Assembly: GCA_964606385.1 (NCBI GenBank)
Contig: CAZSFZ010000001.1
Coordinates: 136,304 to 200,303 of the forward strand
Direction: 5' to 3'
DNA from: an uncultured bacterium
Lineage (GTDB): Bacteria > Omnitrophota > Omnitrophia > Omnitrophales > Aquincolibacteriaceae
Length of the DNA stretch: 64,000 bases
Positions 1 through 64,000 of the stretch are shown here, piece by piece. Each line of letters begins with the position of its first letter. Positions within the stretch are counted from its first letter, which is position 1. Under the pieces are notes generated by a model, which saw only the letters and a list, made by a program, of their open reading frames with translations, made no database searches and was not told where the DNA came from. A program made the position numbers and the translations under genes.

Positions 1-457
1 TCTCGCCCGGTTTCGGGGGCACGCAGCCGCCCATATATTTCATTTTCTGCTCATGCGTTCCTTTTTCGTGGATCGGCTCGAGCGCGAGGTTATTGGCAAG
101 GCTTGCGGTCGCGGCGCCGGCGTCCACCCAGCAAAGTTCAAAAGCGATCATCGCGAGCACGAGGTTCTTCGGCCCGGAGATATAACCGCCTTCTTCCGGT
201 TCCATGAAAGCGGCCGTAATGCCGGCCTCATCAAACGCCTTAAGCATGGCCTGCTTCTCGGGCGTCCAGTCATGGGTGTGGCGCTGTTTATCGGCCACCA
301 TACGCGCGACGACGCTGCGGGCGACGGAGCGAGTAGACTGGATCACCATCTGGAGGTCATAACGATCGGTAAAGCGCCACATGATCTGGCGGACATCATC
401 CCCCGGAAGCGTGCTCATTAAAGCTCTTTTTTCTGCGTTCGCTGTGGTCATGGACAT
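1..457 (-). CDS. acyl-CoA dehydrogenase family protein, N-terminal part (gene continues beyond window start)
   Basis: The minus-strand frame is open from the ATG at 455-457 (AAAGGAA Shine-Dalgarno-like sequence just upstream) to the window edge. The translation MSMTTANAEKRALMSTLPGDDVRQIMWRFTDRYDLQMVIQSTRSVARS...LEPIHEKGTHEQKMKYMGG resembles the ACAD N-terminal domain (..PI..G..EQK.KY. pattern). It is absent from the ORF track because no stop codon falls inside the window. Confidence 0.5.
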   Translation of the reverse strand, partial: MSMTTANAEKRALMSTLPGDDVRQIMWRFTDRYDLQMVIQSTRSVARSVVARMVADKQRHTHDWTPEKQAMLKAFDEAGITAAFMEPEEGGYISGPKNLVLAMIAFELCWVDAGAATASLANNLALEPIHEKGTHEQKMKYMGGCVPPKPGE

Positions 458-574
458 TGATTCCTTTCGATTAGTTGTGTGCTATGGGATCAAAACCTAG
501 AAGAGATTATAGGACCCGTCTCTATGAACCCGAGGCGTTGTATCTTATTCAAGGAGGACTGAGGAGGCAAGGGA

Positions 575-649
575 AAAACAAGACCAAAAACCCCACCTCG
601 TAGGTGTGGTATTGAGTACCGAGAAGGCCACCACACCTACGAGGTGGGG
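575..649 (-). terminator. rho-independent terminator downstream of the giant gene
   Basis: There is a perfect 20-bp inverted repeat, ccccacctcgtaggtgtggt (591-610) and accacacctacgaggtgggg (630-649), with a 19-nt loop. On the minus-strand transcript it is followed by a U-tract (complement of aaaaacaagaccaaaaa at 575-590). It lies 12 nt after the TAA stop at 661-663. Confidence 0.75.
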
Positions 650-660
650 TGGGTATGGCG

Positions 661-3600
661 TTAGGCTTTTTCTTTGACGGTTACTTCAAAAGTAGTACCT
701 CTAACCCCGGTCAGCGCCGTCGGGGTACGGACTTCGAATCGGGAATTCCCCTTCAGGGATTCCACCTTCACGAGGATCTTTCCCATGGCAAGGTCCAACA
801 GGGTTGTTTTGGCGCCGGTCACGCTATCGGTTTCTGCCTTTTGGATACGGAAGAGGCTCCCTTCCTTGATCTCGACGCGTCCAGTCTTCCCGTCATCCAT
901 CAGGACTTCCACCGAGTTCCTGTCCGCCGTTTTCACTTCATCCCCCGGCAGAATGATCATCCCATCCGCCGCGGCTTTCCAGTCGCCGCCGTTGCTTCTC
1001 ACAAAAACATCCCTTCCGGGATTTTTTAAAGTGCCGTAACGTTCCCCGGTCTTGGTTTGATGCATGATGACCGGAGAAGCGGATTTAAGGACGCGATTCG
1101 CCGGGGCCGGTTCGACCTCGGGCTCTTCCTTCACTTTCTCCAGGATCTGGGTCAGGGCTTCTTTCATTTCAGGGGTCGCAGGTTCCTTGGGAGCTTCCTG
1201 AGGGATCGTTTCAACAACAAGATCCTTGGCCTCAGCAATCTCTTCCCGGGATTTTTGCCTCTCCTGGATATCCACTTTTTTAGGCGCCTTGATCGCTTTG
1301 CTCACGCGCTTTTTATAAAGCACCCGCATCGAATCCCCCATCCCAAGGAGCGACATCGTGTTGACGGCGTCGATCACATAAACGGCCCCCTCCAGGACCC
1401 GGACATCGGTCAGGAATTTCCGGTTGTCTTGATTCTTCATCATCACATCGATCGGAACATCCCGCCACTGGATATTCGCCGCTTCTTCCTTGGAGGGCGC
1501 CACTCCGTCATTCTCCGCCGCGGCCTCATCTTTCGCGATCGCTCCCTGCTCGCGGCTATCTTCTCCCTCTGAGGCTTGACCGGAATCGTTATCTCCCTGG
1601 CGGCCGGCCGATGAGGATGAGGAATTCGCCGTTGACGAAGAGGACGAATTCTCCTGAGACGCCGCCGATGTCCCGGTTGTGCCCGAAGAAGCCGTATTAC
1701 CCGCGGCCGGTGTTGTCGCCGGCTGGGAAGACACAGTTCCCGATGAAGGCGTAGACCCTGCCGCCGGCACCGAAGGCTGCGCGGGCGGAGTCACCGGTTG
1801 TGTCGGAGGCGTCACGGGTGTGGTCGGAGGCGTTACCGGCGGTGTCGGGGGCGTAGGCGGTGTAATGTTAATCGGAGGATTCGTTATCGCCGGAGGCTCC
1901 ACGATCACGACAGGCGGCGGTGTGATCACGGGCGGCTGCGGAGGGATCACGATCGGAGGAGGATCCACCACCGTCGGCGGAGTCACGATCACCACAGGCA
2001 CCGGGGTGATATCGGCGAGCGTTGTCGCTACCGCGTTATAAGCGTAATTATACGAATCCACTCCCGAGAGCGAGATCCCGCTGACCGTCACCGGTTTCGA
2101 TGTCCCCACAAGGCTATCAGCGTAGGTTGCCGTCGTATAGCTTGGCGCCAACACATCCCCGGTCAATCTGTTATCCGACAAGGTCGCTGCCGCGGCAGTC
2201 GTACCGTCATAGACTTTATGGATCCCGGTCGCCGTGATCGTCAGAGGACGCGCCGTGATGCTGGCCGTCGTCATCCCCTGGTCGGTGATCTGATAATTCC
2301 CCAGATCCGTACCTCCAAAAGTGTTCGTAAGCGTTACCGTCTTCCCGTTCGCCACGTTCTTATCGCTGAATACGCCGGTCGAAGACACAGTCAGCACATC
2401 CCCATCATATTTTCCGGCAAAAGCAGCTCCCGCCGTCGAGACCGTCGCAGCCGTGGTTTGATCATAAACTTTGTTCGATGCCGTGATCCCCGAGAGCGTT
2501 ACGCTCGCTTTCGTGATATCGGCTGTCGTAGTCCCCTGATCGGTAATGTTGTAATTGCCGAGATCGGCGCCGCCGAACGTGTTCACAAGCGTTATCGTCT
2601 TACCCGTCCCCACATTCTTGTCACCAAACGTTCCCGTCGAAGAAACCGTCAATACGTCGCCGGCATATTTCCCCGCAAAAGCCGCCCCAGCGGTGTTCGT
2701 TGTCGCGACGGTCGTCTGATCATAAACTTTATTCGAGGCCGTAATCCCGGAGAGCGTCACAGTCGCTTTCGTGATATCCGCGGTCGTGGTTGCCTGATCC
2801 GTGATGTTATAGTTCCCGAGGTCCGAGCCTCCAAACGTATTTACAAGGGTGACTGTCTTGCCTGCAGCGACGTTTTTATCGCTGAAGGTCCCTGTTGAGG
2901 AAACTGTCAGCACATCATTCCCATATTTGCCGGCGAAGGCAGCACCCGCCGTGGAAACCGCCGCGGCCGTTGTGGCGTCGTAGACTTTATTAAGAGCCGC
3001 GACACCGCTTAATGCGGCGGTAGCCTTTCCAATATTGACGGTATGCGTCCCGCCTTCAAGGGTATAATTGCCCGCAAGGCCGCCGTTCATGCCGTCTCCC
3101 AAAGCTAAAGTGCCGGTTGTTACAGCCTTGTGAATCCCGACATTCTTGTCATCCATCCGGCCGATACCGGTAAGCGTCAACGTTTCGGTTCCGACCAAAG
3201 CGCTCAAACTGAAAACCCCCGCCGCAACCTCCAGGGTCCCGTCATAAACGCGACTTCCCGAGAGATCCACCACGTAGGGATTGATCGTACTTGTCGTATT
3301 GTCCACGTAAGTGATCGCGTAATTGCCGCCGCCGTTCCCGTCACTCACGGTCACATCGGAAACTGTAATGGTCTTGTTCGCGTATCCGACATTCTTGTCC
3401 GTGAAAGCGAACGTCCCGCCCAAGATCGTGTCCGTATCAAAAAGCTGCCCGCTGTACACCCTCGCGGTGGTGGGTGCGGCAAGACCGCCGTCATAAGTTT
3501 TGGAGATGTTCTCGGCTGAGATCATAATGGGAGCCGCGATAATATCGACCGTATGCGTGCCGCCCGTGAGCGTATAGTTACTCGCCAAACCACCGTTCAT

Positions 3601-6600
3601 GCCATCACCAAGCGCCAAGGTCCCGAGCGTCACGGTCTTGCCATCAGCCACATGCTTGTCGGCCATCGTACCCACGCCGGTCAAGGTCAAGGTCTCGCCT
3701 CCGACGAGATTGCTCAGAGTGAAGATCTCCGCGGCAAGATTGACGGTCCCGTCATAAACACGGCTTCCCGTCAGATCGATCGCCACACCCCGCGCCTGAA
3801 TGTCCGCCGTCGTAGTGGCCTGGTCTGCGATCTGATAATTCTCGAGATCGGAACCTCCCAGAATATTGGTCAGGGTCACTATTTTTTCCGTTCCGACATT
3901 TTTATCATCAAAGACACCGGTGGAAGAAACGGTCAAAGTATCGCCGGCATATTTACCCTCGAATATGGCTCCTGCCGTGGATATCGCGGCATCCGTCGTC
4001 CCGTCATAGAACTTATCCGATGCCGTGATCCCGCTCAGGGTCACGGAAGCTTTCGTGATATCCGCAACGGTCGTTCCCTGGTCTACCACGGTATAGTTCC
4101 CGGCATCAGCCCCGCTGATCGTGTTCGCAAGCGTCACCGTCTTTCCAACACCAACATTCTTATCGCTAAAAGTACCCGCCGAAGAGACCGTCAGCTCGTC
4201 GCCAGCGTATTTTCCCGCAAAGGCCGCGCCGGACGTAGAAACCGTTGCCGCGGTCGTGGAATCATAGATCTTATTTGATGCCGTGATCCCCGAGAGAGTG
4301 ACCGTGGCCTTGGTGATGTCTGCGGTCGTGGTTTGCTGGTCGATGACCATGTAGTTATTCAGATCGGCGCCGCCCAACACGTTTGTCAGATCAACCTGCT
4401 TCGCAATTCCCGCGTTCTTATCGCTGAAAACGCCCGCCGAAGAAACCGTGAGCTCATCGCCCGCGATCAGACCGGAAAAATTTGCTCCCGCCGAGCTTAC
4501 ATTCACATCAGTTGTTGTGTCATACACCTTACTCGAAGCGGTGATCCCGCCAAGGGTCACTGCCTTCTGCGTGATATTGGCCGTTGTGGTCCCCTGGTCG
4601 GCGATGTTGTAATTGCCGAGGTCCGTACCGCCAAAGGTGTTCACAAGCGTTACGGTCTTCCCATTCGCCACGTTCTTATCACCAAAAGTTCCGGTCGAAG
4701 AGACCGTCAGCACGTCACCGGCATATTTCCCGGCAAAAGCAGCGCCAACCGTCGAAACCGTAGCGGCAGTCGTCTGATCATAAACTTTGTTCGATGCTGT
4801 GATCCCCGAGAGCGTCACGGTCGCCTTTGTAATATCGGCGGTCGTAGTCCCCTGATCGGTAATGTTGTAGTTGCCAAGGTCCGCACCGCCGAACGAGTTC
4901 GCAAGCGTGACCGTCTTTCCGGTCCCGACATTCTTATCGCTGAAGGTCCCTGTCGAGGAGACCGTGAGCACATCCCCAACGTATTTGCCCGCAAAATCAG
5001 CGCCAGCTGTCGAAACCGTCGCAGCGATCGTTTGGTCATAAACTTTATTTGATGCCGTAATCCCTGAAAGTGTAACAGTCGCTTTCGTGATATCCGCCGT
5101 TGTGGTGCCCTGGTCGGTGATGTTGTAATTGCCAAGATCCGTACCGCCGAACGTGTTCGCAAGCGTCACGGTCTTCCCATTCGCCACGTTCTTGTCACTA
5201 AACGTCCCGGTCGAGGAGACCGTCAGCACATCCCCATCATATTTCCCTGCGAATAGGGCCCCCGACGTCGAGACCGTCGCGGCAGTCGTTTGATCATAAA
5301 CCTTATTCGAGGCCGTGATCCCCGAAAGCGTCACGGCAGCCTTCGTGATATCCGCCGTCGTGGTCGTCTGGTCGATCACGGTGTAGTTTCCGAGATCCAC
5401 GCCCCCGAGAATGTTTGAAAGATTGACCGTTTTCCCGTCCCCGGCATTTTTGTCGCTGAATACACCGGTTGAAGATACCGTGAGTTCATCCCCGGAATAC
5501 AATCCGCCAAAGATCGCTCCCGTGTCATTCACCGTCGCGGCGGTTGTGGAATCATAGACCTTGTTCGAGGCGGTGATCCCACTTAACGTCGCAACAGCCT
5601 TCGTGATATTAGCCAATATGCTCCCCTGATCTGTGATCTCGTAGTTGGCAAGGTCCGCTCCGCCGAAGGTATTTGTCAAGGTGACCGTCTTGCCGTCCGC
5701 CGCATTTTTGTCGCTGAAAGCACCCGTCGATAAAACTGTCAGTTCATCTCCCGCGTACATCCCCGAGAAGACCGCGCCCGCCGTGGAAACCGTCGCGTCC
5801 GTGGTCTGGTCATAGACTTTATTCGAGGCCGTGATCCCCGAAAGCGTCACGGCAGCCTTCGTGATATCCGCCGTCGTGGTCCCTTGGTCTGTGATCGTGT
5901 AGTTGCCGAGATCAGCACCGTCAAAAGTGTTCGTAAGCGTTACGGTCTTTCCGACCGCGACATTCTTGTCGCTGAAAGTTCCGGTCGAAGAAACCGTCAG
6001 GTCATCGCCATCTACCATGCCCGTAAATACGGCCCCGGCCGTAGAAACCGTCGCGTCCGTGGTCTGGTCATAAACTTTATTGGAGGCAGTGATGCCGGAG
6101 AGAGTTACTGCCTTTGCAGTAATGTTAGCTGTCGTAGTTCCCTGATCTGTGATCGTATAGTTCGCAAGATCCGCGCCGCCTAAGGTATTTGTCAGTGTCA
6201 CAGTCTTGCCACTTGCCACATTCTTATCACTGAAAACGCCGGTGGAGCTTACCGTCAACTCATCCCCGCCGATCATCCCCGTGAATGTCGCTCCCACAGT
6301 CGAGACCGTCGCGTCGGTTGTGGCGTCATAAATCTTGTTCGAAGCGGTAATGCCACTCAATGTCACGGCTTTTGCAGTGATGTCCGCAGTCGTGGTCCCT
6401 TGGTCGGTGATTGAATAGTTTGCGAGGTCAGCTCCACCGAGCGTATTGGTCAGCGTCACTGTCTTCCCCGCTGCAACATTCTTATCACTAAAGACGCCCG
6501 TGGAGCTTACCGTCAATTCATCCCCGTCGATCATTCCTGCGAAATCGGCGCCCGTCGTGGAAACCGTCACGGCCGTGGTTTGGTCATAAACTTTATTCGA

Positions 6601-9600
6601 TGCGGTAATACCGCTTAATGTGATCGCCTTCGCTGTGATATCGGCTGTTGTAGCGTCGCTCGAAAAAGCCAGTTGATAATAACTTGCACTTGCACCTGAA
6701 AGCGAAATGCCCGTGACATTAATTGCCTTTCCGGTGCCAACGTTTTTATCCGCGAACGAAGCGGTGTAATTGATCGTATAAGCTTCATAATAACCCGTGA
6801 TATGATCATCCGTAAAAGTCGCTGTCGCAGTGGTTGTTCCGTTATAGATCTTGTTGACACCCATTGCATTGACCGTCAGCACCAGCTTCGCGTCATCCAG
6901 ATCGATCGTGAAACCCGTCCCGATCGATGTATTTGATCCCATCGTATAAAGGGTAGTCCCAGTACCCGCATTTCTGCCAAGCTGCAGGATTCCGTAAGTC
7001 TCATCGCCTGGAAGCGCTTGGTTGGCGTCAGACTGAATATTCAGCGTTCCATCCATCCAATCAGTATTAGCCGCATTTACATCTGTGCTCAAATAAGTAG
7101 CATTCGCACCTTGTAAGGTGATGACGCTTGAACCAGAAGTGAAGGCTCCGTCACTGACTTTGAATGCACCACTCACGGTCATGTCAGGAGCCTGAAATGT
7201 TCCTCCTTGCAGATCGAAATTCGCCATTGTCATGGAATCTGTCACACCCGAGAAACTTCCGGCCGTCTGCGTGTAATCCCCTGTCAAGGCGAATGTGCCA
7301 CCGGTAATAGCTCCGGAGTTGATGACCGTCCCGTTAAATGTCCCGGCTGCAATATGCAAACGATTTTCTACAGCGCCGGTAAAAGTACCCGCGGCAATGA
7401 TTCCTTTATTAATTATCGATCCTCCGACTTCGGTGTCATAATCCCAGGTCCCTCCCGTTTCGAGAGTCATGGATTGCAATCCTCCAAAATTCCCACCGTC
7501 GACAATTCCCCAATCGGTCAAATCGCCCGTAAATGTCCCGCCGAATATGGTTCCGGCATTTTCGACCACGCTATTAAAAGTTCCGTCAAACACCAATGCA
7601 GAATTCGTTACGCTTCCGTTAAAAATACCGCCGCTAAGATCGCCAGCGTCATTAGAAACCGAACTGTTGAACGTACCGCCGTAGATGGTTCCATATTCAT
7701 AATTAAAAACTGCACCATTAAATGTCCCGTCAAAAATCCAGGCTGTGGTTGAACCCACGCCGCCATTGGTTACACCACAATTAAAGGTGCCTCCTGAAAT
7801 TTCTCCAGTGAAAATATTATTAACTCCGCCTGTAAACGTACCGCCGTAAATCCCGCCCCCGGCATTAAAAGTATAATTGGTGACTGATCCGTTGAACGTT
7901 CCATCCGAAATCAAATAGTCGTTATACACGTCCCCATGAAACGTGCCGCCTGAGATCGTCCCCCAGCCATAATTATTAACGAGACCGTTGAATGTTCCGC
8001 CGGTGATCGTCCCATCACTGTAATCAGTACTATAAACACCGTTGAACGTCCCGCCGGAAACCGTGCCGAAGTTATCGACAGCGCTATTGGTGGTACCGGC
8101 ACCGGACCAAGTGCCGTTATTGATCACGGTAGAACCCGTGATCGTTCCGTCATTGGCCAAAGCCCCATTCACAGTCAGCGTGTCACCAAGTGTCAAAATA
8201 CCGCTCGAAAGAATATTGAGAGCCTGAAGCTCCACAGAAGAAGCCGTTAAAGGATCGTTAGCGCGATTAAAAACATAAACGGTTGAGTTTGAATCAGGAG
8301 CGGATCCGGTCGACCAATTCGAAGCTGTCGACCAATCCGTATCTGAATTACCGGACCAAATATAAGCCGCAGTCCCTGCCGCGGCATTCTGCCAATTTAA
8401 AGTCGGCAATGCGTCTGTGTAGGTGTCCCACACTGGAGTAAAAATATCCCAGCCAGCGTTGCCATAAATAACCGGATCCATCATTTGCGCCGTAGTAAGC
8501 CCGGTGACGCCGTCCTGGATACCGTCCGCCACGCCGAAGGCTGCGCCTGAAGTCTCTGTGTTCCAGAAGGAATTCGTGATCGTCCCGCCATAGCGTGTAC
8601 CCACAAGACCGCCTTCATAACCCGAACTGATCACCAACCCGGTCGCGTAACTGTTATTGATCTCAGCCACTCCATCATAAGCCGTCCCTAAAGTCCCGCT
8701 TAATCCTCCGACTTCATTATTGGCGCCGGTTACCGCACCCGTCGCATAACTGTCCTGGATGATACTCCGTCCGTAATAGGCTCCACTCCCGCCCTCTCCC
8801 ACAAGACCACCGACCATCCTGTTCCCGCTGACCGTAGCCGTCGAATAAGTAGCCGTCAAAGTACCGTAATTCTTTCCTATCAGACCACCCGCGGCAGACT
8901 CGCTTCCTTCGCTGCTTCCGGTCACAGTACCCGTGCTATAGGTATTAGAGACCACTGAAGACGTGTTATGTCCGGCCAAAGCGCCCACCGCGGAACTCCC
9001 GGTCACCGCCACATTCACAAGACCCAGATCTTGAATGGTGGAATTCGTGATCGCTCCAAAAAGCCCCACATAATTCTCGGCCGGACGGTTAATGGTAAGG
9101 CCTGTGATTGTTTTATTATTACCATCCAACGTTCCCGAAAAGAAATCAGTACCATAATCTTCACCTATGGGATTAAATCCCGCGCCGCCATTCCAGCCAG
9201 CAGTTCCGGAAGCGTCGATATCATTCGCAAGAGTGTAATTCGCATCAAGATCGAGGGCCATCATCTGGAGTTGGACCACATTCGTGATGACGTCTGTCCA
9301 TTCGTTCTGCAGGTGCGGAAGCCCCGCCATGGTCCAAATTCCAACCCTATCATCCTGGAAAATTCTAAAATCCCAGTTGGAAAACGTCGCCTGTTGCATC
9401 ATTTGGGCCGTGGTCTTGCCCTCTACGGCTCCTGCGCCCTCACCGGCACTGGTGGCTAGACCCGAAGTTTCCGTGTCCCAATAGTTGTTCGTTAGCGTTC
9501 CACCGCTATAGGACCCAATCAACCCTCCTACCGAACTATTCCCCGATACATTACCGGTGGAAAAAGTATTTGTCAGAGAAGAATCGCTGTTATATCCCAC

Positions 9601-12600
9601 GAGTCCGCCCACATAAGCATTACCGCTAACAGCTCCCGTCGCGTAAGAATTACCGATCGAAGACTGATAATTATCCCCCACAAGCCCCCCGGTGTTGTAG
9701 CCTGTTCCCGTCACGTTTCCTGTAGCATAGCTTAAGGTAATGCTGGAGGATCCTGCCTGTCCGACCAGACCACCCACTTGGTCGCTGCCGCTGACAGTCC
9801 CCGTGGCATAATTCAAGGAGAGGGTCGAATTGTAAGCATGCCCCACTAAACTTCCCACATTATCGGCCCCGATCACGCTGCCGCCCAATAACCCCACACG
9901 GCTAATATTCGATCCGCTTATGGCGCCAAACAACCCTACGGTATTTTCACTTCCCCGATTGATCGTCAATCCTGTGATCCCGTAGCCCGCACCGTTCAAA
10001 CTACCCGTAAAAGGATTCGTGGGAGGGTCGAACCAATTTCCTGTCGAATAACCTACCGGGTCAAAACCAAGATAGCTGGAACCATTCCAATTCCAGGTTG
10101 TCGTCGCGGAGGCGTCAATGTTGTTGGCGAGAGTGTAATTAGCATCCAGATCGAGAGCCATCATCTGGAGTTGGGCGGCATTGGTGATATTCTCGGACCA
10201 TTCCATCTGAAGATGGGGATTGCCGGCCATGATCCAGGTCCCGTTATGCCCAGCCGAAACACCATCCACATCAAAATCCCATCCTGTGAAATTCGACTGC
10301 TGCGTCATCTGCTGGATAGTCAGGCCTGTACCGTGGTTGTAAGCGCTCGTGGCCTGGCCCGTCGTTTCCACATTCCAGAAACTATTGGTGATCGTCATCT
10401 GATCAAAATCAATATACCCCACAAGGCCGCCGGCATGCGTCCCTCCCGAAACCTGACCCGTCGCATAAGAATTAATGAGTTTCCCAACGCAGGTATAACC
10501 CACGGCGCCCCCCGCCCGAGCCCAATTGTCCGAACCTGTATTCGTAACGCTCCCAGTGGCATAGGAATTTCTTATCTCCGGGAGCGGCTGCCCAACGGAT
10601 GCTCCGCTCAACGAACCGGCAATGCCACCTGTAGAACCACTCCCGGTAACATTGACAGCCGAATAAGAATTGTCAATAAAGGCAGACCCTAGCCAACCCA
10701 CAAGCCCACCCGCCACGCCGCCCGTAATGGTCCCAGTTGCATAAACATTCGTGATTGAAACTGAATCCCTCGCAGTTAGCGCAACCGATCCTCCCGTTCC
10801 TGTCACGTTTAATAGTCCAAGATTCCGCACAATAGTGCCACCACCACTAAGGACCGAAAACAACCCCTGAGTGGCCTTTAGATTACTGATTTCGTGATAG
10901 CCGCCATCTAGAACACCCGTGAATGTCCCCACCGATGAGAAACCGGCGCTTGAATTCCAATTAGATGTTTCACTAGCATCAATGTCGTTGGCAAGGGTAT
11001 AAGAAGCATCGAGATTTAGCGCCATCATTTGAAGCTGGGCGAGCGTTTTGATATCCGTGGACCATTCGATCTGAAGATGCGGCATGCCAGCCATGATCCA
11101 GTCGCCGGAACCCGCGGCAACGCCATCCACGGTAAAATCCCATCCTGAGAATGTGGCTGATTGCATCATTTCCGCCGTCGTTTTTCCAGTAACTCCGGCG
11201 GGTTCAGGATCCTGGTTCCCGACACCATCGGCCATGCCAGAGGTGGTCGTGTTCCAGAAATTGGAGGTATAGACGGGACCGTATTCATCATACCCAACGA
11301 GTCCGCCTTTGTTCGTATCCGCCGTCACGCTGCCGGTCGAATAAGCCTGGCTCAAGGAACCGCCCGCTAGAACGCCGATCAAACCGCCGACTTTATCTGT
11401 TCCTGTAACGCTCCCTATCGCGTAAACATCTGAAACATCTCCGCCATTTTGATTACCGACAAGCCCGCCTACTCGATCCGTTCCGGTGATATTTCCTGTC
11501 GCGAAGGAATTGGAGAAACCTCCCACATTGCTTCCCACAAGACCGCCCGCCATGATGCTTGATGCCGTTACATCTCCTGTCGCGTAGGAATGTGACAGCG
11601 TGCCCATGTGCCGGCCTCCGATCAAACCGCCGACGCCGATCGTTCCGGAAACATCTCCGGTAGCATAACTGGTGGTAACATCTTCCCAACTTTGACCGAT
11701 CAAGCCGCCCACAGAACCTCCGGTGCTATTCACGTTGGCATCCGAATGGGAATTCGAAAGGGTTGAATCCGCGGCGCCCGAACCAAAACGCCCGATCAAG
11801 CCGCCGACGCTCCCCGTCCCGAACACACTACCGGTTGAATACACGTTGGTAAGGACGCCGGTAAGCACTTCTCCCACCAAAGCGCCCACGTATGAAGTCC
11901 CGCTGATGTTGGCACCGGTGAGTCCCACATTTTGCAACGTCCCGCCCTGTCCTTCAAAACCTCCAGTCCCCCAAACACCAAAAAGACCCGTATAATCCCC
12001 GCGGTTCATGAAAAGCCCGTTGATCGTATGGTTATTACCCTCAAAGGATCCGGTAAAAGGATGGCTCGTGTCATAACCCACTGGGCTGAAACCCGCGCCG
12101 GCGTTCCAACCGCTTGTCCCTGAAGCGTCGATGTCGCCTGCAAGGGTGTAGGCAGCGTCCAGATCAAGGGCCATCATTTGAAGTTGAGATGCATTTGAAA
12201 TCGTTGGCGTCCATTCGTGCTGGAGATGAGGATAACCGGCCATAACCCAGGCCCCGGAACCCGCGCCCGTACCGTCTATATTGAAATCCCAACCTGTAAA
12301 AGTGGCTTGTGTCATCATTTCAGTCGTCGTTTTAGGAACACCTTTTCCTGTATCAGACTGACCGGAAGTTTCTGAATCATAGAAAGACTGTGTCAGCACA
12401 ACAGCATCTGCTACTCGACCAATCAATCCCCCCATGTTCCCGGTTCCTCCGCTGACGAGACCCTTAGAGAAGCTATGAGTGATATTAGCCGTTCCTGCTT
12501 GTTGCAACCCGACTAATCCTCCAATGTCGCTACCCCCAGTGACGCTTCCACTGGCATAGGTATTGGTCAAAGAAGCATCAAAAAGCAGCCATCCCACAAG

Positions 12601-15600
12601 GCCGCCAGCCCGCAATCCACCGCTCACATCCCCCGTTGCATAAGAATTATTAATCGATATACCCTGGTCAACAGCCACCAAACCTCCTCCAATTCTTCCG
12701 GCTGAAACATCACCCGTAGCGTAGCTGTTTTGGAGTACGGTTGTGGAATAAAGATTGCTGATGAGTCCACCGGCATCTCCATTCGAAGTCACGTTCCCAG
12801 TGGCATAAGAGTTTGTAATCGATCCGCCAGAACTTGTTCCTATAAGTCCTCCGACACTATCACCTCCAGAGACGCTAACATTGGCATAAGCACGATCCAC
12901 GAGCCCCGAGCTATTACCTACCAGAGCCCCGGTTGAAGATAAACCTCCACCTCCGGCGCTCACCATACCAGTTACACTACCGCTTGTAAGACCGACATTC
13001 CTGATCTGACCGGATGATGTCCCAAATAATCCAACATCGGTCGCTGATGGTCGATAGATATAAAGGCCCGATATTGTATGGTCGTTTCCCTCAAATGTTC
13101 CGGAGAAACCCGCTATAGGACTAAACCCTCCATAGGTGGTACCGGATACCCAGTTCCAGGTCGCGGTTCCCGAAGCGTCAATGTTGTTGGCAAGCGTGTA
13201 AGAAGCGCCAAGGTCCACGGCTATGAGCTGGAGGTCAACGGCGTTGGTGAGGGTCGTGGTGTGCTCCTGCTGAAGGCGGGGCCTGTCCGCCATGATCCAG
13301 TTCCCGATCGTGCCGTCGCCCACCACACTGAAATCCCATCCGGTAAAGGTCGCGGCCGAAGACATCTCCTGGGTGGTCTTGGGCGTTCCCTTGCCGGTGT
13401 CGCTTTTGCCGCTGGTCTGGGAATTGTAAAAAGAATTCGTGATGGTACCCCCCGTGAGACCGCCCACAAGGCCGCCGACATTCGTGTTCGTATCGTAAAC
13501 ATGTCCTGTTGAATAAGAATTCGTGATGGAACCGGCCGTATTTTCGCCCACAAGACCGCCGATATAATCCCCAGTAACGGGCCATCCCATGTCTCCCATA
13601 ACCTCCCCGGTGTTATAGGAATTCAAAATAGTCCCGGAATTACTCCCCACCAGACCACCAGTGCGGCCCTTGTTGGCATAAGCACCGTAACTGGAAGCAT
13701 TGTAGGAATTCTCTATCGCCCCTGAGTTATCACCGACCAAGCCTCCGGCTCCCACCTGACCGAGCACATTTTCTGCCCAAACCCAGCTTGAACCGGTCAT
13801 GGAGGATTTTTGAATGGTGCCTGAATTCACACCCACAAGGCCGCCCACTTTTTGGGTCCCAAGGATCTCACTATCCGCTGTCCCGGTTGCCAGCTTAACG
13901 CGGTTCATGGTTCCGCCCTCTTGAGTCCCAACGAAAGCGCCCACATTCGAACCGCCGGTCACACCCGCTGAGGAGAGCACAACATCCTGAATCGAGGCGT
14001 TATTGGTGTACCCGAAAAGGCCGACATTGTCCTCTCCGCCGCGGCTGATTTTTAAATTAGAAATAGTTTTTGAATTACCATCGAAATTCCCGGCGAATTT
14101 TGTAGTCGCATCGCCGATCGGATCAAATCCCGCCCCGGCATTCCAACCCGAGGTGCTTGTCGCGGCAATATCATTGGCCAACTCGAAGTAAGTCCCCGCC
14201 GCCAGATATCCCCCCATGGCCTGGAGGCCATAGACATCGGAGATCATGTACGGATCCCCGGAAGCGCCAGTGCCCGTAAAGCGACTCAGCTTAGCGTCGC
14301 TATTGATCCGAAAGTCCGTGATCGAGGACCAGGCGGAAGTCGCGAGAGCGGCCGTGTAGACCGGCGTCACGCTTCTCGTTCCGGCCAGGGTCAGGATTTT
14401 CACCCCGGTCACGTCTCCAATCGTAGAATCTTTGGAGGCTTTGAGCGTCAGATCGTGATTATTGCCGGCCACGGCATAATCCCCGCTCCAGAAAATTCCC
14501 CCGAGATCATTGATGCCGTCGGAATCCGCCCAAATGGTTGTATCGCCGCTCAAGCTAAAATTTCCAAGCACATTAATGTCATCCACATCTTCGTAGCTCC
14601 CGGAAATGATCGCCCCTTCTTCGATGTCCGCGGCGTGGTCAAGGTTCTCCATCACGGCACGTCCAACTTCCATCCGGCCTCCAACTTTGAATGTCGCTCC
14701 CTGTTCAGTAAGCGTTTGAGCTTTTAAAACGCCTTGCGTCTTAATGGCGCCGGCAGCGGTCAGATCCATCTCCCCGCCGGTCGCATCCATCGTTCCTTCG
14801 TTCACAATCTCGACCTTCTTGGAAGTCACTTCAATCTTGCCGTTCAGAGCCTCCAGGAGCATTTTGTTATAGGCGGCCTGCTCGGCGGTCAGTTTGATGT
14901 TGCCGCCTTGCGCCTTCATCGCGCCAAGGTTCGTGACGCGCCCCTCCTGGGAAGTGACACGGATCTCGCCTTTCGGAGCCTCGATAGCTCCCGCGTTCGT
15001 GACATCCTGACGGGCCGTGAGCGCAGCCGCTCCTTCTGTCGCGCGGATCGTGCCCTCATTCACCACTTCGCCTTCCGTCGACTCGACTTCCACTTTCCCG
15101 TGGAGAGCCTCCATCAGCATTTTGTTGTAGGCGGACTGCTTGGAGGTGAGATGAAGCACACCTTCGTCCGCTTTCATCGTCCCCTTGTTCGTGATGGCGC
15201 CTTCCGTCGAAACCACGCGAACCTCACCGCCTAAAGAGCTCATGATGGCTTCATTCACGATATCCCGTTTCGCGGTCACCTCCACCTTGCCCTTGTCCGC
15301 CATCATCGTTCCCTGATTGGTCACGTTGCCCGAGACCGACTCAACCTTGATCGAACCTTCCTGGGCTTTTATCAGAGCCTCATTCATGATGTCGTCCAGG
15401 ACACGCGCTTCGATCTTTCCCTGCTCGGCATCGATCATCCCCGTGTTCGTGAGACCTCCCTGCGCCGCCTCGATCTTGACCTCCCCGCCGCGCGCCTGCA
15501 CCAGGGCCTCGTTATAGATATCATCCAGGGACTGGAACTCGATCACACCGTTATCCGCCATGACAGCGCTGACGGCATTCCCATGCTTCTCAAGGCTGAT

Positions 15601-16452
15601 GGCTTTCTCAAAAAGCCCGTCCATGGCTTGAGCGTTCAAAATCACCTTGCCACCGTCAGCCGAGATCGTCCCCGTGTTCTTGATCTGGGATTCAAGACCC
15701 AGTTTATTGGCCGTCGCTTCATCAACCCCGATCGAAACGAGCCCGTCCCCGGAAATACCCACCGTTACCGTATTGCCCGCAGCGAGAGCGACCGTGCCCA
15801 TTGGCACTTCGATCGTCCCCTTGTTCTCAATGGCATTAGCGATGAGCGCTACCAGGTCCGCATTGTTGCCCACGATCTTGCCGTCATTGGTGAGAAAGCC
15901 GCCTCCCCCTGAAAAGGAATACTGCCGTGCGAAAAAGTCCGTCGCGCTGGTGTTAAGAGCCAGGGTGGAAGCAAGGAGTGAGGCATTGTTCAGGTTGATC
16001 ATGGCGCTTGAGCCGATATTAATCCCGGCGATATTCTGGAGGATAAAGGCAAGGTTTGAGAGGTTCATCGTGCCGAAAATGTTCGAGGCCTGGCCGCCGT
16101 TCACGAGAAGCGCCAAGCTCGCGTTCTGGCTGAGGCCTGAGATGTTATAAATATTATTCTGCGGCACGTTGAACTCGGGGACGTTCCACACGGGGTTCCC
16201 CGTGACGTTCCAGTTCGTGGTGTTCTCCTGCGTGTTGACTTCTACACTGCCGCCTTCCAGGTTGATCGTCTCGGCCATCACCGGACTCACGCACATCGAC
16301 CACGCAAACACAAAAGCTGTAAACGCCGCCGTCGCTTTCCGCCAACCCATCCGACCCCGGAGGTCGGATTGGGGCAACTCTGTGGCTAGGCCGGTGGCAC
16401 CAGATTGACTTGGCACAGCCCTGTTCTGGGTTGTATATATTTTCTTTTTCAT
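661..16452 (-). CDS. giant TpsA/filamentous-haemagglutinin-like exoprotein (about 5263 aa): TPS domain, FHA beta-helix, GLUG-motif modules, PATR-like beta-helix, about 19 MBG-like repeats, Pro-rich stalk, C-terminal FecR-like domain
   Basis: This is one uninterrupted ORF.
- Start: the preferred start is ATG 16450-16452 (MKKKIY...) rather than the ORF-track start 16494.
- N-terminus: there is an ESPR-like N-terminus followed by a hydrophobic signal segment (AAFTAFVFAWSMCVSPVMA).
- TPS domain: residues about 60-330 align to the haemagglutination-activity/TPS domain (WNVPEFNV...SLALLVNGGQASNIFGTMNLSN.AFILQN.AGINIG...LLASTLALN..DFFA versus the FhaB INWQSFNI...ALNRVTGG.PS.ILG.L.ANGQVFLVNPNGILFG...LVASTLDI).
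- Repeat families: there are many GGLVG/GGLIG GLUG motifs, a GGTFNG 10-12-aa periodic beta-helix, and KVYDQTT...TLSGITASNK 83-aa repeats.
- Pro-rich stalk: PPTVVDPPPIVIPPQPPVITPPP.
- C-terminus: the last about 100 aa (ILPGDEVKTADRNSVEVLMDDGKTGRVEIKEGSLFRIQ...SRFEVRTPTALTGVRGTTFEVTV) match the FecR-domain pattern. Confidence 0.85.
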   Translation of the reverse strand: MKKKIYTTQNRAVPSQSGATGLATELPQSDLRGRMGWRKATAAFTAFVFAWSMCVSPVMAETINLEGGSVEVNTQENTTNWNVTGNPVWNVPEFNVPQNNIYNISGLSQNASLALLVNGGQASNIFGTMNLSNLAFILQNIAGINIGSSAMINLNNASLLASTLALNTSATDFFARQYSFSGGGGFLTNDGKIVGNNADLVALIANAIENKGTIEVPMGTVALAAGNTVTVGISGDGLVSIGVDEATANKLGLESQIKNTGTISADGGKVILNAQAMDGLFEKAISLEKHGNAVSAVMADNGVIEFQSLDDIYNEALVQARGGEVKIEAAQGGLTNTGMIDAEQGKIEARVLDDIMNEALIKAQEGSIKVESVSGNVTNQGTMMADKGKVEVTAKRDIVNEAIMSSLGGEVRVVSTEGAITNKGTMKADEGVLHLTSKQSAYNKMLMEALHGKVEVESTEGEVVNEGTIRATEGAAALTARQDVTNAGAIEAPKGEIRVTSQEGRVTNLGAMKAQGGNIKLTAEQAAYNKMLLEALNGKIEVTSKKVEIVNEGTMDATGGEMDLTAAGAIKTQGVLKAQTLTEQGATFKVGGRMEVGRAVMENLDHAADIEEGAIISGSYEDVDDINVLGNFSLSGDTTIWADSDGINDLGGIFWSGDYAVAGNNHDLTLKASKDSTIGDVTGVKILTLAGTRSVTPVYTAALATSAWSSITDFRINSDAKLSRFTGTGASGDPYMISDVYGLQAMGGYLAAGTYFELANDIAATSTSGWNAGAGFDPIGDATTKFAGNFDGNSKTISNLKISRGGEDNVGLFGYTNNASIQDVVLSSAGVTGGSNVGAFVGTQEGGTMNRVKLATGTADSEILGTQKVGGLVGVNSGTIQKSSMTGSSWVWAENVLGQVGAGGLVGDNSGAIENSYNASSYGAYANKGRTGGLVGSNSGTILNSYNTGEVMGDMGWPVTGDYIGGLVGENTAGSITNSYSTGHVYDTNTNVGGLVGGLTGGTITNSFYNSQTSGKSDTGKGTPKTTQEMSSAATFTGWDFSVVGDGTIGNWIMADRPRLQQEHTTTLTNAVDLQLIAVDLGASYTLANNIDASGTATWNWVSGTTYGGFSPIAGFSGTFEGNDHTISGLYIYRPSATDVGLFGTSSGQIRNVGLTSGSVTGMVSAGGGGLSSTGALVGNSSGLVDRAYANVSVSGGDSVGGLIGTSSGGSITNSYATGNVTSNGDAGGLISNLYSTTVLQNSYATGDVSAGRIGGGLVAVDQGISINNSYATGDVSGGLRAGGLVGWLLFDASLTNTYASGSVTGGSDIGGLVGLQQAGTANITHSFSKGLVSGGTGNMGGLIGRVADAVVLTQSFYDSETSGQSDTGKGVPKTTTEMMTQATFTGWDFNIDGTGAGSGAWVMAGYPHLQHEWTPTISNASQLQMMALDLDAAYTLAGDIDASGTSGWNAGAGFSPVGYDTSHPFTGSFEGNNHTINGLFMNRGDYTGLFGVWGTGGFEGQGGTLQNVGLTGANISGTSYVGALVGEVLTGVLTNVYSTGSVFGTGSVGGLIGRFGSGAADSTLSNSHSDANVNSTGGSVGGLIGQSWEDVTTSYATGDVSGTIGVGGLIGGRHMGTLSHSYATGDVTASSIMAGGLVGSNVGGFSNSFATGNITGTDRVGGLVGNQNGGDVSDVYAIGSVTGTDKVGGLIGVLAGGSLSQAYSTGSVTADTNKGGLVGYDEYGPVYTSNFWNTTTSGMADGVGNQDPEPAGVTGKTTAEMMQSATFSGWDFTVDGVAAGSGDWIMAGMPHLQIEWSTDIKTLAQLQMMALNLDASYTLANDIDASETSNWNSSAGFSSVGTFTGVLDGGYHEISNLKATQGLFSVLSGGGTIVRNLGLLNVTGTGGSVALTARDSVSITNVYATGTITGGVAGGLVGWLGSAFIDNSYSAVNVTGSGSTGGIAGSLSGASVGQPLPEIRNSYATGSVTNTGSDNWARAGGAVGYTCVGKLINSYATGQVSGGTHAGGLVGYIDFDQMTITNSFWNVETTGQATSAYNHGTGLTIQQMTQQSNFTGWDFDVDGVSAGHNGTWIMAGNPHLQMEWSENITNAAQLQMMALDLDANYTLANNIDASATTTWNWNGSSYLGFDPVGYSTGNWFDPPTNPFTGSLNGAGYGITGLTINRGSENTVGLFGAISGSNISRVGLLGGSVIGADNVGSLVGHAYNSTLSLNYATGTVSGSDQVGGLVGQAGSSSITLSYATGNVTGTGYNTGGLVGDNYQSSIGNSYATGAVSGNAYVGGLVGYNSDSSLTNTFSTGNVSGNSSVGGLIGSYSGGTLTNNYWDTETSGLATSAGEGAGAVEGKTTAQMMQQATFSNWDFRIFQDDRVGIWTMAGLPHLQNEWTDVITNVVQLQMMALDLDANYTLANDIDASGTAGWNGGAGFNPIGEDYGTDFFSGTLDGNNKTITGLTINRPAENYVGLFGAITNSTIQDLGLVNVAVTGSSAVGALAGHNTSSVVSNTYSTGTVTGSSEGSESAAGGLIGKNYGTLTATYSTATVSGNRMVGGLVGEGGSGAYYGRSIIQDSYATGAVTGANNEVGGLSGTLGTAYDGVAEINNSYATGLVISSGYEGGLVGTRYGGTITNSFWNTETSGAAFGVADGIQDGVTGLTTAQMMDPVIYGNAGWDIFTPVWDTYTDALPTLNWQNAAAGTAAYIWSGNSDTDWSTASNWSTGSAPDSNSTVYVFNRANDPLTASSVELQALNILSSGILTLGDTLTVNGALANDGTITGSTVINNGTWSGAGTTNSAVDNFGTVSGGTFNGVYSTDYSDGTITGGTFNGLVNNYGWGTISGGTFHGDVYNDYLISDGTFNGSVTNYTFNAGGGIYGGTFTGGVNNIFTGEISGGTFNCGVTNGGVGSTTAWIFDGTFNGAVFNYEYGTIYGGTFNSSVSNDAGDLSGGIFNGSVTNSALVFDGTFNSVVENAGTIFGGTFTGDLTDWGIVDGGNFGGLQSMTLETGGTWDYDTEVGGSIINKGIIAAGTFTGAVENRLHIAAGTFNGTVINSGAITGGTFALTGDYTQTAGSFSGVTDSMTMANFDLQGGTFQAPDMTVSGAFKVSDGAFTSGSSVITLQGANATYLSTDVNAANTDWMDGTLNIQSDANQALPGDETYGILQLGRNAGTGTTLYTMGSNTSIGTGFTIDLDDAKLVLTVNAMGVNKIYNGTTTATATFTDDHITGYYEAYTINYTASFADKNVGTGKAINVTGISLSGASASYYQLAFSSDATTADITAKAITLSGITASNKVYDQTTAVTVSTTGADFAGMIDGDELTVSSTGVFSDKNVAAGKTVTLTNTLGGADLANYSITDQGTTTADITAKAVTLSGITASNKIYDATTDATVSTVGATFTGMIGGDELTVSSTGVFSDKNVASGKTVTLTNTLGGADLANYTITDQGTTTANITAKAVTLSGITASNKVYDQTTDATVSTAGAVFTGMVDGDDLTVSSTGTFSDKNVAVGKTVTLTNTFDGADLGNYTITDQGTTTADITKAAVTLSGITASNKVYDQTTDATVSTAGAVFSGMYAGDELTVLSTGAFSDKNAADGKTVTLTNTFGGADLANYEITDQGSILANITKAVATLSGITASNKVYDSTTAATVNDTGAIFGGLYSGDELTVSSTGVFSDKNAGDGKTVNLSNILGGVDLGNYTVIDQTTTTADITKAAVTLSGITASNKVYDQTTAATVSTSGALFAGKYDGDVLTVSSTGTFSDKNVANGKTVTLANTFGGTDLGNYNITDQGTTTADITKATVTLSGITASNKVYDQTIAATVSTAGADFAGKYVGDVLTVSSTGTFSDKNVGTGKTVTLANSFGGADLGNYNITDQGTTTADITKATVTLSGITASNKVYDQTTAATVSTVGAAFAGKYAGDVLTVSSTGTFGDKNVANGKTVTLVNTFGGTDLGNYNIADQGTTTANITQKAVTLGGITASSKVYDTTTDVNVSSAGANFSGLIAGDELTVSSAGVFSDKNAGIAKQVDLTNVLGGADLNNYMVIDQQTTTADITKATVTLSGITASNKIYDSTTAATVSTSGAAFAGKYAGDELTVSSAGTFSDKNVGVGKTVTLANTISGADAGNYTVVDQGTTVADITKASVTLSGITASDKFYDGTTDAAISTAGAIFEGKYAGDTLTVSSTGVFDDKNVGTEKIVTLTNILGGSDLENYQIADQATTTADIQARGVAIDLTGSRVYDGTVNLAAEIFTLSNLVGGETLTLTGVGTMADKHVADGKTVTLGTLALGDGMNGGLASNYTLTGGTHTVDIIAAPIMISAENISKTYDGGLAAPTTARVYSGQLFDTDTILGGTFAFTDKNVGYANKTITVSDVTVSDGNGGGNYAITYVDNTTSTINPYVVDLSGSRVYDGTLEVAAGVFSLSALVGTETLTLTGIGRMDDKNVGIHKAVTTGTLALGDGMNGGLAGNYTLEGGTHTVNIGKATAALSGVAALNKVYDATTAAAVSTAGAAFAGKYGNDVLTVSSTGTFSDKNVAAGKTVTLVNTFGGSDLGNYNITDQATTTADITKATVTLSGITASNKVYDQTTVATTNTAGAAFAGKYAGDVLTVSSTGTFGDKNVGTGKTITLVNTFGGADLGNYNITDQGTTTADITKASVTLSGITASNKVYDQTTAATVSTAGAAFAGKYDGDVLTVSSTGVFSDKNVANGKTVTLTNTFGGTDLGNYQITDQGMTTASITARPLTITATGIHKVYDGTTAAAATLSDNRLTGDVLAPSYTTATYADSLVGTSKPVTVSGISLSGVDSYNYAYNAVATTLADITPVPVVIVTPPTVVDPPPIVIPPQPPVITPPPVVIVEPPAITNPPINITPPTPPTPPVTPPTTPVTPPTQPVTPPAQPSVPAAGSTPSSGTVSSQPATTPAAGNTASSGTTGTSAASQENSSSSSTANSSSSSAGRQGDNDSGQASEGEDSREQGAIAKDEAAAENDGVAPSKEEAANIQWRDVPIDVMMKNQDNRKFLTDVRVLEGAVYVIDAVNTMSLLGMGDSMRVLYKKRVSKAIKAPKKVDIQERQKSREEIAEAKDLVVETIPQEAPKEPATPEMKEALTQILEKVKEEPEVEPAPANRVLKSASPVIMHQTKTGERYGTLKNPGRDVFVRSNGGDWKAAADGMIILPGDEVKTADRNSVEVLMDDGKTGRVEIKEGSLFRIQKAETDSVTGAKTTLLDLAMGKILVKVESLKGNSRFEVRTPTALTGVRGTTFEVTVKEKA
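2040..6870 (-). repeat. intragenic tandem array of about 19 units of about 249 bp (83-aa MBG-like repeats) with high nucleotide identity
   Basis: Near-identical DNA blocks recur every about 249 nt (for example ...gtcgtagtcccctgatcggtaatgttgtaattgccgagatcg...). At protein level the repeating unit is ITKA(A/T)VTLSGITASNKVYDQTT..GDxLTVSSTG.FSDKNV..GKTVTL.NT.GG.DLGNY.ITDQGTTTAD. Confidence 0.8.
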
Positions 16453-16633
16453 TTTTTTGCCTCTAATAGAAGAGTACTCTACAAAACAATACAAAACAAT
16501 AGCACCTTAATACTTTTTTATATTATTTTTCTATTTATAGCTATATATAGCGTTTTTCATAGTATTTTATAGTATGTTTAAACACAAAGATGATCATATT
16601 TTGAGCATCATAAAAAATAAGGATTTTTGACGC
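16453..16633 (-). promoter_or_regulatory. AT-rich island carrying the promoter/regulatory region of the giant gene
   Basis: This is about 180 bp of roughly 25% GC in an otherwise roughly 58% GC window, between the GH57 stop (TAG 16634-16636) and the giant-gene start. It contains a tandem 10-mer acaaaacaat x2 (16481-16500), the palindrome ctatatatag (16541-16550) and the palindrome atgatcat. No confident -35/-10 pair could be assigned. Confidence 0.5.
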
Positions 16634-19126
16634 CTAGGAGAGGATTTTTTTCAATTTCTCAGAGGAAAGATCGAGTTCGTCCATGAGCTGGTGCAGGTGA
16701 GGTTCTTGCTCCCGGATCACACTTGGGATGGCCTGCGGGCTCCCCTTCCAGGACCTAAACAGGGCAAAAAGATCGTCCTGCGCTTGCCGCCGATCCAGAA
16801 AAACTTCTATCTTTTTGGCCAGGCGGGAGATGGAAAGAAGTTTCTGAAGGATCTCCGGATCGAGCGTTGAAATGAATTCCCGAAGCCCCTTACACAGTTC
16901 CTCACTCAAATAATGCGAAATAGGCTCCTTGTGGATATGAACATCCAGCGCCTTCGCGGAGTCCATGATGCGGTAAATGGAAAGCGTCCGTTTGGCGGGG
17001 AACCCGCGCTGACCCCAATCCTTCACCGCCTCGAGCATCCGTTTGCTCAGCGTGTGTTCGGCCGCGTAGCGGAACTCGACCGGGATCGGCACGTTGATCG
17101 ACCGGTAGATCTCGTTCATGCGCAGGTTCTCTTCGTAGATATTCTCATAGAAATTACTGACCTTCGTGATCGTCTCGTGCGTCAGGATGCTGATGATCTT
17201 CGCGCGGTCCCCCAGCCGCAGGTCCTTCAGCGCGTAGTAGGTCTCGCCGAAGTGAGAGTCAATCCTCTTGGAAAGGTCCAGGATCGGAAGCTGATAAAGC
17301 GCCTCAAAAAGCTCCCTTTCCAGCTTGTCGAACTCCTCCTCCCCGCCGTAGGGCTTCACCGAGCAGCGGAAATCGTAAAATCCGATCTGGATCACCACGA
17401 AAAGAAGGTCCTGCTCCTCCAACGTGGTCTGCGAAACGACCCTTACCCGGCCGAAATTCATGGTCACCGTACCGAAGAATTCCTTGCGCTGGTGCAGGAC
17501 ATGCAGGTCAAAATTGAAGATCTTCACCAGGTCCGTCTTGGGATCCGGGGCATAAAAATTATCAAAAATGGAGCCGATCGCGTAATAACTCACCACGTGA
17601 TGGAGCGACGCGATCGCGGGCTTCACGTACTTTTCATAGACGCCCTGCCCGTCCTTCACGGATTCGATATTACTTTTGGCAAGCGCGAGATGCTCCAGAA
17701 AATCCCGTTCAAGATTCACGCCGCTCACCTCGCGTCCGAGGTGGATCGCCCGGGCCGCATACTGAAGGATCTGAACGGTCTCGAGACCCGAGATCTCGGA
17801 AAAGAACCAGCCGCAGCTCGTATACATCAGCATGAGGTGGCGCTGCATCTCAAGGAGCTTGAGGCATGTCGTGGTCTCTTCTTTCGAAAGGGGATGCAGG
17901 GTCTGCCGTTCAAAGAACCCTTTGATGACCTCCGGAGTCCGTTTCAGAACCACATGAATATAATCATCGCGCGCGGCCCAGACATCCCGAAAGTACTTGC
18001 AGCCCTCTTTTTCATAGACCTGAGACAGCTCATCCCGGAGCCAGTCGAGGGCCCAGCGAAGCGGTTTGCGCCAATGCTGGGTCCAGTTAGCCGGCCCATC
18101 CCCGCGGCAGCCGCAATGGTCTTTCCAGCGCGAGACCCCATGCGCGCAGCTCCAGGAAGTTCCCTCGTTATTCTCGCCCTCGATCAGGCGCACTTCCTGG
18201 CGCGGCGGATTCTCTTCGAGATATTCCGCGTAATTAACAAGCCGGTAGCCATGCCGCGGGATCTCCATGTAAGTCAGATACGCGAGCACCCGGTCCCCGT
18301 AGGCCTTGTGATGGCCGTAAGTTTCTCCGTCGGTGGCGATATGGATCAGCTGGGACCGTTCATGGTCCACCACTGCGCCCTTGAGCCGTTCCATGAAAAG
18401 TTTTGCGTCAAATAGCAGGTTGTCGAACCCGACCGCCTTGGAGATCGGCCCGTCATAGAAAAAGATATCGATCGAAAGCGAGGGATTGTTCTTGAGAAAA
18501 TAACGGTAAGGCTCCTTCGGATCAATGCGCCCTCCGGTCACATCCTGCCAGGCCCCGCCCTCGAGCGGCCGGACGGCCCGGGCTTGATGCGGCGAGAGAA
18601 TGATATATTTGACCCGTTCCGCGACCAGGACCTCGAGCGTTTCTTCATTACACGCGGTCTCGGGAAGCCAAACGCTTTCCGGATAACGTCCGAACCGGGA
18701 CCGGAAATCCTCGATCCCCCAGCGCACCTGCGTCTTCTTGTCCCGCAGGTTCGCGAGCGGCATGATCATATGATTGTAGACCTGCGCGATGGCGTTGCCG
18801 TGGCCGCGCCGGGCTTCGCAGCTCGCGCGATCCGCTTGAAGAAGGCTTTTGTAGGTATCGGGATGCTTGGCTTCGAGCCAGGAAAGAAGCGTGGGGCCGA
18901 AATTGAAGCTGGTGCGCTCGAAATTATTGACGATCTCGACGATCTTGCCCCTGGCGTCAAGCGCGCGGGCCCGGGAATTGGGATGATAGCACTCGTAATG
19001 GATGCGCTCGTTCCAGTCGTGGAAGGGCGCGGCGCTGTCCTGCTGTTCGATCTCCTCGATCCAGGGATTCTCGCGGGGAGGCTGGTAAAAATGCCCGTGC
19101 AAACAGATGCAAACTTCTTTAGCCAT
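16634..19126 (-). CDS. glycoside hydrolase family 57 protein (alpha-glucan processing)
   Basis: The N-terminal CICLHGHFYQPPREN motif and an about 830-aa length are typical of GH57 proteins. The preferred start is ATG 19124-19126 (MAKEV, with an AAGAGGG Shine-Dalgarno sequence 8-10 nt upstream) rather than 19156. Confidence 0.6.
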   Translation of the reverse strand: MAKEVCICLHGHFYQPPRENPWIEEIEQQDSAAPFHDWNERIHYECYHPNSRARALDARGKIVEIVNNFERTSFNFGPTLLSWLEAKHPDTYKSLLQADRASCEARRGHGNAIAQVYNHMIMPLANLRDKKTQVRWGIEDFRSRFGRYPESVWLPETACNEETLEVLVAERVKYIILSPHQARAVRPLEGGAWQDVTGGRIDPKEPYRYFLKNNPSLSIDIFFYDGPISKAVGFDNLLFDAKLFMERLKGAVVDHERSQLIHIATDGETYGHHKAYGDRVLAYLTYMEIPRHGYRLVNYAEYLEENPPRQEVRLIEGENNEGTSWSCAHGVSRWKDHCGCRGDGPANWTQHWRKPLRWALDWLRDELSQVYEKEGCKYFRDVWAARDDYIHVVLKRTPEVIKGFFERQTLHPLSKEETTTCLKLLEMQRHLMLMYTSCGWFFSEISGLETVQILQYAARAIHLGREVSGVNLERDFLEHLALAKSNIESVKDGQGVYEKYVKPAIASLHHVVSYYAIGSIFDNFYAPDPKTDLVKIFNFDLHVLHQRKEFFGTVTMNFGRVRVVSQTTLEEQDLLFVVIQIGFYDFRCSVKPYGGEEEFDKLERELFEALYQLPILDLSKRIDSHFGETYYALKDLRLGDRAKIISILTHETITKVSNFYENIYEENLRMNEIYRSINVPIPVEFRYAAEHTLSKRMLEAVKDWGQRGFPAKRTLSIYRIMDSAKALDVHIHKEPISHYLSEELCKGLREFISTLDPEILQKLLSISRLAKKIEVFLDRRQAQDDLFALFRSWKGSPQAIPSVIREQEPHLHQLMDELDLSSEKLKKILS

Positions 19127-19287
19127 AATCGGTAAACCCTCTTTTGATTCACTCAAAGAGGCAACTTTTGGGGAAAATTATAGCACGGCAGGAAACCGGG
19201 CGGGATGGTTTTTCTTTTAAAGCTCCAAAAACCAATCTCCAAATTCCAAACAAACCCGTTTGACTTTTGGATCTTCCCAGCAGAGGT

Positions 19288-19875
19288 TTATTTGAGGGGC
19301 CAGGAAGCTACGATCGCGGCGATCTCTTCGAGCATTTTCTTTCGGTCATCGTCGGTCACGGTCGTGACGGAGCCGAAATATTTATGGCCCACCATGTCCA
19401 TGCCGCAGAACTTGAAGGTCTCGTTATCGATGATCTGCTCCATACTCTTGATGCCGCCGGAAGATTCCGCGACCGCGAGGGGCGCCCCCATGGTGCTGAA
19501 CGCGTAGACTTTTTTCCCCGGCAGGAGACCGACCGGCCCGGTCGGGCCGTAATCATAGGCAAACCCTTTGCTCAACACGCGATCGATATAGCCCATCGCC
19601 ATGGAAGGCATGCGCCCCCACCACACGGGATAGATAAAAGTCATCTGATCGGCCCAGCGGATATGGTCCTGTTCGATCGCAATATCGCCCGGAACCTTCC
19701 CCGCGAGAAGCGCCTGAAAATCATCGGCCTTGAGTACCGGATCGAAACGCAGGGCGTACAGGTCCCGCAGGCGGATCTCCTGGCCTTTTTCCTTGAGAAC
19801 ACGGACTAATGTCTCTTTAATGGCGTGATTAAAGCTCGCGGGATTCGGATGGGAATAAATGATAAGGTGTTTCAT
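19288..19875 (-). CDS. flavodoxin-fold NAD(P)H dehydrogenase (quinone) family protein
   Basis: At 195 aa, with MKHLIIYSHPNPASFNHAIKE...FIYPVWWGRMPSMAMGYIDRV, it has the typical Flavodoxin_2/NQO-type signature. Confidence 0.6.
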   Translation of the reverse strand: MKHLIIYSHPNPASFNHAIKETLVRVLKEKGQEIRLRDLYALRFDPVLKADDFQALLAGKVPGDIAIEQDHIRWADQMTFIYPVWWGRMPSMAMGYIDRVLSKGFAYDYGPTGPVGLLPGKKVYAFSTMGAPLAVAESSGGIKSMEQIIDNETFKFCGMDMVGHKYFGSVTTVTDDDRKKMLEEIAAIVASWPLK

Positions 19876-19914
19876 GATTTTTTCTCTCTTTCTTAGAATT
19901 TCAGTTTTAAGATC

Positions 19915-20874
19915 TTAGAGGCGGTCGGCGTTCTTCAGGAACCAGTGGACCGTGCGGCGAAGCCCTTCCTTGAACGGAACCCCGGGCCGGTAACCCAAAA
20001 GCCGGCGCGCCTTCGTGACATCCGCGAAAGTGCGCCGGACATCGCCTTCACGTTTGGGTTTATGGACGACCTTTACCTTCTTGAGGTCCAGGATCTTCAG
20101 GATCCCGTGCAGACAATCCAGGACACTCGCTTCCGAATGTGAACCGATATTAAACGCCTCGCCCGAAACCCCGGATTTTTTCATCGCCAGAAGATTCGCG
20201 GCCACCACATCATCCACATGGACAAAATCGCGGGATTGTTTTCCGTCCCAATGAACCTCGGGAGGGGTCCCGTCCAGAACGCATCTGAGAAAGATCGGAA
20301 TCACATTCGCGTACCGGGACTTCGGGTTTTGACGAGGGCCGTAAACGTTAAAGTAACGGAGCGCGACCGTTTCGAGCCCATAAAGCTCCGAATAATTTCT
20401 GCAATAATATTCCCCCATGATCTTGGAGGCCGCGTAGGGCGATTCAGGACGAGGCAGGTCCTCTTCGCTTGAAGGGAACTTATGGGTTTCACCATAAACG
20501 GAGGAAGAGGAAGTAAAGATCAAACGCTTCACGCCGGCCTTCCGGCTGGCTTCAAGAAGCTTCAGGGTCCCGGTGACATTGACCGTATTTGTATCGAGCG
20601 GCTGGGCCACGGACTGCGGCACGGACGCGATGGCGGCCAGATGAAAAACATAGGAAACACCCCGGACCGCTTTACGGATGTCCGCGTCATTACGGATATC
20701 CCCACGAAGGAATTCGATCTTCGAACGCAGGTGCTCGAGATTCTCCCGTTTTCCGGTCGAAAGATCATCCAGGACCTTGACGCGGTGCCCTTGCGACAGG
20801 AGACCGTCGACCAGATTCGATCCGATAAAACCGGCGCCGCCGGTCACAAGACAAAGAGGGGCTTGAGGGGTCAT
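19915..20874 (-). CDS. NAD-dependent epimerase/dehydratase (UDP-sugar 4-epimerase-like)
   Basis: The VTGGAGFIGSNLV Rossmann motif, a YxxxK active site (PYAASK) and about 320 aa fit this family. The start is taken at ATG 20872-20874 (MTPQAPLCLV); the ORF-track start 20931 would overlap the upstream gene. Confidence 0.8.
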   Translation of the reverse strand: MTPQAPLCLVTGGAGFIGSNLVDGLLSQGHRVKVLDDLSTGKRENLEHLRSKIEFLRGDIRNDADIRKAVRGVSYVFHLAAIASVPQSVAQPLDTNTVNVTGTLKLLEASRKAGVKRLIFTSSSSVYGETHKFPSSEEDLPRPESPYAASKIMGEYYCRNYSELYGLETVALRYFNVYGPRQNPKSRYANVIPIFLRCVLDGTPPEVHWDGKQSRDFVHVDDVVAANLLAMKKSGVSGEAFNIGSHSEASVLDCLHGILKILDLKKVKVVHKPKREGDVRRTFADVTKARRLLGYRPGVPFKEGLRRTVHWFLKNADRL

Positions 20875-20899
20875 GGACGGAACTCTCCGGAAACGCGGA

Positions 20900-22129
20900 T
20901 CAAACTTCGACCGGTTTATTGGTGGACTCAAAAAGGCACATGCGCTGAACTTTGATCCCCTTCATCAGGACTGCGCCGCCGAAAGCGGAGGAAACCGCGC
21001 CGCCGTTCCAGATCTCGGCGGACTTTTTGTCTAGGCTTTTCTTGTAATCCAGAACCCTTTCGCTCACCTGGTTCCCCAAAGGAGAATTATCCAGGTAATC
21101 ATAGGCCCCGATCAACGCGACCTTGTCATCATTCGACAGGATCAGCCCTTCCGGAGTCAACACGAGCTTCATCCCGCGAGGGACATCGCCTACGGAATCG
21201 GCGGCGACCTGAGCTTCGTGGAGGATCTTGTCCGCCGGGATCTCCGTCACGGCCACAATGCCCGTGTCAAGAAGAACCCCGGAGCCTTCGACATTTTTGA
21301 GTTTCTCGAGATAGAACCGGAAATAAGTGATCTCGCGCGGCGTGTAATAAGGATGGTTCAGGAACTTCAACACTTTTTCCTCGGGAAATCCCAGGTCCAG
21401 AAGCGCTTTTTTGTTCAGGTTGAAAAGGTCCGCCCGGTCCTTGTCGTTCACGAGCTGGTCCGCCGCGGCGTTGACGTTGCTCACGGTCATCACAGCGGAG
21501 ACAATAAAACCCACGGGAACAAAAAAGGTCGCGACCGCCACGATCCCGCGGCCGCCCATCTGGGCCTTGGCCATCGAATCAAGCTTCGCCTGGAGCGCTT
21601 CATTACGCGTATAAACGTCCACCCCGAGCTTCTTCGCGATGTCCCGCTTCGTGGAGCTCAGGAAAGTATCCCCTTTTTCGCCTTCTTCCTTTTTCTTGAA
21701 AGCGCCGCCGATCTTGCCGCCCAATTTGCCGATCCCCTTGCCGATCCCGCTCACGGAATCCACAGGGTGCACCACCATATTCTTGAGCCCTTCTCCCGTG
21801 TCTTTGATCGAATCAACCGCGCCGTCCGCGATGCCGCTCCCCGTATCCTCTGTCGCGTTCAGCTGCGCGAGTACATCCTCCTCATGAAGGAATTTCTTGA
21901 GATTGCTCAGCCCATGGACAGTCGAACTCCCTTGGGGAGAGGTCACCTCAAACGTCAGAAATCCCGGAAACTGAGGATTCTCTTTCACGGAGACGATCTG
22001 GACATTCGGGGACTTCGAGGGATAGAAATCCTTCGGAAGCCGGAGGTCCTGCATGGTCACAGCCCCGAAAGAGAGCGTTTGGGAAGCTACAAAAAAAAGA
22101 ACTGCCAGGATACTGATCTTTTTTTTCAT
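20900..22129 (-). CDS. hypothetical secreted protein (409 aa) with signal peptide and an internal hydrophobic segment
   Basis: The N-terminus MKKKISILAVLFFVASQTLSFGA is a signal peptide. A Gly/Lys-rich region GIGKGIGKLGGKIGGAFKKKEEGEKG and the hydrophobic stretch GIVAVATFFVPVGFIVSAVMTV are present. No known family was recognised. Confidence 0.55.
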   Translation of the reverse strand: MKKKISILAVLFFVASQTLSFGAVTMQDLRLPKDFYPSKSPNVQIVSVKENPQFPGFLTFEVTSPQGSSTVHGLSNLKKFLHEEDVLAQLNATEDTGSGIADGAVDSIKDTGEGLKNMVVHPVDSVSGIGKGIGKLGGKIGGAFKKKEEGEKGDTFLSSTKRDIAKKLGVDVYTRNEALQAKLDSMAKAQMGGRGIVAVATFFVPVGFIVSAVMTVSNVNAAADQLVNDKDRADLFNLNKKALLDLGFPEEKVLKFLNHPYYTPREITYFRFYLEKLKNVEGSGVLLDTGIVAVTEIPADKILHEAQVAADSVGDVPRGMKLVLTPEGLILSNDDKVALIGAYDYLDNSPLGNQVSERVLDYKKSLDKKSAEIWNGGAVSSAFGGAVLMKGIKVQRMCLFESTNKPVEV

Positions 22130-22158
22130 GACGCTGCCTCGCTAGGGTTGATAGGGCC

Positions 22159-22545
22159 TTAGATGGTTTTTTCGGGCGTCACCGCAGGCGCCGCCGGTTC
22201 CGGTTTTTTTCCCGGCATTTTATCTTTCATCGGGCACTGCTTCCCCCACGCCGGCATCGGAACCTCGACTTCTTTCACAAGGTTCAGGTCCGCGTCGTAT
22301 TTGAGAAGCTTATTGCCGGCAAGAATGATCACGCCGCCGTCATCCGAGGCGACCATGTTTGTTTTCCCCATCTTCATGCAGTCCATCTTGCCCTTTCCCG
22401 GCATCGGAGGCATTCCCGCCGGTTTTTCCGCCGGGGCATCCATGGGCGGCATACCGAACATGTTCTCCATTTCCATATCTTCAGCAAAGGCCGCGGCCGG
22501 GATCAAAAGCGACAACACCAACAGCGCCAAAACGATCTTCTTCAT
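22159..22545 (-). CDS. small Met-rich secreted protein (128 aa), candidate periplasmic Cu(I)/Ag(I)-binding protein
   Basis: The signal peptide is MKKIVLALLVLSLLIPAAAFA. The mature part has clustered Met motifs (MEMENMFGMPPMDAPAEKPAGMPPMPGKGKMDCMKMGKTNM) plus two Cys. Confidence 0.5.
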   Translation of the reverse strand: MKKIVLALLVLSLLIPAAAFAEDMEMENMFGMPPMDAPAEKPAGMPPMPGKGKMDCMKMGKTNMVASDDGGVIILAGNKLLKYDADLNLVKEVEVPMPAWGKQCPMKDKMPGKKPEPAAPAVTPEKTI

Positions 22546-22568
22546 GGGAACCTCCTTGAGGGGTGTTT

Positions 22569-23576
22569 TTAGGCTTTGCCTGCGGAACCAAGCACCTGTT
22601 CGTTCTTGTGTTTATACATAGCCACGAGCGCGTCACGCGCGGGACCGAGATACTTGCGCGGATCGAATTCCGCGGGTTTTTCTTTAAAGGTCTTGCGGAT
22701 CGCCGCGGTCATCCAGAGACGCCCGTCCGAATCGATGTTCACCTTGCAAACGGCCGATTTCGCGGCCTTGCGGAGCTGTTCTTCGGGGATCCCGACAGAA
22801 TCCTTGAGCGCGCCGCCGTTCTCATTGATGATCTTGACCGCTTCAACGGGAACCGAGGAAGCCCCGTGGAGCACGATGGGAAATCCCGGGATCTTTTGCT
22901 CGATCTCTTCCAGGATATCAAAGCGAAGGGGCGGCGGGATCAGGATCCCGTCGGCATTGCGCGTGCACTGGGCCGGCTTGAATTTGTTCGCGCCGTGGGA
23001 GGTCCCGATGGAGATCGCAAGCGAATCCACGCTGGTCTCCTTCACGAACTTCACGACATCCTTCGGGTCCGTATAGGTCGAGTGTTCCGCGCTCACATCG
23101 TCCTCGATCCCCGCAAGCACGCCGAGCTCCCCTTCGACGGTCACATCGTTCTTGTGCGCGAACTCAACCACTTGCCGGGTCAGCTCGATATTTTTTTCAA
23201 ACGGATGGTGCGATCCGTCGATCATGACGGAAGAAAATCCCGATTCGATACAGGATTTCGCGAGTTCAAAGGTATCGCCGTGGTCCAGGTGAAGCGCCAT
23301 CGGGACCGGCTTCAGGCCTTTTTCCTTGGCATACGCCTTCATCATCTCCACCGCGCCCTGCCCCATGTACTGAAGCAGGATCTGGTTGGCGTACTTGCGC
23401 GCGCCGCTTGAGACCTGGAGGATCACCGGCGACTGCGTTTCGACGCAGGCAACGACGATCGCCTGGATCTGCTCCATGTTGTTAAAATTATAGGCCGGAA
23501 CCGCGTAACCGCCCTTGAAGGCCTTCTGGAACATTTCGCGCGTATTCACAAAACCGAGCTGCTTGTACGAGATCAT
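22569..23576 (-). CDS. fba: fructose-bisphosphate aldolase, class II
   Basis: At 335 aa, it has the VPAYNFNNMEQ, HLDHG and SIGTSHG class-II FBA motifs. Confidence 0.85.
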   Translation of the reverse strand: MISYKQLGFVNTREMFQKAFKGGYAVPAYNFNNMEQIQAIVVACVETQSPVILQVSSGARKYANQILLQYMGQGAVEMMKAYAKEKGLKPVPMALHLDHGDTFELAKSCIESGFSSVMIDGSHHPFEKNIELTRQVVEFAHKNDVTVEGELGVLAGIEDDVSAEHSTYTDPKDVVKFVKETSVDSLAISIGTSHGANKFKPAQCTRNADGILIPPPLRFDILEEIEQKIPGFPIVLHGASSVPVEAVKIINENGGALKDSVGIPEEQLRKAAKSAVCKVNIDSDGRLWMTAAIRKTFKEKPAEFDPRKYLGPARDALVAMYKHKNEQVLGSAGKA

Positions 23577-23744
23577 TTGTTTTCTCCCTTGCCCCGTTAG
23601 AGATCTGACCGACCCTATCGGAGTCTATTTTATTGTTTGTTGCGTATTATTTCTGAAATCCTTTTTCGCGATATTTAAATCTCTAACGGGGTTAATTCGG
23701 ACCTATTTCTTAGCTTCACTTCCGTTCGCTAAGGGATGTCCTCA

Positions 23745-24332
23745 TTAATAATTCTCCACCCACACTTCAAAGAACTCCTGCGGGTGATCGCAGGTCGGGC
23801 AACGTTCGGGGGCCTTGGTCGCCTCCACGATGTAACCGCAGTTCAAGCATTTCCAGTAGACCTTGCCGTCCTTGACGAAGATCTTGTGGTGCTCCACCGC
23901 GTTATAGAGCTTGCTATAGCGCTCTTCATGGCGCTTTTCGACCATCGCGACCAGTTTGAAGCTTTTCGCGACATCGTGAAAACCTTCCTTGTCCGCAACT
24001 TCCGCGAAAGCGGGATAAAGATCCGTCCATTCCTCGTGTTCTCCCATGGCCGCCGCCTTGAGGTTCTCGAGGGTCTTGCCGAGCGCCACGGGGTAGCTCG
24101 CATGGATCTCCTGGGTCATCCCCTGCATGCCGTTCTTAATGAGATGCTTGTAGAACACCTTGGCGTGTTCTTTTTCGTTTTCCGCCGTCTCGAGGAAAAT
24201 ATTGGAGATCTGACGATAACCCTCTTTAAGGGCCGCGGACGCGTAATAGGTGTAACGCATGCGTGCCTGGGATTCGCCCGCGAATGATTTCATAAGGTTT
24301 TCAGCCGTTTTGCTTCCCTTGAATACCGCCAT
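23745..24332 (-). CDS. rbr: rubrerythrin
   Basis: At 195 aa, it has ferritin-like diiron ligands (E..H motifs) and a C-terminal rubredoxin-like CxxC...CxxC (CLNCGYIVEA...CPTCDHP). Confidence 0.85.
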   Translation of the reverse strand: MAVFKGSKTAENLMKSFAGESQARMRYTYYASAALKEGYRQISNIFLETAENEKEHAKVFYKHLIKNGMQGMTQEIHASYPVALGKTLENLKAAAMGEHEEWTDLYPAFAEVADKEGFHDVAKSFKLVAMVEKRHEERYSKLYNAVEHHKIFVKDGKVYWKCLNCGYIVEATKAPERCPTCDHPQEFFEVWVENY

Positions 24333-24449
24333 AGCTTCCTCCTGGGGTTATTTAAAAAAGGAAATACCGGGGGACTTCCTTCCGAAACAGGGCGTTATTA
24401 TATCATCATGAAAAGAGGGGTAAAGGAAAAGCTGACCGGCGGAAACGCC

Positions 24450-25871
24450 TTAGCCATTCTCATAGAAAAGGGTCAGGATCTCCTTAAGGGATTTCTTGTG
24501 ACGCCGGAAAAGCTCGAGGTCTTCCTTCGTGGCCACCCAGGTCAGAGTCGTTTCCCCCTGGGATAGCTGGAACTTCAGGGATTGATAGTCCTTGAAGCTG
24601 TAACTCCGGAGCACTTCCACGAACTCGCGGGCCGTCTGCTCCCAGAAATAAAGCATATCCTCGTGGAGCCCGCGTCCGGGCGTATAGGAGGATTCTTTGG
24701 GGTTCCTTAGCGGGGCGATCGCGTTAAAAAGAAAACTTTTCTCCGGGGCGGGCTCAAAACGCACCACCAGCTTGACGCTCAGGAATGTGTTGGAGATCCG
24801 CTCATCCTCGACGGCGATCATCTGAAAGCGCCGCGTGAGCTGCTTCGCGAGAAAATCCCCCATGGTAATGTCGGGGGTTTTGAATTCCGACTCCCAGTTG
24901 GGGAGGCTTTTCATGACCATGTCCCGCGTGAACGTGAAATCGGGCGTCGCAGCCTTATCATCCAGGTAGGTCATCGGGATGATCCTGCGTATCTTCTCCG
25001 TGTCCCCCAGCGTCGAAACCTGGAACAGGTACTCCATCACCTTCGGTTCGAAGTTCATCATCTTCGGGTCCTTGGGCGCCACTTCCGCTTTGGCATAGAC
25101 CACGATATCGTTGTCCTGGATCGGAATGCTCTTTAATTCCAGGACGGTCCATTTCGCGTGACCGTAAGGCGCCACGAGCCCCCGGGCATCCGTAAAAAAG
25201 AATTCCCCCGTCCATTTCGACTGATCGGTGTTGGGAAAATAACGCTCCTGGACATCATCGACGGTCGCTTCGTTCAGGTCCTTGAAAAAATGTCTCACGG
25301 GACGGTGCCAGACCGCGGCCCGGTTCATATGAAGGTCATGAATGATACGTTTGCGGTATTCGCTCCGCGGGATGTCCCAGAACCGGACCCGCTTGAGATC
25401 GTCGATCTGCCCGACAAAGGTCAGGTCCATGCCGCTTTTTTCAATATCCGTGGCCTGGAGGTAATAAAAATCGATCTTTTTATCGGTGCTGAGCATGATC
25501 CGCGACATGGAAAAAAGGATGTCCTCGACCTTGTCGATGGCCTCCTCGGTCGGCTGGAAAAGACTTTCCATGTCCGTGACTTGGCCGCTCATGAGGGCTT
25601 CTTTGAGATCGGTCGCGAAAAGTTTATCCAGGGGAAGAAAAACGCCGAGGGTCGTCCCTTTGAATTCCACGTCGATATGTGGGATCTGGTATTCCTCGAG
25701 GGCGATCTTTTGAAGGGCTTCCTTGCAGCGGGCCTCGGGATAAGTGACCGGGCTGCAGCCTGAAAAAACCAGCGCTCCCAGAAAAAGCCATGCGAAAAAA
25801 AAGCGGGACCGTGTCTTTAAATACTTCCAAACACGATCCCGCTTTTCAGGAAAAATCGACTTCGCGTCCAA
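24450..25871 (-). CDS. hypothetical lipoprotein (473 aa), tightly coupled downstream of ftsH
   Basis: The signal peptide carries a lipobox (LVFSGCSP). Its start codon is 3 nt after the ftsH stop. No family was recognised. Confidence 0.5.
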   Translation of the reverse strand: MDAKSIFPEKRDRVWKYLKTRSRFFFAWLFLGALVFSGCSPVTYPEARCKEALQKIALEEYQIPHIDVEFKGTTLGVFLPLDKLFATDLKEALMSGQVTDMESLFQPTEEAIDKVEDILFSMSRIMLSTDKKIDFYYLQATDIEKSGMDLTFVGQIDDLKRVRFWDIPRSEYRKRIIHDLHMNRAAVWHRPVRHFFKDLNEATVDDVQERYFPNTDQSKWTGEFFFTDARGLVAPYGHAKWTVLELKSIPIQDNDIVVYAKAEVAPKDPKMMNFEPKVMEYLFQVSTLGDTEKIRRIIPMTYLDDKAATPDFTFTRDMVMKSLPNWESEFKTPDITMGDFLAKQLTRRFQMIAVEDERISNTFLSVKLVVRFEPAPEKSFLFNAIAPLRNPKESSYTPGRGLHEDMLYFWEQTAREFVEVLRSYSFKDYQSLKFQLSQGETTLTWVATKEDLELFRRHKKSLKEILTLFYENG

Positions 25872-25874
25872 AGC

Positions 25875-27536
25875 TCAGGCCTTCGGCGGCTCGATCAAAG
25901 GGGGCGTGTAGCCACTGAACCGCCGGGGGTTAGCCTTGCCAAACTCGTTAAAAATTGTTTCGATCTCGTCGTAATCCAGCTCGTTCTTCTGAAGCAGTTC
26001 ATGCGCAAAGCGTTCAAACAGGTCTTTTTCCGACCGAAGCAAATTTTCGACATCGGTCATGGCTTCCTTCAGAATCCTATCGACGTCCTGATTCAGACGC
26101 AATTTAACATCCTCCGAAAGGAGAAGCGCGTTTCCGTCCCTGTAAACCGTATAATCCCCGACCAGCCCCGACGGCCCCATGCCGATCACCCAGACCATGA
26201 AATGAGCAAGATTCATGGCTTGTTTGAAATCGGAGGTCACTCCGGTCGTCGTGGTGTTGAACTTGACCTTTTCGGCCACATACCCGGCCAGACAAATCTT
26301 GATATCGGCCAAAAGGGTTTCACGATCGCGGCCGTGCCATTCTTCAATGGACGTCGGGTGGACCACCCCCAAAGAAGATTTTCGCGGGATGATGGAAGCT
26401 TTGAACACATCGTCGCGGGGATGCAGGAGATAGGTCACCATCAAATGACCGGTCTCATGATAAGCCGTCATTTCCCTCTCGCGGGCATTCACGGTAAGTT
26501 TTTGTTTCATCCCGAGTTCGATCCTCTCGATTGCCTCAGAAAGATCCTTAAGCCCCACCACATCCTTTTTGTTGCGGGTGGCGATCAGTGCTGATTCTTT
26601 CACGATATTTTCGATATCGGCCGGCGATTTATCGACGGCTTTGCGCGCCAGACGTTTACAATCGATCGCTGCTTCGTATTTGATCTTGCTGAGATAAAAA
26701 CGGAAAAGCGACTCCCGGCCTTCAAGACTGGGTTTTTTGATGTAAACCTTGCGATCAAAACGGCCGGGGCGTAACAACGCGGGATCCAGTACGTCCTCCG
26801 AAGCGTTCGTCGCGCCGATCACAATGATATTTTCCGACCGGTCCCCCAAGCCGTCCATGGCCACCAGAAGCTGGTTTTGAGTCGTGTTCGCCTCCGCGCC
26901 GCCGAACTGGTTGAACGTCCGGCGATGCCCCATCGCATCCATCTCGTCGATAAAAACGATGCACCCGCCGAAACCGTAAGCAAGCCTTGCCGCCTTTTTA
27001 AAAAGTTGGCGTACGCGACTTGCGCCCACGCCGACAAACACCTCGTTGAATTCGCTCGCGGCCATGCTCAGGAAAGGAAGCCCTGCCTCAGTCGCGATCG
27101 CCTTGGCGAGATAGGTCTTCCCGCATCCGGGAGGACCCATCATCAGGATCCCTCGAAGGATCTTGCCGCCGATCTTTTTGAGACGCGCGTGATCCTTGAT
27201 CAGCTGAACCACTTCCCAGCATTCGTCCTTGGCCTCATCGATCCCGATCACATCAGAGAATCGGACATTGACCTGATTCGCCTTGATGTTCTTCTTTTCA
27301 AGTTTTGAGAACCCGCCGCGAAAGACCATCATGTACATGTAAACAAAGATCACCGAATTGATAATGACCATCAGGATCTGAAGCGGCAACTGGGCCAGCG
27401 TGATATTACGGTAGTAGCTTTCGAGAGAGGCCATGCCCCAGATCGAAAGCAGGACAAGAAGCAATCCCGCGAAAATGATGGCCGCCTTTACCCAATGATC
27501 CATCAGGAATAGCTTCCAGCGACGCCATTTATTCAT
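25875..27536 (-). CDS. ftsH: ATP-dependent zinc metalloprotease FtsH family
   Basis: There are two N-terminal TM segments, AAA+ Walker A (GPPGCGKT), Walker B (IVFIDEMD), SRH, and the HEXXH zinc site (HETGH). The periplasmic loop is unusually short. Confidence 0.8.
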   Translation of the reverse strand: MNKWRRWKLFLMDHWVKAAIIFAGLLLVLLSIWGMASLESYYRNITLAQLPLQILMVIINSVIFVYMYMMVFRGGFSKLEKKNIKANQVNVRFSDVIGIDEAKDECWEVVQLIKDHARLKKIGGKILRGILMMGPPGCGKTYLAKAIATEAGLPFLSMAASEFNEVFVGVGASRVRQLFKKAARLAYGFGGCIVFIDEMDAMGHRRTFNQFGGAEANTTQNQLLVAMDGLGDRSENIIVIGATNASEDVLDPALLRPGRFDRKVYIKKPSLEGRESLFRFYLSKIKYEAAIDCKRLARKAVDKSPADIENIVKESALIATRNKKDVVGLKDLSEAIERIELGMKQKLTVNAREREMTAYHETGHLMVTYLLHPRDDVFKASIIPRKSSLGVVHPTSIEEWHGRDRETLLADIKICLAGYVAEKVKFNTTTTGVTSDFKQAMNLAHFMVWVIGMGPSGLVGDYTVYRDGNALLLSEDVKLRLNQDVDRILKEAMTDVENLLRSEKDLFERFAHELLQKNELDYDEIETIFNEFGKANPRRFSGYTPPLIEPPKA

Positions 27537-27589
27537 AGAAAACCGCCTTTTCTCAGCTTAAGTTATAGGGATGACCCCCGAAAAACAGT

Positions 27590-27630
27590 GAGGATTATAC
27601 CTGTTTTAAAGCCAAAACACACTTACTAGA
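27590..27630 (-). promoter_or_regulatory. putative ftsH promoter (-10 TATAAT at 27594-27599 on minus strand)
   Basis: The revcomp reads ...aaacaggTATAATcctcac... about 58 nt upstream of the ftsH ATG. The -35 is poor (TGTGTT at 16-nt spacing). Confidence 0.3.
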
Positions 27631-27674
27631 ATTTCGACAGAAAAACCATTCCCTTGAGAGACGTCGGAGAGCGT

Positions 27675-27742
27675 GGAACGGGTAACGGGAAACGATAAAA
27701 GCCCCTTTGCGCAACGTTCTCCGTTAGCCGTTTCCCGGTTTC
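27675..27742. repeat. heptad AACGG motif locus 1: ggaacgg-gtaacgg-gaaacg (27675-27694) with inverted partner cgtttcccggtttc (27729-27742)
   Basis: Three NNAACGG heptamers occur in tandem. There is a 9-bp perfect inverted repeat cgggaaacg/cgtttcccg separated by about 34 nt. The locus lies between the ftsH promoter region and the stop of the 153-aa gene. Confidence 0.5.
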
Positions 27743-27745
27743 TAG

Positions 27746-28207
27746 CTACCACCAGTAATCGTCCGCTTTAGCGGACTCGGTCTCCCGAGCTTCCTGGAAA
27801 GCCTCAGGCTGCATCGCCTCGGAGCCTTCCCGGTCTGCTTCGCCTTGCACTCCTTCTTCTAAGGAAGTTTTCTCCAAAGACTCGGAGGCGGCAGGCGCCT
27901 CGGTGGGCTGTTCTTCCCACCATCCCGCGGTATCATCGGCGGCAGGGGTCTTCGCCGTCACAGGCTCCTGGGAACCTTTCTTCTCTTTGCTGAACGGAGG
28001 GTCAATAAAGAAACTTTCGCGGGGGTTGTTTTTGACGTGATACATCAGAGGACCTTTTTTGCCGTCTTTTTCCTCTTCTTTTTTCTGTTCGTAGAGAATG
28101 CCGTTCGTCTGCGTATCCCGGATAGGGTTCTCCGCCTTGCGGACCGTCCCGAGACTCAAACCCGCTAGAACAAGCAAAAAGATACAAAACCATGTGTTTT
28201 TGTTCAT
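27746..28207 (-). CDS. hypothetical small secreted acidic protein (153 aa)
   Basis: It has the signal peptide MNKNTWFCIFLLVLAGLSLGTV and an acidic, low-complexity C-terminal half ending DDYWW. Confidence 0.45.
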   Translation of the reverse strand: MNKNTWFCIFLLVLAGLSLGTVRKAENPIRDTQTNGILYEQKKEEEKDGKKGPLMYHVKNNPRESFFIDPPFSKEKKGSQEPVTAKTPAADDTAGWWEEQPTEAPAASESLEKTSLEEGVQGEADREGSEAMQPEAFQEARETESAKADDYWW

Positions 28208-28276
28208 AAGTAAAGGATAGCGGATAAGGGCGGAAAGTGCAAATTCGCTTCTGCGGCGGGAAACGTGAACGAATGC

Positions 28277-28303
28277 GTTAACCGTTCCCCGTTTCCCGTT
28301 CCC
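28277..28303. repeat. heptad AACGG motif locus 2 (minus-strand reading gggaacgg-gaaacgg-ggaacgg-ttaa), overlapping the last 8 codons and stop of uvrA
   Basis: The same GGAACGGGAAACG core as loci 1 and 3 is present. It encodes the UvrA C-terminal tail ..RERETGNG*. Confidence 0.5.
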
Positions 28304-31064
28304 TCATATACTGTTTCAGATGCTTCCCTGTATAGGAAGATTCACATTTCATAAGTCCTTCCACAGAGCCCTGATACACCACTTCCCCGCCTCGGTCGCC
28401 GCCCTCGGGGCCCAGATCGATCACATGGTCCGCGAGCCGGATGAGCCCGAGATGATGTTCGATCACAAGAAGCGAATGGCCCCGGTCCAGAAGTTCTTCA
28501 AAGGCACGGATCAGATGACGGGCATCGTCTTCATGAAGCCCCGTCGTGGGTTCGTCCAGGAGATAGAGCGAAGGGCCGGTGCTTCCTGCGGAAAGCTCAT
28601 AGGCGAGTTTCAGGCGCTGGGCTTCGCCCCCCGAAAGCGTCAGTGTCGGTTGCCCGAGCTTCAAGTATCCCAGGCCGATCTTTTGGAGGATCGAGAGTTT
28701 TTCGACCAGCCCCCTGCTGTGATCCAAAAACACCAGAACTTCGTCCACGGTCATGTTGAGCACATCATCGATATTCTTTCCTTCATAACGGATCTCCAGC
28801 ACCTCCGGCTTGAAACGTTTTCCGCGGCATTCTTCGCAGGGCACAAAAATATCCGCGAGAAAATGCATCTCGACCTTAACGGCACCATCCCCCTCGCAAA
28901 CGAGACAGCGTCCCTTTTCGACATTAAATGAAAAATAACCCGCGTCGAGACCTTCGCGCTTCGCTTCGGGGGTCGACGCGAAGACCTTGCGGACGTCCTC
29001 GAACGCCTTCATATAAGTCGCCGGATTGGAGCGCGGGGAGCGGCCCAGGGGCGACTGGTCGATCAGCACCATTTCCGAAAGATGCTCCAGCCCGCGGATC
29101 TTCTCCACAGTCCCCAATTCCTCCTGGGAGACCGGGCGCCCCTTGAACTTGAGGAAGTGGTTGTAAAGGATCTCATAAAGAAAAGTGCTTTTGCCGGAAC
29201 CGGAAACACCCGTCAGGACCGTGAATTTTCCGAGCGGGATCTCGACATTAATATTTTTAAGGTTATGCGCTTTTGCCCCCTGAACCTGAAGCTTGTGCTT
29301 TGCCGGGAGCGCCCTGGGAAGCTTGCGGTCGATCCCCCGCTTGCCTGAGAGATATTCCCCTGTCACGGAAGTCGGACACTTCTTAAGCTCCTCGACACTA
29401 CCTTGAAAAAGGAGTTCGCCGCCCTTGGCACCCCCCGCGGGGCCCAGGTCGATCACGCAATCCGCAGCCCCGATCATGGTCCGGTCATGCTCCACCACCA
29501 CGACCGTATTCCCGACATCGCGAAGCTTCCGCAGGAGCGCGATCAGCATCTGGTTGTCGCGTTCATGAAGTCCGATCGAGGGTTCATCCAGAACATAGAG
29601 CGTGTCCACCAGGGCCGACCCGAGAGAGCTCGCGAGGTGGATACGCTCCACCTCCCCGCCCGAAAGCGTCCGGGACATGCGGTCAAGCGTCAGGTACCCG
29701 AGCCCCACATCCTTCAGAAAACGCGCGCGGTGCAGCAGTTCGGTCTGAACGGGCTCCACCTTTTCCCGTTCTTCAGCGGTCAATTCCAGGGACTCCAGGA
29801 ATTTAAGGAACTCATCCATGCTGAGCGCCTGGACCTGGGCGATGTGCCGCCCCTGGATCAGGAAATCGAGTGCCTCGGGTTTCAGGCGCGTCACGCGGCA
29901 CGTTTCGCAAGGCGCGTAACCCCGGTAACGGTTGAGGAAGATCCTTACATGCATTTTGTAGGTTTTTTTGTTCATGTACTCGAAGAATTCGCGGACGCTC
30001 ACAAAATCATCCCCTTCGTAACCTTCGAGGATCCACTGACGGACTTGCGGCTTGAGTTTGGCCCAGGGGGTCCGGATCGGAATGCGCTTACGCCCGCAAA
30101 AATCCAGGAGCTGGCCTTGCTCCCACCGGGTACTGGCCTTGGTCCAAGGCTCAATGGCCCCGTCACGAATCGATTTGGAAGGATCGGGAACTACAAGATC
30201 CCAATCGACCGTGATCACGCGTCCGAATCCCTGACAGGCGGGGCAGGCGCCAAGAGGGCTGTTAAATGAAAAAAGGTTGGGAGAAGGTTCCGGGAACGAC
30301 CTCCCGCAGGAAGCGCATTGGGACCTCTCGGAAAATTTCAGGACCTCCTCCCCCGCCCACACACAAGCCTCCCCGCGGCCCAGGCGGAACGCCTGTTCAA
30401 AAGAATCCGTAAGCCTTTCCTTGTTCGACGTTCCGATCTTGATCCGGTCCACGCTGACCGACAGTTCTTTCCCGGCGGTTTTTCGCTTCAAGAGGGCCGC
30501 GCTGTCGACCCACGTACCGTCATAAAAAAAATCCGAAAAACCCTGACGCTCCAGTTCTTCCAGGTTTTCGCGGAGGTAGGGGGCGGTCTTTTTCCCGAGC
30601 GTGACCTGAAAAGCGATGCGCGCTTCCCTGCCGGAAAATTTTTCCATGAGATAAGCGGCGGCTTTCGAAGGATCGAACCGCGTGACAGGGGTTTTGCAGG
30701 CCGGGCATTGCAGCCGTCCCGCGCGCGCGAAAAGCACCCGCAGGTGGTCGTTGATCTCGGTCTGCGTTCCGACCGTGGAGCGGGCATTCGTAACGGTGTT
30801 CTTGGCCTGGATGGCCAGCGCGGGAGGGATCCCTGAGGCGGATTCAAGGTCGGGTTTTTCCATCCGCTCGAGGAACTGGCGGGCGTACGCGGAAACCGAT
30901 TCGATGTAACGCCGCTGGCCTTCCGCGTACAGCGTGTCAAAAGCGAGGGAGGATTTGCCGGAGCCGGAGACCCCGGTGATCACATAGAGTTTCCGGTGCG
31001 GAAGCTCGAGATCAAGATTTTTTAGATTGTGGGTTTTGACCCCACGGAGGCGGATCGCATCCAA
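28278..31064 (-). CDS. uvrA: excinuclease ABC subunit A
   Basis: At 928 aa, it has two ABC ATPase modules (GVSGSGKSSLAF; GVSGSGKSTFLYE), zinc-finger CxxC pairs and typical UvrA order. Confidence 0.9.
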   Translation of the reverse strand: MDAIRLRGVKTHNLKNLDLELPHRKLYVITGVSGSGKSSLAFDTLYAEGQRRYIESVSAYARQFLERMEKPDLESASGIPPALAIQAKNTVTNARSTVGTQTEINDHLRVLFARAGRLQCPACKTPVTRFDPSKAAAYLMEKFSGREARIAFQVTLGKKTAPYLRENLEELERQGFSDFFYDGTWVDSAALLKRKTAGKELSVSVDRIKIGTSNKERLTDSFEQAFRLGRGEACVWAGEEVLKFSERSQCASCGRSFPEPSPNLFSFNSPLGACPACQGFGRVITVDWDLVVPDPSKSIRDGAIEPWTKASTRWEQGQLLDFCGRKRIPIRTPWAKLKPQVRQWILEGYEGDDFVSVREFFEYMNKKTYKMHVRIFLNRYRGYAPCETCRVTRLKPEALDFLIQGRHIAQVQALSMDEFLKFLESLELTAEEREKVEPVQTELLHRARFLKDVGLGYLTLDRMSRTLSGGEVERIHLASSLGSALVDTLYVLDEPSIGLHERDNQMLIALLRKLRDVGNTVVVVEHDRTMIGAADCVIDLGPAGGAKGGELLFQGSVEELKKCPTSVTGEYLSGKRGIDRKLPRALPAKHKLQVQGAKAHNLKNINVEIPLGKFTVLTGVSGSGKSTFLYEILYNHFLKFKGRPVSQEELGTVEKIRGLEHLSEMVLIDQSPLGRSPRSNPATYMKAFEDVRKVFASTPEAKREGLDAGYFSFNVEKGRCLVCEGDGAVKVEMHFLADIFVPCEECRGKRFKPEVLEIRYEGKNIDDVLNMTVDEVLVFLDHSRGLVEKLSILQKIGLGYLKLGQPTLTLSGGEAQRLKLAYELSAGSTGPSLYLLDEPTTGLHEDDARHLIRAFEELLDRGHSLLVIEHHLGLIRLADHVIDLGPEGGDRGGEVVYQGSVEGLMKCESSYTGKHLKQYMRERETGNG

Positions 31065-31134
31065 GGGGGATCAGGACTTGCCCTGGCCTCGATTTTCTTT
31101 TCCTGGAAGGCTGCCAGGACCAGCCCCATGAACT

Positions 31135-31557
31135 TTAAGCATTGGATGGAGCATGGGACTTGATCTCGCGTCCCAGAGCTTCGCTCACGGCATCAAGAAG
31201 CTTCTGGCCGCCATAGACCTTTTGGCTGTCCGGATCTATGGAAACCGAGGTGGTTTCCCGGTCCACGCGTTTCACCAAAAAAGTGACCGTGCGAAGGTCT
31301 GAATCATCCAAGCGGCTGTAATTTGTATCCCGGACGGTAATAAGCCCCCGCTCCTTGTCGGTCTCTTCCAACTCCCAGGTCCCCACGGAGTCCAGCGCGT
31401 CCAGCGTCCGGAGGTAGGTGAGATCATACGGAAGTTTATAGACCAAGACCTGATCATTCGGGGGAAGGACCTCGCCGACGGTATTGCACCCGACAAGACC
31501 CAAAGATAAAATGAGAACGGAAAGGACCGCGAGCATATTTTTCATAAAAACCCCCAT
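31135..31557 (-). CDS. small lipoprotein (about 140 aa), translationally coupled to the upstream 1565-aa gene
   Basis: The signal peptide has a lipobox (LSLGLVGCN). Its ATG (31555-31557) overlaps the TAA stop of the upstream gene by 1 nt (TAATG). Confidence 0.55.
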   Translation of the reverse strand: MGVFMKNMLAVLSVLILSLGLVGCNTVGEVLPPNDQVLVYKLPYDLTYLRTLDALDSVGTWELEETDKERGLITVRDTNYSRLDDSDLRTVTFLVKRVDRETTSVSIDPDSQKVYGGQKLLDAVSEALGREIKSHAPSNA

Positions 31558-34500
31558 TAGAATTTTCCGGTCATGCGGACGAACGGGCCGTGAGTCTTGA
31601 AGCTGTTCGTATCGCGCAGGTCATCGCTGAAATCGGAGAAATTATAACCCACTCCGAGCCGCACGTATTCATAAAATTCGCGATCGATCTCGATCAGGGC
31701 CCCCTGCTTGAACGTCTCCAGCGCGTAAGACTGGAAGAGGATCCGGTATTCGAGTGCCAGGTCCCATTTGCGCGTCACATGGAAATTGATGCGGTTGGCG
31801 GTCAGGAACGTATTGACTGCCACGGTCTGCCCATCGGAGGTGAAAACCGTTGAACGTTTGAACGCCAACTTCTCGACCAGGCCAAAATAACGGTTCACGT
31901 CGTAGGCGATATCCCCGGACAGGATGTGGGCCGACTGATCGACCTGGTACCCGTTGCTGTACGTGTACTGCTGATCCGATCCGATATCCTTCAGGTAAGT
32001 GTAGCGTCCGAGGTAATTCCATTTTTCGAGCCTGAGGGGACGGTAAGCGAACCCGGTGCTCAGCTCCATGAAAGTCGCGGGATCGTTGTCTGGATCGTAT
32101 TGGCGCGTGTCGCCCCAATTAAAATAGGTAAGAAAGTTCAGGTCTTCGTTGACCTGATACTGCAAGGAGTTCCGGGTCACGAGCTGGTCCATGTTCGGCG
32201 CATCATCGTCGATCCGCACTTCCCAATAGGTCCGGGCCCTCAATTTCTTGCCGTCCGCGTAAGCCAGACTGGCACCCGCGGTGTTGAAATCGTTGGCGCG
32301 AGCGAGCGAATCCGAGGCCAGCTGATCGATCAAGCGCGTGTTTTTAGCAGCCAGATGCCGGCGTTCGTACTTGGCGCTGTAATCCCAGTGATCGCCCGCC
32401 TTCCCCTCATACCCCAGGATGTCCACATAACCATCACTCCCCTCGTAAGAGGAATATTCGCGTTCGGAGTACATGCGAGATTTCTCGGTGAGGGCGAAAG
32501 AATTCCCGATCGCCGTGGCAAGCGTCTTATCCCCGATCCCGCGGTCCACCGACCGGAGATTCGCGTAGCTTCGCGCCCCGTTCCCGTGCTGACGCTCAAA
32601 ACCAAAATAGGTCGAATCCCCCATCGGCCCCAGCATCTCTTCCAGGTACGCGAAAAGGCTGTTCGTGATCTGGTAACGCACGCCGCCGCCGAACTGATGG
32701 TCGTTCTTCCCGCCGATCGCGGTCTGGACTTTGACGTAAGGCAGAAGCCGGTCATTGATGTGATAGCCCAATTTCCCTGTCACGCCGTTATCAAAAGGAA
32801 TCTGGTTCATGAGATCGGGCAAGAGGTACGACTGGTCCTCCGGCTCGACCGTATCCATATTGCGGTTCTGATATTCGAGTTCCGCGAGGTATTGGCCGTC
32901 ATCGTAAATGATCTGGGCGGTCTGGGTGTCAAGCGTGTCATACGGCGCGTAAGTGTCCGTGACATCAAGCGGCATGAGCTGGCTCAGAACCGCGTTGTGA
33001 TCGAAACGGTACCGGATCGCGAGGCTGTCCGTGAATTTGTAGCGGGCGGCCACGCCGTATTTCTCAAGTCCCTCCTGATCGCGCATATACCCGTTCGAAA
33101 AGGCCGGATTGACGCCCTGGACATAGCCGCTTGTTTCCAGTTTCCGGACGGGCTCAGAGGAGGCCCGGATGAGATAAGCGTCTTCCTGAGGCCCCGTATG
33201 TCTTCCATGCAAGGGGCCGAGGTCCGCGTAGCTGATACCGCCGTCATAAGAGACCGAAGTCCCCATCTGCTGGTTGATCGTCCTCGCGTATTCCGCCGTG
33301 ACCTTCGTATTGCGCCCGAATTTCATCATGGCATCCACGCCGACCATGTCATAATCGCCGCCGGGACGTCTCTCCGTAACGCCGGTCGCGCCGATCCTCA
33401 GGTGGTCTCCCACCCAGGTGTAACCCCGGATCCCTTCGTTCGCGATGGAAGGATCGGAGGAGCTGGGGTCGTACTCATAATCGACGATCAGATAAACCGG
33501 ATTGCCGTCCAGGATATCGGTCGATGTCAAGGTGTCGGTCGCGGCCACCGATGAAAGGGGCCGGGAAAGAAGGATGCGTCCTTCCCCGTAATTGATCTCG
33601 TAATCGGTGCCTTCCTGCAGGTCGTAACTCGTGAGGGTCATGTTCTGGATCTTGTCGCGAATCTCCACGCGGATCTTTTCGCTACCCTCGATGATATTGC
33701 GGTTCCGCGTGTAAAAAAGCGTGCCGCCCGTCGCGTAAAGTTCGTTATGATCCGCTTGGCTCTTGGAATCCGCATAAAAAACCTTAAAGCCGCGTTTCGG
33801 ATCGCCGTACACCGTGCTCGACACCGTGTCGAAATTCACTTTCAGGCCGGAAAGAGTGCGGTTGTAGGTCGCAAGTTCGGTGTCCGTAAATTCGGTCTTG
33901 AAACTTCCCCATTGGGCATACGAGCGGTCCATCTCGACCAGGATAAAAAGTTTTTGCGTTGTTTCCGTCGCCTGATAATCGCGCGTCGAATTGTCCCCAT
34001 AGATCGGATAATAATCGTTGGGATTCAGATTGGTGAAAAGCGCCGAACGGCGGTCGGAAGAATCGTAGCGAGCCTTCACGAGGAACTTGCCCTTGAGCTT
34101 GCCTTTGAGAAAAAAAGCAAGGCGTCCGTCCTCACGGAATCCGTCGCGGTAAACTTCCGAATCCGCGGCTTCCATAGCGCCCGTCGCCTCGTTCAGGCCG
34201 AGCTGTTCCTCCCCTAAGGCCACCATAAAGAAGGTGCTGTCCTTCACCTTGACCTTCTTGGTGAAGCTGGTAGTTTCCCCTTCGGGGGTCGTCGCGGCAA
34301 TATCGATATTGTATTCCCCGGGCTCCACAAAAAACTCTTTCTGGAACATGCCGTTCTCGGCATCCACCTCCACGGGGGTTTCGTTGATCTTGATCTTGTT
34401 CTTGGGCTGGGTTTTCCCCTGAACGCGGACCACGGGCTTGGCGACAAGCGGGATGCTTTGCTTGCCGTCCTTAAAAAGATTGAAATCGCCGATCGGCGGG

Positions 34501-36254
34501 ATCTCGGGATGATAGTTGATCTTTGCTTTCGGATCCGTTTTGGTCATGACCTCGAAGAATTGAAGCGGTGTCCAGTCCTCACGGTTCTTCGGATCGCGCA
34601 CCTTGAGCTGATAAGAGTAAATGCCGGGCTTGATCAAAAGGCCGTTGTCCGTAATGCCCGACCAGGTCACTTCCGGAGGAGGCTGCCCCACACCGTAACC
34701 GGTCCAGACGGGCTGCCCCATTTCGTCCCGGACTTCCAGCGTCCATTTCTTGATGAATTTCCCGTAGTTGTTGTTGAAGGTAAAAACGGGATCTTTTTCC
34801 AAAACGCCCACCCCGAGCTTCACGAGGTTCGGGGACATGTTGACTTCCAGCGTCGGGCGGGTCACGTCCACGCCCTGTGTCACCATCACATCAAGGTCTT
34901 TCTGGAAACTCGCGGGGATCTCGGAAGGCGGCAGAAGGATCGCGAAATTCGCTTTATTCATGATGCCCGGCGTGGTCTTCACCAGATAAGCTTCTTCACT
35001 AATGAATTTCGTCCCGTCCGGCAAACTATGCCCGTCGATCTTCACCACGTGCCGGCCCGGGGACACGCCGGGGATATGATAAAGGCCGTTCTCGTCGGTC
35101 ACGATCCCTATCCCTTCTTCCGTGTAGAGACGGACCCACGGAACACCGGGCTCACCGCAGTCCTGCACCGTGTTCTGGTTAAGGTCATTAAACACCTTCC
35201 CGATGATCGTGCCCTGATCGAAGACGGGATCCCCCTGGGTCATGAATTTCAGCGTGACCTTTTCGGAAAGGTTGCTGCTCCCGACCATCTGCACCTCCAC
35301 GGAGTATTCTTTCCCGAGCGAGACACCGCTTGTTACGAGCATCACAAAACTGGTAGCGTACTGGGCGCCGGCAAGAATGGTGCCGACCGGAATGGTCACA
35401 TACCCTTCCCGGTTGTAGGTTTGTTTCCCGTCCACGTAGATCGACTTGTTGGCATAATCGAAGCCATGCGGCATCTTGACCCGGAGTTCCACGCCCGTTA
35501 GATCGATCCCGGAGGCGTTGTTGTAACGGGCGTTGATCCCCACGGCGTCTCCCGGCGCTACATTCCGCTTGGAAGCCGTGACCGTTAGCTTCGCGGGATT
35601 CACCTCCGCGTTCGCTTGGGCGAAGATCGTGGATCCGATGGCCGGACCGCCGACGGGACCCCACAAGCGGTGAAGCACAAAAGCCACACGCCCCGTGCCC
35701 TCCGGAGCGACCCCCGAAACCTGGAAGGGTTGAAATCCTCCGGCGGGCGGCGCGGAAATATCGTTCACGCAGGTCGCCGGAGTACACGGCACAGTCGGAT
35801 CCGGGATCGTTCGAATTAGAGTATCGGTTCCGTCGGGATTGACTTTTTTAAACTCGATCTTGACTTGGTGGGCTGCCTGCGTGTTGTCCACGCTCGACAG
35901 CGCCATGGCGTTAAAGGAGACGAAATCGCCGGGCTTCACATTGTTGTAGGTCTGGAAAGTGAACGCAGAGCTGTTCCCGTCAAGACGCAGGCCATACTGG
36001 CCGTTCGGCGGCGGCGCGGCAAATCCTGCCGGATAAGCGGCCGTTCCGAAAAGCGCAGTCGCGGCTCCGTTCGTGTTGTCCCAGTTACCGGCGGTGCCGT
36101 TGCCAAGCGGCTGATCAAAATTAGGATTACCGAGCACGTTCGCGAACGCGAGGGGCATGTTAAATGCCATGAGGGAGGCGAGAAAAAAAACGAGCGTGAA
36201 AAGCGCTTTGCTTTTCTTACCGCCCTGTTTTTTTGTGAAACTTCGCAAGCTCAT
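31557..36254 (-). CDS. large surface/outer-membrane protein (1565 aa) with SdrD-B-like domain and putative C-terminal beta-barrel
   Basis: The signal peptide is KALFTLVFFLASLMAFNMPLAFA. An SdrD-B/Cna-B-like segment is present (GKVFNDLNQNTVQDCGEPGVPWVRLYTEEGIGIVTDENGLYHIPGVSPGRHVV). The long C-terminal region is rich in alternating aromatic/polar residues and ends in Phe (...RMTGKF), as in OMP beta-barrels. Confidence 0.5.
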   Translation of the reverse strand: MSLRSFTKKQGGKKSKALFTLVFFLASLMAFNMPLAFANVLGNPNFDQPLGNGTAGNWDNTNGAATALFGTAAYPAGFAAPPPNGQYGLRLDGNSSAFTFQTYNNVKPGDFVSFNAMALSSVDNTQAAHQVKIEFKKVNPDGTDTLIRTIPDPTVPCTPATCVNDISAPPAGGFQPFQVSGVAPEGTGRVAFVLHRLWGPVGGPAIGSTIFAQANAEVNPAKLTVTASKRNVAPGDAVGINARYNNASGIDLTGVELRVKMPHGFDYANKSIYVDGKQTYNREGYVTIPVGTILAGAQYATSFVMLVTSGVSLGKEYSVEVQMVGSSNLSEKVTLKFMTQGDPVFDQGTIIGKVFNDLNQNTVQDCGEPGVPWVRLYTEEGIGIVTDENGLYHIPGVSPGRHVVKIDGHSLPDGTKFISEEAYLVKTTPGIMNKANFAILLPPSEIPASFQKDLDVMVTQGVDVTRPTLEVNMSPNLVKLGVGVLEKDPVFTFNNNYGKFIKKWTLEVRDEMGQPVWTGYGVGQPPPEVTWSGITDNGLLIKPGIYSYQLKVRDPKNREDWTPLQFFEVMTKTDPKAKINYHPEIPPIGDFNLFKDGKQSIPLVAKPVVRVQGKTQPKNKIKINETPVEVDAENGMFQKEFFVEPGEYNIDIAATTPEGETTSFTKKVKVKDSTFFMVALGEEQLGLNEATGAMEAADSEVYRDGFREDGRLAFFLKGKLKGKFLVKARYDSSDRRSALFTNLNPNDYYPIYGDNSTRDYQATETTQKLFILVEMDRSYAQWGSFKTEFTDTELATYNRTLSGLKVNFDTVSSTVYGDPKRGFKVFYADSKSQADHNELYATGGTLFYTRNRNIIEGSEKIRVEIRDKIQNMTLTSYDLQEGTDYEINYGEGRILLSRPLSSVAATDTLTSTDILDGNPVYLIVDYEYDPSSSDPSIANEGIRGYTWVGDHLRIGATGVTERRPGGDYDMVGVDAMMKFGRNTKVTAEYARTINQQMGTSVSYDGGISYADLGPLHGRHTGPQEDAYLIRASSEPVRKLETSGYVQGVNPAFSNGYMRDQEGLEKYGVAARYKFTDSLAIRYRFDHNAVLSQLMPLDVTDTYAPYDTLDTQTAQIIYDDGQYLAELEYQNRNMDTVEPEDQSYLLPDLMNQIPFDNGVTGKLGYHINDRLLPYVKVQTAIGGKNDHQFGGGVRYQITNSLFAYLEEMLGPMGDSTYFGFERQHGNGARSYANLRSVDRGIGDKTLATAIGNSFALTEKSRMYSEREYSSYEGSDGYVDILGYEGKAGDHWDYSAKYERRHLAAKNTRLIDQLASDSLARANDFNTAGASLAYADGKKLRARTYWEVRIDDDAPNMDQLVTRNSLQYQVNEDLNFLTYFNWGDTRQYDPDNDPATFMELSTGFAYRPLRLEKWNYLGRYTYLKDIGSDQQYTYSNGYQVDQSAHILSGDIAYDVNRYFGLVEKLAFKRSTVFTSDGQTVAVNTFLTANRINFHVTRKWDLALEYRILFQSYALETFKQGALIEIDREFYEYVRLGVGYNFSDFSDDLRDTNSFKTHGPFVRMTGKF

Positions 36255-36272
36255 AAGGTCCCTGGTCCCGGG

Positions 36273-37910
36273 TTAAAAACGGCGGCTCGAGAACTTAACG
36301 CCGAAGCGAAGGTCGTAATTAGGAATAAGCGGTACTTCCCCATCCTGCTTGACGCGCTGGGCCCCGCCGATCCCGCACCATTCGGCGAAGATCGCCGTCT
36401 TGGAAAGCCACTCGTTCTCTTTCCAACGGTAAGTCCTGAACGGCATGACCCGGAGCCCGGCGGACAAGTAGTACTGGTTCTGATACCAGAACGAATATTC
36501 CGCGTTATTCGTGTGTTCGAAACGCATGTAGGGCATGAACACCAGCTCGTCATTGATGTAATTGTGCGGGAGCGGGATCCCGGGAAGCTTGATGCCCATG
36601 GTGACCGTGGAGTTCGCGATGAACGCGTTAAAACTTTTCTCGGAGCTGAACCCGGTCTTCGAAACGAAATAGTTACCGAAATATTCGCCCCAAACGTACT
36701 GACGGATATAATCCGAGAATATTTCGGGTTTACTCTCATCAAGCGGCGGCAGTTCAGTGCCCCACTCGTAGTAACATTGGAGTCCCCAAATAAGATCGGT
36801 GTCCCTGCTGTTCGTGATGTCCTCTTTGATGTTGTACTGACCACCGTACTTGATGTAAAAGCGGTAATTGCGCATCCACTCCAGGATCGGGATCCCGCCG
36901 AACGGCTGAAAATTCAGAAGCCAGGGATTCCGGGCCAGCGGACGCCATTCCAACCCGGCGAAAAGCTGGAGGTTGTTGGTAAAGGGCGTGCCTGAGGAAT
37001 CCATGCTGATCGTGCTTTCAATGAACGGATCGATATTGTGCAAAGGAAAACGGATGCCGCTAAAGACCAAACGGTTCGTCCAGTAGCCCACCTGCGTGTC
37101 GAAATGGTTCGCGGCAAGATTGGTCATGCGCCAGCTGGTCTCGCCGAAGGACTGCCAGGTAATGGCCGTGCCGCAGGGGGTCCCCTGAAGAACGCCGTAC
37201 ATTTTTTCGCCGATCCCGAGCTGATCGGTGAATTTGAGGATCAGTTCTTCTTCTTTCTGGAACTGCGCGGGGGTTTTGACTTCGACCGGTTTTTCGACTT
37301 CGGGAATATAGATGGGCGCGGACCGCACGCTTTCCGCGAAATTACCGCCACGGGATTCCACGGCCGATTTATTCGCCGCGATCGCGGACATGGCTTCCTG
37401 GGAGGAGGCGAACGCCCGGTTCCCGACCCAGTAAAGTTCCGATGATTGGCCCGAAACGCCGGGGACCGCCAACTGACGGATCTCCACGCCTTCAAAGTTC
37501 GCTGTTTTAAGATTCTGCTTGATGTAATCGTCGATCGCCTTGACATCTTTCAGGCCGGAAAGCGCGCGGGATTTCACGGCGCCTCCCCCGAAATCCGTCA
37601 CGATGGAATATTCCGAGTTCTGATCGCGGGAATGACTTTTAAAGACCGGGAATCCGCGGACTTCGCTTATTTTGTAATCGAGCTTTTGGGAGGCAGGCGC
37701 AAAGAATTCCTCGGCGAAAAGATTGGCCGCGGGCTTGACGGCCGTTGTGATCTGAGGCGCGGACGCGATCTCGATGGCAGGCTGGGATGCAGGAACGGAA
37801 GTCCCCGGCGGAGTGATCTCAACGATCGCGGGCGTTTCTTCGGAAAACGAGTAGGGAGCAACGGACAGAAAAAGGGCAATGAAGAATATTAAAAAGTTTT
37901 TAATTCTCAT
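36273..37910 (-). CDS. outer-membrane beta-barrel protein (about 545 aa), function unknown
   Basis: The start is taken at ATG 37908-37910 (MRIKNFLIFFIALFLSVAPYSFS signal peptide). The ORF-track start 38213 overlaps dapB. A Pro/Ala-rich linker precedes an aromatic-rich C-terminal region ending ...GVKFSSRRF (terminal Phe). Confidence 0.5.
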   Translation of the reverse strand: MRIKNFLIFFIALFLSVAPYSFSEETPAIVEITPPGTSVPASQPAIEIASAPQITTAVKPAANLFAEEFFAPASQKLDYKISEVRGFPVFKSHSRDQNSEYSIVTDFGGGAVKSRALSGLKDVKAIDDYIKQNLKTANFEGVEIRQLAVPGVSGQSSELYWVGNRAFASSQEAMSAIAANKSAVESRGGNFAESVRSAPIYIPEVEKPVEVKTPAQFQKEEELILKFTDQLGIGEKMYGVLQGTPCGTAITWQSFGETSWRMTNLAANHFDTQVGYWTNRLVFSGIRFPLHNIDPFIESTISMDSSGTPFTNNLQLFAGLEWRPLARNPWLLNFQPFGGIPILEWMRNYRFYIKYGGQYNIKEDITNSRDTDLIWGLQCYYEWGTELPPLDESKPEIFSDYIRQYVWGEYFGNYFVSKTGFSSEKSFNAFIANSTVTMGIKLPGIPLPHNYINDELVFMPYMRFEHTNNAEYSFWYQNQYYLSAGLRVMPFRTYRWKENEWLSKTAIFAEWCGIGGAQRVKQDGEVPLIPNYDLRFGVKFSSRRF

Positions 37911-37968
37911 CGCCGATAAGTTTTTTCTTTTTTTGTAACGTGTTGAAAAACTTAGGGAAAGGGCCGGA

Positions 37969-38775
37969 CTAGGCGGCCATGCCGAGCACGTGCTGCATAT
38001 GATAAAGACCTTGCCTCTTTTTCGCAAGGAATTTTGCCGCCAGGAGGGCCCCTCGGGCAAAAGCCTCCCGGGAGGAAGCCTTATGGACCAATTCGACCCG
38101 TTCCCCGTCGCCAAAGAAGGATACCGTGTGGTCCCCAATGACATCGCCCCCGCGCAGGGCAAGGACCCCGATCTTGCCTTTTTCCCGGGCTCCCGTTTCT
38201 CCCTCACGGCCATAGATCACGTCCTTTTTCATATCCCGCCCGCGCGCCTTGAGCAGGATCTCAAGAAGCTTCAGGGCCGTACCGCTCGGTGCGTCCTTCT
38301 TCATCCGGTGATGGATCTCCATGATCTCCAGATCATAGTCCTCATCCAGCACCTTGCCGGCGATCTCGGCCAGCTTGAAAAGCAGGTTCACTCCCACGCT
38401 CATATTGGGAGATTGAACGATCGGGATCTTCTTGGAAGCCGCGGCGATCTGCCTGAGCATCGCCTGGGGGATCCCCGTCGTCCCGATCACATACGCTGTA
38501 TGGGTATTAACGGCAGCTTTAAGGTTTTCCGGTAGCGCGGAATAATGGCTGAAATCGATCAGGACATCCGCGTTCCTGAGCGTGGCCGTGGGGTCCTGCG
38601 TCACTTTGACCCCCATCAGGTCGCAGCCGATCATGGGCCCAAGGTCCTGCCCAAGGGCCGCGTGCCCGCGTTGCTCCAATCCCCCAGCGATCTTGAAAGC
38701 CTTGTCCTGAGCCGCGAGCCGGAGAATGATCTTCCCCATCCTCCCGGAAGCGCCTGCCATCACGAGCTTGATCAT
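37969..38775 (-). CDS. dapB: 4-hydroxy-tetrahydrodipicolinate reductase
   Basis: At 268 aa, it has the N-terminal GASGRMG NAD(P)-binding motif and typical DapB length; its stop overlaps the dapA region. Confidence 0.85.
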   Translation of the reverse strand: MIKLVMAGASGRMGKIILRLAAQDKAFKIAGGLEQRGHAALGQDLGPMIGCDLMGVKVTQDPTATLRNADVLIDFSHYSALPENLKAAVNTHTAYVIGTTGIPQAMLRQIAAASKKIPIVQSPNMSVGVNLLFKLAEIAGKVLDEDYDLEIMEIHHRMKKDAPSGTALKLLEILLKARGRDMKKDVIYGREGETGAREKGKIGVLALRGGDVIGDHTVSFFGDGERVELVHKASSREAFARGALLAAKFLAKKRQGLYHMQHVLGMAA

Positions 38776-39659
38776 TTGAGGACCCCCAGTTTTTTGAGGA
38801 CTTCCGCGAGCTTTTTCTCATTCTCCGGCCGCATTTCGCAAAGCGGCAGGCGGAGCTCCGGCTTGATCTTCCCCATCATGCCCAGCGCTGTCTTGACGGG
38901 GATCGGGTTCGTTTCGATGAAAACCGTTTTGGAGATCGGATAAAGTTTCTTATGGATCTTGCGGGCCTCTTCCATTTTTCCGTCCAGAGCGGCCTGCACC
39001 ATGGTCTTGACCAAACGAGGGGCGATATTCGCGACGACTGAGATCACGCCGCGAGCGCCGATCGCGATCAGGGGGAAATTCAGGGAATCCTCTCCCGAAA
39101 GCACCGGCATGTCGCAAAGCTGCATGATCTGGTCGGCCTGGTCCATGCTCCCGCTCGCTTCCTTGATCGCCACGATCGTGTCGATCGCGGAAAGCCTCGC
39201 CACCGTTTCCGGCGCAATGGAAACCCCCGTGCGGCCCGGCACATTGTAGAGCACCATCGGGATATCGACGCGGCTTGCGAGATATTGATAATGACGGAAC
39301 AGGCCTTCCTGTGTCGGTTTGTTGTAATAAGGCGTCACGACGAGCACGCCGTCGGCCTTGATCTTTTTGGCATGCTGGACGAGGCCGAGCGCTTCCGTCG
39401 TGTTGTTCGAACCGCAGCCGCAGATCACCGGCGCGCGGCGGTTCACGTACTCCACGACAAAGGTCATGGTGTCGCGATGTTCCTGGTGCGACATCGTGGC
39501 GGATTCGCCCGTGGTGCCGCACGGAACGATCACGTCCGTGCCTTCTTTCAGGTGAAAATCAATAAGCCCTTTGAGCGCCTTGTGATCCACCTTGCCGTCC
39601 TTAAACGGCGTGACCAGCGCGACCATGGAACCTTCAAAAACGGATTTTTTCTTTTTCAT
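38772..39659 (-). CDS. dapA: 4-hydroxy-tetrahydrodipicolinate synthase
   Basis: At 295 aa, it has the VALVTPF...VPCGTTGES motif and a 4-nt overlap with dapB. Confidence 0.85.
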   Translation of the reverse strand: MKKKKSVFEGSMVALVTPFKDGKVDHKALKGLIDFHLKEGTDVIVPCGTTGESATMSHQEHRDTMTFVVEYVNRRAPVICGCGSNNTTEALGLVQHAKKIKADGVLVVTPYYNKPTQEGLFRHYQYLASRVDIPMVLYNVPGRTGVSIAPETVARLSAIDTIVAIKEASGSMDQADQIMQLCDMPVLSGEDSLNFPLIAIGARGVISVVANIAPRLVKTMVQAALDGKMEEARKIHKKLYPISKTVFIETNPIPVKTALGMMGKIKPELRLPLCEMRPENEKKLAEVLKKLGVLK

Positions 39660-40468
39660 TGGAAATATTCCCCTTTGTAAACGAATTGGGCTTTGCCCTC
39701 CAAAAAGACTTTGGTGATCTCATCCCCCTGCTTCTGCATATCGATCCGGAGTTTCTCGCCGCTTTGGGTCAGCACGCTCACGGGAGAACCGACCAGCCCC
39801 TTAAGCACGCTTATGACGGCCGACGCGGTCGAACCCGTCCCACACGCGAGCGTCTCGTTCTCGACACCGCGCTCATACGTCCTCACGGCGATCTCTTTCT
39901 TGCCCCTGACCTCCACAAAATTCACGTTCGTTCCGAAGGGTTGGAAACGCGCGTGGTTACGGATCGCCTTTCCCATATCGAACACGGGAACTTTCCCGAG
40001 GTCTTCCGCGAAGATCACCGTGTGCGGCACGCCGGTGTCCAGGAACGCATAACGCACTTTCTGCTTGCAGGCTTCCAGTGTGTTTTCCATTTCAAAAATA
40101 CGCGGCTTCACCAGCTGCACCTTGATCTGGTCTTTTTCTCCGACCACCGCTTCGATCAGTCCGGACCCGGATTCAAAGGTCATGCGCGATGAATATTTCA
40201 AAATGTTGTAAGCATAAAGCGCGATGCAGCGGAAACCGTTCCCGCAGGCCGCGGCTTCCGAACCGTCCGAATTGATGATCCGCATCTTGAAATTCGCCGT
40301 CTTGGAATTCTCAAAAAGGAGGACCCCATCGGCCCCGGCCCCAAGATGAGGACGGCAGATCTCGCGGGTGAACGCAAGCGCGTCCTTCACGATCCCGCGG
40401 CGGTTGTCCACCACCACAAAATCATTTCCCGAAGCGACCATCTTGTAAAAAGGAATAGAGTTTTTCAT
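39656..40468 (-). CDS. dapF: diaminopimelate epimerase
   Basis: It has SGNDFVVVD and the two catalytic Cys contexts (ACGNG; ACGTGS). The start is taken at ATG 40466-40468 (MKNSIPFYKM). Confidence 0.85.
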   Translation of the reverse strand: MKNSIPFYKMVASGNDFVVVDNRRGIVKDALAFTREICRPHLGAGADGVLLFENSKTANFKMRIINSDGSEAAACGNGFRCIALYAYNILKYSSRMTFESGSGLIEAVVGEKDQIKVQLVKPRIFEMENTLEACKQKVRYAFLDTGVPHTVIFAEDLGKVPVFDMGKAIRNHARFQPFGTNVNFVEVRGKKEIAVRTYERGVENETLACGTGSTASAVISVLKGLVGSPVSVLTQSGEKLRIDMQKQGDEITKVFLEGKAQFVYKGEYFQ

Positions 40469-40517
40469 CGTCCAAACTAAGGTTAAGGACTTGATGCGAC
40501 TCAAGTTGCGAGGGGCG

Positions 40518-40546
40518 TATTGTACCAAAGAACCGCTTTCCGTGGA
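40518..40546 (-). promoter_or_regulatory. putative dapF promoter (minus strand: TTCCAC-17-TACAAT); the -35 overlaps heptad AACGG motif locus 3 (40531-40556)
   Basis: The revcomp reads cgtttcccgTTCCACggaaagcggttctttggTACAATacgcc, 43 nt upstream of the dapF ATG. The motif copy ggaacgggaaacg sits at 40543-40555. Confidence 0.4.
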
Positions 40547-40598
40547 ACGGGAAACGTCTATAGGAAAACCGCTGAAAAACGAGCCTTGTTCTCTTCAG

Positions 40599-41786
40599 CT
40601 AGACTAGAATAATACGAGCAGGCTCGAAGCCGTTGAAATTAGGCACAGCGCTCGCGCAGGAATAGGCGCCGATATTTTTGGCGTAGACCACATCGCCCGG
40701 ATAGAGTTCCGGAAGCTCTTCGTTGTTGGAAAGGATATCGAAGGAATCGCAGGTCGGGCCGGCAAGCGTGCTCTTGTACTTGGCTCCGCGCCGCAGGGTC
40801 TTGAACTCGTACTTGCAGTGGTCAAAGACCATCCCGGAAAAATCCTGATAGACCCCGTCGTTCAGGTAGTAAAAATTCTGGTTGTCGCGGAACGCCCGGC
40901 CGATCACCTGCGTCACGAGGATCCCCGAAGGCCCCGCGAAAAAACGGCCCGGTTCGGCGATGAATTCCGTCTGCTTTGAGAAAAGGGCTTTCATTTGCTT
41001 GCGGATCTCGGCCGCCATGCGCTCGAAGTTGATGCCGATCTCGTTCTCGAAGTGCTGGATCGGGAACCCGCCGCCGATATCCACGATCTTAAGCGGCATG
41101 TCGTTCTCTTTCGCTTCCCGAAAAATATTCGCGGTGAGCTCGAGCGCCTGCAGGTAATTTTCGACGTTCGTCGACTGAGACCCGACATGGAAACTCACGC
41201 CCTTGGGCACAAGCCCGAGGCTCTTCGCCTTCCGGAGAAGGTAGAAAGCCTGGTCCGGCTCCGCGCCGAATTTAAGCGAGAGCTGCACCACACTCCCCCG
41301 GTTCGCGACCTTAATGCGGACGATCACATGCGCCTTGGGGAAATTCTCGGCGATCTTGTAGAGCTCGGCTTCGTTGTCGAACGTCATCAGTTTGACGCCG
41401 CGGCGGCGCGCTGTGTTGAGATCTTCTTTAGATTTGATCGTGTTCGCGAAAATGATGCGGCCCGGGGACACACCGTGTTTCAGCACCGATTTCATCTCGG
41501 CCGCGCTTGCCACGTCAAAGCTCGCGCCGAGTTCCGCGAAGGTCTTCACGATCTTCGGGTTCGGGTTGGCCTTGATGGCGTAGTACGGTGTCACTTCCGG
41601 AAAGGCCTTCGTAAAGCGGGCGTACTGCTTTTCGAGCACGCTCTTGCGGATCAGCATAAAAGGGGTTTTATGCTTTTTGAGCATCGTGCGGATAAGGTTT
41701 TCGACCCCGGAGATCTCGGCCGGTTTCGGCGGCTTATTGATCAGGATAGGCGTATTCCCGTTCAGGGGCGGTGCCTGTTTTATCAA
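40599..41786 (-). CDS. ornithine (or lysine/ornithine) decarboxylase, PLP fold-III, eukaryotic-type ODC family
   Basis: It has YAIKANPNP (the PLP lysine), GGGFP, and the active-site Cys context GPTCDSFD. The ORF-track start is a TTG 3 nt after the hss stop. Internal ATGs at M35 or M44 are alternative starts. Confidence 0.75.
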   Translation of the reverse strand: MIKQAPPLNGNTPILINKPPKPAEISGVENLIRTMLKKHKTPFMLIRKSVLEKQYARFTKAFPEVTPYYAIKANPNPKIVKTFAELGASFDVASAAEMKSVLKHGVSPGRIIFANTIKSKEDLNTARRRGVKLMTFDNEAELYKIAENFPKAHVIVRIKVANRGSVVQLSLKFGAEPDQAFYLLRKAKSLGLVPKGVSFHVGSQSTNVENYLQALELTANIFREAKENDMPLKIVDIGGGFPIQHFENEIGINFERMAAEIRKQMKALFSKQTEFIAEPGRFFAGPSGILVTQVIGRAFRDNQNFYYLNDGVYQDFSGMVFDHCKYEFKTLRRGAKYKSTLAGPTCDSFDILSNNEELPELYPGDVVYAKNIGAYSCASAVPNFNGFEPARIILV

Positions 41787-41789
41787 CGC

Positions 41790-43298
41790 TTAGACCCTTT
41801 CGTCCACAAGGAATGATTTGAACTGCCAGAGGTCTTTTTCCCGGGGGGCCTCGGACCCGAACTTCAGATATTTTTGATTGAGGTTCTTGAGCGGCGTCCA
41901 ATCCGAGGGGATCGAGACGAGCGGGACGATATAAGGCGTCGCGAACTTCAGGATGAATTCATGATCGATGTCATCCGGAAGCAGGAACCCTTCTCGGGGG
42001 TTCTGGATCATCCAGAGCGCGGCCGCGACGACCGAGACCGCGACCTGAAGCGTGGTCGCCTGCTGATGCGGAACAAGCTTGCGCGTCGTGTGGATATCGA
42101 GAAGACTGCCGCACCACCACGACTTGAAATCGTGCCCCATAAGGAGCACGCCGAGTTCATCGCGGCCGTCAATGATATCGTCAGAAAGGATGCGCTGCTT
42201 TTCCTGCATCTTGTACTGACGCATCCGGAGCTCGTGCATGGAAAGGATCGCCGCGTCCGAAGGACAATACGCGTAATGCACCGTCGGGCGATAAACGGCT
42301 TTGCCGTTCTCCCAGACCGTCAGCCGGTCCGAAAGACTGTAAGCTTCTCCATGACGGATCACCATACCGTTGATCTCGCCGCAGGGCACCCAGGAACGGA
42401 CCCAGGTGTTCATGCCAAGGGTCCCGAGACAGATCTGATTCTTAGGACCTGTTTTGTGTTCAAAACCATCTTTCGGAAGTTTCTTTTCGTGGGTCCCCCA
42501 TCCCATTTCGGCCGGAGCCACACCTTCTTCGTAAAAGCCTTCGATCGACCAGGTGTTCACGAACTCATTTACCTGTTTCGGCTTGTCCGTGATCTGGGTG
42601 TCGCGTTCGCTGACATGAATGACCTTCGTACCGGTCACTTGCGCGAGCTTCGGGAAATTCTTCTCGACGAGGAAGCGCTTAAGGTCCTTGACGCGCGGAT
42701 CGGAAGGTTTTGTTTGGATGATCTTTTTGGCGATATCGATCAAGGCCTTCTTCGTGAAATGGGAAACCAGGCCGGGATTCGCGCCGTGGTCCACGATGGC
42801 GGTGGTGCCTTTCTTGTTGCCCCACTTGTCCGTCATGAGCTTGCGGAGCTTCATATGGCGGTGATAGAGCGTGTACTGCGTCGGATCGGTCCGCTTGTCG
42901 TCACGGTACGGGTCCCATTCCTCGACTGAAGTATTCACATAGAGGACATTGTTCGCGCGGCACCAGTCGAGGATCTCCCAGCAGTCGATATTCCAGGCAA
43001 GATCGATGATCATGTCCCCGGAACCCACGTATTTCGCGAGAAGCTTCTTGTAATTCTGTTCGGTAATCTTATCGAAGACGTAGCGGACGCCTTTTTTGAG
43101 GGCGTCTTTCACGCGGGCGCGGTTGTCCACGAAATCCATGATCGTGATGTTCTTGGCCGGCATTCCGAAGTGCCGGAGCACAAGCGGCACGGTGCACTGC
43201 GACACGCCCCCGCATCCGAGGATGAGGAGTTTGCCTCCGAATTTCACTTTGGTTTTAGGAATGCTCGCCTTGACCTTCGGGTATTTAAATCCGCTCAT
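41790..43298 (-). CDS. hss: homospermidine synthase
   Basis: The translation shows extended similarity, recalled from memory, to bacterial HSS. Matching segments are LILGCGGVSQ (NAD-binding), DTQITDKPKQVNEFVNTWSIEGF, AEMGWGTHEK, AVYRPTVHYAYCPSDAAILSMHEL, DELGVLLMGHDFKSWWCGS, LQVAVSVVAAALWMIQNP, TPYIVPLV..DWTPL and the C-terminal DLWQFKSFLVDERV. The start is taken at ATG 43296-43298, which has a GGAG Shine-Dalgarno sequence. Confidence 0.75.
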   Translation of the reverse strand: MSGFKYPKVKASIPKTKVKFGGKLLILGCGGVSQCTVPLVLRHFGMPAKNITIMDFVDNRARVKDALKKGVRYVFDKITEQNYKKLLAKYVGSGDMIIDLAWNIDCWEILDWCRANNVLYVNTSVEEWDPYRDDKRTDPTQYTLYHRHMKLRKLMTDKWGNKKGTTAIVDHGANPGLVSHFTKKALIDIAKKIIQTKPSDPRVKDLKRFLVEKNFPKLAQVTGTKVIHVSERDTQITDKPKQVNEFVNTWSIEGFYEEGVAPAEMGWGTHEKKLPKDGFEHKTGPKNQICLGTLGMNTWVRSWVPCGEINGMVIRHGEAYSLSDRLTVWENGKAVYRPTVHYAYCPSDAAILSMHELRMRQYKMQEKQRILSDDIIDGRDELGVLLMGHDFKSWWCGSLLDIHTTRKLVPHQQATTLQVAVSVVAAALWMIQNPREGFLLPDDIDHEFILKFATPYIVPLVSIPSDWTPLKNLNQKYLKFGSEAPREKDLWQFKSFLVDERV

Positions 43299-43344
43299 TT
43301 TGTTTCTTTTTCTCCGTTCTCCGGTTTTGAAGTTAGGGGCCCGA

Positions 43345-43409
43345 ATATTACAACAAAAAAGAGACACCTTCAATCAATTCGAAGGATTTCACGAAGGATC
43401 GGAAGGTGT
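43345..43409 (-). terminator. rho-independent terminator immediately after lysA
   Basis: The stem is acaccttc (43364-43371) paired with gaaggtgt (43402-43409), with an inner ccttcg/cgaagg pairing. On the minus transcript it is followed by cucuuuuuuguug. Confidence 0.6.
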
Positions 43410-43410
43410 T

Positions 43411-44685
43411 TTAAACTCGTTCGCCGCGGACGAGGTCCTGGTAGGTCTCGCGTTTACGGACCACCTTAAAAGCGGAACCTTTGACCATCACTTCGCACGC
43501 CCGGGGACGGGAATTGTAATTCGAAGCCATGGTGAATCCGTAGGCGCCGGTGGTCATAATGGCCAGATGATCGCCCGCTTTCATTTCCAGGAGCTCGCGG
43601 TTCTTCGCGAAAAAATCGCCGCTTTCACAGATCGGCCCGACGACATCGTAGACCCACGCGTGCGCGTTTTCGTTTTTCGCAACCGGCCAGATATGATGAA
43701 AGGCGTTATAGAACGCGGGACGGATGAAATCATTCATGCCCGCGTCCACGATCGCGAACTTCTTCACGTCCGTTTCCTTCACATAGATCACCTTCGTCGC
43801 GAGAATGCCGCTGTTGGCCGCGATGAAACGCCCCGGCTCGAAGATGAGCTGGAACTTCCGTTTTTTAAAAAGAGGCAGGATCTTCCGCGCGAATTCATCC
43901 GCCGTTTGGGGATTTTCATCGCTGTAAATGGCGCCGAGGCCGCCGCCCAGGTTCAAGAATTTGATCCTGATACCGTCCTGCTGGAGCTCATCGATGAATT
44001 CCAGGATCTTCCTGAAAGCTTCCACGAAGGGGTCCCCGTTCTCGATCTGGGAGCCGATATGCACATGCACGCCCGTGACCTGCGCATGGCTGAAGTTCCT
44101 CGCGCTTTTGAAGATCTCGCGCGCCTTCTCAAAATCGATGCCGAACTTGGTCTCGGCCTTGCCCGTCGTGATGTATTCGTGGGTATGCGGGTCCACATTC
44201 GGATTGATCCGGAGCGACACGTTCACTTTCTTGCGCATCTTTTTGGCAATCGCGTTGATCTGTTCGAGTTCCGGCATGGATTCCACGTTAAAAAGAAGGA
44301 TCCGGGCCTTAATCGCCGCGCGGATCTCTTCCGCCGTTTTCCCGACGCCGGCGTAAACGATCTTCTTGCCCTGGCATTTCGCTTTTTTCGCCCGGAAAAG
44401 TTCCCCGCCGGAGACAATGTCCAGCCCCGCGCCTTTTTTGACGAGCGCGCGAAGGACCGCCAGGTTCGAGTTCGCCTTCACCGAATAGCAAATGAGGGGT
44501 TTCGCCGACCGGAAGGCCTTCTGGAGCTTGGCGAGATGTTCCGTGAAGGTTTTCTGGCTGTAGATATAAGCGGGCGTACCCGTTTTTTTCAGGATCTTCG
44601 AAGCGCGGACCTTATCGCAATAAAGTTCGCCCTTCTTGTAATAGAAGTCGTGCATTTTCTCTTCGTGAAAATCGGTACGGGACAT
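43411..44685 (-). CDS. lysA: diaminopimelate decarboxylase
   Basis: It has the PLP fold-III CYSVKANSN motif, a GGG motif, the CESGD active-site context and about 420 aa. Confidence 0.85.
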   Translation of the reverse strand: MSRTDFHEEKMHDFYYKKGELYCDKVRASKILKKTGTPAYIYSQKTFTEHLAKLQKAFRSAKPLICYSVKANSNLAVLRALVKKGAGLDIVSGGELFRAKKAKCQGKKIVYAGVGKTAEEIRAAIKARILLFNVESMPELEQINAIAKKMRKKVNVSLRINPNVDPHTHEYITTGKAETKFGIDFEKAREIFKSARNFSHAQVTGVHVHIGSQIENGDPFVEAFRKILEFIDELQQDGIRIKFLNLGGGLGAIYSDENPQTADEFARKILPLFKKRKFQLIFEPGRFIAANSGILATKVIYVKETDVKKFAIVDAGMNDFIRPAFYNAFHHIWPVAKNENAHAWVYDVVGPICESGDFFAKNRELLEMKAGDHLAIMTTGAYGFTMASNYNSRPRACEVMVKGSAFKVVRKRETYQDLVRGERV

Positions 44686-44715
44686 TTCAACACCTCATTC
44701 ATTTAACGTCATTGC

Positions 44716-44800
44716 GAGAAGCCTCGAAGCGGCGACGCGGCAATCTGGTTTAAATCGAGATTGCTTCGCTATCTACGCGGCTTGCAATGGACAGGAACCA
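44716..44800 (-). promoter_or_regulatory. structured intergenic element between argH and lysA (nested inverted repeats)
   Basis: There is an inner perfect hairpin gcaatct-N11-agattgc. An outer pairing cgaagc...gcttcg and cattgcgagaagc...gcttgcaatg has bulges. Confidence 0.35.
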
Positions 44801-44820
44801 TTCGACCTAAAAAACCAGCC

Positions 44821-46197
44821 TTACAACGTTTTCTTCCATGCGGCAATCGTTTGCCTGACCTGAGCGGGATGCGTGCTTCCGATCGTTTTCTTGCCTTTGA
44901 CGGACTCTTTCGCATCAAAAAGATCGTGGATGTCCGCGCCGAACTTGGGCGAGAACTTTTGCCACTCCTTGACGGACCATTCCCGAAGCCTTCTCTCGGA
45001 TTCGATCGCCTGCCGGACGGTCTGGCCCACAAGAGCATGCGCTTCGCTGAAGGGAACTTTTTTCCTCACCAGATATTCCAGGATGTCCGTCGCGAAAAGG
45101 CTGTCGTCATCAAGCGACTTTGAAAGCGCTTTTTTATTCCAGCTCGCGGAGCCCACGGCCAGCGCCAGAAGCTCCAGCGCGATCCCCGTCTTTTTCACGG
45201 CGTCGAATACCCCGGGCTTGTCCTCCTGAAGGTCCCGGTTATAAGAAAGCGGCAGGCCTTTTTGAACGGTCAGAAGGGCCTGAAGGTGACCGAAGATCAC
45301 GCCGGCCCGGCCGCGCACGAGTTCGAACACATCCGGATTTTTCTTCTGCGGCATGAGGCTCGAGCCCGTCGCGAACGCGTCATCGAGCTCCACGTACCCG
45401 AACGCCTCGGAATTCCAGAGAATGAAATCCTCCGAAAGCCTTGAAAGGTGGGTCCACAAAATGGCAAGGGCGCTCAGGATCTCCGCGAACGATCCCCGGT
45501 CGCTCACGGCCGCCATGCTGTTTTTCGCGATCCCGGAAAAACCAAGTTCTTTCATAAGGAATTTCTGGTCCAAAGGCAGGGCGGAACCCGCGAGCGCGGC
45601 CGAACCGAGCGGCAGAATATTGATCCTTTTCATAGCATCCGCGAGACGTCCGTTGTCCTCATCCAGCATTTCAACATAGGCCAGGAGGTGATGCGCGAGA
45701 AGCACCGGCTGCGCTTTCCGCAGATGCGTCATGCCCGGGAAGATGAGGCCTTCCACTTTTTCCGCGGCGGTCACGAGCGCTTTTTGGAGTTTTTTATTCC
45801 TCAACCAGATCTCAGCGACCTTCTCCCGGAGATAGATCCGGGTCGAAGTGATCACGAGATCGTTCCGGCTCCGTCCGGTATGAAGTTTTTTCGCCACCGC
45901 GCCGGCTTTTTTCTCAAGTTCCGCCTGGATCAGCGTATGGATGTCTTCATATTGGCAGGCGTAGGCCGCAAGGTCTTTGCCCCCGAAGCTCTTTTCGATG
46001 GCGGCGAGCCCTTTCAGGATGGCTTTAGCTTCCGTTCCGGTGATGATCGCGATTTTCGCGAGCATTTTCGTCCACGCACGGTTCACGCGGAGCTCCGCGT
46101 CAAAAAGCTCCTTGTCCGTCGCGAGCGAATAGCTGAAGCATTTGAGCGCCGGATGCATTTCCTTCTTGAACCTTCCACCCCAGAGTTTTTTTGCCAT
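44821..46197 (-). CDS. argH: argininosuccinate lyase
   Basis: At 458 aa, it starts MAKKLWGGRF and carries the fumarate-lyase signature GSSLMPQKKNPD. Confidence 0.9.
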   Translation of the reverse strand: MAKKLWGGRFKKEMHPALKCFSYSLATDKELFDAELRVNRAWTKMLAKIAIITGTEAKAILKGLAAIEKSFGGKDLAAYACQYEDIHTLIQAELEKKAGAVAKKLHTGRSRNDLVITSTRIYLREKVAEIWLRNKKLQKALVTAAEKVEGLIFPGMTHLRKAQPVLLAHHLLAYVEMLDEDNGRLADAMKRINILPLGSAALAGSALPLDQKFLMKELGFSGIAKNSMAAVSDRGSFAEILSALAILWTHLSRLSEDFILWNSEAFGYVELDDAFATGSSLMPQKKNPDVFELVRGRAGVIFGHLQALLTVQKGLPLSYNRDLQEDKPGVFDAVKKTGIALELLALAVGSASWNKKALSKSLDDDSLFATDILEYLVRKKVPFSEAHALVGQTVRQAIESERRLREWSVKEWQKFSPKFGADIHDLFDAKESVKGKKTIGSTHPAQVRQTIAAWKKTL

Positions 46198-46205
46198 AAA
46201 CCACC

Positions 46206-46286
46206 TTAGCGTATAGGGTTTAGGGTATAGGGCATAGGATATAGTTTCGCTTTTCTAAACCCCATCCCCTACCCACTATCCTCTAA
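46206..46286. repeat. telomere-like palindromic intercistronic repeat element, copy A (argG stop to argH Shine-Dalgarno)
   Basis: The sequence is ttagcgtatagggtttagggtatagggcatagg...ttttctaaaccccatcccctacccactatcctctaa. It is about 85% identical to copy B at 49603-49676, has the inverted-repeat core gggtttag/ctaaaccc, and has G3/C3 tracts. Confidence 0.7.
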
Positions 46287-47467
46287 TTTTTGTACATTCC
46301 CTCGTACGGAAGTCCCCAGATCTTCATGAAACCGGCCGAGGCTTTCCGGTCGAACATGTCGCCTTTCGAGTACGTTGCTAATTTTTCTTTATAAAGAGCG
46401 TATTTTGACTCGCGTCCCACACAGATCGCATGGCCCCGGTCGAGCTTGATCCGGACTTTTCCCGTCACACGCGCCTGATTGGACGCGAAGAAAGCGTCGA
46501 GCGACCGCTTGAGCGGCGAGAACCAGAGGCCGAAATACACAAGCTCCGCATATTTTTCCGTCAGGAGCCGCTTGTAATGGAGAAATTCCCGGTCCATTAC
46601 AAAGCCTTCGAGTTCTTCGTGGGCTTTTAAAAGCACATCGGCGGCCGGCGCTTCGTAAACCTCGCGGCTTTTGATCCCCACGAGTCGGTTCTCGATCATA
46701 TCAAACCGCCCGACGCCGTACTGTCCGGCGATCATATTCAGTTTTTCGATCAGGTCCACAAGCGGCATCCGGGCCCCGTTCAATTTCACCGGCACGCCTT
46801 TTTCAAAAGTAATCTCAATATAACGCGGTTTCTTCGGGGCCTTGGCCGGAGCACAGGTCATGACATACGCGGCTTCCGGCGGCTCGACCATGGGGTCCTC
46901 CAAAATCCCAGCTTCGATCGCGATCCCCCAGATATTTTTGTCGATCGAGTAAGGACTTTTCTTGGTCACATCGATCGGGATCTCGCGCTCGAGGGCGTAC
47001 TCGATCTCTTCTTCGCGCGTCTTGAATTCCCAGTCCCGGAGCGGAGCGATGATCTTCAGTTCCGGATCAAGCGTTCTGACGCCCACCTCAAGCCGCACCT
47101 GGTCATTCCCTTTCCCCGTGCAGCCGTGCGCCACATAACCAGCGCCTTCTTTTTGCGCGACTTCTACCAAGTGTTTGGCGATCAGGGGCCGTCCAAGCGC
47201 CGTCGCGAGCGGGTACTTTCCTTCATAACGCGCGTGCGCCCAAAGCGCCGGCATGATGTAATCCTTCGCGAATTCTTCCTTGAGGTCCACGATAAAGGTC
47301 TTGATCGCGCCCGCGGCCTTGGCTCGCTTGATCAAGGGCGCTTTTTCCTTCACTTCGCCGATGAACGCCGAAAAGCAGATCACGTCCAACCCGTGGTTTT
47401 CCCCGAGCCATTTCACCGCGCAAGAGGTATCAAGCCCTCCGGAATAAGCCAATACGACTTTCTTCAT
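46283..47467 (-). CDS. argG: argininosuccinate synthase
   Basis: At 394 aa, it has the AYSGGLDTS PP-loop. Confidence 0.9.
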   Translation of the reverse strand: MKKVVLAYSGGLDTSCAVKWLGENHGLDVICFSAFIGEVKEKAPLIKRAKAAGAIKTFIVDLKEEFAKDYIMPALWAHARYEGKYPLATALGRPLIAKHLVEVAQKEGAGYVAHGCTGKGNDQVRLEVGVRTLDPELKIIAPLRDWEFKTREEEIEYALEREIPIDVTKKSPYSIDKNIWGIAIEAGILEDPMVEPPEAAYVMTCAPAKAPKKPRYIEITFEKGVPVKLNGARMPLVDLIEKLNMIAGQYGVGRFDMIENRLVGIKSREVYEAPAADVLLKAHEELEGFVMDREFLHYKRLLTEKYAELVYFGLWFSPLKRSLDAFFASNQARVTGKVRIKLDRGHAICVGRESKYALYKEKLATYSKGDMFDRKASAGFMKIWGLPYEGMYKN

Positions 47468-48399
47468 TGGATCGCTCCTTGGTTAAAAAGATAAAGCAAA
47501 ACAGCTTTTTGAATATGCAGCCGGTTCTCGGCCTCGTCGAACACGACGCAGTTCTTGCTTTCCATCACATCGTTCGTGATCTCTTCGCCCCGGTGTGCCG
47601 GCAGGCAATGCATCACAAGCGCGTCTTTCTTCGCATGCGCGAGAAGCGCCTTATTGATCTGCATGCCCTTGAAATCCTTAAGCTTTTTCTTCCGCATCGA
47701 TTCTTCGCCCATGCTGACCCACACATCCGTGTAGATCGCGTCGGCATCCTTCACGGCCTTCGCGGGATCCGAAAATCCTTCGATCACGGCGCCGGTCTTT
47801 TTGGCAATCTGTTTGGCGAGCGCCAAGAGCTTGGGCTTCGGCTGGTATTTCTTGGGCGTCGCGTACCGAATCTTCGCGCCCAATTTCGCGGCTACAAGCA
47901 TCAGCGAATGCAGGACATTATTCCCATCGCCCACGAAAGCAAGCACGGGGTCCTTCTCCGCCGGGATTTTTTCATAAAGCGTCATGTAATCGGCAAGCGC
48001 CTGGCACGGATGCTCGAGATCGCTTAAACCGTTGATCACGGGTTTCTCGAAATAGTCCTGGAATTCGGTAATGGTCCAATGCGAAAAGGTCCTCATCACG
48101 ACTCCCGAAAGATACCGCGACAGCACGCGCGCGACATCGCGCACTTCTTCCCGGACGCCGAGCTTGATGTCCTCGGGCCCGAGATAGATCACGCCGCCGC
48201 CCATCGAATAAATGCCGGCCTGAAAAGACACCCAGGTCCGCGTCGAGGGCTTCTCAAAAATGAACCCGAAGATATGGCCTTCGAGCGCGTCCCGGACTTC
48301 CTGGGGACGGGCCTTGACCTTGGCCGCGAGCTCCATGATCTTGCGGATTTCTTCGGAGCTGAGATCGTTCACTGAGATCAATGATTTGAACATGCGCAA
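47464..48399 (-). CDS. argF: ornithine carbamoyltransferase
   Basis: It has STRTR, HCLP and about 310 aa. The start may be M3 (48393). Confidence 0.85.
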   Translation of the reverse strand: MRMFKSLISVNDLSSEEIRKIMELAAKVKARPQEVRDALEGHIFGFIFEKPSTRTWVSFQAGIYSMGGGVIYLGPEDIKLGVREEVRDVARVLSRYLSGVVMRTFSHWTITEFQDYFEKPVINGLSDLEHPCQALADYMTLYEKIPAEKDPVLAFVGDGNNVLHSLMLVAAKLGAKIRYATPKKYQPKPKLLALAKQIAKKTGAVIEGFSDPAKAVKDADAIYTDVWVSMGEESMRKKKLKDFKGMQINKALLAHAKKDALVMHCLPAHRGEEITNDVMESKNCVVFDEAENRLHIQKAVLLYLFNQGAIQ

Positions 48400-49598
48400 C
48401 CTTCACTTTTCTTTGAGAGTTTCATAAAAACGTTGTCGAGGATCTTCATGCCGTGTTTGATCTCTTTGGCCGAGACCGTCATCGGCGGCATGACCCTCAG
48501 GATATCTCCTTGCGTCGCGTTGATCAGAAGCCCCTGCTCGCGGGCTTCCGTCGCGTAAGGCGCGGAAGGTTCCTTGAGCTTCAGGCCCCGCATGAGCCCT
48601 ACGCCGCGCGTGCTATCGATCACGGAATACTTGGCCTTGAGCTTCTGGAATTCCTGCTCCAGCAGCTCTCCCATCCGGACCGTATTCGTAAGAAGTTTTT
48701 CCTTTTTGATCGCCTTGAAGACCGCGAGGCTCGCCGCGCACACAAGCGGGTTCCCGCCGTAGGTCGAGCCATGCATCCCGGCCACGAGCACTTCACGCGT
48801 GATCTTCCGGCTGATCAGAAAAGCCCCGATCGGCGTTCCGCCGCCCAAGGTCTTCGCGAGCGTCATGATATCGGGTTCGATCCCGTAATGCTGGTAAGCG
48901 AACATCTTGCCCGTACGCCCCATCCCGGTTTGCACTTCATCCAGAATAAGAAGCATGTCTTTTTCGTCGCAAAGTTTCCGGAGGCCTTGCATAAATTCTT
49001 GTGTCGCCACCGAAACACCGCCCTCGCCCTGGATCGGCTCGAGCATGACCGCGATGGTCTTGTCAGTCACAAGCTTTTTAACCGAATCGAGATCGTTAAA
49101 ATCCGCGTGGAGGAATTTTTCCATGAGCGGTTGAAAACCTTCGTGGAACTTGCCCTGCCCCGTCGCGCGCATGGCGGCAAGCGTCCTGCCATGAAAGGAA
49201 TTCTTCATGGTGATGATCTCGTAACGCCCCGTGTCGCTGCCGTACTTTTTCGCGAATTTGATCGCGCCTTCGTTCGCCTCGGCGCCGCTATTGCAGAAAA
49301 AAACGCGGGACGGAAATGAGGCTTCGACAAGCGTCCGGGCAAGTTCAGCCTGCTTCACGTTCAGGAAATTATTGGCTACATGAAGGATCTTGCGCGCCTG
49401 TTCTTTGACCGCGCTCACGACCCTGGGATGACAGTGACCGATCCCCGAAACAGCCCAGCCCGGGAAAAAATCGAGGTATTCTTTGCCTTCCAGGTCCCAA
49501 ACGCGCGAGCCCTTCCCTTTCACGAGGCATACAGGCACCCGCGTGTAGGTCGGCATCACATATTGATCGTAGAGTTTTTGAACGTCGTTTGTTTTCAT
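48378..49598 (-). CDS. argD: acetylornithine aminotransferase
   Basis: It is a class-III aminotransferase with DEVQTGMGRTG and a PLP-lysine context, at 406 aa. Confidence 0.85.
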   Translation of the reverse strand: MKTNDVQKLYDQYVMPTYTRVPVCLVKGKGSRVWDLEGKEYLDFFPGWAVSGIGHCHPRVVSAVKEQARKILHVANNFLNVKQAELARTLVEASFPSRVFFCNSGAEANEGAIKFAKKYGSDTGRYEIITMKNSFHGRTLAAMRATGQGKFHEGFQPLMEKFLHADFNDLDSVKKLVTDKTIAVMLEPIQGEGGVSVATQEFMQGLRKLCDEKDMLLILDEVQTGMGRTGKMFAYQHYGIEPDIMTLAKTLGGGTPIGAFLISRKITREVLVAGMHGSTYGGNPLVCAASLAVFKAIKKEKLLTNTVRMGELLEQEFQKLKAKYSVIDSTRGVGLMRGLKLKEPSAPYATEAREQGLLINATQGDILRVMPPMTVSAKEIKHGMKILDNVFMKLSKKSEGCACSNH

Positions 49599-49602
49599 AA
49601 TT

Positions 49603-49676
49603 TTAGCGTATAGGGTTTAGGGGATAGGGTATAAAAGGCTTTTCCTAAACCCTATACCCTACCCTCTATCCCCTAA
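49603..49676. repeat. telomere-like palindromic intercistronic repeat element, copy B (argB stop to argD start)
   Basis: The sequence is ttagcgtatagggtttaggggatagggtata-aaaggctttt-cctaaaccctataccctaccctctatcccctaa. There is a 13-bp perfect stem tatagggtttagg/cctaaaccctata. The minus (mRNA-sense) strand reads GGGGATAGAGGGTAGGGTATAGGG, a canonical four-tract G-quadruplex motif. Confidence 0.7.
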
Positions 49677-50527
49677 AGTGTGATTTCCGTCCCGATCCCT
49701 TGATCGGTGAAAATTTCGAGCAAAAGAGCGTGCGTGATGCGGCCGTCGATGATGTGCGCTTTCGGGACCCCGCCCCGGAGCGCGTCAATGCAGGCTTTCA
49801 CTTTGGGGATCATGCCCCCCGAAATAATGCCCTGATCGATCAGTTTCTGTGTGTCGTCCACATGAAGCGAGGGGATCAGCGTCTCGTCATTCGTGTGGTC
49901 CCGCAGGATCCCTTTCACGTTCGTAAGTACCATGAACTTGTGCGTGTTCATCGCCGCCGCGATATTCGCCGCCGCTTCATCCGCATTCACGTTATACATC
50001 TCGCCGTCCGGCCCTTTTCCGACCGGAAAGATCACCGGAATCCGGCCGAATTCCGTCAATTCTTTAAGCGGCACCGTATTCACGGAACTGACATCCCCGA
50101 CAAACCCGATATCTCCGTTTTCGGTGTTCTTCACGACGTTCAAAATCTCCGCGCCGTAGCCCGAAAGCCCGACCGCCGAACCGCCGAGCCGTTCGATATC
50201 ATGAACGATGCTCCGGTTGAGCTCCGCCAGCGTTTCATTGACGACCTCGATCGCCGCCTTGTCCGTCACGCGGAGGCCGTTAATGAACTGGCTCTGGATG
50301 CCTTTCTTCTTCATGTTCTCGGTGATGTATTTCCCGCCGCCATGGATCAGGATCGGCCGGATCCCGACATAGCTCATGAAGACAAGGTCCTGGAGCACCA
50401 TGTCCCGCACTTCCTGATAGGTCAGCGCCGCGCCGCCGTACTTGATGAGAACTTCCTTCCCCCGGAACTTCTGGATATAGGGAAGGGCCTCGATCAGAAC
50501 GTTGGCTTTTTCGATGAGTTTCTGCAT
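49673..50527 (-). CDS. argB: acetylglutamate kinase
   Basis: At 284 aa, it has VLIKYGGAA and the amino-acid kinase fold. Confidence 0.9.
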   Translation of the reverse strand: MQKLIEKANVLIEALPYIQKFRGKEVLIKYGGAALTYQEVRDMVLQDLVFMSYVGIRPILIHGGGKYITENMKKKGIQSQFINGLRVTDKAAIEVVNETLAELNRSIVHDIERLGGSAVGLSGYGAEILNVVKNTENGDIGFVGDVSSVNTVPLKELTEFGRIPVIFPVGKGPDGEMYNVNADEAAANIAAAMNTHKFMVLTNVKGILRDHTNDETLIPSLHVDDTQKLIDQGIISGGMIPKVKACIDALRGGVPKAHIIDGRITHALLLEIFTDQGIGTEITL

Positions 50528-50530
50528 TTT

Positions 50531-51751
50531 TTAAGAGTAGGCCGCGTTGATCAGCACGTATTTCGTCGTGAGATCCGAGGTAATGAACTCCGCCCGGCCG
50601 CGTCCTTTTCCAATCGTCACATCGATCGTGTATTCTTTTTTCTGAAGGATGCGCCGCGCTTTCGGAAGGTTCAGCACCCGAAGCCGTCCCTGGCTTACGA
50701 CCTGCGCGTCCCCGAACCAGATGCTCAGATTGTTCGGATTGAAATCCACGCCGCTCGCGCCGACCGCCGCCGCGATGCGGCCCCAGTTCGGATTCGAACC
50801 CGCGAGCATGGTCTTGAAAAGCATGGAGTTCGCGATCTGCCGCGCCGCGCGTTCCGCGTCCGTAGGCTTTTTCGCTCCCGACACCCGGAGCCGGCATACA
50901 TGCGTTACGCCTTCGCCGTCCACGACCATCTCGTGGGCGATATAGCGCATGACCTCTTCCAGGGTCTCCCGGAACATCCAGTAATCCTTGCCGATCTTGT
51001 GGATCGGAGGGTTCCCCGCTTCGCCGTTCGCGAGGCAAAGCACCATATCGTTCGTGCTCATGTCGTTATCGATCGCCATCTGGTTGAACGTATCATCCGC
51101 CGCGTGGCGCACCGCCCGCCGCAGGAGCGACTTCGTGATCGCGCAATCGGTCGTGATGAAACAAAGCATGGTCGCCATATTGGGGTGCACCATTCCCGCG
51201 CCTTTCGCGCAGGCCGCGATCGTCACTTTTTTGCCGCCCAATTCGACCGACAAGGCGATCTCTTTGCTGGAAAGGTCCGTCGTCAGGATCCCTTTCGCCG
51301 CCCCGTGGCCGCCATTCTCGGAAAGCCGGTTCGCAAGCCTCGGAAGCGCCCGCTTCACGCAGGTGATCGGAAAAGGAACGCCGATGATCCCCGTTTGAGC
51401 GATCAGCACTTCTTGAGGTAACACGTCGAGATATTTCGCCGTCTCCCAGGTGATCTCGTCGACCGCTTTTTTTCCGATCGGACCGTTCAGACAGTTCGCG
51501 TTCCCGCTTGTCCCGATGATCGCGTGATGCTTCGAAGCATGAATGGCCTTCATCGAATAAAGCACCGGCCAAGCTTTTGCGCGATTGGTCGTGAACGTTC
51601 CCGCCGCGACGCACGGCGTCTTGGAATAGATCAGGGAAACGTCGTATTTCTTTTTCTTCTTTTTGATCCCCGCGTGGATGCCGCCCGCGATAAAACCCTT
51701 CGGTGTCGTGACCGAACCGTTCTTTTCTTTCTTCCAAAAAGGTTTCTTCAC
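50531..51751 (-). CDS. argJ: bifunctional glutamate N-acetyltransferase/amino-acid acetyltransferase
   Basis: It has the autoproteolytic site context PNMATMLCFITTD and about 405 aa. The start is GTG (51749-51751), with an AAGGGAGAG Shine-Dalgarno sequence 8 nt upstream. Confidence 0.85.
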   Translation of the reverse strand: MKKPFWKKEKNGSVTTPKGFIAGGIHAGIKKKKKKYDVSLIYSKTPCVAAGTFTTNRAKAWPVLYSMKAIHASKHHAIIGTSGNANCLNGPIGKKAVDEITWETAKYLDVLPQEVLIAQTGIIGVPFPITCVKRALPRLANRLSENGGHGAAKGILTTDLSSKEIALSVELGGKKVTIAACAKGAGMVHPNMATMLCFITTDCAITKSLLRRAVRHAADDTFNQMAIDNDMSTNDMVLCLANGEAGNPPIHKIGKDYWMFRETLEEVMRYIAHEMVVDGEGVTHVCRLRVSGAKKPTDAERAARQIANSMLFKTMLAGSNPNWGRIAAAVGASGVDFNPNNLSIWFGDAQVVSQGRLRVLNLPKARRILQKKEYTIDVTIGKGRGRAEFITSDLTTKYVLINAAYS

Positions 51752-51803
51752 GATACTGCTCTCCCTTTAGTTTTGTGGGTTAGCAGTATCGTACCGCTAA
51801 CCC
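51751..51803 (-). promoter_or_regulatory. argC-argJ intercistronic alternative hairpins that may occlude the argJ start
   Basis: H2 pairs cgatactgct (51751-60) with agcagtatcg (51782-91) as a perfect 10 bp stem enclosing the Shine-Dalgarno sequence, and its 3' arm includes the G of the GTG start. H1 pairs gggttagc (51777-84) with gctaaccc (51796-803) as 8 bp and overlaps H2. Confidence 0.4.
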
Positions 51804-51826
51804 GAAGGTCTTGATTTGAAGCGGTA

Positions 51827-52849
51827 TTAAAGGAGTCCCGCCTCCTCGGGGAATCCAAACCGGATGTTCATGTTTTGCACGGCCTGCCCGGCCGCTCCTT
51901 TGACAAGATTGTCGATCGCCGTGAGGATCACCACGCGTTTCGTTTCCTCCTGCACGCTCACGCCGATATCGCAAAAATTCGTGTGCTGCACGTCTTTCAG
52001 GCACGGGTACTGCCCCGCCGGCTTGACCCGCACAAAAGGCGCCTTCTGGTACGCCGTTTCGAGTGTTTCCCGGATCTTGCTTTCGGTTGCCCTGGCCGTT
52101 GTCTGGGCATAAATCGTCGCGAGAATCCCCCGATTCACCGGCAAAAGATGCGGCACGAACGTGATCTTCACGGGTTTTCCCGCCGCCAGCGAAAGCGTCT
52201 GCTCGATCTCGGGCGTATGTTGGTGTTTATTCACCTTGTAAGCATTGTAGTTCTCGTCCACTTCACAGTAATGCGTCGCGGTCACAAGTTTTTTGCCCGC
52301 GCCGCTCACCCCCGAAGCCGCGTTAATGATGATCGTGGCGGGATCGATCAGTTTTTTCTTCAGAAGCGGGATCAACGCGAGCGAAGGCCCCGTCGGATAA
52401 CATCCCGGATTCGCGATCAGGTCCGCCTTTTTGATCTTTTCCCGGTTGATCTCGCAAAGCCCGTAAACCGCTTTCGAAAGATACTGGGGCGCGACATGGT
52501 TCACGCCGTACCACTTCTCATAGATCTTCCGGTCCTTCAGGCGAAAATCCGCCGAAAGATCGATCACCACCTTGCCGGCCGCGAGGAGCTGTTCCGCCGC
52601 CGTCATGGCTTCCGTATGGGGCAGGCATAAAAAAACCACATCCGCCTTTTTTTTCACCGCGTCAAAGGAATAAGGCGTGATCTCAAGGGCAATATTCTTG
52701 GCGACCGAAGGAAGGATCTCTCGAAGGGCGATGGCTTTTTCCTGCCGGGTGGTCAAGAGAGCGACCTTGGCATGAGGATGGCCCAAGAGAAGCTTTGTCA
52801 GCTCAGCTCCGGTATATCCCGTTGCACCGAGTACCGCACAATTCAGCAT
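51827..52849 (-). CDS. argC: N-acetyl-gamma-glutamyl-phosphate reductase
   Basis: It has VLGATGYTG and the catalytic GCYPT motif. The start is taken at ATG 52847-52849 (MLNCAV), downstream of the predicted transcription start site. The ORF-track start 52927 lies inside the promoter -35. Confidence 0.85.
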   Translation of the reverse strand: MLNCAVLGATGYTGAELTKLLLGHPHAKVALLTTRQEKAIALREILPSVAKNIALEITPYSFDAVKKKADVVFLCLPHTEAMTAAEQLLAAGKVVIDLSADFRLKDRKIYEKWYGVNHVAPQYLSKAVYGLCEINREKIKKADLIANPGCYPTGPSLALIPLLKKKLIDPATIIINAASGVSGAGKKLVTATHYCEVDENYNAYKVNKHQHTPEIEQTLSLAAGKPVKITFVPHLLPVNRGILATIYAQTTARATESKIRETLETAYQKAPFVRVKPAGQYPCLKDVQHTNFCDIGVSVQEETKRVVILTAIDNLVKGAAGQAVQNMNIRFGFPEEAGLL

Positions 52850-52898
52850 GGAATGCACTTTTCTCCTTTTAGTACAATTTAAGGCTAGCGAACTGGGT

Positions 52899-52927
52899 AT
52901 TATAGAAATGGCTCTATCCTTTGTCAA
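52899..52927 (-). promoter_or_regulatory. argC operon promoter (minus strand TTGACA-17-TATAAT)
   Basis: On the plus strand, attata is at 52899-52904 and tgtcaa at 52922-52927. On the minus strand this reads TTGACAaaggatagagccatttcTATAAT. It lies about 45 nt upstream of the argC ATG, which has an AAAGGAGAAAAG Shine-Dalgarno sequence. Confidence 0.65.
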
Positions 52928-53020
52928 TTTAAGAAGTTACGCCAAATTCTCCGGCGAGATATTCCCCGCCCGAATCTTCTCTATCCCCTATGATAGAAAC
53001 CACTTACGGCTATTTCCTTA

Positions 53021-53049
53021 TTGACAGGGCCCGCAAAAACTCCTATCCT
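53021..53049 (+). promoter_or_regulatory. rnc promoter (TTGACA 53021-53026, 17-nt spacer, TATCCT 53044-53049)
   Basis: The pair has consensus spacing and lies divergent from the argC promoter, 94 bp away. The ORF-track 'start' of the extended rnc ORF is the TTG of this -35 hexamer. Confidence 0.55.
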
Positions 53050-53094
53050 TGTCCCTGATCTTTTTTTCTTAACGGGTGACAAGGATTGCCCCCA

Positions 53095-53128
53095 TTTCAA
53101 CTCCGTTGAAATTGATAAGAATTGGAAC
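53095..53128 (+). promoter_or_regulatory. conserved 5'-leader element, copy 1 (rnc leader)
   Basis: The sequence is tttcaactccgttgaaattgataagaattggaac: the palindrome TTTCAAC-N4-GTTGAAA followed by TTGATnnGAATTGG. It ends 13 nt before the rnc ATG. A second copy, about 31/35 identical, sits in the same position relative to the AsmA-like gene start (56417-56449). Confidence 0.6.
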
Positions 53129-53140
53129 TATGGTAGGTGT

Positions 53141-53899
53141 ATGCTGAAACAGAGGTCCTTCCCAGCCCTTCCCAATAAGGGAAGTTTACGTAAGATTCTC
53201 GGATTTCCCGTCAGGTCCCTTGCTCTTTATCGTGCCGCCCTGACACACCCATCCTTTCGTAATGAAAATTTCCGTCTTACCAGGGATTTGGAGGATTTTG
53301 ACCGTTTGGAGTTCCTGGGAGATTCCATCCTGAACGAGGTTATCTGCCAGAAATTATACGAGAAATTTCCCGAGGCAGACGAAGGCATGCTCTCCAAACT
53401 GCGTTCGATCCTTGTTTCGCAAAGGATCCTGAGCCGCATCGCGCAAGCCCTCAAGCTCCAGAACGCGCTCCTGATCAGCAAGAGCCTGCGGCAGAATTTC
53501 AAGGACCTCCTCAAGGCCAAACTTCTCACGGACGCCCTCGAGGCGCTTTTCGCGGCGATTTATTTCGATCGCGGCCGCGCCAAGGTCGAAGCGTTCATTT
53601 TGAAACATTTCAAAACCTATTTTGACCCGAAACTTCTTTTTCGGCTGGATCCGAATCCCAAAAGCACCCTGCAGGAAATGACCTTGAAGCAATGGCAAAA
53701 ACTTCCCGAATACACGCACGCCTTCTCCGAAAAAGGGGTCCGGACCACGGTTTCCGCGGGGGGGAAACGAAAGGCCACGGCCCTTCACAAGATCAAGAGG
53801 GAATCGGAGGTCCTGGCCGCGCGGGCCCTGATCAGGAAATTGAGAAAGGAATTCCGGAAACAAAAAATCCGCGCCCGGACGCGCGGATCAAGATCTTAA
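53141..53899 (+). CDS. rnc: ribonuclease III
   Basis: It has the RNase III signature ERLEFLGDS and a C-terminal dsRBD. The start is taken at ATG 53141. Confidence 0.85.
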   Translation: MLKQRSFPALPNKGSLRKILGFPVRSLALYRAALTHPSFRNENFRLTRDLEDFDRLEFLGDSILNEVICQKLYEKFPEADEGMLSKLRSILVSQRILSRIAQALKLQNALLISKSLRQNFKDLLKAKLLTDALEALFAAIYFDRGRAKVEAFILKHFKTYFDPKLLFRLDPNPKSTLQEMTLKQWQKLPEYTHAFSEKGVRTTVSAGGKRKATALHKIKRESEVLAARALIRKLRKEFRKQKIRARTRGSRS

Positions 53900-53911
53900 G
53901 CCCTTCGAAGA

Positions 53912-56395
53912 TCACTCGGTTACAAGTTCGTAAATAAATTCCTTCGCCTTGCCCCGGCGGATCTTATCGGTCAATTCTTCCGTCTGGATCGGCTCGGGCT
54001 TCATGTCGGGCGCCGTCAACGATCCAGAAAAAAGCATCGAGATGGGTCCCATGTGGGCCTGGGGATCTTTTTTGAAAGCGGACACCATGTCCGGTAAAAG
54101 CTTCATCGCGACATCGCTCGACAGGAACATATCCAGGCGGAAATTCGCGAGACCGTCAAATCCGAGCGTCCCTTCGCCGTCCATAACGTAATCGGCACTC
54201 TTTACCAGCAGATTGTCGGTCGTTGCTTTTCCGCCGCCGATCTTCCATTCGAAATTCATCGTATCGAATTCCCTGAAACTGGGACGGATCGCTCCGAGAT
54301 CGCTGAAGTGTTCCAGCGTGGCGATAGCGTCTTTGGGATCAAACGTCACGAACCTGCCGCTTTTAAGGGTCCATTCCCCCTGTCCTTCCAGCGATTTGCT
54401 CCAAGCCTCGGCGCCCCACCCTTTACCCGCCAACGAACCCTTGAGGTCAAGCGCACCCTCGAGGACTTTTTTGAGAACATCCTGGCGGCCCAAAAAGAGC
54501 CCGAGATCCAGCCCCTGAAGCTCGGCATCAAAGCCGTATTCGGCCTCGGGGCCGTTCAAATTAAGAGCGCCCACGAACTTGGCCTTCCCCTGATAGGCTT
54601 CAAACTGAAGGGACGCGGCATTCCAGACACCTTCCGCATACACAAGGTCCGCGGCCAGATTCTTGATGGATTGATCCTCCGGGAAAACATTCTGGATAAA
54701 TCCTTTCGCCTGATCATAGGCCGGGGTCCCGTCGCTGGTGTCCTTGCGTTTCAAAAACGCCTCGGCGGCCTTCCAGGCCTCCAGAGGCTTCATTTCGGCC
54801 GCCGAAGCCTTGATACCCACTTGCGGTTTTTCGGGAAAACCCGAGATCTTCAGATCGGCCGTCATCGGCGCGCCGCCGATCTCAAATTGCATTTGCCGGC
54901 CTTCCATCATGAGCGGGCTGTAATCGAGCGACAGCGTTACGTTCCGGAATCCGATCCCCTCGGGATTTGTGCAGGAAGCTTTTTCAAAGGAAAGATTGAA
55001 AATGTGTTCGGCCTTTTCCAGTTTACGGAGGTCCCCTTTCCAGTTCGCCATCAGTTTGGCATCACCTTCCAGCTTGTACCCCTGCAGCACGGGGATGTAC
55101 TGCTCCCATCCGGTCATGGAGAATTTGTTCGTGATCAAATTGAGCTGCCCCGCCCCGGTCTTGAGATCGAGGTCCTTAAGGTTTCCTTTCACGCTCAATT
55201 CCTTGAACTTCACGGCAAAATCACCTCCGAGCAAAGATCCGCGCTGGAGGAGAAGATCAAAATTCAGATCCAGGGGAATGTCTTTAGGTTTGGTGAAATA
55301 CTGCCCGTAGGAAAGCAGCACCTTGGCCAGATCCCAACCGAAATGAAGCGAGAGATGGTCCAGGGTCCCCTCCATGGAGAGCACCCATTTTCCGGGGCCG
55401 GAAAAACCCATTTGGAACGGCAACGCATTCTCGAGCCCCGGCCAGTACTTCAGGATATCCTCGAGCGCCATGTCGGAGCCGGCCACATGAAGACTGCCGA
55501 TCTCCCCGGTATTCAGCTTCATATTCCCGTTCATCTCGACCGCGCCGAACGGGAACTTCACAAGGACTTTGTGGACCTTCAGTTCCGCGGTATCGTTATT
55601 CCAGGCCGCTGCCGCGTTCCATTCGGCATCAAGGGACGGCGCTTCGACCCAGCCGTTCTCCTGCGGCACTTCATAGACCAGCCCCTTCCCGGACCCCGAA
55701 GCGGTCAGCTCGAGAAATGCCTCCAAAGGTTTTTTCTTGATCTCGACCAGGGTATCAATCAGGCCTTTCTTGAAAAAGAGAGCGCGTTTCGGATCCGGGA
55801 CAAGCCCCTTGGCCGCTTGATCAAGCGATAATCCTTTAAGTTCGACGACGACCGATCCGCTCGCCTTCTCCCAGTTCCATTCTTCCACGGAATCCAACAC
55901 CACGTTCCCCTTCATGACAAGGGCTTTGGGTTTCCCCGCCATATCGGTCACAAAATGGAACGGGATGGGGATCTTGGGGGTCACGGCGCCGACCTGGAGC
56001 GAAAAATTCTCGAAAACCACCGGACTCATGAAATCCAGGCCGGGGATGGAGGTTTCGGCTTTACCGTTTTGCACGTAAAAAGCTGCGGGCTCCACGCGCC
56101 CGATCAGAAGCGGCAGGATGTTGAAATCGAACTGGATCTTTTCGGCCTCCACCACCAGCGGTTGGCTGGAAAAGGTCAGCTGCGGTTTTTCAAAAACGAT
56201 CTTGGGCTGGGGAAAATAACCGACACGGACATTCTGATATTTCAGGGTGCCTTCGGTGAGCGCCTGGACCTTCTGGATCAGGAATTCATGAAGTTTGGGA
56301 GCGGGAAGGAGCCGGCGGGACTGGAACCAAAGACCGGCGACGAAAAGGATCAGGAGAAGAACGGCCGACAGCAACAACGCCTGGCTTTTTTTCAT
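53912..56395 (-). CDS. AsmA-family / DUF748-like envelope biogenesis protein (about 828 aa)
   Basis: It has a single N-terminal TM anchor (MKKSQALLLSAVLLLILFVAGLWF) and a long periplasmic beta-rich body of typical AsmA-like size. The start is taken at ATG 56393-56395. Confidence 0.45.
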   Translation of the reverse strand: MKKSQALLLSAVLLLILFVAGLWFQSRRLLPAPKLHEFLIQKVQALTEGTLKYQNVRVGYFPQPKIVFEKPQLTFSSQPLVVEAEKIQFDFNILPLLIGRVEPAAFYVQNGKAETSIPGLDFMSPVVFENFSLQVGAVTPKIPIPFHFVTDMAGKPKALVMKGNVVLDSVEEWNWEKASGSVVVELKGLSLDQAAKGLVPDPKRALFFKKGLIDTLVEIKKKPLEAFLELTASGSGKGLVYEVPQENGWVEAPSLDAEWNAAAAWNNDTAELKVHKVLVKFPFGAVEMNGNMKLNTGEIGSLHVAGSDMALEDILKYWPGLENALPFQMGFSGPGKWVLSMEGTLDHLSLHFGWDLAKVLLSYGQYFTKPKDIPLDLNFDLLLQRGSLLGGDFAVKFKELSVKGNLKDLDLKTGAGQLNLITNKFSMTGWEQYIPVLQGYKLEGDAKLMANWKGDLRKLEKAEHIFNLSFEKASCTNPEGIGFRNVTLSLDYSPLMMEGRQMQFEIGGAPMTADLKISGFPEKPQVGIKASAAEMKPLEAWKAAEAFLKRKDTSDGTPAYDQAKGFIQNVFPEDQSIKNLAADLVYAEGVWNAASLQFEAYQGKAKFVGALNLNGPEAEYGFDAELQGLDLGLFLGRQDVLKKVLEGALDLKGSLAGKGWGAEAWSKSLEGQGEWTLKSGRFVTFDPKDAIATLEHFSDLGAIRPSFREFDTMNFEWKIGGGKATTDNLLVKSADYVMDGEGTLGFDGLANFRLDMFLSSDVAMKLLPDMVSAFKKDPQAHMGPISMLFSGSLTAPDMKPEPIQTEELTDKIRRGKAKEFIYELVTE

Positions 56396-56416
56396 GGTTC
56401 CCCGTCTCTTGCTGGT

Positions 56417-56449
56417 CCCAATTCCAATCAATTTCAACAGAATTGAAAC
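56417..56449 (-). promoter_or_regulatory. conserved 5'-leader element, copy 2 (leader of the AsmA-like gene)
   Basis: The minus-strand reading is gtttcaattctgttgaaattgattggaattggg, ending 22 nt before the start codon. Confidence 0.6.
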
Positions 56450-56470
56450 TGACAGCGATGGGGACCGCGG

Positions 56471-56596
56471 TCACTGGTTCGAACTTAAAGGCACCGCACT
56501 CACCGGGCTGTAATTGTAATCGTCCAGGAATCCCTGGCAACCGGTCAGGGCAAAAACAAGCGCGAGAAAAACAAGGCCCCGAACCAAAAGCTTCAT
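56471..56596 (-). CDS. unannotated small lipoprotein ORF (41 aa), translationally coupled to rpsI (TAATG overlap)
   Basis: The translation is MKLLVRGLVFLALVFALTGCQGFLDDYNYSPVSAVPLSSNQ*. It has a positive n-region, a hydrophobic core, the lipobox L-T-G-C, and a 21-aa mature lipopeptide. Its ATG at 56594-56596 shares one nucleotide with the rpsI TAA. It falls below the ORF-track size cutoff. Confidence 0.5.
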   Translation of the reverse strand: MKLLVRGLVFLALVFALTGCQGFLDDYNYSPVSAVPLSSNQ

Positions 56597-56994
56597 TAAC
56601 GCTTCGTGAACTGGAAGCTTCTGCGAGCGCCTTTGCGACCCGGTTTCTTTCTTTCTTTTTCCCTGGGATCACGGGTCATGAAACCGCCCTTGCGCATCGT
56701 GCCGCGCATCTCGGGGTTGAGACCGACCAGCGCCCGGGCGATGCCGAGCTGGATGGCCCCGGCCTGTCCCGCCACCCCGCCGCCTTCCACGCGGGCGCGG
56801 ACACGCACTTGCCCGAGGAGGTTCGCGGATTTGAGAGGCTGTTCGACAAGCATCTGGAGATTGGCGCGTTTCAAATATTTTGCGGAGTCCTGCCCGTTCA
56901 CGGTAAAACCTTTTTGCCCCGGGAAAACCCATACGCGGGCAATGGCGGTTTTACGGCGTCCTGTGGCGTACATAAGTGTCGCGGAAGCGGTCAT
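56596..56994 (-). CDS. rpsI: 30S ribosomal protein S9
   Basis: At 132 aa, it ends in the Arg/Lys-rich tail ...RRSFQFTKR typical of S9. Confidence 0.9.
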   Translation of the reverse strand: MTASATLMYATGRRKTAIARVWVFPGQKGFTVNGQDSAKYLKRANLQMLVEQPLKSANLLGQVRVRARVEGGGVAGQAGAIQLGIARALVGLNPEMRGTMRKGGFMTRDPREKERKKPGRKGARRSFQFTKR

Positions 56995-56999
56995 ACGGA

Positions 57000-57428
57000 T
57001 TAAACCTCGATCTTGGTGGGTTTTTGCGCTTGATTCCGGTATTCGGAACCGGCGTAAACGCGGAGTCTTTTAAGCATCACATCGCCGATCCGGCTCTTCG
57101 GAAGCATGCGCTTGACGGATCGGATGATGATCTCGGTCGGCTTTTTGTCCATCAACTGTTCGTAGGTATAGGTCTTCAACCCGCCGGCGAATCCGGTATA
57201 GTGGGTGTAGACCTTGTTTTCGCTCTTTTTGCCCGTGACCATGACCTTTTTGGCATTGATCACAATGACCTGATCGCCGGTGATCTTGTCCGGTTGGAAA
57301 CAGGTCTTGCCTTTGCCGATCAGCAAAGAAGCGATCTTGGTGGACATACGCCCGAGGGTCTTCCCTTCGGCGTCGATCAGATAAGTTTTGCGCGCGATAT
57401 CTTTTTCAGTCGGAATAAAAGTCTTCAT
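57000..57428 (-). CDS. rplM: 50S ribosomal protein L13
   Basis: At 142 aa, it starts MKTFIPTEKDIARKTYLIDAEGKTLGR. Confidence 0.9.
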   Translation of the reverse strand: MKTFIPTEKDIARKTYLIDAEGKTLGRMSTKIASLLIGKGKTCFQPDKITGDQVIVINAKKVMVTGKKSENKVYTHYTGFAGGLKTYTYEQLMDKKPTEIIIRSVKRMLPKSRIGDVMLKRLRVYAGSEYRNQAQKPTKIEV

Positions 57429-57831
57429 AATCTTCTTTTCTGTTTAATTGGATCAGGATAGTCGGAAAGGCGAGAAACCTTCTTGCGACTCGAAAATACC
57501 TCGAAAAGTTCGGGGAGTATAGCAAAAACCCCCTGGGGTGTCAAACTTTTACCTTTTTTATTTACCCCGTCCCCGGTGCCCCTAGAGACAAAAAAACACC
57601 GCGAGTCAAAAACCCGCGGTGGGATTGCCGTCCCAACTTTGTATTTCTTTTCCACTAGGGTAGTTGGGACGGCCCCAATCTCCGCGATACTTCGATTGAT
57701 CGGTATTGGGACCGTCCCTTGTGAAGCACTCCCTAAAGAGAGATAACTTAAAATCTTAAAAACCGGAATCTGCCGAAACCATAACACATAGTTTCGATTT
57801 AGCAAGACTCCTTGAACCTAAATTTTAGTCC
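57429..57831 (-). promoter_or_regulatory. long (about 400 nt) structured leader/promoter region of the rplM-rpsI operon with mutually exclusive hairpins
   Basis: Hairpin a is caccgcg (57597-603) paired with cgcggtg (57615-621). Hairpin b is gccgtcccaact (57627-638) paired with agttgggacggc (57662-673), a perfect 12 bp stem. Hairpin c is gggacggccccaat (57666-679) paired with attgggaccgtccc (57705-718). Hairpins b and c share the segment 57666-57673. No coding potential is credible here (the ORF-track 126-aa ORF is rejected). Confidence 0.5.
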
Positions 57832-58584
57832 TTACGATCTATATCTAACCCTAAGCAGCGTAAGGCCTTCCGACGGAGCTGTCATGCCGGCCTGACGTCG
57901 GTCTTTGGCCTTGAGAACGGCCTTGATGCTGGCGGCAGAGCGCTTCCCCTTACCCACTTCGACAAGTGTCCCGACCATATTGCGGATCATGTGATAAAGA
58001 AAGCCGTCGGCTTCGACCCGGATGCGGATCAGGTCCCCCTCTTTTTTGATGCGGCATTGTTTGATCGTCCGGACATAAGAGATCTTTTCTTTTTTGATCG
58101 CGGAGGGCGAGGTAAAAGACCGGAAATCGTGCTTCCCGACCAAGGATTTGGCGGCCTGACGCATCCTGACCGCATCGAGACGAAAAGGCACGTGATAAGC
58201 CCGGCCGGCCGCAAGGGGCGATCGGTAAGGATGATTCCAGATCCGGTATTCATAGATCTTGGAGCGGACATGATAACGGGCGTGAAAATCGGGGCCGACC
58301 TCTTCGATCTTTTTGATGACCATGGAAGGCGGTAACAATGCGTTCAGCCCGCGCTGGATCCGACCCAAGGATTCGCGTCCTGAGGTCTTGAAATTGACGA
58401 CTTGTTCTTCCGCGTGGACCCCCGTGTCGGTACGACCGCAAGCGGCCGCGATCTTCATTTTGCGGCGGAAGAAAACCGAAAGGGCTTTTTCGAGAGCTTC
58501 CTGAATGGTGGGTTTTCCGGGTTGTTTCTGGAACCCGAAAAAGGCGGAACCGTCATATTCGAGAACGAGTTTGATGTTTCTCAT
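57832..58584 (-). CDS. truA: tRNA pseudouridine(38-40) synthase
   Basis: At 250 aa, it has the catalytic Asp context GRTDTGVHA. Confidence 0.85.
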   Translation of the reverse strand: MRNIKLVLEYDGSAFFGFQKQPGKPTIQEALEKALSVFFRRKMKIAAACGRTDTGVHAEEQVVNFKTSGRESLGRIQRGLNALLPPSMVIKKIEEVGPDFHARYHVRSKIYEYRIWNHPYRSPLAAGRAYHVPFRLDAVRMRQAAKSLVGKHDFRSFTSPSAIKKEKISYVRTIKQCRIKKEGDLIRIRVEADGFLYHMIRNMVGTLVEVGKGKRSAASIKAVLKAKDRRQAGMTAPSEGLTLLRVRYRS

Positions 58585-58607
58585 TTATTCGCTCCACGAA
58601 CCAAGGG

Positions 58608-58641
58608 CCACGGGCCACGAAAACCCTCTCGTGGCTCGTGG
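58608..58641 (-). promoter_or_regulatory. GC-rich hairpin between asd stop and truA start
   Basis: The stem is ccacgggccacga paired with tcgtggctcgtgg (one mismatch) with an 8-nt loop. No U-tract follows, so it is not a canonical intrinsic terminator. Confidence 0.35.
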
Positions 58642-58656
58642 TGCGTGGTCCGTGGC

Positions 58657-59661
58657 TCAGCTTGCGAAAGCTAGCTCCGCGATCTGGACCGCGTTCAGCG
58701 CGGCGCCCTTGCGGATCTGGTCACCGCAAACGAACATCGAAAGACCGTTCTTCACGGTCGGGTCCTGGCGCAAGCGGCCGACCAGGATATCATCCTGCCC
58801 TGTCGCTTCGAGCGGCATCGGAAAATAATTCTTCTCGCGGTCATCGATCACCTTCACGCCGGGCGCTTTGGCAAGCAGCTGACGGGCTTCCTCCGCCGAG
58901 ATCGGTCTTTCCGTTTCGATCGTGAGCGCTTCGGAATGGGCCCGGAGCACGGGGACGCGCACGCAGGTCGCGGTGATCCGGATATCGGGATCATGGAAGA
59001 TCTTCTTGGTCTCTTTCACCATCTTGGTCTCTTCTTCGTTATATCCGTCCGGCCCGATCTTGGAGTTATGGGAGAACACGTTGAACGCGATCTGGTGCGG
59101 CAGGACTTTTTTCTGAACGGGTTTTCCAGCCAGAAAATCCTGCGCCTGGATCTTGAGTTCCTCCATCGCTTTCGCCCCGGCGCCGCTCGCGGCCTGATAG
59201 GTCGCCGCGACCAAACGCTTGATCTTCACGACCTTGTGGATCGGCCAAAGCGGCACAAGAGCGATGATCGTCGAACAGTTCGGGTTTGCGATAATTCCTT
59301 TGTTCTTGGCGATATCCCCGGCATTGATCTCGGGAATGACAAGCGGGATCTCGGGATCCATCCGGAAAGCGCTCGTGTTGTCGACCATCAGAGCGCCGGA
59401 TTTCACAATGTGCGGCGCAAGCTCGCGGCTGATCGCCCCGCCCGCGCTTGAGAGCACCACATCAAGCCCTTTGAAGGAATCGGGTTTCGCTTCTTGGACT
59501 TCATAGTTTTTCGCCATGAATTCGATCTTTTTGCCGGCGGAACGTCCGGAGGCCAGAAACCTCAGCTCCTCGATCGGGAACTTGCGCTCTTTCAAGAGCT
59601 CAAGGAATTCCTGACCCACTGCGCCTGTAACCCCTAACACCGCGACCTTCAACTTCTTCAT
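58657..59661 (-). CDS. asd: aspartate-semialdehyde dehydrogenase
   Basis: It has VAVLGVTGAVGQ and the active-site Cys in ANPNCSTI, at 334 aa. Confidence 0.9.
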   Translation of the reverse strand: MKKLKVAVLGVTGAVGQEFLELLKERKFPIEELRFLASGRSAGKKIEFMAKNYEVQEAKPDSFKGLDVVLSSAGGAISRELAPHIVKSGALMVDNTSAFRMDPEIPLVIPEINAGDIAKNKGIIANPNCSTIIALVPLWPIHKVVKIKRLVAATYQAASGAGAKAMEELKIQAQDFLAGKPVQKKVLPHQIAFNVFSHNSKIGPDGYNEEETKMVKETKKIFHDPDIRITATCVRVPVLRAHSEALTIETERPISAEEARQLLAKAPGVKVIDDREKNYFPMPLEATGQDDILVGRLRQDPTVKNGLSMFVCGDQIRKGAALNAVQIAELAFAS

Positions 59662-59683
59662 AAAAATCTAAGCTCCTTTTTGA

Positions 59684-60754
59684 TTAATGGATCCGTTCGA
59701 CCACGAGGTCGCCCATTTTCGAGCAGCCCACCTTGGTCAAACCTTCCGAATAAATATCCGCCGTGCGGTAACCGTCCTGAAGTGTCTGTTCCACCGCCCG
59801 CTCGATCGTGCGCGCCGCCTGAGGCTGATTAAAACTGTACTCCAGCATCATCGCGACTGAAAGGATCGTCGCCAAAGGATTTCCCATGTCCTTGCCTGCG
59901 ATATCCGGCGCCGAACCGTGCACGGGCTCGTACATCGCCACCTTGTCGCCGACCGAAGCCGACGGCAGCATCCCGATCGAACCTGTCAGCATGGCGGATT
60001 CATCGCTTAAGATATCCCCGAAAAGATTGCTCGTCACGATCACATCGAACTGTTTGGGCTCGCGGATGAGCTGCATCGCGCAATCGTCCACATACCGGTG
60101 GTTGAGTTCCACTTCCGGATAATCCTTCGCGATTTCGATCACGACCTTGCGCCAGAGCTGGCTCACATCAAGCACATTGGCCTTGTCCACCGAAGTGACT
60201 TTCTTGCGGCGTTTGCGGGACAACTCGAACGCCATTTTAGCGATCCGCTTGATCTCGGAAGTCGTGTACGCCATGGTGTTAAAGCCCCGTTCTTCCCCAT
60301 TCGGAAGTTTTTCGATCCCGCGCGGCGTTCCGAAATAAACCCCGCTCACCAGCTCGCGGAGGATGAGAAAGTCGAGACCCTTCACGATCTCCGGTTTGAG
60401 CGGCGAACGTTGTTCCAGTTGCGGGAACATTTTTACGGGACGAAGGTTCGCATAAGCGTTCAGGCCCTTCCGAAGTCCCAATAATCCCTTTTCCGGACGC
60501 TTATCGGAAGGCAGGCTGTCCCATTTCGGCCCGCCCACGGCCCCTAAAAAAACCGCGTCGGACTTTTGGGCTTTCGCAAGCGCCTCGGGCGTCAAAGGCA
60601 CGCCGTGTTTATCGATCGACGCGCCGCCGACCAGATCCTCTTCGATTTGGAAATCCAGTTTGTAAAGCTTCGCGACCTTCTGGAGCACGCGCATGGCCTG
60701 CGCGGTCACTTCCGGGCCGATCCCGTCGCCGGGGAAAACGATGATCTTATGCAT
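59684..60754 (-). CDS. leuB: 3-isopropylmalate dehydrogenase
   Basis: At 356 aa, it has the [12 protein letters not shown]-terminus and the isocitrate/isopropylmalate dehydrogenase signature region. Confidence 0.85.
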
Positions 60755-60790
60755 AACAAATCTCTTGGGTTATGGGCGTTTGAAGGACAA

Positions 60791-62263
60791 CTAGTTCTTT
60801 TCGAGTTTGAAGGGACGCCGCTTTACGGTCTCGTAAAGTTTCTCGTATTTTTTCGCGGACGCGTTCCACGAAAAATCGCTTTCCATCGCGTTCTTCACGA
60901 GCGCTTTCCAAAGTTTCTCTTGCTTGAACGTCTTGACGGCTCGTAACAAGGCCGCGTGAAGGGCGTCGCTCGTGTACTCCTCGAACATAAAACCGTTCCC
61001 CTGCTGCGTCGCGGATTCGAAATTCTGGATGGTGTCCGCAAGACCCCCGGTCGCGCGGACGATCGGGATCGTCCCGTAGCGCAGTGCGATGATCTGGCCG
61101 AGCCCGCAGGGTTCATAATAAGAAGGGATGAGCAGCATATCGGAACCCGCGTAGATCTTCTTGGCCATCTTCGGGTCGAACAGGATGTGCACGCCGAACC
61201 ATTTTTTGTTCTTTTTCGCAAGGTCCCGGAGCACCTGGTGGTACTGGTCTTCGCCGGTCCCGAGCAACACCATCTGAACGTCCTGCTGCTGGGAAAGCTG
61301 TTCGATCACGGGGACCAGGATATCTAATCCTTTCTGGTCCACAAGACGCGCCACAAACCCCAGGAGTGGAACGTTCGGATCGACCTTGAACACGTTCTCT
61401 TTTTGAAGCGCAGCTTTATCGGCCTTTTTTCCGGAAAGGTCTTTCAGGTCATACTTGGCGTCAATGTCCGGGTCCGTCGCCGGGTCCCAATCCTTCGGGT
61501 CGATCCCGTTGATGATCCCTGTCACGCTGTCCTTGCGCGCGGCAAGCACGCCTTCCATCCCGCATCCGAATTCCTTGGTCTGGATCTCCCGACTGTAGCG
61601 TTCGCTCACGGCGGTCACCGCGTCCGCGAACACGAGCCCTCCCTTGATAAAACTGAACTTGCCGTAGAACTCCAGAAAATCGGATTTATAAAGATCCCAT
61701 CCGAAACCCGTGGCCGGAAAGGAATCCGGCGGAAAATTCCCCTGGTAGGCAAGATTATGGATCGTGAAAATGCTCCGCATCTTGCTGAAAGGCGCGCGAT
61801 TCGCTTCGGTGGTCTTGAGATAAACGGGCACAAGGCCTGTCTGCCAATCGTGGCAATGGATGATATCCGGCGCTAATTTCAACTTCTCGATCGCTTTGAG
61901 TGTCGCGCGCTGGAAATAAGTGAACCGGCGGTCGTTATCCTGGTAGTCCCCCACGAGCGTCCCGTAAAGCTCCTCGCGCATGAAATAATCGGGGTGCTCC
62001 ACAAAATACACTTTGACCCCGTTATCCATTTTTTTGGAGAAAATTCGGGTAGCCTCGAGCTGGTTCCCGACGATCAATTCAAAATAATCGATCGCGGTCT
62101 CGAGTTCCCACTGCTGGATGTCGATCGAGCGGTAACGCGGCATGAAGACCGAGACTTCATGGCCCAGGGCGCGGACCGCACTGGCGAGAGAACCGACAAC
62201 ATCCCCGAGGCCCCCTGTCTTGGCGAAGGGGGCCATTTCGGAACTGATGAACAGGATCTTCAA
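60791..62263 (-). CDS. glgA: glycogen synthase (ADP-glucose type)
   Basis: At 490 aa, it has the N-terminal KTGGLGDV motif and a GT-B fold. Confidence 0.85.
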   Translation of the reverse strand: MKILFISSEMAPFAKTGGLGDVVGSLASAVRALGHEVSVFMPRYRSIDIQQWELETAIDYFELIVGNQLEATRIFSKKMDNGVKVYFVEHPDYFMREELYGTLVGDYQDNDRRFTYFQRATLKAIEKLKLAPDIIHCHDWQTGLVPVYLKTTEANRAPFSKMRSIFTIHNLAYQGNFPPDSFPATGFGWDLYKSDFLEFYGKFSFIKGGLVFADAVTAVSERYSREIQTKEFGCGMEGVLAARKDSVTGIINGIDPKDWDPATDPDIDAKYDLKDLSGKKADKAALQKENVFKVDPNVPLLGFVARLVDQKGLDILVPVIEQLSQQQDVQMVLLGTGEDQYHQVLRDLAKKNKKWFGVHILFDPKMAKKIYAGSDMLLIPSYYEPCGLGQIIALRYGTIPIVRATGGLADTIQNFESATQQGNGFMFEEYTSDALHAALLRAVKTFKQEKLWKALVKNAMESDFSWNASAKKYEKLYETVKRRPFKLEKN

Positions 62264-62285
62264 GGGAGACTAAAAAAGCGTCGTC

Positions 62286-62600
62286 TTACTTGGCAACTTC
62301 GATAACGCAATTCCAGCTGCCGAAAGCGTTCGGAACGCATTCGACCGGTTCCTGCGCGTTCTGCCAAACCCCGTCCACGAGATAGCGATACTGATAGCGG
62401 CCGGCTTTGAGCTTGAGGGATGTTTTCCAGTTCCCGGTCGCGTCTTTTTTCATCGGATTCTTGTCCGCTTTCCAGTTATTGAAACAACCGCCGAGCTCGA
62501 CCTTTTTGGCCTGAGGGGCATAAAATTTGAAATCGACCGTTTTATCGCAGGTCTTCGCGGTGGAACAACATTTTGTCGACGCCGTTGCTACTTTTGCCAT
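62286..62600 (-). CDS. standalone CBM48/glycogen-binding-domain protein (104 aa)
   Basis: The F.F.AP.A..V.L.G.FNNW...M......G.W...L.L..G.Y.Y.Y.VDG.W pattern matches the AMPK-beta GBD / isoamylase N-terminal CBM48 fold. It lies immediately upstream of glgA. Confidence 0.55.
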   Translation of the reverse strand: MAKVATASTKCCSTAKTCDKTVDFKFYAPQAKKVELGGCFNNWKADKNPMKKDATGNWKTSLKLKAGRYQYRYLVDGVWQNAQEPVECVPNAFGSWNCVIEVAK

Positions 62601-62681
62601 GGTGGAACTCCTTCCTCGTTTAGAGTGGAAAATACGCGTAAATGGATTGCGGTAGTGGGAGTATATATCAGAAAAAACCGC

Positions 62682-62710
62682 TTGCCAAGAAACATCTCCT
62701 CACTATAATG
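62682..62710 (+). promoter_or_regulatory. rpmB promoter (TTGCCA 62682-62687, 17-nt spacer, TATAAT 62705-62710) producing a leaderless or near-leaderless mRNA
   Basis: The consensus -10 ends 8 nt before the rpmB ATG (62719). The predicted transcription start is therefore at or 1-2 nt before the start codon, and there is no Shine-Dalgarno sequence. Confidence 0.6.
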
Positions 62711-62718
62711 AGCGCCTT

Positions 62719-62982
62719 ATGAAAACGTGCGCTATCTGCAACAAGAAGCCTTTAACGGGCAATTCGATCGTCCGCCGTGGTCTCGCGAAAAAGACGGGCG
62801 GTATCGGTAAAAAGATCTCCGGCATTACGCGTCGCCGTTTCTACCCGAACCTCCAGAGGGTGAAGGTCCTCTTTCTGAATGGAACGGTCCGCCGCATTAA
62901 TGTCTGCGTGAGTTGTTTGAAGGCCGGCAAAGTAAAAAAAGCCCCTTCCCGCCGCTCTTATACCCCGGCTGCGGCCGCTTAA
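62719..62982 (+). CDS. rpmB: 50S ribosomal protein L28 (with C-terminal extension)
   Basis: C.ICNKKP.TGN....RRG...KTGG...K.SG.TRRRF.PNLQ matches the L28 family. At 87 aa it is longer than the typical 60-78. Confidence 0.8.
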   Translation: MKTCAICNKKPLTGNSIVRRGLAKKTGGIGKKISGITRRRFYPNLQRVKVLFLNGTVRRINVCVSCLKAGKVKKAPSRRSYTPAAAA

Positions 62983-64000
62983 GAGGGCTTTAAAGGCATC
63001 TCCCCGAGTTCTTTCACGGACAGGACGAGTGTCTTCATGCCGTTCCACTGCTTGGTCTTCACGGAATAAGCCGCTTTAAATCGCGCGCCGGGACCCGACG
63101 CCGCACAAAGCAGCATCTGTTTTTCGTCCAGATTGGCCTGATAATTCAAAGAGCCCTCGGCCAGCACGGCCTCGTAAGTACCCCCGTAAAGAAGACGCGG
63201 TTTGGACCTCAGCTGAAGATCGCCGCTTTGAAAGACCGGCCGGGGATTCCCGATCCCGTGAGGCTCCAGAAGCTCAAGCTCATCGATGAAACGGCCCGTC
63301 AACTCTTCCAGTTTTAACTCCATATCCACCGTCACGCGGCGCTTGAGTTCTTCCGGAGCAAGATTTTCAAAAGCGAAAGCATTGATCTTCTCGCGCAACG
63401 CGGGGATATTTTTTTCCACGACCGTGAGACCGGCCGCTTGGGCATGCCCGCCGAATTCCGCAAGGAGCGCGTCGCAAGAACGGAGCGCGTTGAAAAGATG
63501 AAAGTTTTTGATAGAGCGTCCTGAACCCCTCCCGATGCCGTTTTCCACCGAGATCACGATCGCCGGCCGTTCGAATTTTTCCACGAGGCGGGAGGCGACG
63601 ATCCCGATCACGCCCCGGTGCCAGCCCTGTCCTTCCACCACGATCACCCGTTCACGGTTAAAATTCACGGTGCGTTCGACCTTGCGTACCGCCTCCTGGG
63701 TGGTCTCCCGTTCCATTTTTTGGCGCGCCTTGTTCTCTGCATCCAGGATCTTTGCCAAACTTTGTGCTTCACGGGGTGACTCCGTGAGCAAAAGCCGGAG
63801 CGCCGTATCCGCCGAGCTCATCCGTCCGGCCGCGTTGAGCCTGGGACCGAGGATAAAACCCACATGGCCGACGTTGACCTGTGAAGCCTTCATCTTCGCG
63901 ATCTCCGCAAGCGCACGTAGTCCGGCATTTTTCCGTTCGGAAAGCATCTCGAGGCCTTTTTTTACAAGGATGCGGTTTTCTCCCGTAAGAGGCGCGATAT
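62979..64000 (-). CDS. recJ: single-stranded-DNA-specific exonuclease RecJ, C-terminal part (gene continues beyond window end)
   Basis: GFILGPRLNAAGR, the DHHA1 GGHAQAAG motif and a C-terminal OB region are present. The frame stays open upstream of the ORF-track Met to the window edge (..IAPLTGENRILVKKGLEM..). Confidence 0.8.
   Translation of the reverse strand, partial: IAPLTGENRILVKKGLEMLSERKNAGLRALAEIAKMKASQVNVGHVGFILGPRLNAAGRMSSADTALRLLLTESPREAQSLAKILDAENKARQKMERETTQEAVRKVERTVNFNRERVIVVEGQGWHRGVIGIVASRLVEKFERPAIVISVENGIGRGSGRSIKNFHLFNALRSCDALLAEFGGHAQAAGLTVVEKNIPALREKINAFAFENLAPEELKRRVTVDMELKLEELTGRFIDELELLEPHGIGNPRPVFQSGDLQLRSKPRLLYGGTYEAVLAEGSLNYQANLDEKQMLLCAASGPGARFKAAYSVKTKQWNGMKTLVLSVKELGEMPLKPS

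Follow-up and report, generated by a model that had tools for sequence, protein, structure and literature searches.

Tandem G-rich heptamers were described in bacteria by Rehm et al. 2015 (PMC4692102), with the unit GGGAATC in Xanthomonas and GGGGA(C/T)T (STRR1-type) in Nostoc. These repeats lie between aligned ORFs, with the G-rich strand at most 50 bp from a stop codon or overlapping it. A Xanthomonas genome carries about 180 arrays and 70–75 convergent inverted pairs; four units are preferred, and length and sequence vary among close relatives at conserved positions. Direct repeats of another heptamer, TAACTGA, are found in marine Beggiatoaceae, cyanobacteria and Bacteroidetes (MacGregor 2015, PMC4679880), and a survey cited in the same paper ranks heptanucleotide repeats first in abundance among long simple repeats for most of the prokaryotic genomes it covered. 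REPINs are doublets of REP sequences that form hairpins and are associated with RAYT transposases (Bertels & Rainey 2011, PMC3116915).

The window analysed here is a 64-kb stretch of DNA from a Candidatus Omnitrophota bacterium. Two spacers of its arginine operon are filled by hairpins, copy A and copy B, that are built from heptamers. Judged from its sequence, copy A is of the type of bacterial intergenic heptamer repeat already described by Rehm et al. 2015.

Anatomy of two inverted heptamer arrays

The operon has the order argCJBDFGH-lysA, and its mRNA sense is the minus strand. Using NCBIfam, argC (51827–52927), argJ (50531–51751), argB (49673–50527), argD (48378–49598), argF (47464–48399), argG (argininosuccinate synthase, 46283–47467; NF001770, E 5e-170), argH (argininosuccinate lyase, 44821–46197; TIGR00838, E 5e-154) and lysA (43411–44685) were assigned, all on the minus strand. 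A perfect sigma-70-type promoter (TTGACA-17-TATAAT, 12/12 match; 52899–52927, minus strand) lies upstream of argC, and its sequence is identical in the relatives L007, L009 and L251. Copies A and B are therefore likely to be inside one polycistronic transcript. A promoter scan found no promoter specific to argH or argD, which are essential downstream genes.

Copy A is an inverted heptanucleotide-repeat hairpin of ~80 nt on the minus strand (46206–46286, core 46206–46285) that fills the 85-nt argG–argH spacer (46198–46282). It extends from the TAG stop codon of argG (46285–46283) to a CGCTAA ending at 46206; immediately next come GGTGGTTT and the argH ATG, with 8 nt from the end of the element to the ATG. 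Each arm holds about four (4–5) degenerate 7-nt units, consisting of a conserved 5-nt core and two variable nucleotides: TAGGGNN in the 5′ arm and NNCCCTA in the 3′ arm. The G-rich 5′ arm (46255–46286, minus strand) reads as a single T, the units TAGAGGA, TAGTGGG, TAGGGGA and TGGGGTT, and a final TAG. The C-rich 3′ arm (46206–46237, minus strand) reads as a partial unit ending in CCTA, the units TGCCCTA, TACCCTA, AACCCTA and TACGCTA, and a final A. On the plus strand of copy A, TAG recurs at positions 2, 9, 16, 23, 30 and 37. In the predicted fold the arms enclose a loop in the AAAAGCGAAACUAUAUC region (46238–46254, minus strand) and form a stem of ~26 bp that is broken every 7 nt, with the argG stop codon paired at the stem base. 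The argH ribosome-binding region (46195–46207, minus strand) follows directly 3′ of the stem, with an SD-like AAGGTGG at 46207–46201, a 3-nt spacer TTT and the ATG at 46197–46195. The initial annotation had placed the argG stop codon in the right end of the element and the argH ribosome-binding site against its left end, and the coordinates agree with both.

The palindromic intercistronic repeat was also correctly said to have a second copy in the same operon. Copy B (49603–49675, minus strand) is a hairpin like copy A that fills the argB–argD spacer, beginning at the argB stop codon TAG. Its 5′ arm (49647–49675) starts with that stop codon, and the predicted fold, likewise on the minus strand, continues with a loop (49642–49646), a 3′ arm (49611–49641) and an unpaired terminal unit, TACGCTAA (49603–49610). 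In both copies the stem extends from the stop codon to 8–12 nt short of the next start codon. The copies are identical in 65 of 81 alignment columns (80%) and at 89% of the ungapped positions, so that an earlier figure of about 85% was a fair one; the final 20 nt of the 3′ arm of copy A (CCCTAAACCCTATACGCTAA) are the same in copy B. When up to three mismatches were allowed, the 19-mer TAGGGTTTAGGGTATAGGG gave 7 matches, all of them within copies A and B, against an expected 0.01. Self-similarity at a lag of 7 nt was 0.63 in A and 0.56 in B, compared with 0.1–0.4 at other lags, and none of 2000 shuffles scored as high. Neighbouring units are nowhere identical in either copy, making the arrays degenerate ones.

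A long hairpin had been proposed, and both copies are predicted to form one, with a minimum free energy (MFE) of −27.6 kcal/mol for A (z −2.4) and −35.8 kcal/mol for B (z −4.5). The start regions are largely unpaired in these predictions: mean P(unpaired) was 0.74 for argD, which has no canonical Shine-Dalgarno sequence, and 0.49 for argH (over −16 to +3), and an element-level reading of copy B leaves the argD start region ~0.9–1.0 unpaired. Copy A is thus, as modelled, not a switch that sequesters the ribosome-binding site. A search of the whole window against Rfam 15 gave no match at the gathering threshold; below it, a single microRNA hairpin model matched both strands of copy B at chance level (28.6 bits against a threshold of 97, E 0.2).

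The likeness to the Rehm repeats is extensive. [quoted passage not shown] In copies A and B, GGG or GGGG occurs in three (A) and four (B) units of the 5′ arm, the arrays are of four, if degenerate, units, and the convergent arrays form a stem-loop between co-oriented ORFs. The differences are that the host belongs to Candidatus Omnitrophota, that the units are degenerate, that copy A lacks a fourth G3 tract, and that relatives within Omnitrophota replace the G-tract core with non-G cores while the hairpin is kept. This last difference argues against a G-quadruplex as the conserved property.

The TAACTGA arrays are also intergenic, have 2–6 units and end a few nucleotides before a start codon, often of a gene that, like argD here, lacks a Shine-Dalgarno sequence. 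Their 7-nt period places stop codons in all three frames, as does the TAG every 7 nt here. Unlike the inverted, degenerate arrays of copies A and B, they repeat a single fixed unit directly, and only one of 170 sets is an inverted case. With REP, BIME and REPIN elements the two copies share a similar size, their nature as short imperfect extragenic palindromes in intercistronic spacers that form doublet hairpins, and the occurrence of genome-specific types; a plausible barrier to exonucleases and, where the element abuts a stop codon, an obstacle to ribosomes would be further common points. REPs, however, have no 7-nt periodicity, no RAYT was seen among the small unassigned ORFs of the window, and the GTAG-type 5′ tetranucleotide is not fixed here. 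A REP family is a single conserved sequence in tens to hundreds of copies; the 64 kb here hold two copies of the TAGGG type, and core types vary from element to element. The element had also been called telomere-like. One unit of A and two non-adjacent units of B do spell the plant-type TTTAGGG/CCCTAAA, but never in tandem, and neither copy is a long exact tandem array at a chromosome end. Both lie inside a bacterial operon, and in relatives the core becomes TAGCG, CAGCG or others. Nor is one strand G-rich and the other C-rich, as had been stated: on each strand the 5′ arm is G-rich and the 3′ arm C-rich, unlike in a telomere. The telomere-like spelling of the G-tracts is one lineage-specific state of a drifting core and probably not the functional feature.

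The arg spacers of related genomes

The cores at the orthologous arg spacers differ between genomes: CAGCG in L001, GAGTTCG in L007, GAGCG and GTACGG in L009, GTACGG in L003 and TAGGG in L251, with the non-G core CAAGAAG also present among the relatives. Where the core is a non-G one, the hairpin persists and each arm still has about four units. At argG–argH, G-tracts occur in one of the five relatives with sequence (L251), whose orthologous TAGGG-type element is 70% identical to copy A and which has a further TAGGG-type element at argJ–argB; at argB–argD they occur in none of the four relatives with an element there. Within one genome, the core type is common to argB–argD and argG–argH, which are 3.4 kb apart (TAGGG in the window, CAGCG in L001, GAGTTCG in L007), and the type differs between genomes. 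The edge unit TACGCTA(A) is conserved in copy A, copy B, L009 and L251, while the interior units differ. In L077, another Omnitrophota metagenome-assembled genome, a single array contains both TATAGCG and TATAGGG units.

The element is not always present. It is absent from L004, L005 and L006 (spacers of 26–31 nt) and from the P0008 contigs (9–26 nt), where P0004 and P0008 were compared by spacer lengths alone, and two or three Omnitrophota lineages have no arg-spacer hairpin. Because some relatives manage with spacers of 9–31 nt, the element is probably dispensable. Presence and absence also differ among close relatives and among spacers, namely argJ–argB, argF–argG and the rnc–argC region. 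Of 15 elements inside operons, 9 have a main stem that starts exactly with the first base of the stop codon; from the 3′ foot of the stem to the start codon the median distance is ~13 nt. A z of −2.4 or lower was obtained for 13 of the 17 elements folded. Often the 3′ arm exceeds the 5′ arm in length, so that at least one unit before the start codon stays unpaired, as with TACGCTAA in copy B and at argG–argH of L003.

Complementarity of the arms was assessed in an alignment of eight sequences (A1). In this alignment 91% of cells pair, against 83% (83.4%) in shuffles (0/500 as high) and 24–54% in slid registers, and the pair 22/59 is GC in four sequences and CG in the other four. Native arm pairs folded with means of −27.3 and −31.7 kcal/mol, compared with −18.6 and −17.5 kcal/mol for cross-genome chimeras, an advantage of 9–14 kcal/mol. 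Folding showed no strand asymmetry (summed MFE −480 sense, −498 antisense), and in A1 G-U wobble cells outnumbered A-C cells by only 7 to 4. Since the mRNA strand is not preferred, the complementarity could be held at the DNA level, without an RNA function. The initial annotation had staked its reading on there being more than two copies, or on compensatory covariation or G-tract conservation in relatives. Further copies and covariation were found, so the reading was not refuted on those terms; G-tract conservation failed in most relatives, being limited to the one relative at argG–argH and none at argB–argD.

The two spacers of this essential biosynthetic operon offer a natural experiment in which the core has changed repeatedly (TAGGG, TAGCG, CAGCG, GAGCG, GTACGG, GAGTTCG), while the 7-nt period, the number of units (about four in each arm), the complementarity of the arms and the stop-codon/RBS geometry stay constant. 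With the cores varying while the hairpin and the period persist, what is conserved, as far as these alignments indicate, is the hairpin with its 7-nt period and not the G-tracts. This pattern speaks for maintenance of the stem-loop, or of the process generating it, and not of a G-quadruplex.

Explanations for the arrays

Copy A is probably a pair of inverted, degenerate heptamer arrays that forms a REP-like, non-essential stem-loop and is renewed by slippage. The arrays would arise and keep being renewed through replication slippage, which would homogenise the interior units and leave the edge unit TACGCTA as a relic of an earlier TAGCG/CGCTA core. Selection on the hairpin could keep the arms complementary, as could palindrome-templated correction, or the two together. 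On the arg mRNA, the stem-loop would fold upon transcription and be 'extruded' from the message. The spacer is 80 nt longer, yet the stop and start codons would remain side by side. REP sequences reportedly affect mRNA stability and, when no more than about 15 nt from a stop codon, translation. Position and structure alone suggest a comparable effect for copy A: it may act as a 3′ exonuclease barrier or as an RNase III-type processing site between cistrons, with a modest effect expected on termination and re-initiation at the argG/argH junction. Purely local slippage does not account for the core type that argB–argD and argG–argH often have in common within a genome; this suggests that sequence was copied from one locus to another, through gene conversion or mobility.

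That last observation also favours, as do the core types that differ between genomes, a mobile miniature element of the REPIN or MITE kind, that is, non-autonomous hairpins spread by a trans-acting transposase such as a RAYT-like HUH enzyme. Each genome would then have its own currently active sequence type, and any effect on the arg mRNA would be a side effect. The variable presence among close relatives and among spacers, the unrelated palindromic repeats at argH–lysA of the window and argD–argF of L009, and the REPIN-like size and doublet-hairpin form (PMC3116915) are consistent with this. We nevertheless consider such an origin unlikely. Orthologues keep their flanks and edge unit while the interior changes, which fits evolution in situ, and TAGCG and TAGGG units are mixed within single arrays. 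Target-site duplications are not apparent, the 10 small unassigned ORFs of the window yielded no Y1/HUH transposase domain, and a strict 7-nt periodicity is a signature of slippage that known REP and MITE families do not have. It is quite unlikely that heptamer-array hairpins are a functional intercistronic 'punctuation' spanning phyla, in which the stop codon and the next RBS are held side by side and a dedicated copying or homogenising activity keeps the copies of a genome alike while the core drifts. The stem would then keep termination and re-initiation coupled over a long spacer, and the topology with the G-rich arm first, at the 5′ side, which prevails by 25:2, would ensure that the C-rich, Rho-attracting arm is never unpaired. 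If true, it would account for heptanucleotide repeats outnumbering other long simple repeats in prokaryotes.

The remaining explanations assign a function to the units themselves or to the stem. A protein could read the 7-nt units as an array of binding sites, either a cold-shock or S1-type single-strand binder on the unpaired units near the start codon or a DNA-binding protein, with a role in translation initiation or nucleoid organisation. A 5-nt core at an exact 7-nt spacing with two free positions would suit such a protein, as would the unpaired units just before the start codon in copy B and at argG–argH of L003, and direct heptamers before start codons have been proposed as regulator sites (PMC4679880; bioRxiv 10.1101/2022.06.06.494920). 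But the core differs among close relatives and within one genome (the window has three types or more), making a single specific binder unlikely; the predicted structure pairs most of the units, and no candidate protein was identified. We regard a binding array, in either role, as very unlikely. The initial annotation had suggested an RNA G-quadruplex, by which the G-rich 5′ arm would compete with the hairpin beside the argH or argD RBS and tune translation or mRNA stability. A canonical motif of four G3 tracts (G3N1–7 ×4) is present in copy B, on the mRNA strand only, and on the mRNA strand of the L251 argG–argH orthologue, GGGAAAC-type units occur in two further hairpins of the window (elements D and E), and (GGGAATC)n and (GGGGAYT)n oligonucleotides form G-quadruplexes in vitro, with four units preferred (PMC4692102). 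Copy A, however, has no such motif, with only three tracts of G3 or longer on either strand, and its isolated arm is predicted to form none. In ViennaRNA the hairpin remained the MFE structure with G-quadruplexes allowed, in A, in B and in both L251 elements (argG–argH and argJ–argB), and the 5′ arm of copy B alone reached −10.8 kcal/mol against −35.8 kcal/mol for the hairpin, a gap of ~25. Furthermore, the cores of most relatives have no G-tracts and still form about four units per arm, so that a preference for four units needs no G-quadruplex. A G-quadruplex switch is highly improbable. An intrinsic terminator or attenuator that halts part of transcription between argG and argH, to which a stable stem-loop straight after a stop codon might point, is scarcely credible. 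The G+C-rich stem-loop followed by a U-run of a Rho-independent terminator is found at neither copy, since CGCUAAGGUGG follows the hairpin of A and CGCUAAAAUUAUG that of B; a terminator scan reported none at A or B, its total count of 17 being no different from the 15.5 of chance; and the essential argH and argD had no promoter of their own in the promoter scan.

Heptamer hairpins elsewhere

Five heptamer hairpins with three core types were found within the 64-kb window, copies A and B being the two of TAGGG type. Element C (58588–58656, minus strand; MFE −43.5, z −6.3) has CCACGNN and NNCGTGG units and fills the spacer between asd (58657–59661) and truA (57832–58584). Element D (27665–27745, minus strand), of the GGNNAAC/GTTNCCC type, lies directly after the stop codon of the ORF at 27746–28207 and has a lag-7 self-similarity of 0.55; its sense fold is the weaker one (z −0.6), and the antisense strand folds at −35.9 kcal/mol. 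Element E (28255–28308, minus strand; z −3.0) has GGGAAAC and GTTTCCC units and overlaps the 3′ end of uvrA (28278–31064). The core sites of integron attC elements are RYYYAAC and GTTRRRY, and the D and E units GGCTAAC and GTTAGCC come close to them. An attC assignment for D and E was rejected: they have four tandem units per arm instead of single core sites, one position departs from the consensus, and the ORFs scanned showed no integrase.

Contigs from genomes and metagenomes were also scanned. The genome scan with CCCTATNCCCTAWWCCCTAW gave at least 120 matches, mostly direct CCCTATT arrays of cyanobacteria; inverted CCCTAxx arrays were present, among the matches listed, in Selenomonadaceae, Chitinophagaceae, Nitrospira, Calditrichaceae, Ignavibacteriaceae, Chloroflexi and others. 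The metagenome scan with CCCTAWNCCCTAWACGCTAA (W permitted) returned, among the matches listed, mostly degenerate CCCTAAA arrays, which are probably eukaryotic telomere or subtelomere repeats, and few bacterial hairpin cases (L182, L185, L228). The telomere-like spelling can be mistaken for something exotic, and heptamer elements also mislead gene callers. The called argH starts in L001, L007 and L009 lie within or beside the element. An unrelated palindromic repeat occupies the argH–lysA spacer of the window, and likewise the argD–argF spacer of L009.

Position and structure of the arg operon hairpins

The arginine genes of the window form a minus-strand operon, argC-argJ-argB-argD-argF-argG-argH-lysA, with equivalog-level scores for all genes (NCBIfam), and ArgG homologues place the source organism in Candidatus Omnitrophota. 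Copy A (46206–46285, minus strand) occupies the argG-argH spacer save its final 8 nt. The minus strand of 46150–46340 reads ...GTACAAAAAT TAG AGGATAGTGGGTAGGGGATGGGGTTTAGAAAAGCGAAACTATATCCTATGCCCTATACCCTAAACCCTATACGCTAA GGTGGTTT ATG GCA..., with the argG stop codon TAG at 46285–46283, the argH start ATG at 46197–46195 and a candidate Shine-Dalgarno sequence, AAGGTGG, plausible by sequence, at 46207–46201. Copy B (49603–49675, minus strand) lies between argB and argD and likewise begins with the stop codon TAG. The copies are 80% identical across 81 aligned columns and share their final 20 nt; a 19-mer taken from the element had 7 matches, every one inside A or B (0.01 expected). The initial annotation, which described a palindromic repeat filling the argG-argH spacer with the argG stop codon at its right end, was at the sequence level a good account of a real element.

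Upstream of argC, a TTGACA-17-TATAAT promoter (52927–52899, minus strand) matches the sigma-70 consensus at 12 of 12 positions, and a terminator scan found no terminator-like site at copy A or copy B; both copies therefore most probably lie within a single polycistronic mRNA. The promoter context, AACTTCTTAAATTGACAAAGGATAGAGCCATTTCTATAAT, is nearly the same in the related loci L007, L009 and L251, despite differing flanking heptamer hairpins.

Degenerate 7-nt units in tandem make up the arms of both copies. In mRNA sense, copy A has the 5′ arm TAGAGGA TAGTGGG TAGGGGA T-GGGGTT TAG and the 3′ arm ..CCTA TGCCCTA TACCCTA AACCCTA TACGCTA A, while copy B has TAGGGGA TAGAGGG TAGGGTA TAGGGTT TAGG and TACCCTA TCCCCTA AACCCTA TACGCTA A. 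At lag 7 self-similarity shows a sharp peak (0.63 for A and 0.56 for B, against 0.1–0.4 at other lags), a height reached in 0 of 2000 shuffles, and TAG recurs on the plus strand of copy A at positions 2, 9, 16, 23, 30 and 37. The predicted stem of about 26 bp consists of helices of roughly 5 bp separated every 7 nt by mismatches of 1–2 nt (A, −27.6 kcal/mol, z −2.4; B, −35.8 kcal/mol, z −4.5). Each DNA strand is thus G-rich in its 5′ half and C-rich in its 3′ half, rather than one strand being G-rich and the other C-rich as initially annotated. A telomere-like identity is unsupported as a conserved property: exact TTTAGGG/CCCTAAA units occur once in A and twice, non-adjacently, in B.

Eight lag-7 periodic segments were found in the window, compared with 2–3 at lags 6 and 8, and all fall within five hairpins. 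Besides A and B these are element C (58588–58656; units CCACGNN/NNCGTGG; −43.5 kcal/mol, z −6.3), which fills the asd-truA spacer, and two with GGGAAAC/GTTTCCC-type units, D (27665–27745), directly 3′ of a stop codon, and E (28255–28308), overlapping the uvrA end. The other intergenic gaps of at least 50 nt inspected in the window held no further heptamer arrays, only ordinary hairpins or other repeats. The stems do not include the start regions, whose mean unpaired probabilities over −16 to +3 are 0.74 for argD, 0.49 for argH and 0.37 for truA; argD has an A/U-rich leader with no obvious Shine-Dalgarno sequence, and the truA GGAG lies partly within the stem of element C. As modelled, the elements are not generally switches that sequester ribosome-binding sites.

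Orthologous spacers and probable turnover of the arms

The arg operons of six related populations were reached through close ArgG homologues. A neighbour-joining tree of five arg genes gave (window, L001), L003, L009, (L251, L004, L007), with 89% nucleotide identity between the window and L001. Heptamer hairpins recur at the orthologous spacers with changing cores. The window has TAGGG at both argG-argH and argB-argD, and L001 has CAGCG at both (CAGCG/CGCTG at argG-argH). GTACGG/CCGTAC occupies argG-argH in L003, where argB and argD overlap and no element is present, and in L009, where argB-argD carries GAGCG. L007 has a GTACGG-GAGTTCG hybrid at argG-argH and GAGTTCG at argB-argD; L251 has TAGGG (70% identical to copy A, with CTAAACCCTATACGCT identical) and CAAGAAG, respectively. 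That one core type is common to two spacers of a genome suggests some copying between loci. In L004, L005 and L006 the argG-argH spacer is 31 nt long and the argB-argD spacer 26 nt, without hairpins, and contigs carrying P0008, another relative, have spacers of just 9–26 nt; the element is dispensable in some lineages.

Further heptamer hairpins occur in relatives at argJ-argB, argF-argG and the rnc-argC region. Folding gave z ≤ −2.4 in 13 of 17 elements. In 9 of the 15 operon-internal elements the stop codon's first nucleotide is also that of the main stem; the median distance between the 3′ foot and the start codon is about 13 nt. Unit number is typically about four per arm irrespective of core. 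The called argH starts of L001 (11251) and L009 (11247) lie inside or beside the hairpin, and that of L007 (11288) four codons downstream of it; alignment to the window N-terminus, MAKKLWGG, suggests true starts at 11275 in L001, 11276 in L007 and about 11259 in L009. Start-codon annotation can be distorted by such hairpins.

When 3′ arms were exchanged between genomes, folding was lost unless the core type was common to both. Native arm pairs averaged −27.3 kcal/mol at argG-argH and −31.7 kcal/mol at argB-argD, compared with −18.6 and −17.5 kcal/mol for chimeras. In an alignment of eight YAGSG-type elements, with consensus 5-bp helices spaced 7 nt, covariation was found: 91% of cells were paired, compared with 83.4% in shuffles (0 of 500 as high) and 24–54% in slid registers, and 11 cells were doubly changed (5.0 expected). 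One alignment pair is exactly GC:4/CG:4, the difference between TAGGG/CCCTA and TAGCG/CGCTA.

Both window copies, L009 and L251 keep TACGCTA(A) as their outermost 3′ unit while interior units vary, and L077, an Omnitrophota MAG, mixes TATAGCG and TATAGGG units within one array. These patterns suggest that interior units are turned over by slippage, with an old unit persisting at the edge; the 'telomere-like' TAGGG core would then be a one-base neighbour of TAGCG. Summed folding energy does not favour the mRNA strand (−480 kcal/mol, against −498 kcal/mol for the opposite strand), and G-U wobble cells are only slightly in excess of A-C cells (7 and 4). Palindrome-templated correction, or some other process acting on the DNA, may therefore be what preserves the match between the arms, and not selection on the RNA.

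Known classes and alternative explanations

Rfam contains nothing for the element. Rehm et al. 2015 (PMC4692102) described heptameric repeats rich in G from Xanthomonas (GGGAATC) and Nostoc (GGGGA(C/T)T), which are enriched in the non-coding DNA that separates aligned ORFs. On the coding strand the G-rich repeats lie at most 50 bp from a stop codon or overlap it, and the C-rich repeats just upstream of ORFs; four units are preferred, and between Xcc and Xac positions are conserved while sequence varies. Copies A and B match this class, for which no function was identified, in repeat unit, array length, position and convergent, pairing arms; the element belongs to this known class, for which the phylum is new. 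Heptamer repeats have also been described close to start codons in Nostoc (bioRxiv 10.1101/2022.06.06.494920), and TAACTGA direct repeats immediately upstream of them (PMC4679880).

Inverted CCCTAxx arrays occur in many phyla: matches listed from the genome collection (L011–L130) with this architecture came from Selenomonadaceae, Chitinophagaceae, Nitrospira, Calditrichaceae, Ignavibacteriaceae, Flavihumibacter, Chloroflexi and others. Among them 25 had the G-rich partner on the 5′ side of the C-rich array and 2 had it on the 3′ side. The order 5′-G arm/loop/C arm-3′ is true of either DNA strand, and its reverse is nearly absent; this topology is equivalent to the positional rule of Rehm et al. 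2015. Listed metagenome matches to CCCTAWNCCCTAWACGCTAA (L131–L250) were mostly CCCTAAA arrays, long and degenerate, and a small number of JGI metagenomes (prefixes Ga0075108/9, Ga0208413, Ga0208768 and Ga0222648) supplied many of them. We take these to be telomere or subtelomere repeats of a eukaryote in those samples, a caution that bacterial 'telomere-like' motifs cross-match real telomeres.

REPs stabilise upstream mRNA and, reportedly, impede the terminating ribosome when about 15 nt or less from the stop codon. REP/REPIN elements (PMC3116915) are the nearest functional analogue of the heptamer hairpins, but lack the 7-nt period. On balance we favour a slippage-renewed, REP-like heptamer-repeat hairpin, our confidence attaching mostly to the identity of the element and far less to any specific physiological effect. 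The complementary arms stand exactly between stop codon and ribosome-binding site. Slippage would create and renew the arrays, and folding of the mRNA would extrude the stem-loop, so that a longer spacer still leaves stop and start together. The outcome would be a 3′-exonuclease barrier or an RNase III-type processing site, with some influence on termination and re-initiation.

A mobile REPIN-like element is unlikely; between-locus copying would suit it, and the small ORFs of the window included no gene of the RAYT (REP-associated tyrosine transposase) type. That the heptads are sites for a protein reading them is quite improbable; the constant period would suit it, the changing cores would not. 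The G-quadruplex switch raised by the initial annotation is very improbable. Rehm heptamers form quadruplexes in vitro (PMC4692102), and a canonical motif is present on the mRNA strand of copy B and of the L251 orthologue. However, copy A, with three G3+ tracts on either strand, has none, and ViennaRNA with G-quadruplexes enabled predicted no quadruplex in it at all; the hairpin was the minimum-energy structure in 4 of 4 TAGGG-type elements (copy B, −35.8 kcal/mol against −10.8 kcal/mol for the isolated 5′ arm). A quadruplex cannot be the conserved function, because G-tracts are absent at these positions in most relatives. A terminator is hardly credible given the negative scan at A and B. Most useful of these results is the comparative series, in which the same spacers show changing cores at a fixed period, number of units and geometry: it opens the question of hairpin or G-quadruplex to direct test.

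Other repeats and neighbouring genes

A single ORF of 5277 aa (661–16494, minus strand), in which a 258-nt (86-aa) unit is tandemly repeated 14 times or more, presumably encodes a giant repetitive surface protein. Just downstream, at 590–650, the minus strand has TTTTT after an inverted repeat of 21 bp without mismatch, ACCCCACCTCGTAGGTGTGGT/ACCACACCTACGAGGTGGGGT; this resembles a classical intrinsic terminator, which the heptamer hairpins do not. An intergenic long-range inverted repeat at 23577–23744, CCCCGTTAGAGAT...ATCTCTAACGGGG, resembles one in the argC leader of L251 (4284–4592; CCCCGTTAGAGAT...ATCTCTAACAACGGGG around about 100 nt); the two may represent a MITE-like family common to both genomes.

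Unrelated palindromic repeats occupy the argH-lysA spacer of the window (44707–44820; ...GCGAAGCAATCTCG...AGATTGCCGCG...CTTCGAGGCTTCTCGCAATGAC) and the argD-argF spacer of L009 (8812–8898; GTCATTCCCGCGAAGGCGGGAATCCAG...), the latter presumably similar to repeats frequent in environmental genomes. L001 and L003 have at argH-lysA a conserved 123-nt leader instead, GGTGYTGAGATGCCCCATTCTCT...GGGACTAGTCCYAGCAACC. lysA is followed downstream by a saccharopine-dehydrogenase-family gene (41790–43373, minus strand) and a second Orn/DAP/Arg decarboxylase-family gene (40599–41786, minus strand), a pair that we take to be typical of carboxy(nor)spermidine dehydrogenase/decarboxylase of the polyamine pathway; its position downstream of lysA is conserved in L001, L002 and L007.

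Follow-up and report, generated by a model that had tools for sequence, protein, structure and literature searches.

What is the palindromic sequence that fills the spacer between argB and argD in an uncultured bacterium, and does it act as RNA or as DNA? We addressed this question in a 64,000-nucleotide stretch of DNA (hereafter the window), assigned to Candidatus Omnitrophota on the grounds that its ArgB homologs (86-98% identity) carry the NCBI name Omnitrophota. Two contigs of GTDB metagenome-assembled genomes (MAGs), L066 (from Omnitrophica RIFOXYB12_FULL_50_7) and L081, align to the window with ~80-82% nucleotide identity, and our comparisons draw on the arg operons of eight Omnitrophota relatives and one very close relative (L173). 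The operon runs in the order argCJBDFGH-lysA on the minus strand (NCBIfam) and contains two related palindromes, which we refer to as copies A and B:

52899-52927, minus strand: sigma-70-type consensus promoter upstream of argC, TTGACA-17-TATAAT, matching at 12/12 positions
51827-52927, minus strand: argC (NCBIfam)
50531-51751, minus strand: argJ (NCBIfam)
49673-50527, minus strand: argB (NCBIfam)
49673-49675, minus strand: argB stop codon TAG, part of the first heptamer unit of copy B and predicted to be paired at the stem base
49603-49676, minus strand: copy B, an inverted heptamer-array palindrome filling the 74-nt argB-argD spacer
49649-49672, minus strand: canonical G-quadruplex motif GGGGATAGAGGGTAGGGTATAGGG, on the sense strand and wholly inside the 5' arm of copy B
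48378-49598, minus strand: argD (NCBIfam)
47464-48399, minus strand: argF (NCBIfam)
46283-47467, minus strand: argG (NCBIfam)
46206-46285, minus strand: copy A, of the same family as copy B, filling the argG-argH spacer
44821-46197, minus strand: argH (NCBIfam)
43411-44685, minus strand: lysA (NCBIfam)

No terminator-like site was called at the copy A or copy B spacer, and neither has a U-tract. Together with the promoter upstream of argC, this leads us to infer that both copies are intercistronic within a single polycistronic transcript. Scanning the whole window against Rfam returned 0 matches at the gathering threshold.

Copy B follows the plan (TAGGGNN)x4-5, loop, (NNCCCTA)x3 + CGCTAA. On the mRNA strand, the 5' arm reads UAGGGGA UAGAGGG UAGGGUA UAGGGUU UAGG (49675 down to 49644), the loop AAAAGCCUUU (~49643-49632) and the 3' arm UAUACCC UAUCCCC UAAACCC UAUACGC UAA (49631 down to 49603), followed by AAUU and the argD AUG. 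The element thus abuts both codons, as an earlier reading made from the sequence only had stated, and its last base (49603) lies 4 nt, rather than the proposed 5 nt, from the argD ATG (49598-49596). The perfect stem described in that reading exists and measures 14 bp (49608-49621 with 49644-49657), not 13 bp. The two arms can pair in at least four registers separated by 7-nt offsets: the longest engages 32-nt arms with 78% complementarity, whereas an 18-nt register that includes the 14-bp perfect run reaches 94%. The RNA fold has a predicted energy of -35.8 kcal/mol (z = -4.9; 0/200 shuffles equally stable), and the stem is followed by ACGCUAAAAUUAUG, that is, without a terminator U-tract. Tandem Repeats Finder (TRF) reports a period of 7 in both palindromes, with 4.3 copies in copy B and 5.4 in copy A.

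Copy A shares this organization. The argG stop codon TAG (46285-46283) is inside its first unit, and its 3' end (...CCCTAAACCCTATACGCTAA) is followed by the Shine-Dalgarno sequence AAGGTGG (46199-46205) and the argH ATG at 46197. The 20-mer CCCTAAACCCTATACGCTAA is common to the 3' sides of both copies. The fold of copy A is weaker than that of copy B (-29 kcal/mol, z ~ -1.6), and no canonical G-quadruplex motif was found in it. Across the window, CCCTAN{1,6}CCCTA occurs 6 times against 0.11 expected occurrences, so repetition of the CCCTA type is far beyond chance.

The palindromic intercistronic repeat and its copy A therefore stand as the sequence-only reading had described them; the degenerate third copy that it listed does not:

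22142-22158, minus strand: alleged third copy, an ordinary 30-nt spacer with a Shine-Dalgarno sequence, rejected as an element

This segment reads CCCTATCAACCCTAGCG, in which two CCCTA motifs are spaced by 9 nt and not 7 nt. No inverted arm was found there, and a GAGG Shine-Dalgarno sequence lies 3' of it. At the orthologous locus, the 29-nt spacer recurs in a relative with 95% protein identity, except for CTCTA in place of one CCCTA, and a relative with 81% identity has an unrelated 21-nt spacer; neither carries an element. The chance of one such match per window is ~0.1. We rejected this candidate on its spacing, its missing inverted arm, its own Shine-Dalgarno sequence and its orthologs.

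The window contains at least five inverted heptamer-array elements belonging to three unit families, with two of the TAGGG family and the following three beyond the arg operon:

58591-58659, minus strand: CCACGNN-family element in the asd-truA spacer (Pfam), directly after a TGA stop
28208-28308, minus strand: CGGGAAA-family element at the end of uvrA, detected in the lag self-similarity scan
27655-27748, minus strand: second CGGGAAA-family element, directly after a TAG stop

The asd-truA element is built of GCCACGG ACCACGC ACCACGA GCCACGA, a loop, and CGTGGCC CGTGGCC CTTGGTT CGTGG, with an RNA fold of -44.8 kcal/mol (z = -5.7). The arm GAGGGAA CGGGAAA CGGGGAA CGGTTAA of the uvrA element supplies the last codons and the TAA stop of that gene, and 10 nt separate the end of the complementary arm, TTTCCGC CCTTATC CGCTATC, from the following ATG. 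The second element of this family reads AAACCGG GAAACGG CTAACGG AGAACG, loop, CGTTTCC CGTTACC CGTTCCA CGCTCTC and is separated from ftsH by a leader of ~120 nt.

Scanning 202 kb of Omnitrophota DNA (the window and the eight relatives) for lag-p self-similarity in uniform windows identified 23 arrays of period 7, with 11 at the period-14 harmonic. Each of the other periods from 4 to 13 yielded 0-2 arrays, and shuffled sequences ~0. Every one of the 23 period-7 arrays lies in intergenic DNA or overlaps a stop codon. Given this excess and this placement, 7-nt periodicity specifically marks intergenic DNA in this Omnitrophota lineage. By a tally of arm compositions, nearly all Omnitrophota elements with definable arms have a purine-rich 5' arm. 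These data also refute the notion that the palindromes are chance low-complexity sequence or an assembly artefact, an idea to which we attach practically no probability. Its one favourable point is the short length of the elements, and it is excluded by the period-7 and CCCTAN{1,6}CCCTA statistics, by the occurrence of identical sequence in two independent Logan assemblies and by the homologous elements found in independent MAGs.

The orthologous junctions of the relatives revealed how the elements change. At argB-argD, L066 has TAGGG units as in the window and a near-identical 5' arm, with one additional unit in its 3' arm. The L128 spacer reads TAGCGGA TAGCGCA GAGCGTG ... CTCTACG CTAAACG CTCCCCG CTGTACG CTAAAAAUU-AUG; its ends match those of the window, including the shared 3' end TACGCTAAAAATT-ATG, but both arms have GCG/CGC where the window has GGG/CCC. 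The same junction carries CAGGGNN and CCCTGNN-type units in L126 and GTGAAAC and GCTTCAC units in L123 and L124. In the very close relative L173, ArgB is 98% identical and the coding flanks are ~92% identical to those of the window, yet the spacer holds a hairpin of 82 nt (-37.2 kcal/mol) that is unrelated and belongs to the CCACG/CGTGG family.

Other junctions behave similarly. The argG-argH spacer harbours GCGCAAC/GTTGCGC arrays in L126, GGCGTAC/GTACGCC in L128 and GAAGCTA/TAGCTTC in L129, and the asd-truA site, with CCACG units in the window, has TAGGG-type units in L081 and a TAAGCG-type array in L128. The argJ-argB site is empty in six genomes (window, L123, L124, L126, L129 and L173; gap of 7 nt or less, with overlapping genes in L124). 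A heptamer element occupies it in L066, L125, L127 and L128, and L122 has a 45-nt simple hairpin there. In L172, the spacer orthologous to 28208-28308 is just 10 nt long (CGGAAAGCGG), and the 27655-27748 element is absent. [quoted passage not shown] A direct TAAAAAA repeat, the only hint of a duplication, flanks the filled L066 argJ-argB site when the empty site of the window is taken as the reference; the other filled sites compared showed no consistent target-site duplication. We also considered genome-specific variants of the 3' end (TA versus AA before CGCTAA) as evidence of within-genome homogenization and discarded them, since L118, a third copy found in the L066 MAG, breaks the pattern.

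The comparison shows what we take to be fast-turnover cassettes evolving at the DNA level, since the number of units changes by whole units, both arms change together (TAGGG/CCCTA versus TAGCG/CGCTA), sites are filled or empty, and one unit family is swapped wholesale for another. Judged from the sequences compared, the conserved features are the period of 7 nt, the inverted order with the purine-rich arm first, and the location at gene boundaries; unit sequence, G-quadruplex potential, telomere resemblance and a link with genes lacking a Shine-Dalgarno sequence are not. The interpretation that we favour, and consider probable, is that copies A and B are members of a set of dispersed inverted heptanucleotide-array palindromes that are prone to slippage, evolve in concert and undergo exchange in the manner of repetitive extragenic palindromic (REP) sequences, their copy number and dispersal in the source genome being extrapolated from 64 kb. 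A typical element comprises a purine-/G-rich arm of four to five 7-nt units that has its start at the upstream stop codon or contributes that codon, an A/T-rich loop of ~10-13 nt and a complementary arm ending a few bases before the ribosome-binding region. Such elements may originate through 7-nt replication slippage, arm-to-arm correction in an extruded hairpin, and copying or recombination among dispersed family members, with a population behaviour like that of REPs and REPINs, and they would be tolerated only in non-coding DNA.

The sequence-only reading had pointed out a G-quadruplex motif and start codons without good Shine-Dalgarno sequences. In a model built on these two points, a sense-strand RNA or DNA quadruplex would regulate, or replace, ribosome recruitment for genes without a Shine-Dalgarno sequence. 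The canonical motif on the copy B mRNA strand is indeed present, with four G-tracts and loops of 7 nt or fewer, and related heptamer repeats form quadruplexes in vitro (PMC4692102). Canonical motifs were however detected in 4/19 related heptamer-hairpin spacers, three on the sense strand (G3+N1-7; copy B, L066 argB-argD and one L081 element) and one on the antisense strand. The motif is not a conserved property and is incidental, because it is absent from copy A, from 15/19 spacers and from whole unit families: no G-tracts were found in the GCGCAAC, GGCGTAC, GAAGCTA, GTGAAAC or CCACGNN units. Moreover, the G-rich arm is fully complementary to the other arm, and the competing hairpin amounts to -36 kcal/mol.

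The proposed association with start codons lacking a good Shine-Dalgarno sequence holds for copy B and fails for copy A, which is followed by AAGGTGG. In the relatives, a strong Shine-Dalgarno sequence precedes 44/99 called genes and any such motif 56/99, so that roughly half the genes of this clade are without one in any case, and its absence tracks the gene and not the element. Both argD and argB are devoid of one in every lineage, whether the spacer is filled or measures 3-7 nt, and argH always has one, even behind an element (e.g. AAGGTGG, GTGGTGG, GGAG). The lack of a Shine-Dalgarno sequence is thus gene-specific. We consider the quadruplex model highly improbable and largely refuted by the comparative data. 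The telomere-like label likewise goes back to the resemblance of a single unit variant, TAGGGTT, and the same junction carries unrelated units in close relatives. We rejected a telomeric repeat: there are four to five heterogeneous units, located inside an operon and paired with their own complement.

To see how widely the architecture is distributed, a genome collection was scanned with the pattern CCCTANNCCCTANNCGCTAA, which returned at least 119 loci, including the relatives L066 and L081. Individual matches are weak evidence because ~280 chance matches are estimated in the 596 Gb covered; the flanks are informative. Extra in-phase units accompany 85/119 of the matches listed. An inverted partner within 120 nt lies upstream in 39 and downstream in 2 of the matches listed (0 and 5 in controls), a polarity partly confounded by the anchoring of the search pattern on CGCTAA. 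Among 43 further inverted heptamer pairs at these loci, collected as an unanchored set, 31 have a purine-rich 5' arm and 12 a pyrimidine-rich one. A rule whereby A exceeds T in the 5' arm looked promising in Omnitrophota and was dropped after it failed in the unanchored cross-phylum set (17 versus 23).

The hosts among the matches listed, isolates included, belong to Acidobacteriota, Bacteroidota, Patescibacteria, Planctomycetota, Elusimicrobia, Nitrospirota, Gemmatimonadota, Proteobacteria, Firmicutes, cyanobacteria and others. Where classification was possible, 93/104 of the matches listed are intergenic. The orientation of the flanking genes fits the baseline, with 63 co-directional, 19 divergent and 11 convergent pairs among the matches listed against 302, 84 and 73; divergent placement accounts for 20% of these matches versus 18% of the baseline. 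We rejected an intrinsic (Rho-independent) terminator as the identity of the elements: no U-tract and no terminator call exist at either copy, and divergent intergenic regions are not depleted of matches.

In the arg mRNA, copy B would fold into an imperfect stem-loop of ~25-30 bp in which register slippage is possible, with the argB UAG within the stem base and the 3' end of the stem ~12 nt before the argD AUG. In Escherichia coli, REP hairpins stabilize the upstream mRNA and, when near a stop codon, affect translation. By analogy with REP-type hairpins, the arg hairpin may act as a barrier to 3' exonucleases or as an RNase III-type substrate, and it could be a structure that the terminating ribosome must open; we expect it to be neither a quadruplex switch nor a substitute for a Shine-Dalgarno sequence.

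A rival explanation holds that the intercistronic RNA stem-loop is itself selected and tunes the operon at argB-argD and argG-argH, heptamer arrays being the easiest route to regenerate a long stem. It would serve as an mRNA stabilizer, an RNase III/E processing site, a partial, U-less attenuator or a device for translational coupling, the latter being conceivable because the stem base holds the stop codon and the 3' side abuts the next start. Several observations point in this direction. Most element spacers still fold as one long stem, and stable hairpin potential persists at argB-argD in 6/8 spacers (z <= -2.9) despite complete sequence turnover. In the window, L066, L122 and L128, pairing at the base of the stem involves the argB stop codon. 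Folded as sense rather than antisense RNA, copies A and B gain 8.0 and 5.8 kcal/mol in stability and contain 3-4 G-U pairs, which hints at an RNA-level constraint for these two copies, and degenerate elements including those of L122 and L125 are strongly sense-favoured, with many G-U pairs. The elements lie within one transcript from a consensus promoter, and the RNase III gene adjoins the operon in all relatives, the latter being circumstantial. The persistence of an argB-argD hairpin in nearly every lineage could reflect selection for RNA structure.

Across 21 spacers, however, sense RNA is the more stable strand in 10 (Wilcoxon p = 0.47), and neither stability nor sense-strand G-U wobble shows an overall bias. 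The same class of array occurs in divergent promoter regions (rnc-argC in L125, L126 and L128), and divergent placement is close to the baseline among the matches listed. The argJ-argB site and several others are empty in close relatives, and the elements have neither a U-tract nor a terminator-like call. Weighing these predicted folds against the distribution of the elements, we regard selection for an RNA stem-loop as possible but unlikely.

HutP binds UAG-N4-UAG-N4-UAG in the hut terminator region. The 5' arm of copy B likewise presents UAG triplets, five of them exactly 7 nt apart, in a stem-forming sequence between cistrons, which raises the possibility that the arrays are binding sites for a multimeric RNA- or DNA-binding protein on the model of HutP or TRAP, with 7 nt as the protomer spacing and genome-specific unit flavours as the product of co-evolution with the binder. 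Pairs of TAGGG-family elements do tend to share a flavour within a genome (TAGGG in the window and L066, TAGCG in L128). A post-transcriptional regulator has been proposed for TAACTGA repeats (PMC4679880) and a heptamer-binding protein for Nostoc repeats (bioRxiv 10.1101/2022.06.06.494920). Unlike the HutP and TRAP systems, the present elements have no terminator U-tract, their sister elements are without UAG, and no HutP-like protein or other candidate binder was identified. Each genome moreover contains several unrelated unit families (CCACG, CGGGAAA, GCGCAAC, GGCGTAC, CCAAGAA), most without UAG, and the sites are sequestered in a strong stem. This explanation is in our view very unlikely.

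We return to dispersed, DNA-level heptamer palindromes as the favoured interpretation. Reports of heptanucleotide repeats in bacteria go back to the work on short tandemly repeated repetitive (STRR) sequences, around 1990. The present units presumably differ from the consensus heptamers of the cyanobacterial STRR1-3 (heterocystous hosts), the resemblance being architectural only. The closest description of such sequences is that of Rehm et al. (2015), who reported heptameric, intergenic repeats with a preference for four units, GGGAATC in Xanthomonas and GGGGA(C/T)T in Nostoc, including 70-75 convergent inverted pairs per Xanthomonas genome that are capable of forming stem-loops (PMC4692102). 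Gene context was kept between two species and length was variable; the repeats were transcribed and no function was found (PMC4692102). The authors cite earlier work in which heptamers are over-represented among long simple sequence repeats, possibly through polymerase slippage (PMC4692102).

Copies A and B resemble these repeats in their 7-nt units with a G3-4 tract, in having about four units, in their intergenic location with the argB and argG stop codons inside the first unit, in the convergence of the two arrays with the G-rich arm first (32-nt arms with 78% complementarity in copy B) and in a preserved gene context with length variable between close relatives. They differ in their TAGGGNN/NNCCCTA units with a CGCTAA end and in their phylum, Omnitrophota. 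In addition, the architecture is here also built from units that are not G-rich, and it is replaced wholesale at orthologous sites, so G-quadruplex potential is not the conserved property. The palindromes are thus genuine members of the heptameric inverted-pair class, with a new unit sequence in a new phylum.

Tandem heptamers have further been described in Beggiatoaceae, where TAACTGA repeats directly precede start codons in regions with few ribosome-binding sites (MacGregor 2015, PMC4679880), and listed as heptanucleotide elements in Geobacter (Aklujkar et al. 2009, PMC2700814). Like the STRR sequences, these are dispersed in intergenic DNA, often directly upstream of starts, but they are mostly direct arrays of lineage-specific units, whereas the present elements are inverted pairs. 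The TAACTGA consensus is not matched by the present units.

For population behaviour, the closest described analogue is, by comparison of their properties, the REPIN, an inverted REP doublet mobilized by RAYT transposases (Bertels & Rainey 2011, PMC3116915; PMC3337134). Both are short, extragenic, imperfect palindromes arranged as inverted doublets with a long hairpin; both comprise several families per genome, evolve within genomes in a population-like manner and occupy gene ends inside operons. In contrast, REP arms are small hairpins with a conserved 5' GTAG, and the present arms are tandem heptamers; the GTAG found here is incidental (GGTAGGG) and does not occur in the other unit families. 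We know of no REP family from Omnitrophota. Among the 16 window open reading frames scanned (of ~45 genes), none matched a Y1-transposase family.

A bolder proposal is that a dedicated mechanism shared across phyla, and not ordinary slippage, creates and rewrites the arrays at gene boundaries; we consider it improbable. One option would be that a purine-rich strand is synthesized reiteratively in 7-nt steps and then copied by snap-back, which would account for the polarity with the purine-rich arm first; another would be a hairpin-targeting single-stranded DNA transposase or recombinase that swaps cassettes. If such a mechanism exists, near-identical metagenomic relatives with different cassettes would be snapshots of its activity.

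The locus illustrates, in an uncultured phylum, the exchange of whole elements between otherwise near-identical genomes within an architecture that recurs in many phyla. It also cautions annotators that a single unit variant is no ground for invoking G-quadruplex or telomere biology. What was a descriptive curiosity becomes a comparative system, in which junctions from public metagenomes could time gains, losses and replacements and help in the search for a co-occurring enzyme. A metagenome scan with the exact 20-mer yielded 41 matches, comprising ~7 bacterial hairpins and many long CCCTAAA arrays; such long arrays appeared in both scans, more of them in metagenomes, and are probably eukaryotic telomeric DNA.

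Inverted heptamer-array elements, each an arm of 7-nt units followed by a loop and the complementary arm, occupy the following gene boundaries of the window:

28208-28308, CGGGAAA-family element, downstream of uvrA
27655-27748, second CGGGAAA-family element, downstream of uvrA
58591-58659, hairpin of the CCACGNN/CGTGGNN family, asd–truA spacer
19223-19273, weaker candidate for a sixth element, in the 131-nt spacer 3' of a 195-aa flavodoxin-like gene

The two CGGGAAA-family elements bracket a 153-aa ORF located 3' of uvrA, and the array of the first encodes the final codons and stop of uvrA. Neither site carries an element in the relative L172, where the spacer comprises 10 nt (CGGAAAGCGG) and looks like one lone proto-unit. 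The asd–truA hairpin belongs to a different unit family from the TAGGG-type copies A and B of the arg operon (argCJBDFGH-lysA), and two other Omnitrophota relatives differ in the orthologous spacer, L081 with a TAGGG-type element there and L128 with a TAAGCG-type array. The candidate reads GATCCAAAAGTCAAAC ... TTTGGAA TTTGGAG ATTGGTT TTTGGAG; its CCAANNN/TTGGNNN flavor is shared with large arrays at argF–argG of L128 and argH–lysA of the relative L126.

In other phyla, the 8-kb loci from Bacteroidetes bin ErkenSummer_bin-0977 (L077) and from Thermoguttaceae MAG SPRUCE 73 (L105) hold about 8 separate inverted heptamer arrays each, so that almost every intergenic region of these genomes appears to carry one. 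At locus L138, a TAGGG-type inverted heptamer element (~4560-4664) immediately follows GGTTCAATTCC..., which resembles a tRNA gene's 3' end.

A dispersed repeat unlike the heptamer arrays was detected in the argD–argF spacers of two relatives:

L126 12135-12287, dispersed repeat
L128 12121-12207, dispersed repeat

It forms two hairpins side by side (GTCATTCCCGCGAAKGCGGGAATCCAG ... GGATCCCCGAYARAAGCATTCGGGGATGAC) and is inserted where, in the window, argD and argF instead overlap.

The arg operon adjoins the RNase III gene:

53021-53899, plus strand, rnc, divergent neighbor of argC
53095-53128 / 56415-56448, 34-nt inverted repeats with 85% complementarity, 3.3 kb apart

The divergent rnc–argC synteny is retained in all eight relatives examined. 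This adjacency is notable given the long dsRNA-like intercistronic stems of the arg transcript, but may be a coincidence. The 34-nt inverted repeats enclose rnc and an AsmA-like gene.

Two further features were recorded at the window's start:

661-16494, minus strand, giant ORF of 5277 aa
590-610 / 630-650, perfect inverted repeat, its two 21-nt arms (ACCCCACCTCGTAGGTGTGGT / ACCACACCTACGAGGTGGGGT) separated by 19 nt

The giant ORF includes at least 14 tandem repeats of 258 nt (86 aa), and its orthologs in relatives span 4316-6319 aa; Glug, YDG and Laminin_G matches to these proteins are all faint. The perfect inverted repeat lies closely 3' of the giant ORF's stop codon.

Follow-up and report, generated by a model that had tools for sequence, protein, structure and literature searches.

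The window analyzed here (the whole stretch of 64,000 nucleotides) contains a 41-codon gene for a small predicted lipoprotein. Its family is undescribed, has a narrow distribution, and is encoded between rpsI, the gene for ribosomal protein S9, and a gene for an AsmA-like protein; the lipoprotein may plausibly act as a partner of that AsmA-like protein. The gene occupies positions 56471–56596 of the minus strand, from ATG to TGA (41 codons plus the stop), and its product is MKLLVRGLVFLALVFALTGCQGFLDDYNYSPVSAVPLSSNQ. Base 56596 serves both as the last A of the rpsI TAA stop codon and as the A of the small-gene ATG (56596–56594, minus strand), giving a one-base overlap within the sequence TAATG. 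The initial annotation had placed a 41-residue frame at these positions, with its ATG sharing a nucleotide with the S9 stop, and this description was exact.

The first 19 residues of the product (MKLLVRGLVFLALVFALTG, 56540–56596, minus strand) form a predicted signal peptide, with K2 and R6 in the n-region, the hydrophobic core LVFLALVFA, and then L-T-G directly ahead of Cys20. By per-position residue counts, the mature peptide, which starts CQGFLDDYNY, was divided into a conserved core (residues 20–32, CQGFLDDYNYSPV, 56501–56539, minus strand) and a variable polar tail (residues 33–41, SAVPLSSNQ, 56474–56500, minus strand). It is 22 residues long with the Cys and 21 after it; the length of 21 first given for it holds when counting begins after the Cys and is one short when the Cys is included. 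The AF2 model of the peptide alone consists of a helix over residues 2–25, corresponding to the signal peptide, with disorder beyond residue 25, and the tail had pLDDT values of 55–71 and no secondary structure.

Lipoprotein features were examined with a PROSITE-type (PS51257-type) rule, which combines a positive n-region, an uncharged hydrophobic h-region, a lipobox of the form [LVI..][ASTG..][GAS]-C, and a Cys at position 15–35. The window peptide conforms to it with LTG/C at Cys20, in line with the signal peptide and LTGC lipobox read initially, the rule is satisfied in 89/98 family members, and all 53 distinct loci keep the Cys. A weak, sub-threshold match to the Pfam lipid-attachment-site model LPAM_1 covers residues 8–21. 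The residue at +2 is Q or A in 91/97 members and Asp in 0/97. In E. coli, lipoproteins are sorted to the outer membrane when +2 is Gln or Ala and not Asp, and by these rules, which may not apply in Omnitrophota, the family would be destined for the outer membrane. Judged by these sequence features, the product of the small gene is very likely a lipoprotein. Elsewhere in the 64-kb window, one other long ORF (31135–31545) has a canonical lipobox.

To compare rpsI loci, we took one genome per species. The ten closest loci all come from Candidatus Omnitrophota MAGs, with S9 identities running from 96% down to 63%, and the same small frame is present in each of those whose contig continues beyond rpsI. 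The initial annotation had named loss of the frame in orthologous regions downstream of rpsI as the test of the gene; instead, the ORF was intact in 53/53 distinct orthologous loci, which also kept the lipobox and the mature motif, and the frame, the lipobox Cys, and the motif are still present at S9 identities as low as 63% and AsmA identities as low as 28%. The differences between orthologues carry a synonymous-substitution signature. Pairwise differences in the mature core at codon positions 1, 2, and 3 numbered 83, 62, and 228, respectively (ungapped codon alignment, nine orthologues), and mean column entropies by codon position were 0.64, 0.51, and 1.53 over the 53 distinct loci. Cys+1, Phe+4, Asp+7, Tyr+8, and Pro+12 are invariant in these loci, Tyr+10 is nearly so, and the codons of the invariant residues show zero entropy at positions 1 and 2 and make use of every synonymous codon. 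This third-position variation, together with the full use of synonymous codons at invariant residues, indicates selection on the protein, and we consider 56471–56596 almost certainly a genuine protein-coding gene. The association with rpsI and an AsmA-like gene, which had been singled out from the start, is real and specific to the clade: a small lipobox ORF within 60 nt of the S9 stop was found in 0/65 control rpsI loci from other phyla, and an AsmA-like gene near rpsI in 0/70 loci of the control set.

The unit begins with rplM (ribosomal protein L13, 142 aa; 57000–57428, minus strand; PF00572, E = 6.9e-41), which is followed by rpsI (132 aa; 56596–56994, minus strand; PF00380, E = 1e-42). 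In the most divergent members, the genes form a fixed block, asd-truA-rplM-rpsI-small gene-AsmA-like-(rnc, convergent)-argC-argJ-argB, and the window has the same order. Scanning 241 million metagenome records for the peptide motif, independently of rpsI, gave 44 loci, and seven more fetched via protein look-ups completed a set of 51. S9 was found upstream in all 51, ending 48–144 nt ahead of the Cys codon, and an AsmA-like match was found downstream in 44/51, the remaining seven contigs stopping 2–835 nt past the small gene. Because the trio of rpsI, small gene, and AsmA-like gene is never split in ~60 loci, synteny cannot separate a linkage to rpsI from a linkage to the AsmA-like gene. There is a single small gene per locus in all contexts examined, and the distance from its stop to the first AsmA match is variable, roughly 20–300 nt in most loci. 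In three loci (L001, L004, and L099), a repeat has been inserted between rpsI and the small gene, and both the gene and its position ahead of the AsmA-like gene persist; in the window, a repeat insertion lies between the small gene and the AsmA-like gene, and the small gene survives there too. The conserved block holds no type II secretion genes and no ydbL-like (DUF1318) gene, and no LptD or LptE gene was found nearby.

The start of the small gene overlaps the S9 stop (as TAATG, TGATG, or NTGA) in about 29/53 distinct loci and lies at most 30 nt from it in nearly all the non-overlapping ones. None of 51 small genes has GGAG, GAGG, or AGGA at −18 to −4, compared to 26 of 43 rpsI genes; the rpsI gene of the window itself has a GAGGT Shine-Dalgarno sequence 9 nt ahead of its ATG. 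Upstream of rplM, we identified a sigma-70-like promoter candidate by consensus match only (57516–57544, minus strand; TTGACA-17-TATACT, 11/12 matches, with a TG extension), itself preceded by a terminator-like hairpin with a T-run, and no terminator-like site was found between rpsI and the AsmA-like gene in the window. The promoter candidate is the probable start of a transcript covering rplM, rpsI, the small gene, and possibly the AsmA-like gene. From the promoter candidate, the lack of a terminator-like site, and the geometry of the starts, we infer one transcript with coupling of the small gene to S9 by termination and reinitiation. The translational coupling to rpsI that had been proposed at the outset is thus supported at the sequence level.

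The small gene is separated from the AsmA-like gene by 75 nt, within which folding predicts a stable hairpin that lacks a T-tail (56411–56468, minus strand; folding of a 96-nt stretch gave a minimum free energy of −29.8 kcal/mol, z = −2.5). This hairpin belongs to a dispersed palindromic repeat, of which we found other copies and which relatives lack or have at another position. The hairpin might attenuate or stabilise the transcript, and expression of the AsmA-like gene past it might be reduced.

The AsmA-like gene (53912–56395, minus strand) encodes 827 aa from the ATG at 56395 and matches PF05170 with E = 6.1e-11 and 42.3 bits, above the curated cutoff of 29.8. Partial NCBIfam matches were to AsmA, to GspN at the N-terminus, and to YhdP; the GspN model TIGR04411 matched the N-terminal 190 residues with E = 6.4e-8 and 32.4 bits, below its cutoff of 50. 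NCBI names the orthologues “AsmA-like C-terminal region-containing protein”. The AF2 model, built with 35 orthologues in the alignment (mean pLDDT 89), consists of a transmembrane helix at residues 4–29 followed by ~50 beta strands and a few short helices. Across loci, the downstream proteins are 813–890 aa long, except for one of 968 aa (L108), and each has an N-terminal hydrophobic anchor. Towards its C-terminus, the AsmA-like protein has a GPIP...P-E-x-K-P-D-P region. Fold searches against the PDB returned weak or generic matches only, to curved beta-sheets or lipid-handling proteins (ApoB100, LptD, and barrels), and pointed to no sub-class. With its Pfam match, N-terminal anchor, and long beta-rich part, the protein can be assigned to the AsmA-like, repeating beta-groove proteins.

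We then turned to the extent of the small-lipoprotein family. A profile of nine peptides, searched against a 5.8-billion-protein collection, found 59 clusters at 90% identity, mostly of 37–70 aa, with one of 97 aa owing to an N-terminal extension. When 1.84 billion cluster representatives were searched exhaustively with an HMM (E ≤ 1e-3), we obtained 45 matches, all of 36–70 aa except for one false positive, and about 100 homologous protein clusters exist. The false positive, of 1744 aa (P0074), is a repeat protein with “LSATCAGVLADY” in each repeat and was discarded. The family consensus is a signal peptide with the lipobox L-[TSA]-[GAS]-C, then [QA]-[GA]-F-[LMF]-[DE]-D-Y-x-[YC]-x-P-[VLI]-G, and then the tail. 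The mature motif, C-x-x-F-[LMF]-[DE]-D-Y-x-[YC]-x-P, covers about 12–13 residues and begins at the lipid-anchor Cys; the tail is rich in Ser, Asn, and Gly across the family and ends with Tyr in 28/98 members. The median mature length is 22 aa.

None of the ~100 clusters belongs to a Pfam or NCBIfam family, and they are unnamed or called “hypothetical protein”, with a single exception named by JGI as “protein involved in sex pheromone biosynthesis” (P0012); this protein has no family match, and we take the name as a mis-annotation driven by the lipobox. All taxonomically labelled members, including the two clusters with NCBI names, are from Candidatus Omnitrophota. The family is thus an undescribed one, confined among taxonomically labelled records to a clade of Candidatus Omnitrophota, and our literature search found nothing relevant on the motif or on Omnitrophota lipoproteins. 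The gene had been described initially as unannotated, which is accurate for the exact window peptide, as it has no called-gene record, and for some contigs in which the gene is missed, but not for the family as a whole. A peptide 98% identical to that of the window has been called as a gene (P0010, “hypothetical protein”), and about 100 relatives are on record. Two contigs reached via the AsmA-like protein (L133 and L134, orthologues 28–30% identical) lack a called gene, and their uncalled rpsI-AsmA gaps contain the ORF, as MRLFWVLLLLFSVTGCAAFFEDYQYQPISTSQTSG and as the GTG-initiated ...LAGCGGFFEDYQYQPLSNYPTS; in other contigs, the call carries a spurious N-terminal extension. The family is therefore better described as undescribed and inconsistently annotated than as wholly unannotated.

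Among known envelope systems, the closest parallel is that of YdbH and YnbE. YdbH was reported to lack the length to cross the periplasm by itself and to depend on the lipoprotein YnbE, which has no order on its own and takes up its fold on binding the C-terminus of YdbH (PMC11126948). The window resembles this pair in that a tiny lipoprotein gene adjoins, and is probably co-transcribed with, the gene for an inner-membrane-anchored AsmA-like protein of ~830–880 aa (827 aa for the neighbor, 879 aa for YdbH), and in that both lipoproteins are predicted to be disordered alone and neither has Asp at +2. Homology, however, was not found on either side. Aligning the family profile with E. coli YnbE using hhalign gave a probability of 2%, with only the signal peptides aligned, the Pfam YnbE family matched neither the window peptide (E ≤ 1) nor 42 members (E ≤ 0.1), and BLASTP of the neighbor against YdbH gave E = 1.4. 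The layouts also differ. Mature YnbE has ~45 aa, compared to 22 aa here; its alternating hydrophobic beta-strand lies ~13 residues from the Cys, a pattern missing from the motif of the small lipoprotein, whose conserved segment abuts the anchor and is acidic, aromatic, and Pro-containing. The small gene lies upstream of the AsmA-like gene, whereas ynbE lies downstream of ydbH, and there is no gene for a YdbL-like chaperone here.

LptM (YifL), of the LptDE translocon, has its functional motif right after the lipidated Cys and a poorly conserved tail (PMC10567701). The small lipoprotein shares this arrangement of a lipidated Cys, an adjoining short conserved motif, and then a short, disordered, variable tail, and, as LptM acts by insertion into a large envelope machine, the same can be proposed for it by analogy. 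The genomic context differs, PF13627 was not matched, and the NCBIfam model NF047847 reached E = 0.074 and 13.1 bits (cutoff 27.7) over residues 1–20 only. This is typical of the NCBIfam matches of the peptide, which essentially cover the signal-peptide region only and all fall below the cutoffs.

Entericidins EcnA and EcnB are lipoproteins with precursors of 41–48 aa and a ~22-aa mature lipopeptide, encoded by tandem toxin and antidote genes. Describing the peptide as entericidin-like, as was done initially, is correct for its size and predicted lipoprotein nature, but the Pfam Entericidin family matched neither the window peptide nor 42 members, there is no tandem pair, and the motif and context differ. 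Kinship with Braun lipoprotein (Lpp) was also rejected. Lys makes up 0.4% of the mature residues and is C-terminal in no member, which argues against an Lpp-type peptidoglycan link, and a mature peptide with a median of 22 aa is too short for a coiled coil. Finally, GspN, an AsmA-like beta-taco protein, is needed for the surface localisation of lipoproteins with a motif after the lipobox Cys (PMC12802150). The lipoproteins that depend on GspN/PulN offer a likeness in that an AsmA-like beta-taco protein is tied to lipoproteins with a post-lipobox motif; these cargoes, however, are enzymes or adhesins of large size that bear GGG or ND(N/D) motifs and use the T2SS for export (PMC12802150), while the small lipoprotein has only 22 aa and no linked T2SS genes. 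By these comparisons, it would have an adaptor-like function at best and is not a homologue of a known adaptor.

Our proposed mechanism is that ribosomes finishing S9 would re-initiate on the small gene, so that the lipopeptide would be made in step with the ribosomal proteins. The 19-residue signal peptide would be exported, Cys20 lipidated, and the precursor cleaved by signal peptidase II before Cys20, yielding a 22-residue lipopeptide that, by E. coli rules, would reside in the outer membrane. This lipopeptide may act as a membrane-anchored docking piece on the membrane-proximal end of the adjacent AsmA-like lipid-transfer protein, and its docking would tether or complete the intermembrane AsmA-like bridge as YnbE does for YdbH, with an unrelated sequence. 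A membrane-tethered docking motif is the simplest reading of a disordered 22-mer whose invariant residues start at the anchor, and a role as AsmA partner is favored because the sole non-ribosomal gene always adjacent is AsmA-like and similar to YdbH in size. Drawn from gene linkage and precedent, the assignment of the small lipoprotein as a partner of the adjacent AsmA-like protein is tentative. The explanation as a whole, a coupled gene of an undescribed small-lipoprotein family whose product docks on an AsmA-like bridge, is close to evenly balanced, leaning slightly against. Its most specific form, in which the lipopeptide would be the outer membrane docking subunit of a minimal AsmA-like bridge, independent of YnbE and TamA, with the coupling to S9 hard-wiring its supply to growth, is rather unlikely to hold in every part.

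The lipopeptide could instead be an independent envelope lipoprotein that shares its expression with the ribosomal operon, for example an abundant structural or stress lipopeptide needed in the outer membrane in amounts that scale with growth, with the AsmA-like gene merely next in a frozen block. The tightest physical link of the small gene is indeed to rpsI, through the start/stop overlap and the missing Shine-Dalgarno sequence, and not to the AsmA-like gene, from which it is separated by a variable spacer that in the window has taken up the hairpin repeat; moreover, the whole block from asd to argCJB is conserved, which makes adjacency alone weak evidence of joint function. However, where the insertion parts the gene from rpsI (L001, L004, and L099), its place ahead of the AsmA-like gene is kept, an invariant motif flush with the anchor of a disordered peptide resembles a specific docking motif and not a bulk element, and the scarcity of Lys, none of it C-terminal, and a length too short for a coiled coil speak against a structural role. 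We regard this reading as unlikely, though it deserves consideration. [quoted passage not shown] This would agree with the GspN precedent, in which the motif immediately follows the lipobox Cys (PMC12802150), with the sub-threshold GspN match at the N-terminus of the neighbor, and with the start of the conserved motif at +2. A dedicated 827-aa transporter for one 22-residue, domainless peptide would nevertheless be uneconomical, the GGG and ND(N/D) motifs are unlike F-L-[DE]-D-Y, no T2SS genes are present, and the GspN match lies below its cutoff, all of which makes this reading improbable.

Two further readings concern the locus and not the envelope. The frame could be a regulatory uORF or leader, the translation of which would itself set the expression of the AsmA-like gene or the stability of the rplM-rpsI mRNA, as would suit a short, coupled frame between a highly expressed operon and a probably lower-expressed gene, with a hairpin on its 3′ side in the window. 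A leader peptide, though, has no need of the invariant lipobox Cys, full signal peptide, and conserved amino-acid motif found in the 53 loci. The spacing between the frame and the AsmA start also varies, and the hairpin belongs to a mobile repeat that relatives lack or have at other places, making a leader very improbable. Alternatively, the stretch could be a conserved DNA or RNA element (an internal promoter, a terminator or attenuator, or a structured RNA) and not a gene. A promoter-like sequence does lie inside the ORF (TTGCCA-16-TACAAT, 10/12 matches, 56540–56513) and recurs at the same position in 19/53 loci, but the match fails at that position in the other 34/53 distinct loci, no Rfam family was found at E ≤ 1, and no terminator-like site is present. 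Above all, the codon-position pattern, with its third-position variation and synonymous codon use, rules out DNA-element and RNA-element explanations and effectively refutes this reading. Docking of a lipid-anchored peptide on the adjacent AsmA-like protein is thus the reading that we carry forward.

The connection of AsmA-like proteins (YhdP, TamB, YdbH, and relatives) to the outer membrane is under active study; to our knowledge, TamA/TamL and YnbE are their only known partners. Another lipoprotein partner, much smaller than YnbE and of unrelated sequence, would suggest that small lipid-anchored adaptors have been recruited repeatedly, here in the setting of a deep-branching uncultivated phylum in which the small gene invariably adjoins an AsmA-like gene. 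Two things limit the practical reach of the finding, its narrow taxonomic range and the lack of cultured, genetically tractable hosts. The case also shows that MAG annotation is inconsistent in calling genes of ~40 codons at the ends of ribosomal operons. If the proposed role is true, the lipopeptide would be the smallest protein partner known for the AsmA-like transporter class, and in these ultra-small bacteria, the delivery of lipids to the outer membrane would follow the rates at which ribosomes are made and cells grow.

A palindromic repeat of ~55 nt, with the pattern GGTCCCAAT.CCAATCAATTTCA...TGAAATTG..GGGACC and resembling a REP- or MITE-like element, recurs, in either orientation, in several of the window's intergenic spacers, with copies at 56411-56468, 57665-57716, and ~53085-53130. 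In some relatives, the repeat is inserted in the gap between rpsI and the gene for the putative 41-aa lipoprotein, as seen at the orthologous loci L001 (~4400-4560), L004, and L099.

Database homologues of the small lipoprotein include versions of 58-97 aa with spurious N-terminal extensions (e.g., P0011, P0014-P0016, and P0026), which arise because gene callers read through the inserted palindromic repeat. Another homologue, P0012 (41 aa), carries the JGI name "protein involved in sex pheromone biosynthesis" with no supporting family match. The name seems to be an artefact of annotation, prompted by the signal peptide of a lipoprotein.

The mechanical ORF list lengthened the downstream AsmA-like gene to a TTG at 56437 (-), giving an 841-aa version that crosses the hairpin repeat. 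This start was ruled out by the orthologues, which place the true start at the ATG at 56395 (-), giving a protein of 827 aa that begins with MKKSQ.

On the other side of the small gene, the minus-strand region upstream of rplM contains a terminator-like hairpin with a T-run (57590-57621), followed toward rplM by a promoter-like site close to the consensus (57516-57544; TTGACA-17-TATACT, TG-extended) and a leader of ~90 nt. Given this order of signals, the ribosomal unit seems to be insulated from the upstream truA.

Besides the small gene, the only other lipobox ORF within the window, among those of at least 100 aa, lies at 31135-31545 (-); its 136-aa product carries a lipoprotein signal peptide of canonical form (MKNMLAVLSVLILSLGLVGC...) and had no Pfam match. 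Two sites ~3.4 kb apart, 46206-46250 and 49603-49633, hold copies of a short G-rich repeat, TTAGCGTATAGGGTTTAGGG[G/T]ATAGGG, that are 94% identical to each other.

Finally, a giant single ORF of 5277 aa occupies positions 661-16494 (-). Within it, a 258-nt (86-aa) unit is repeated in tandem at least 14 times, with repeats at 2254-6675, and more repeated modules lie at ~8500-13700. Giant surface or adhesin-like proteins have reportedly been described in Omnitrophota, and the product of this ORF is probably a protein of this kind.
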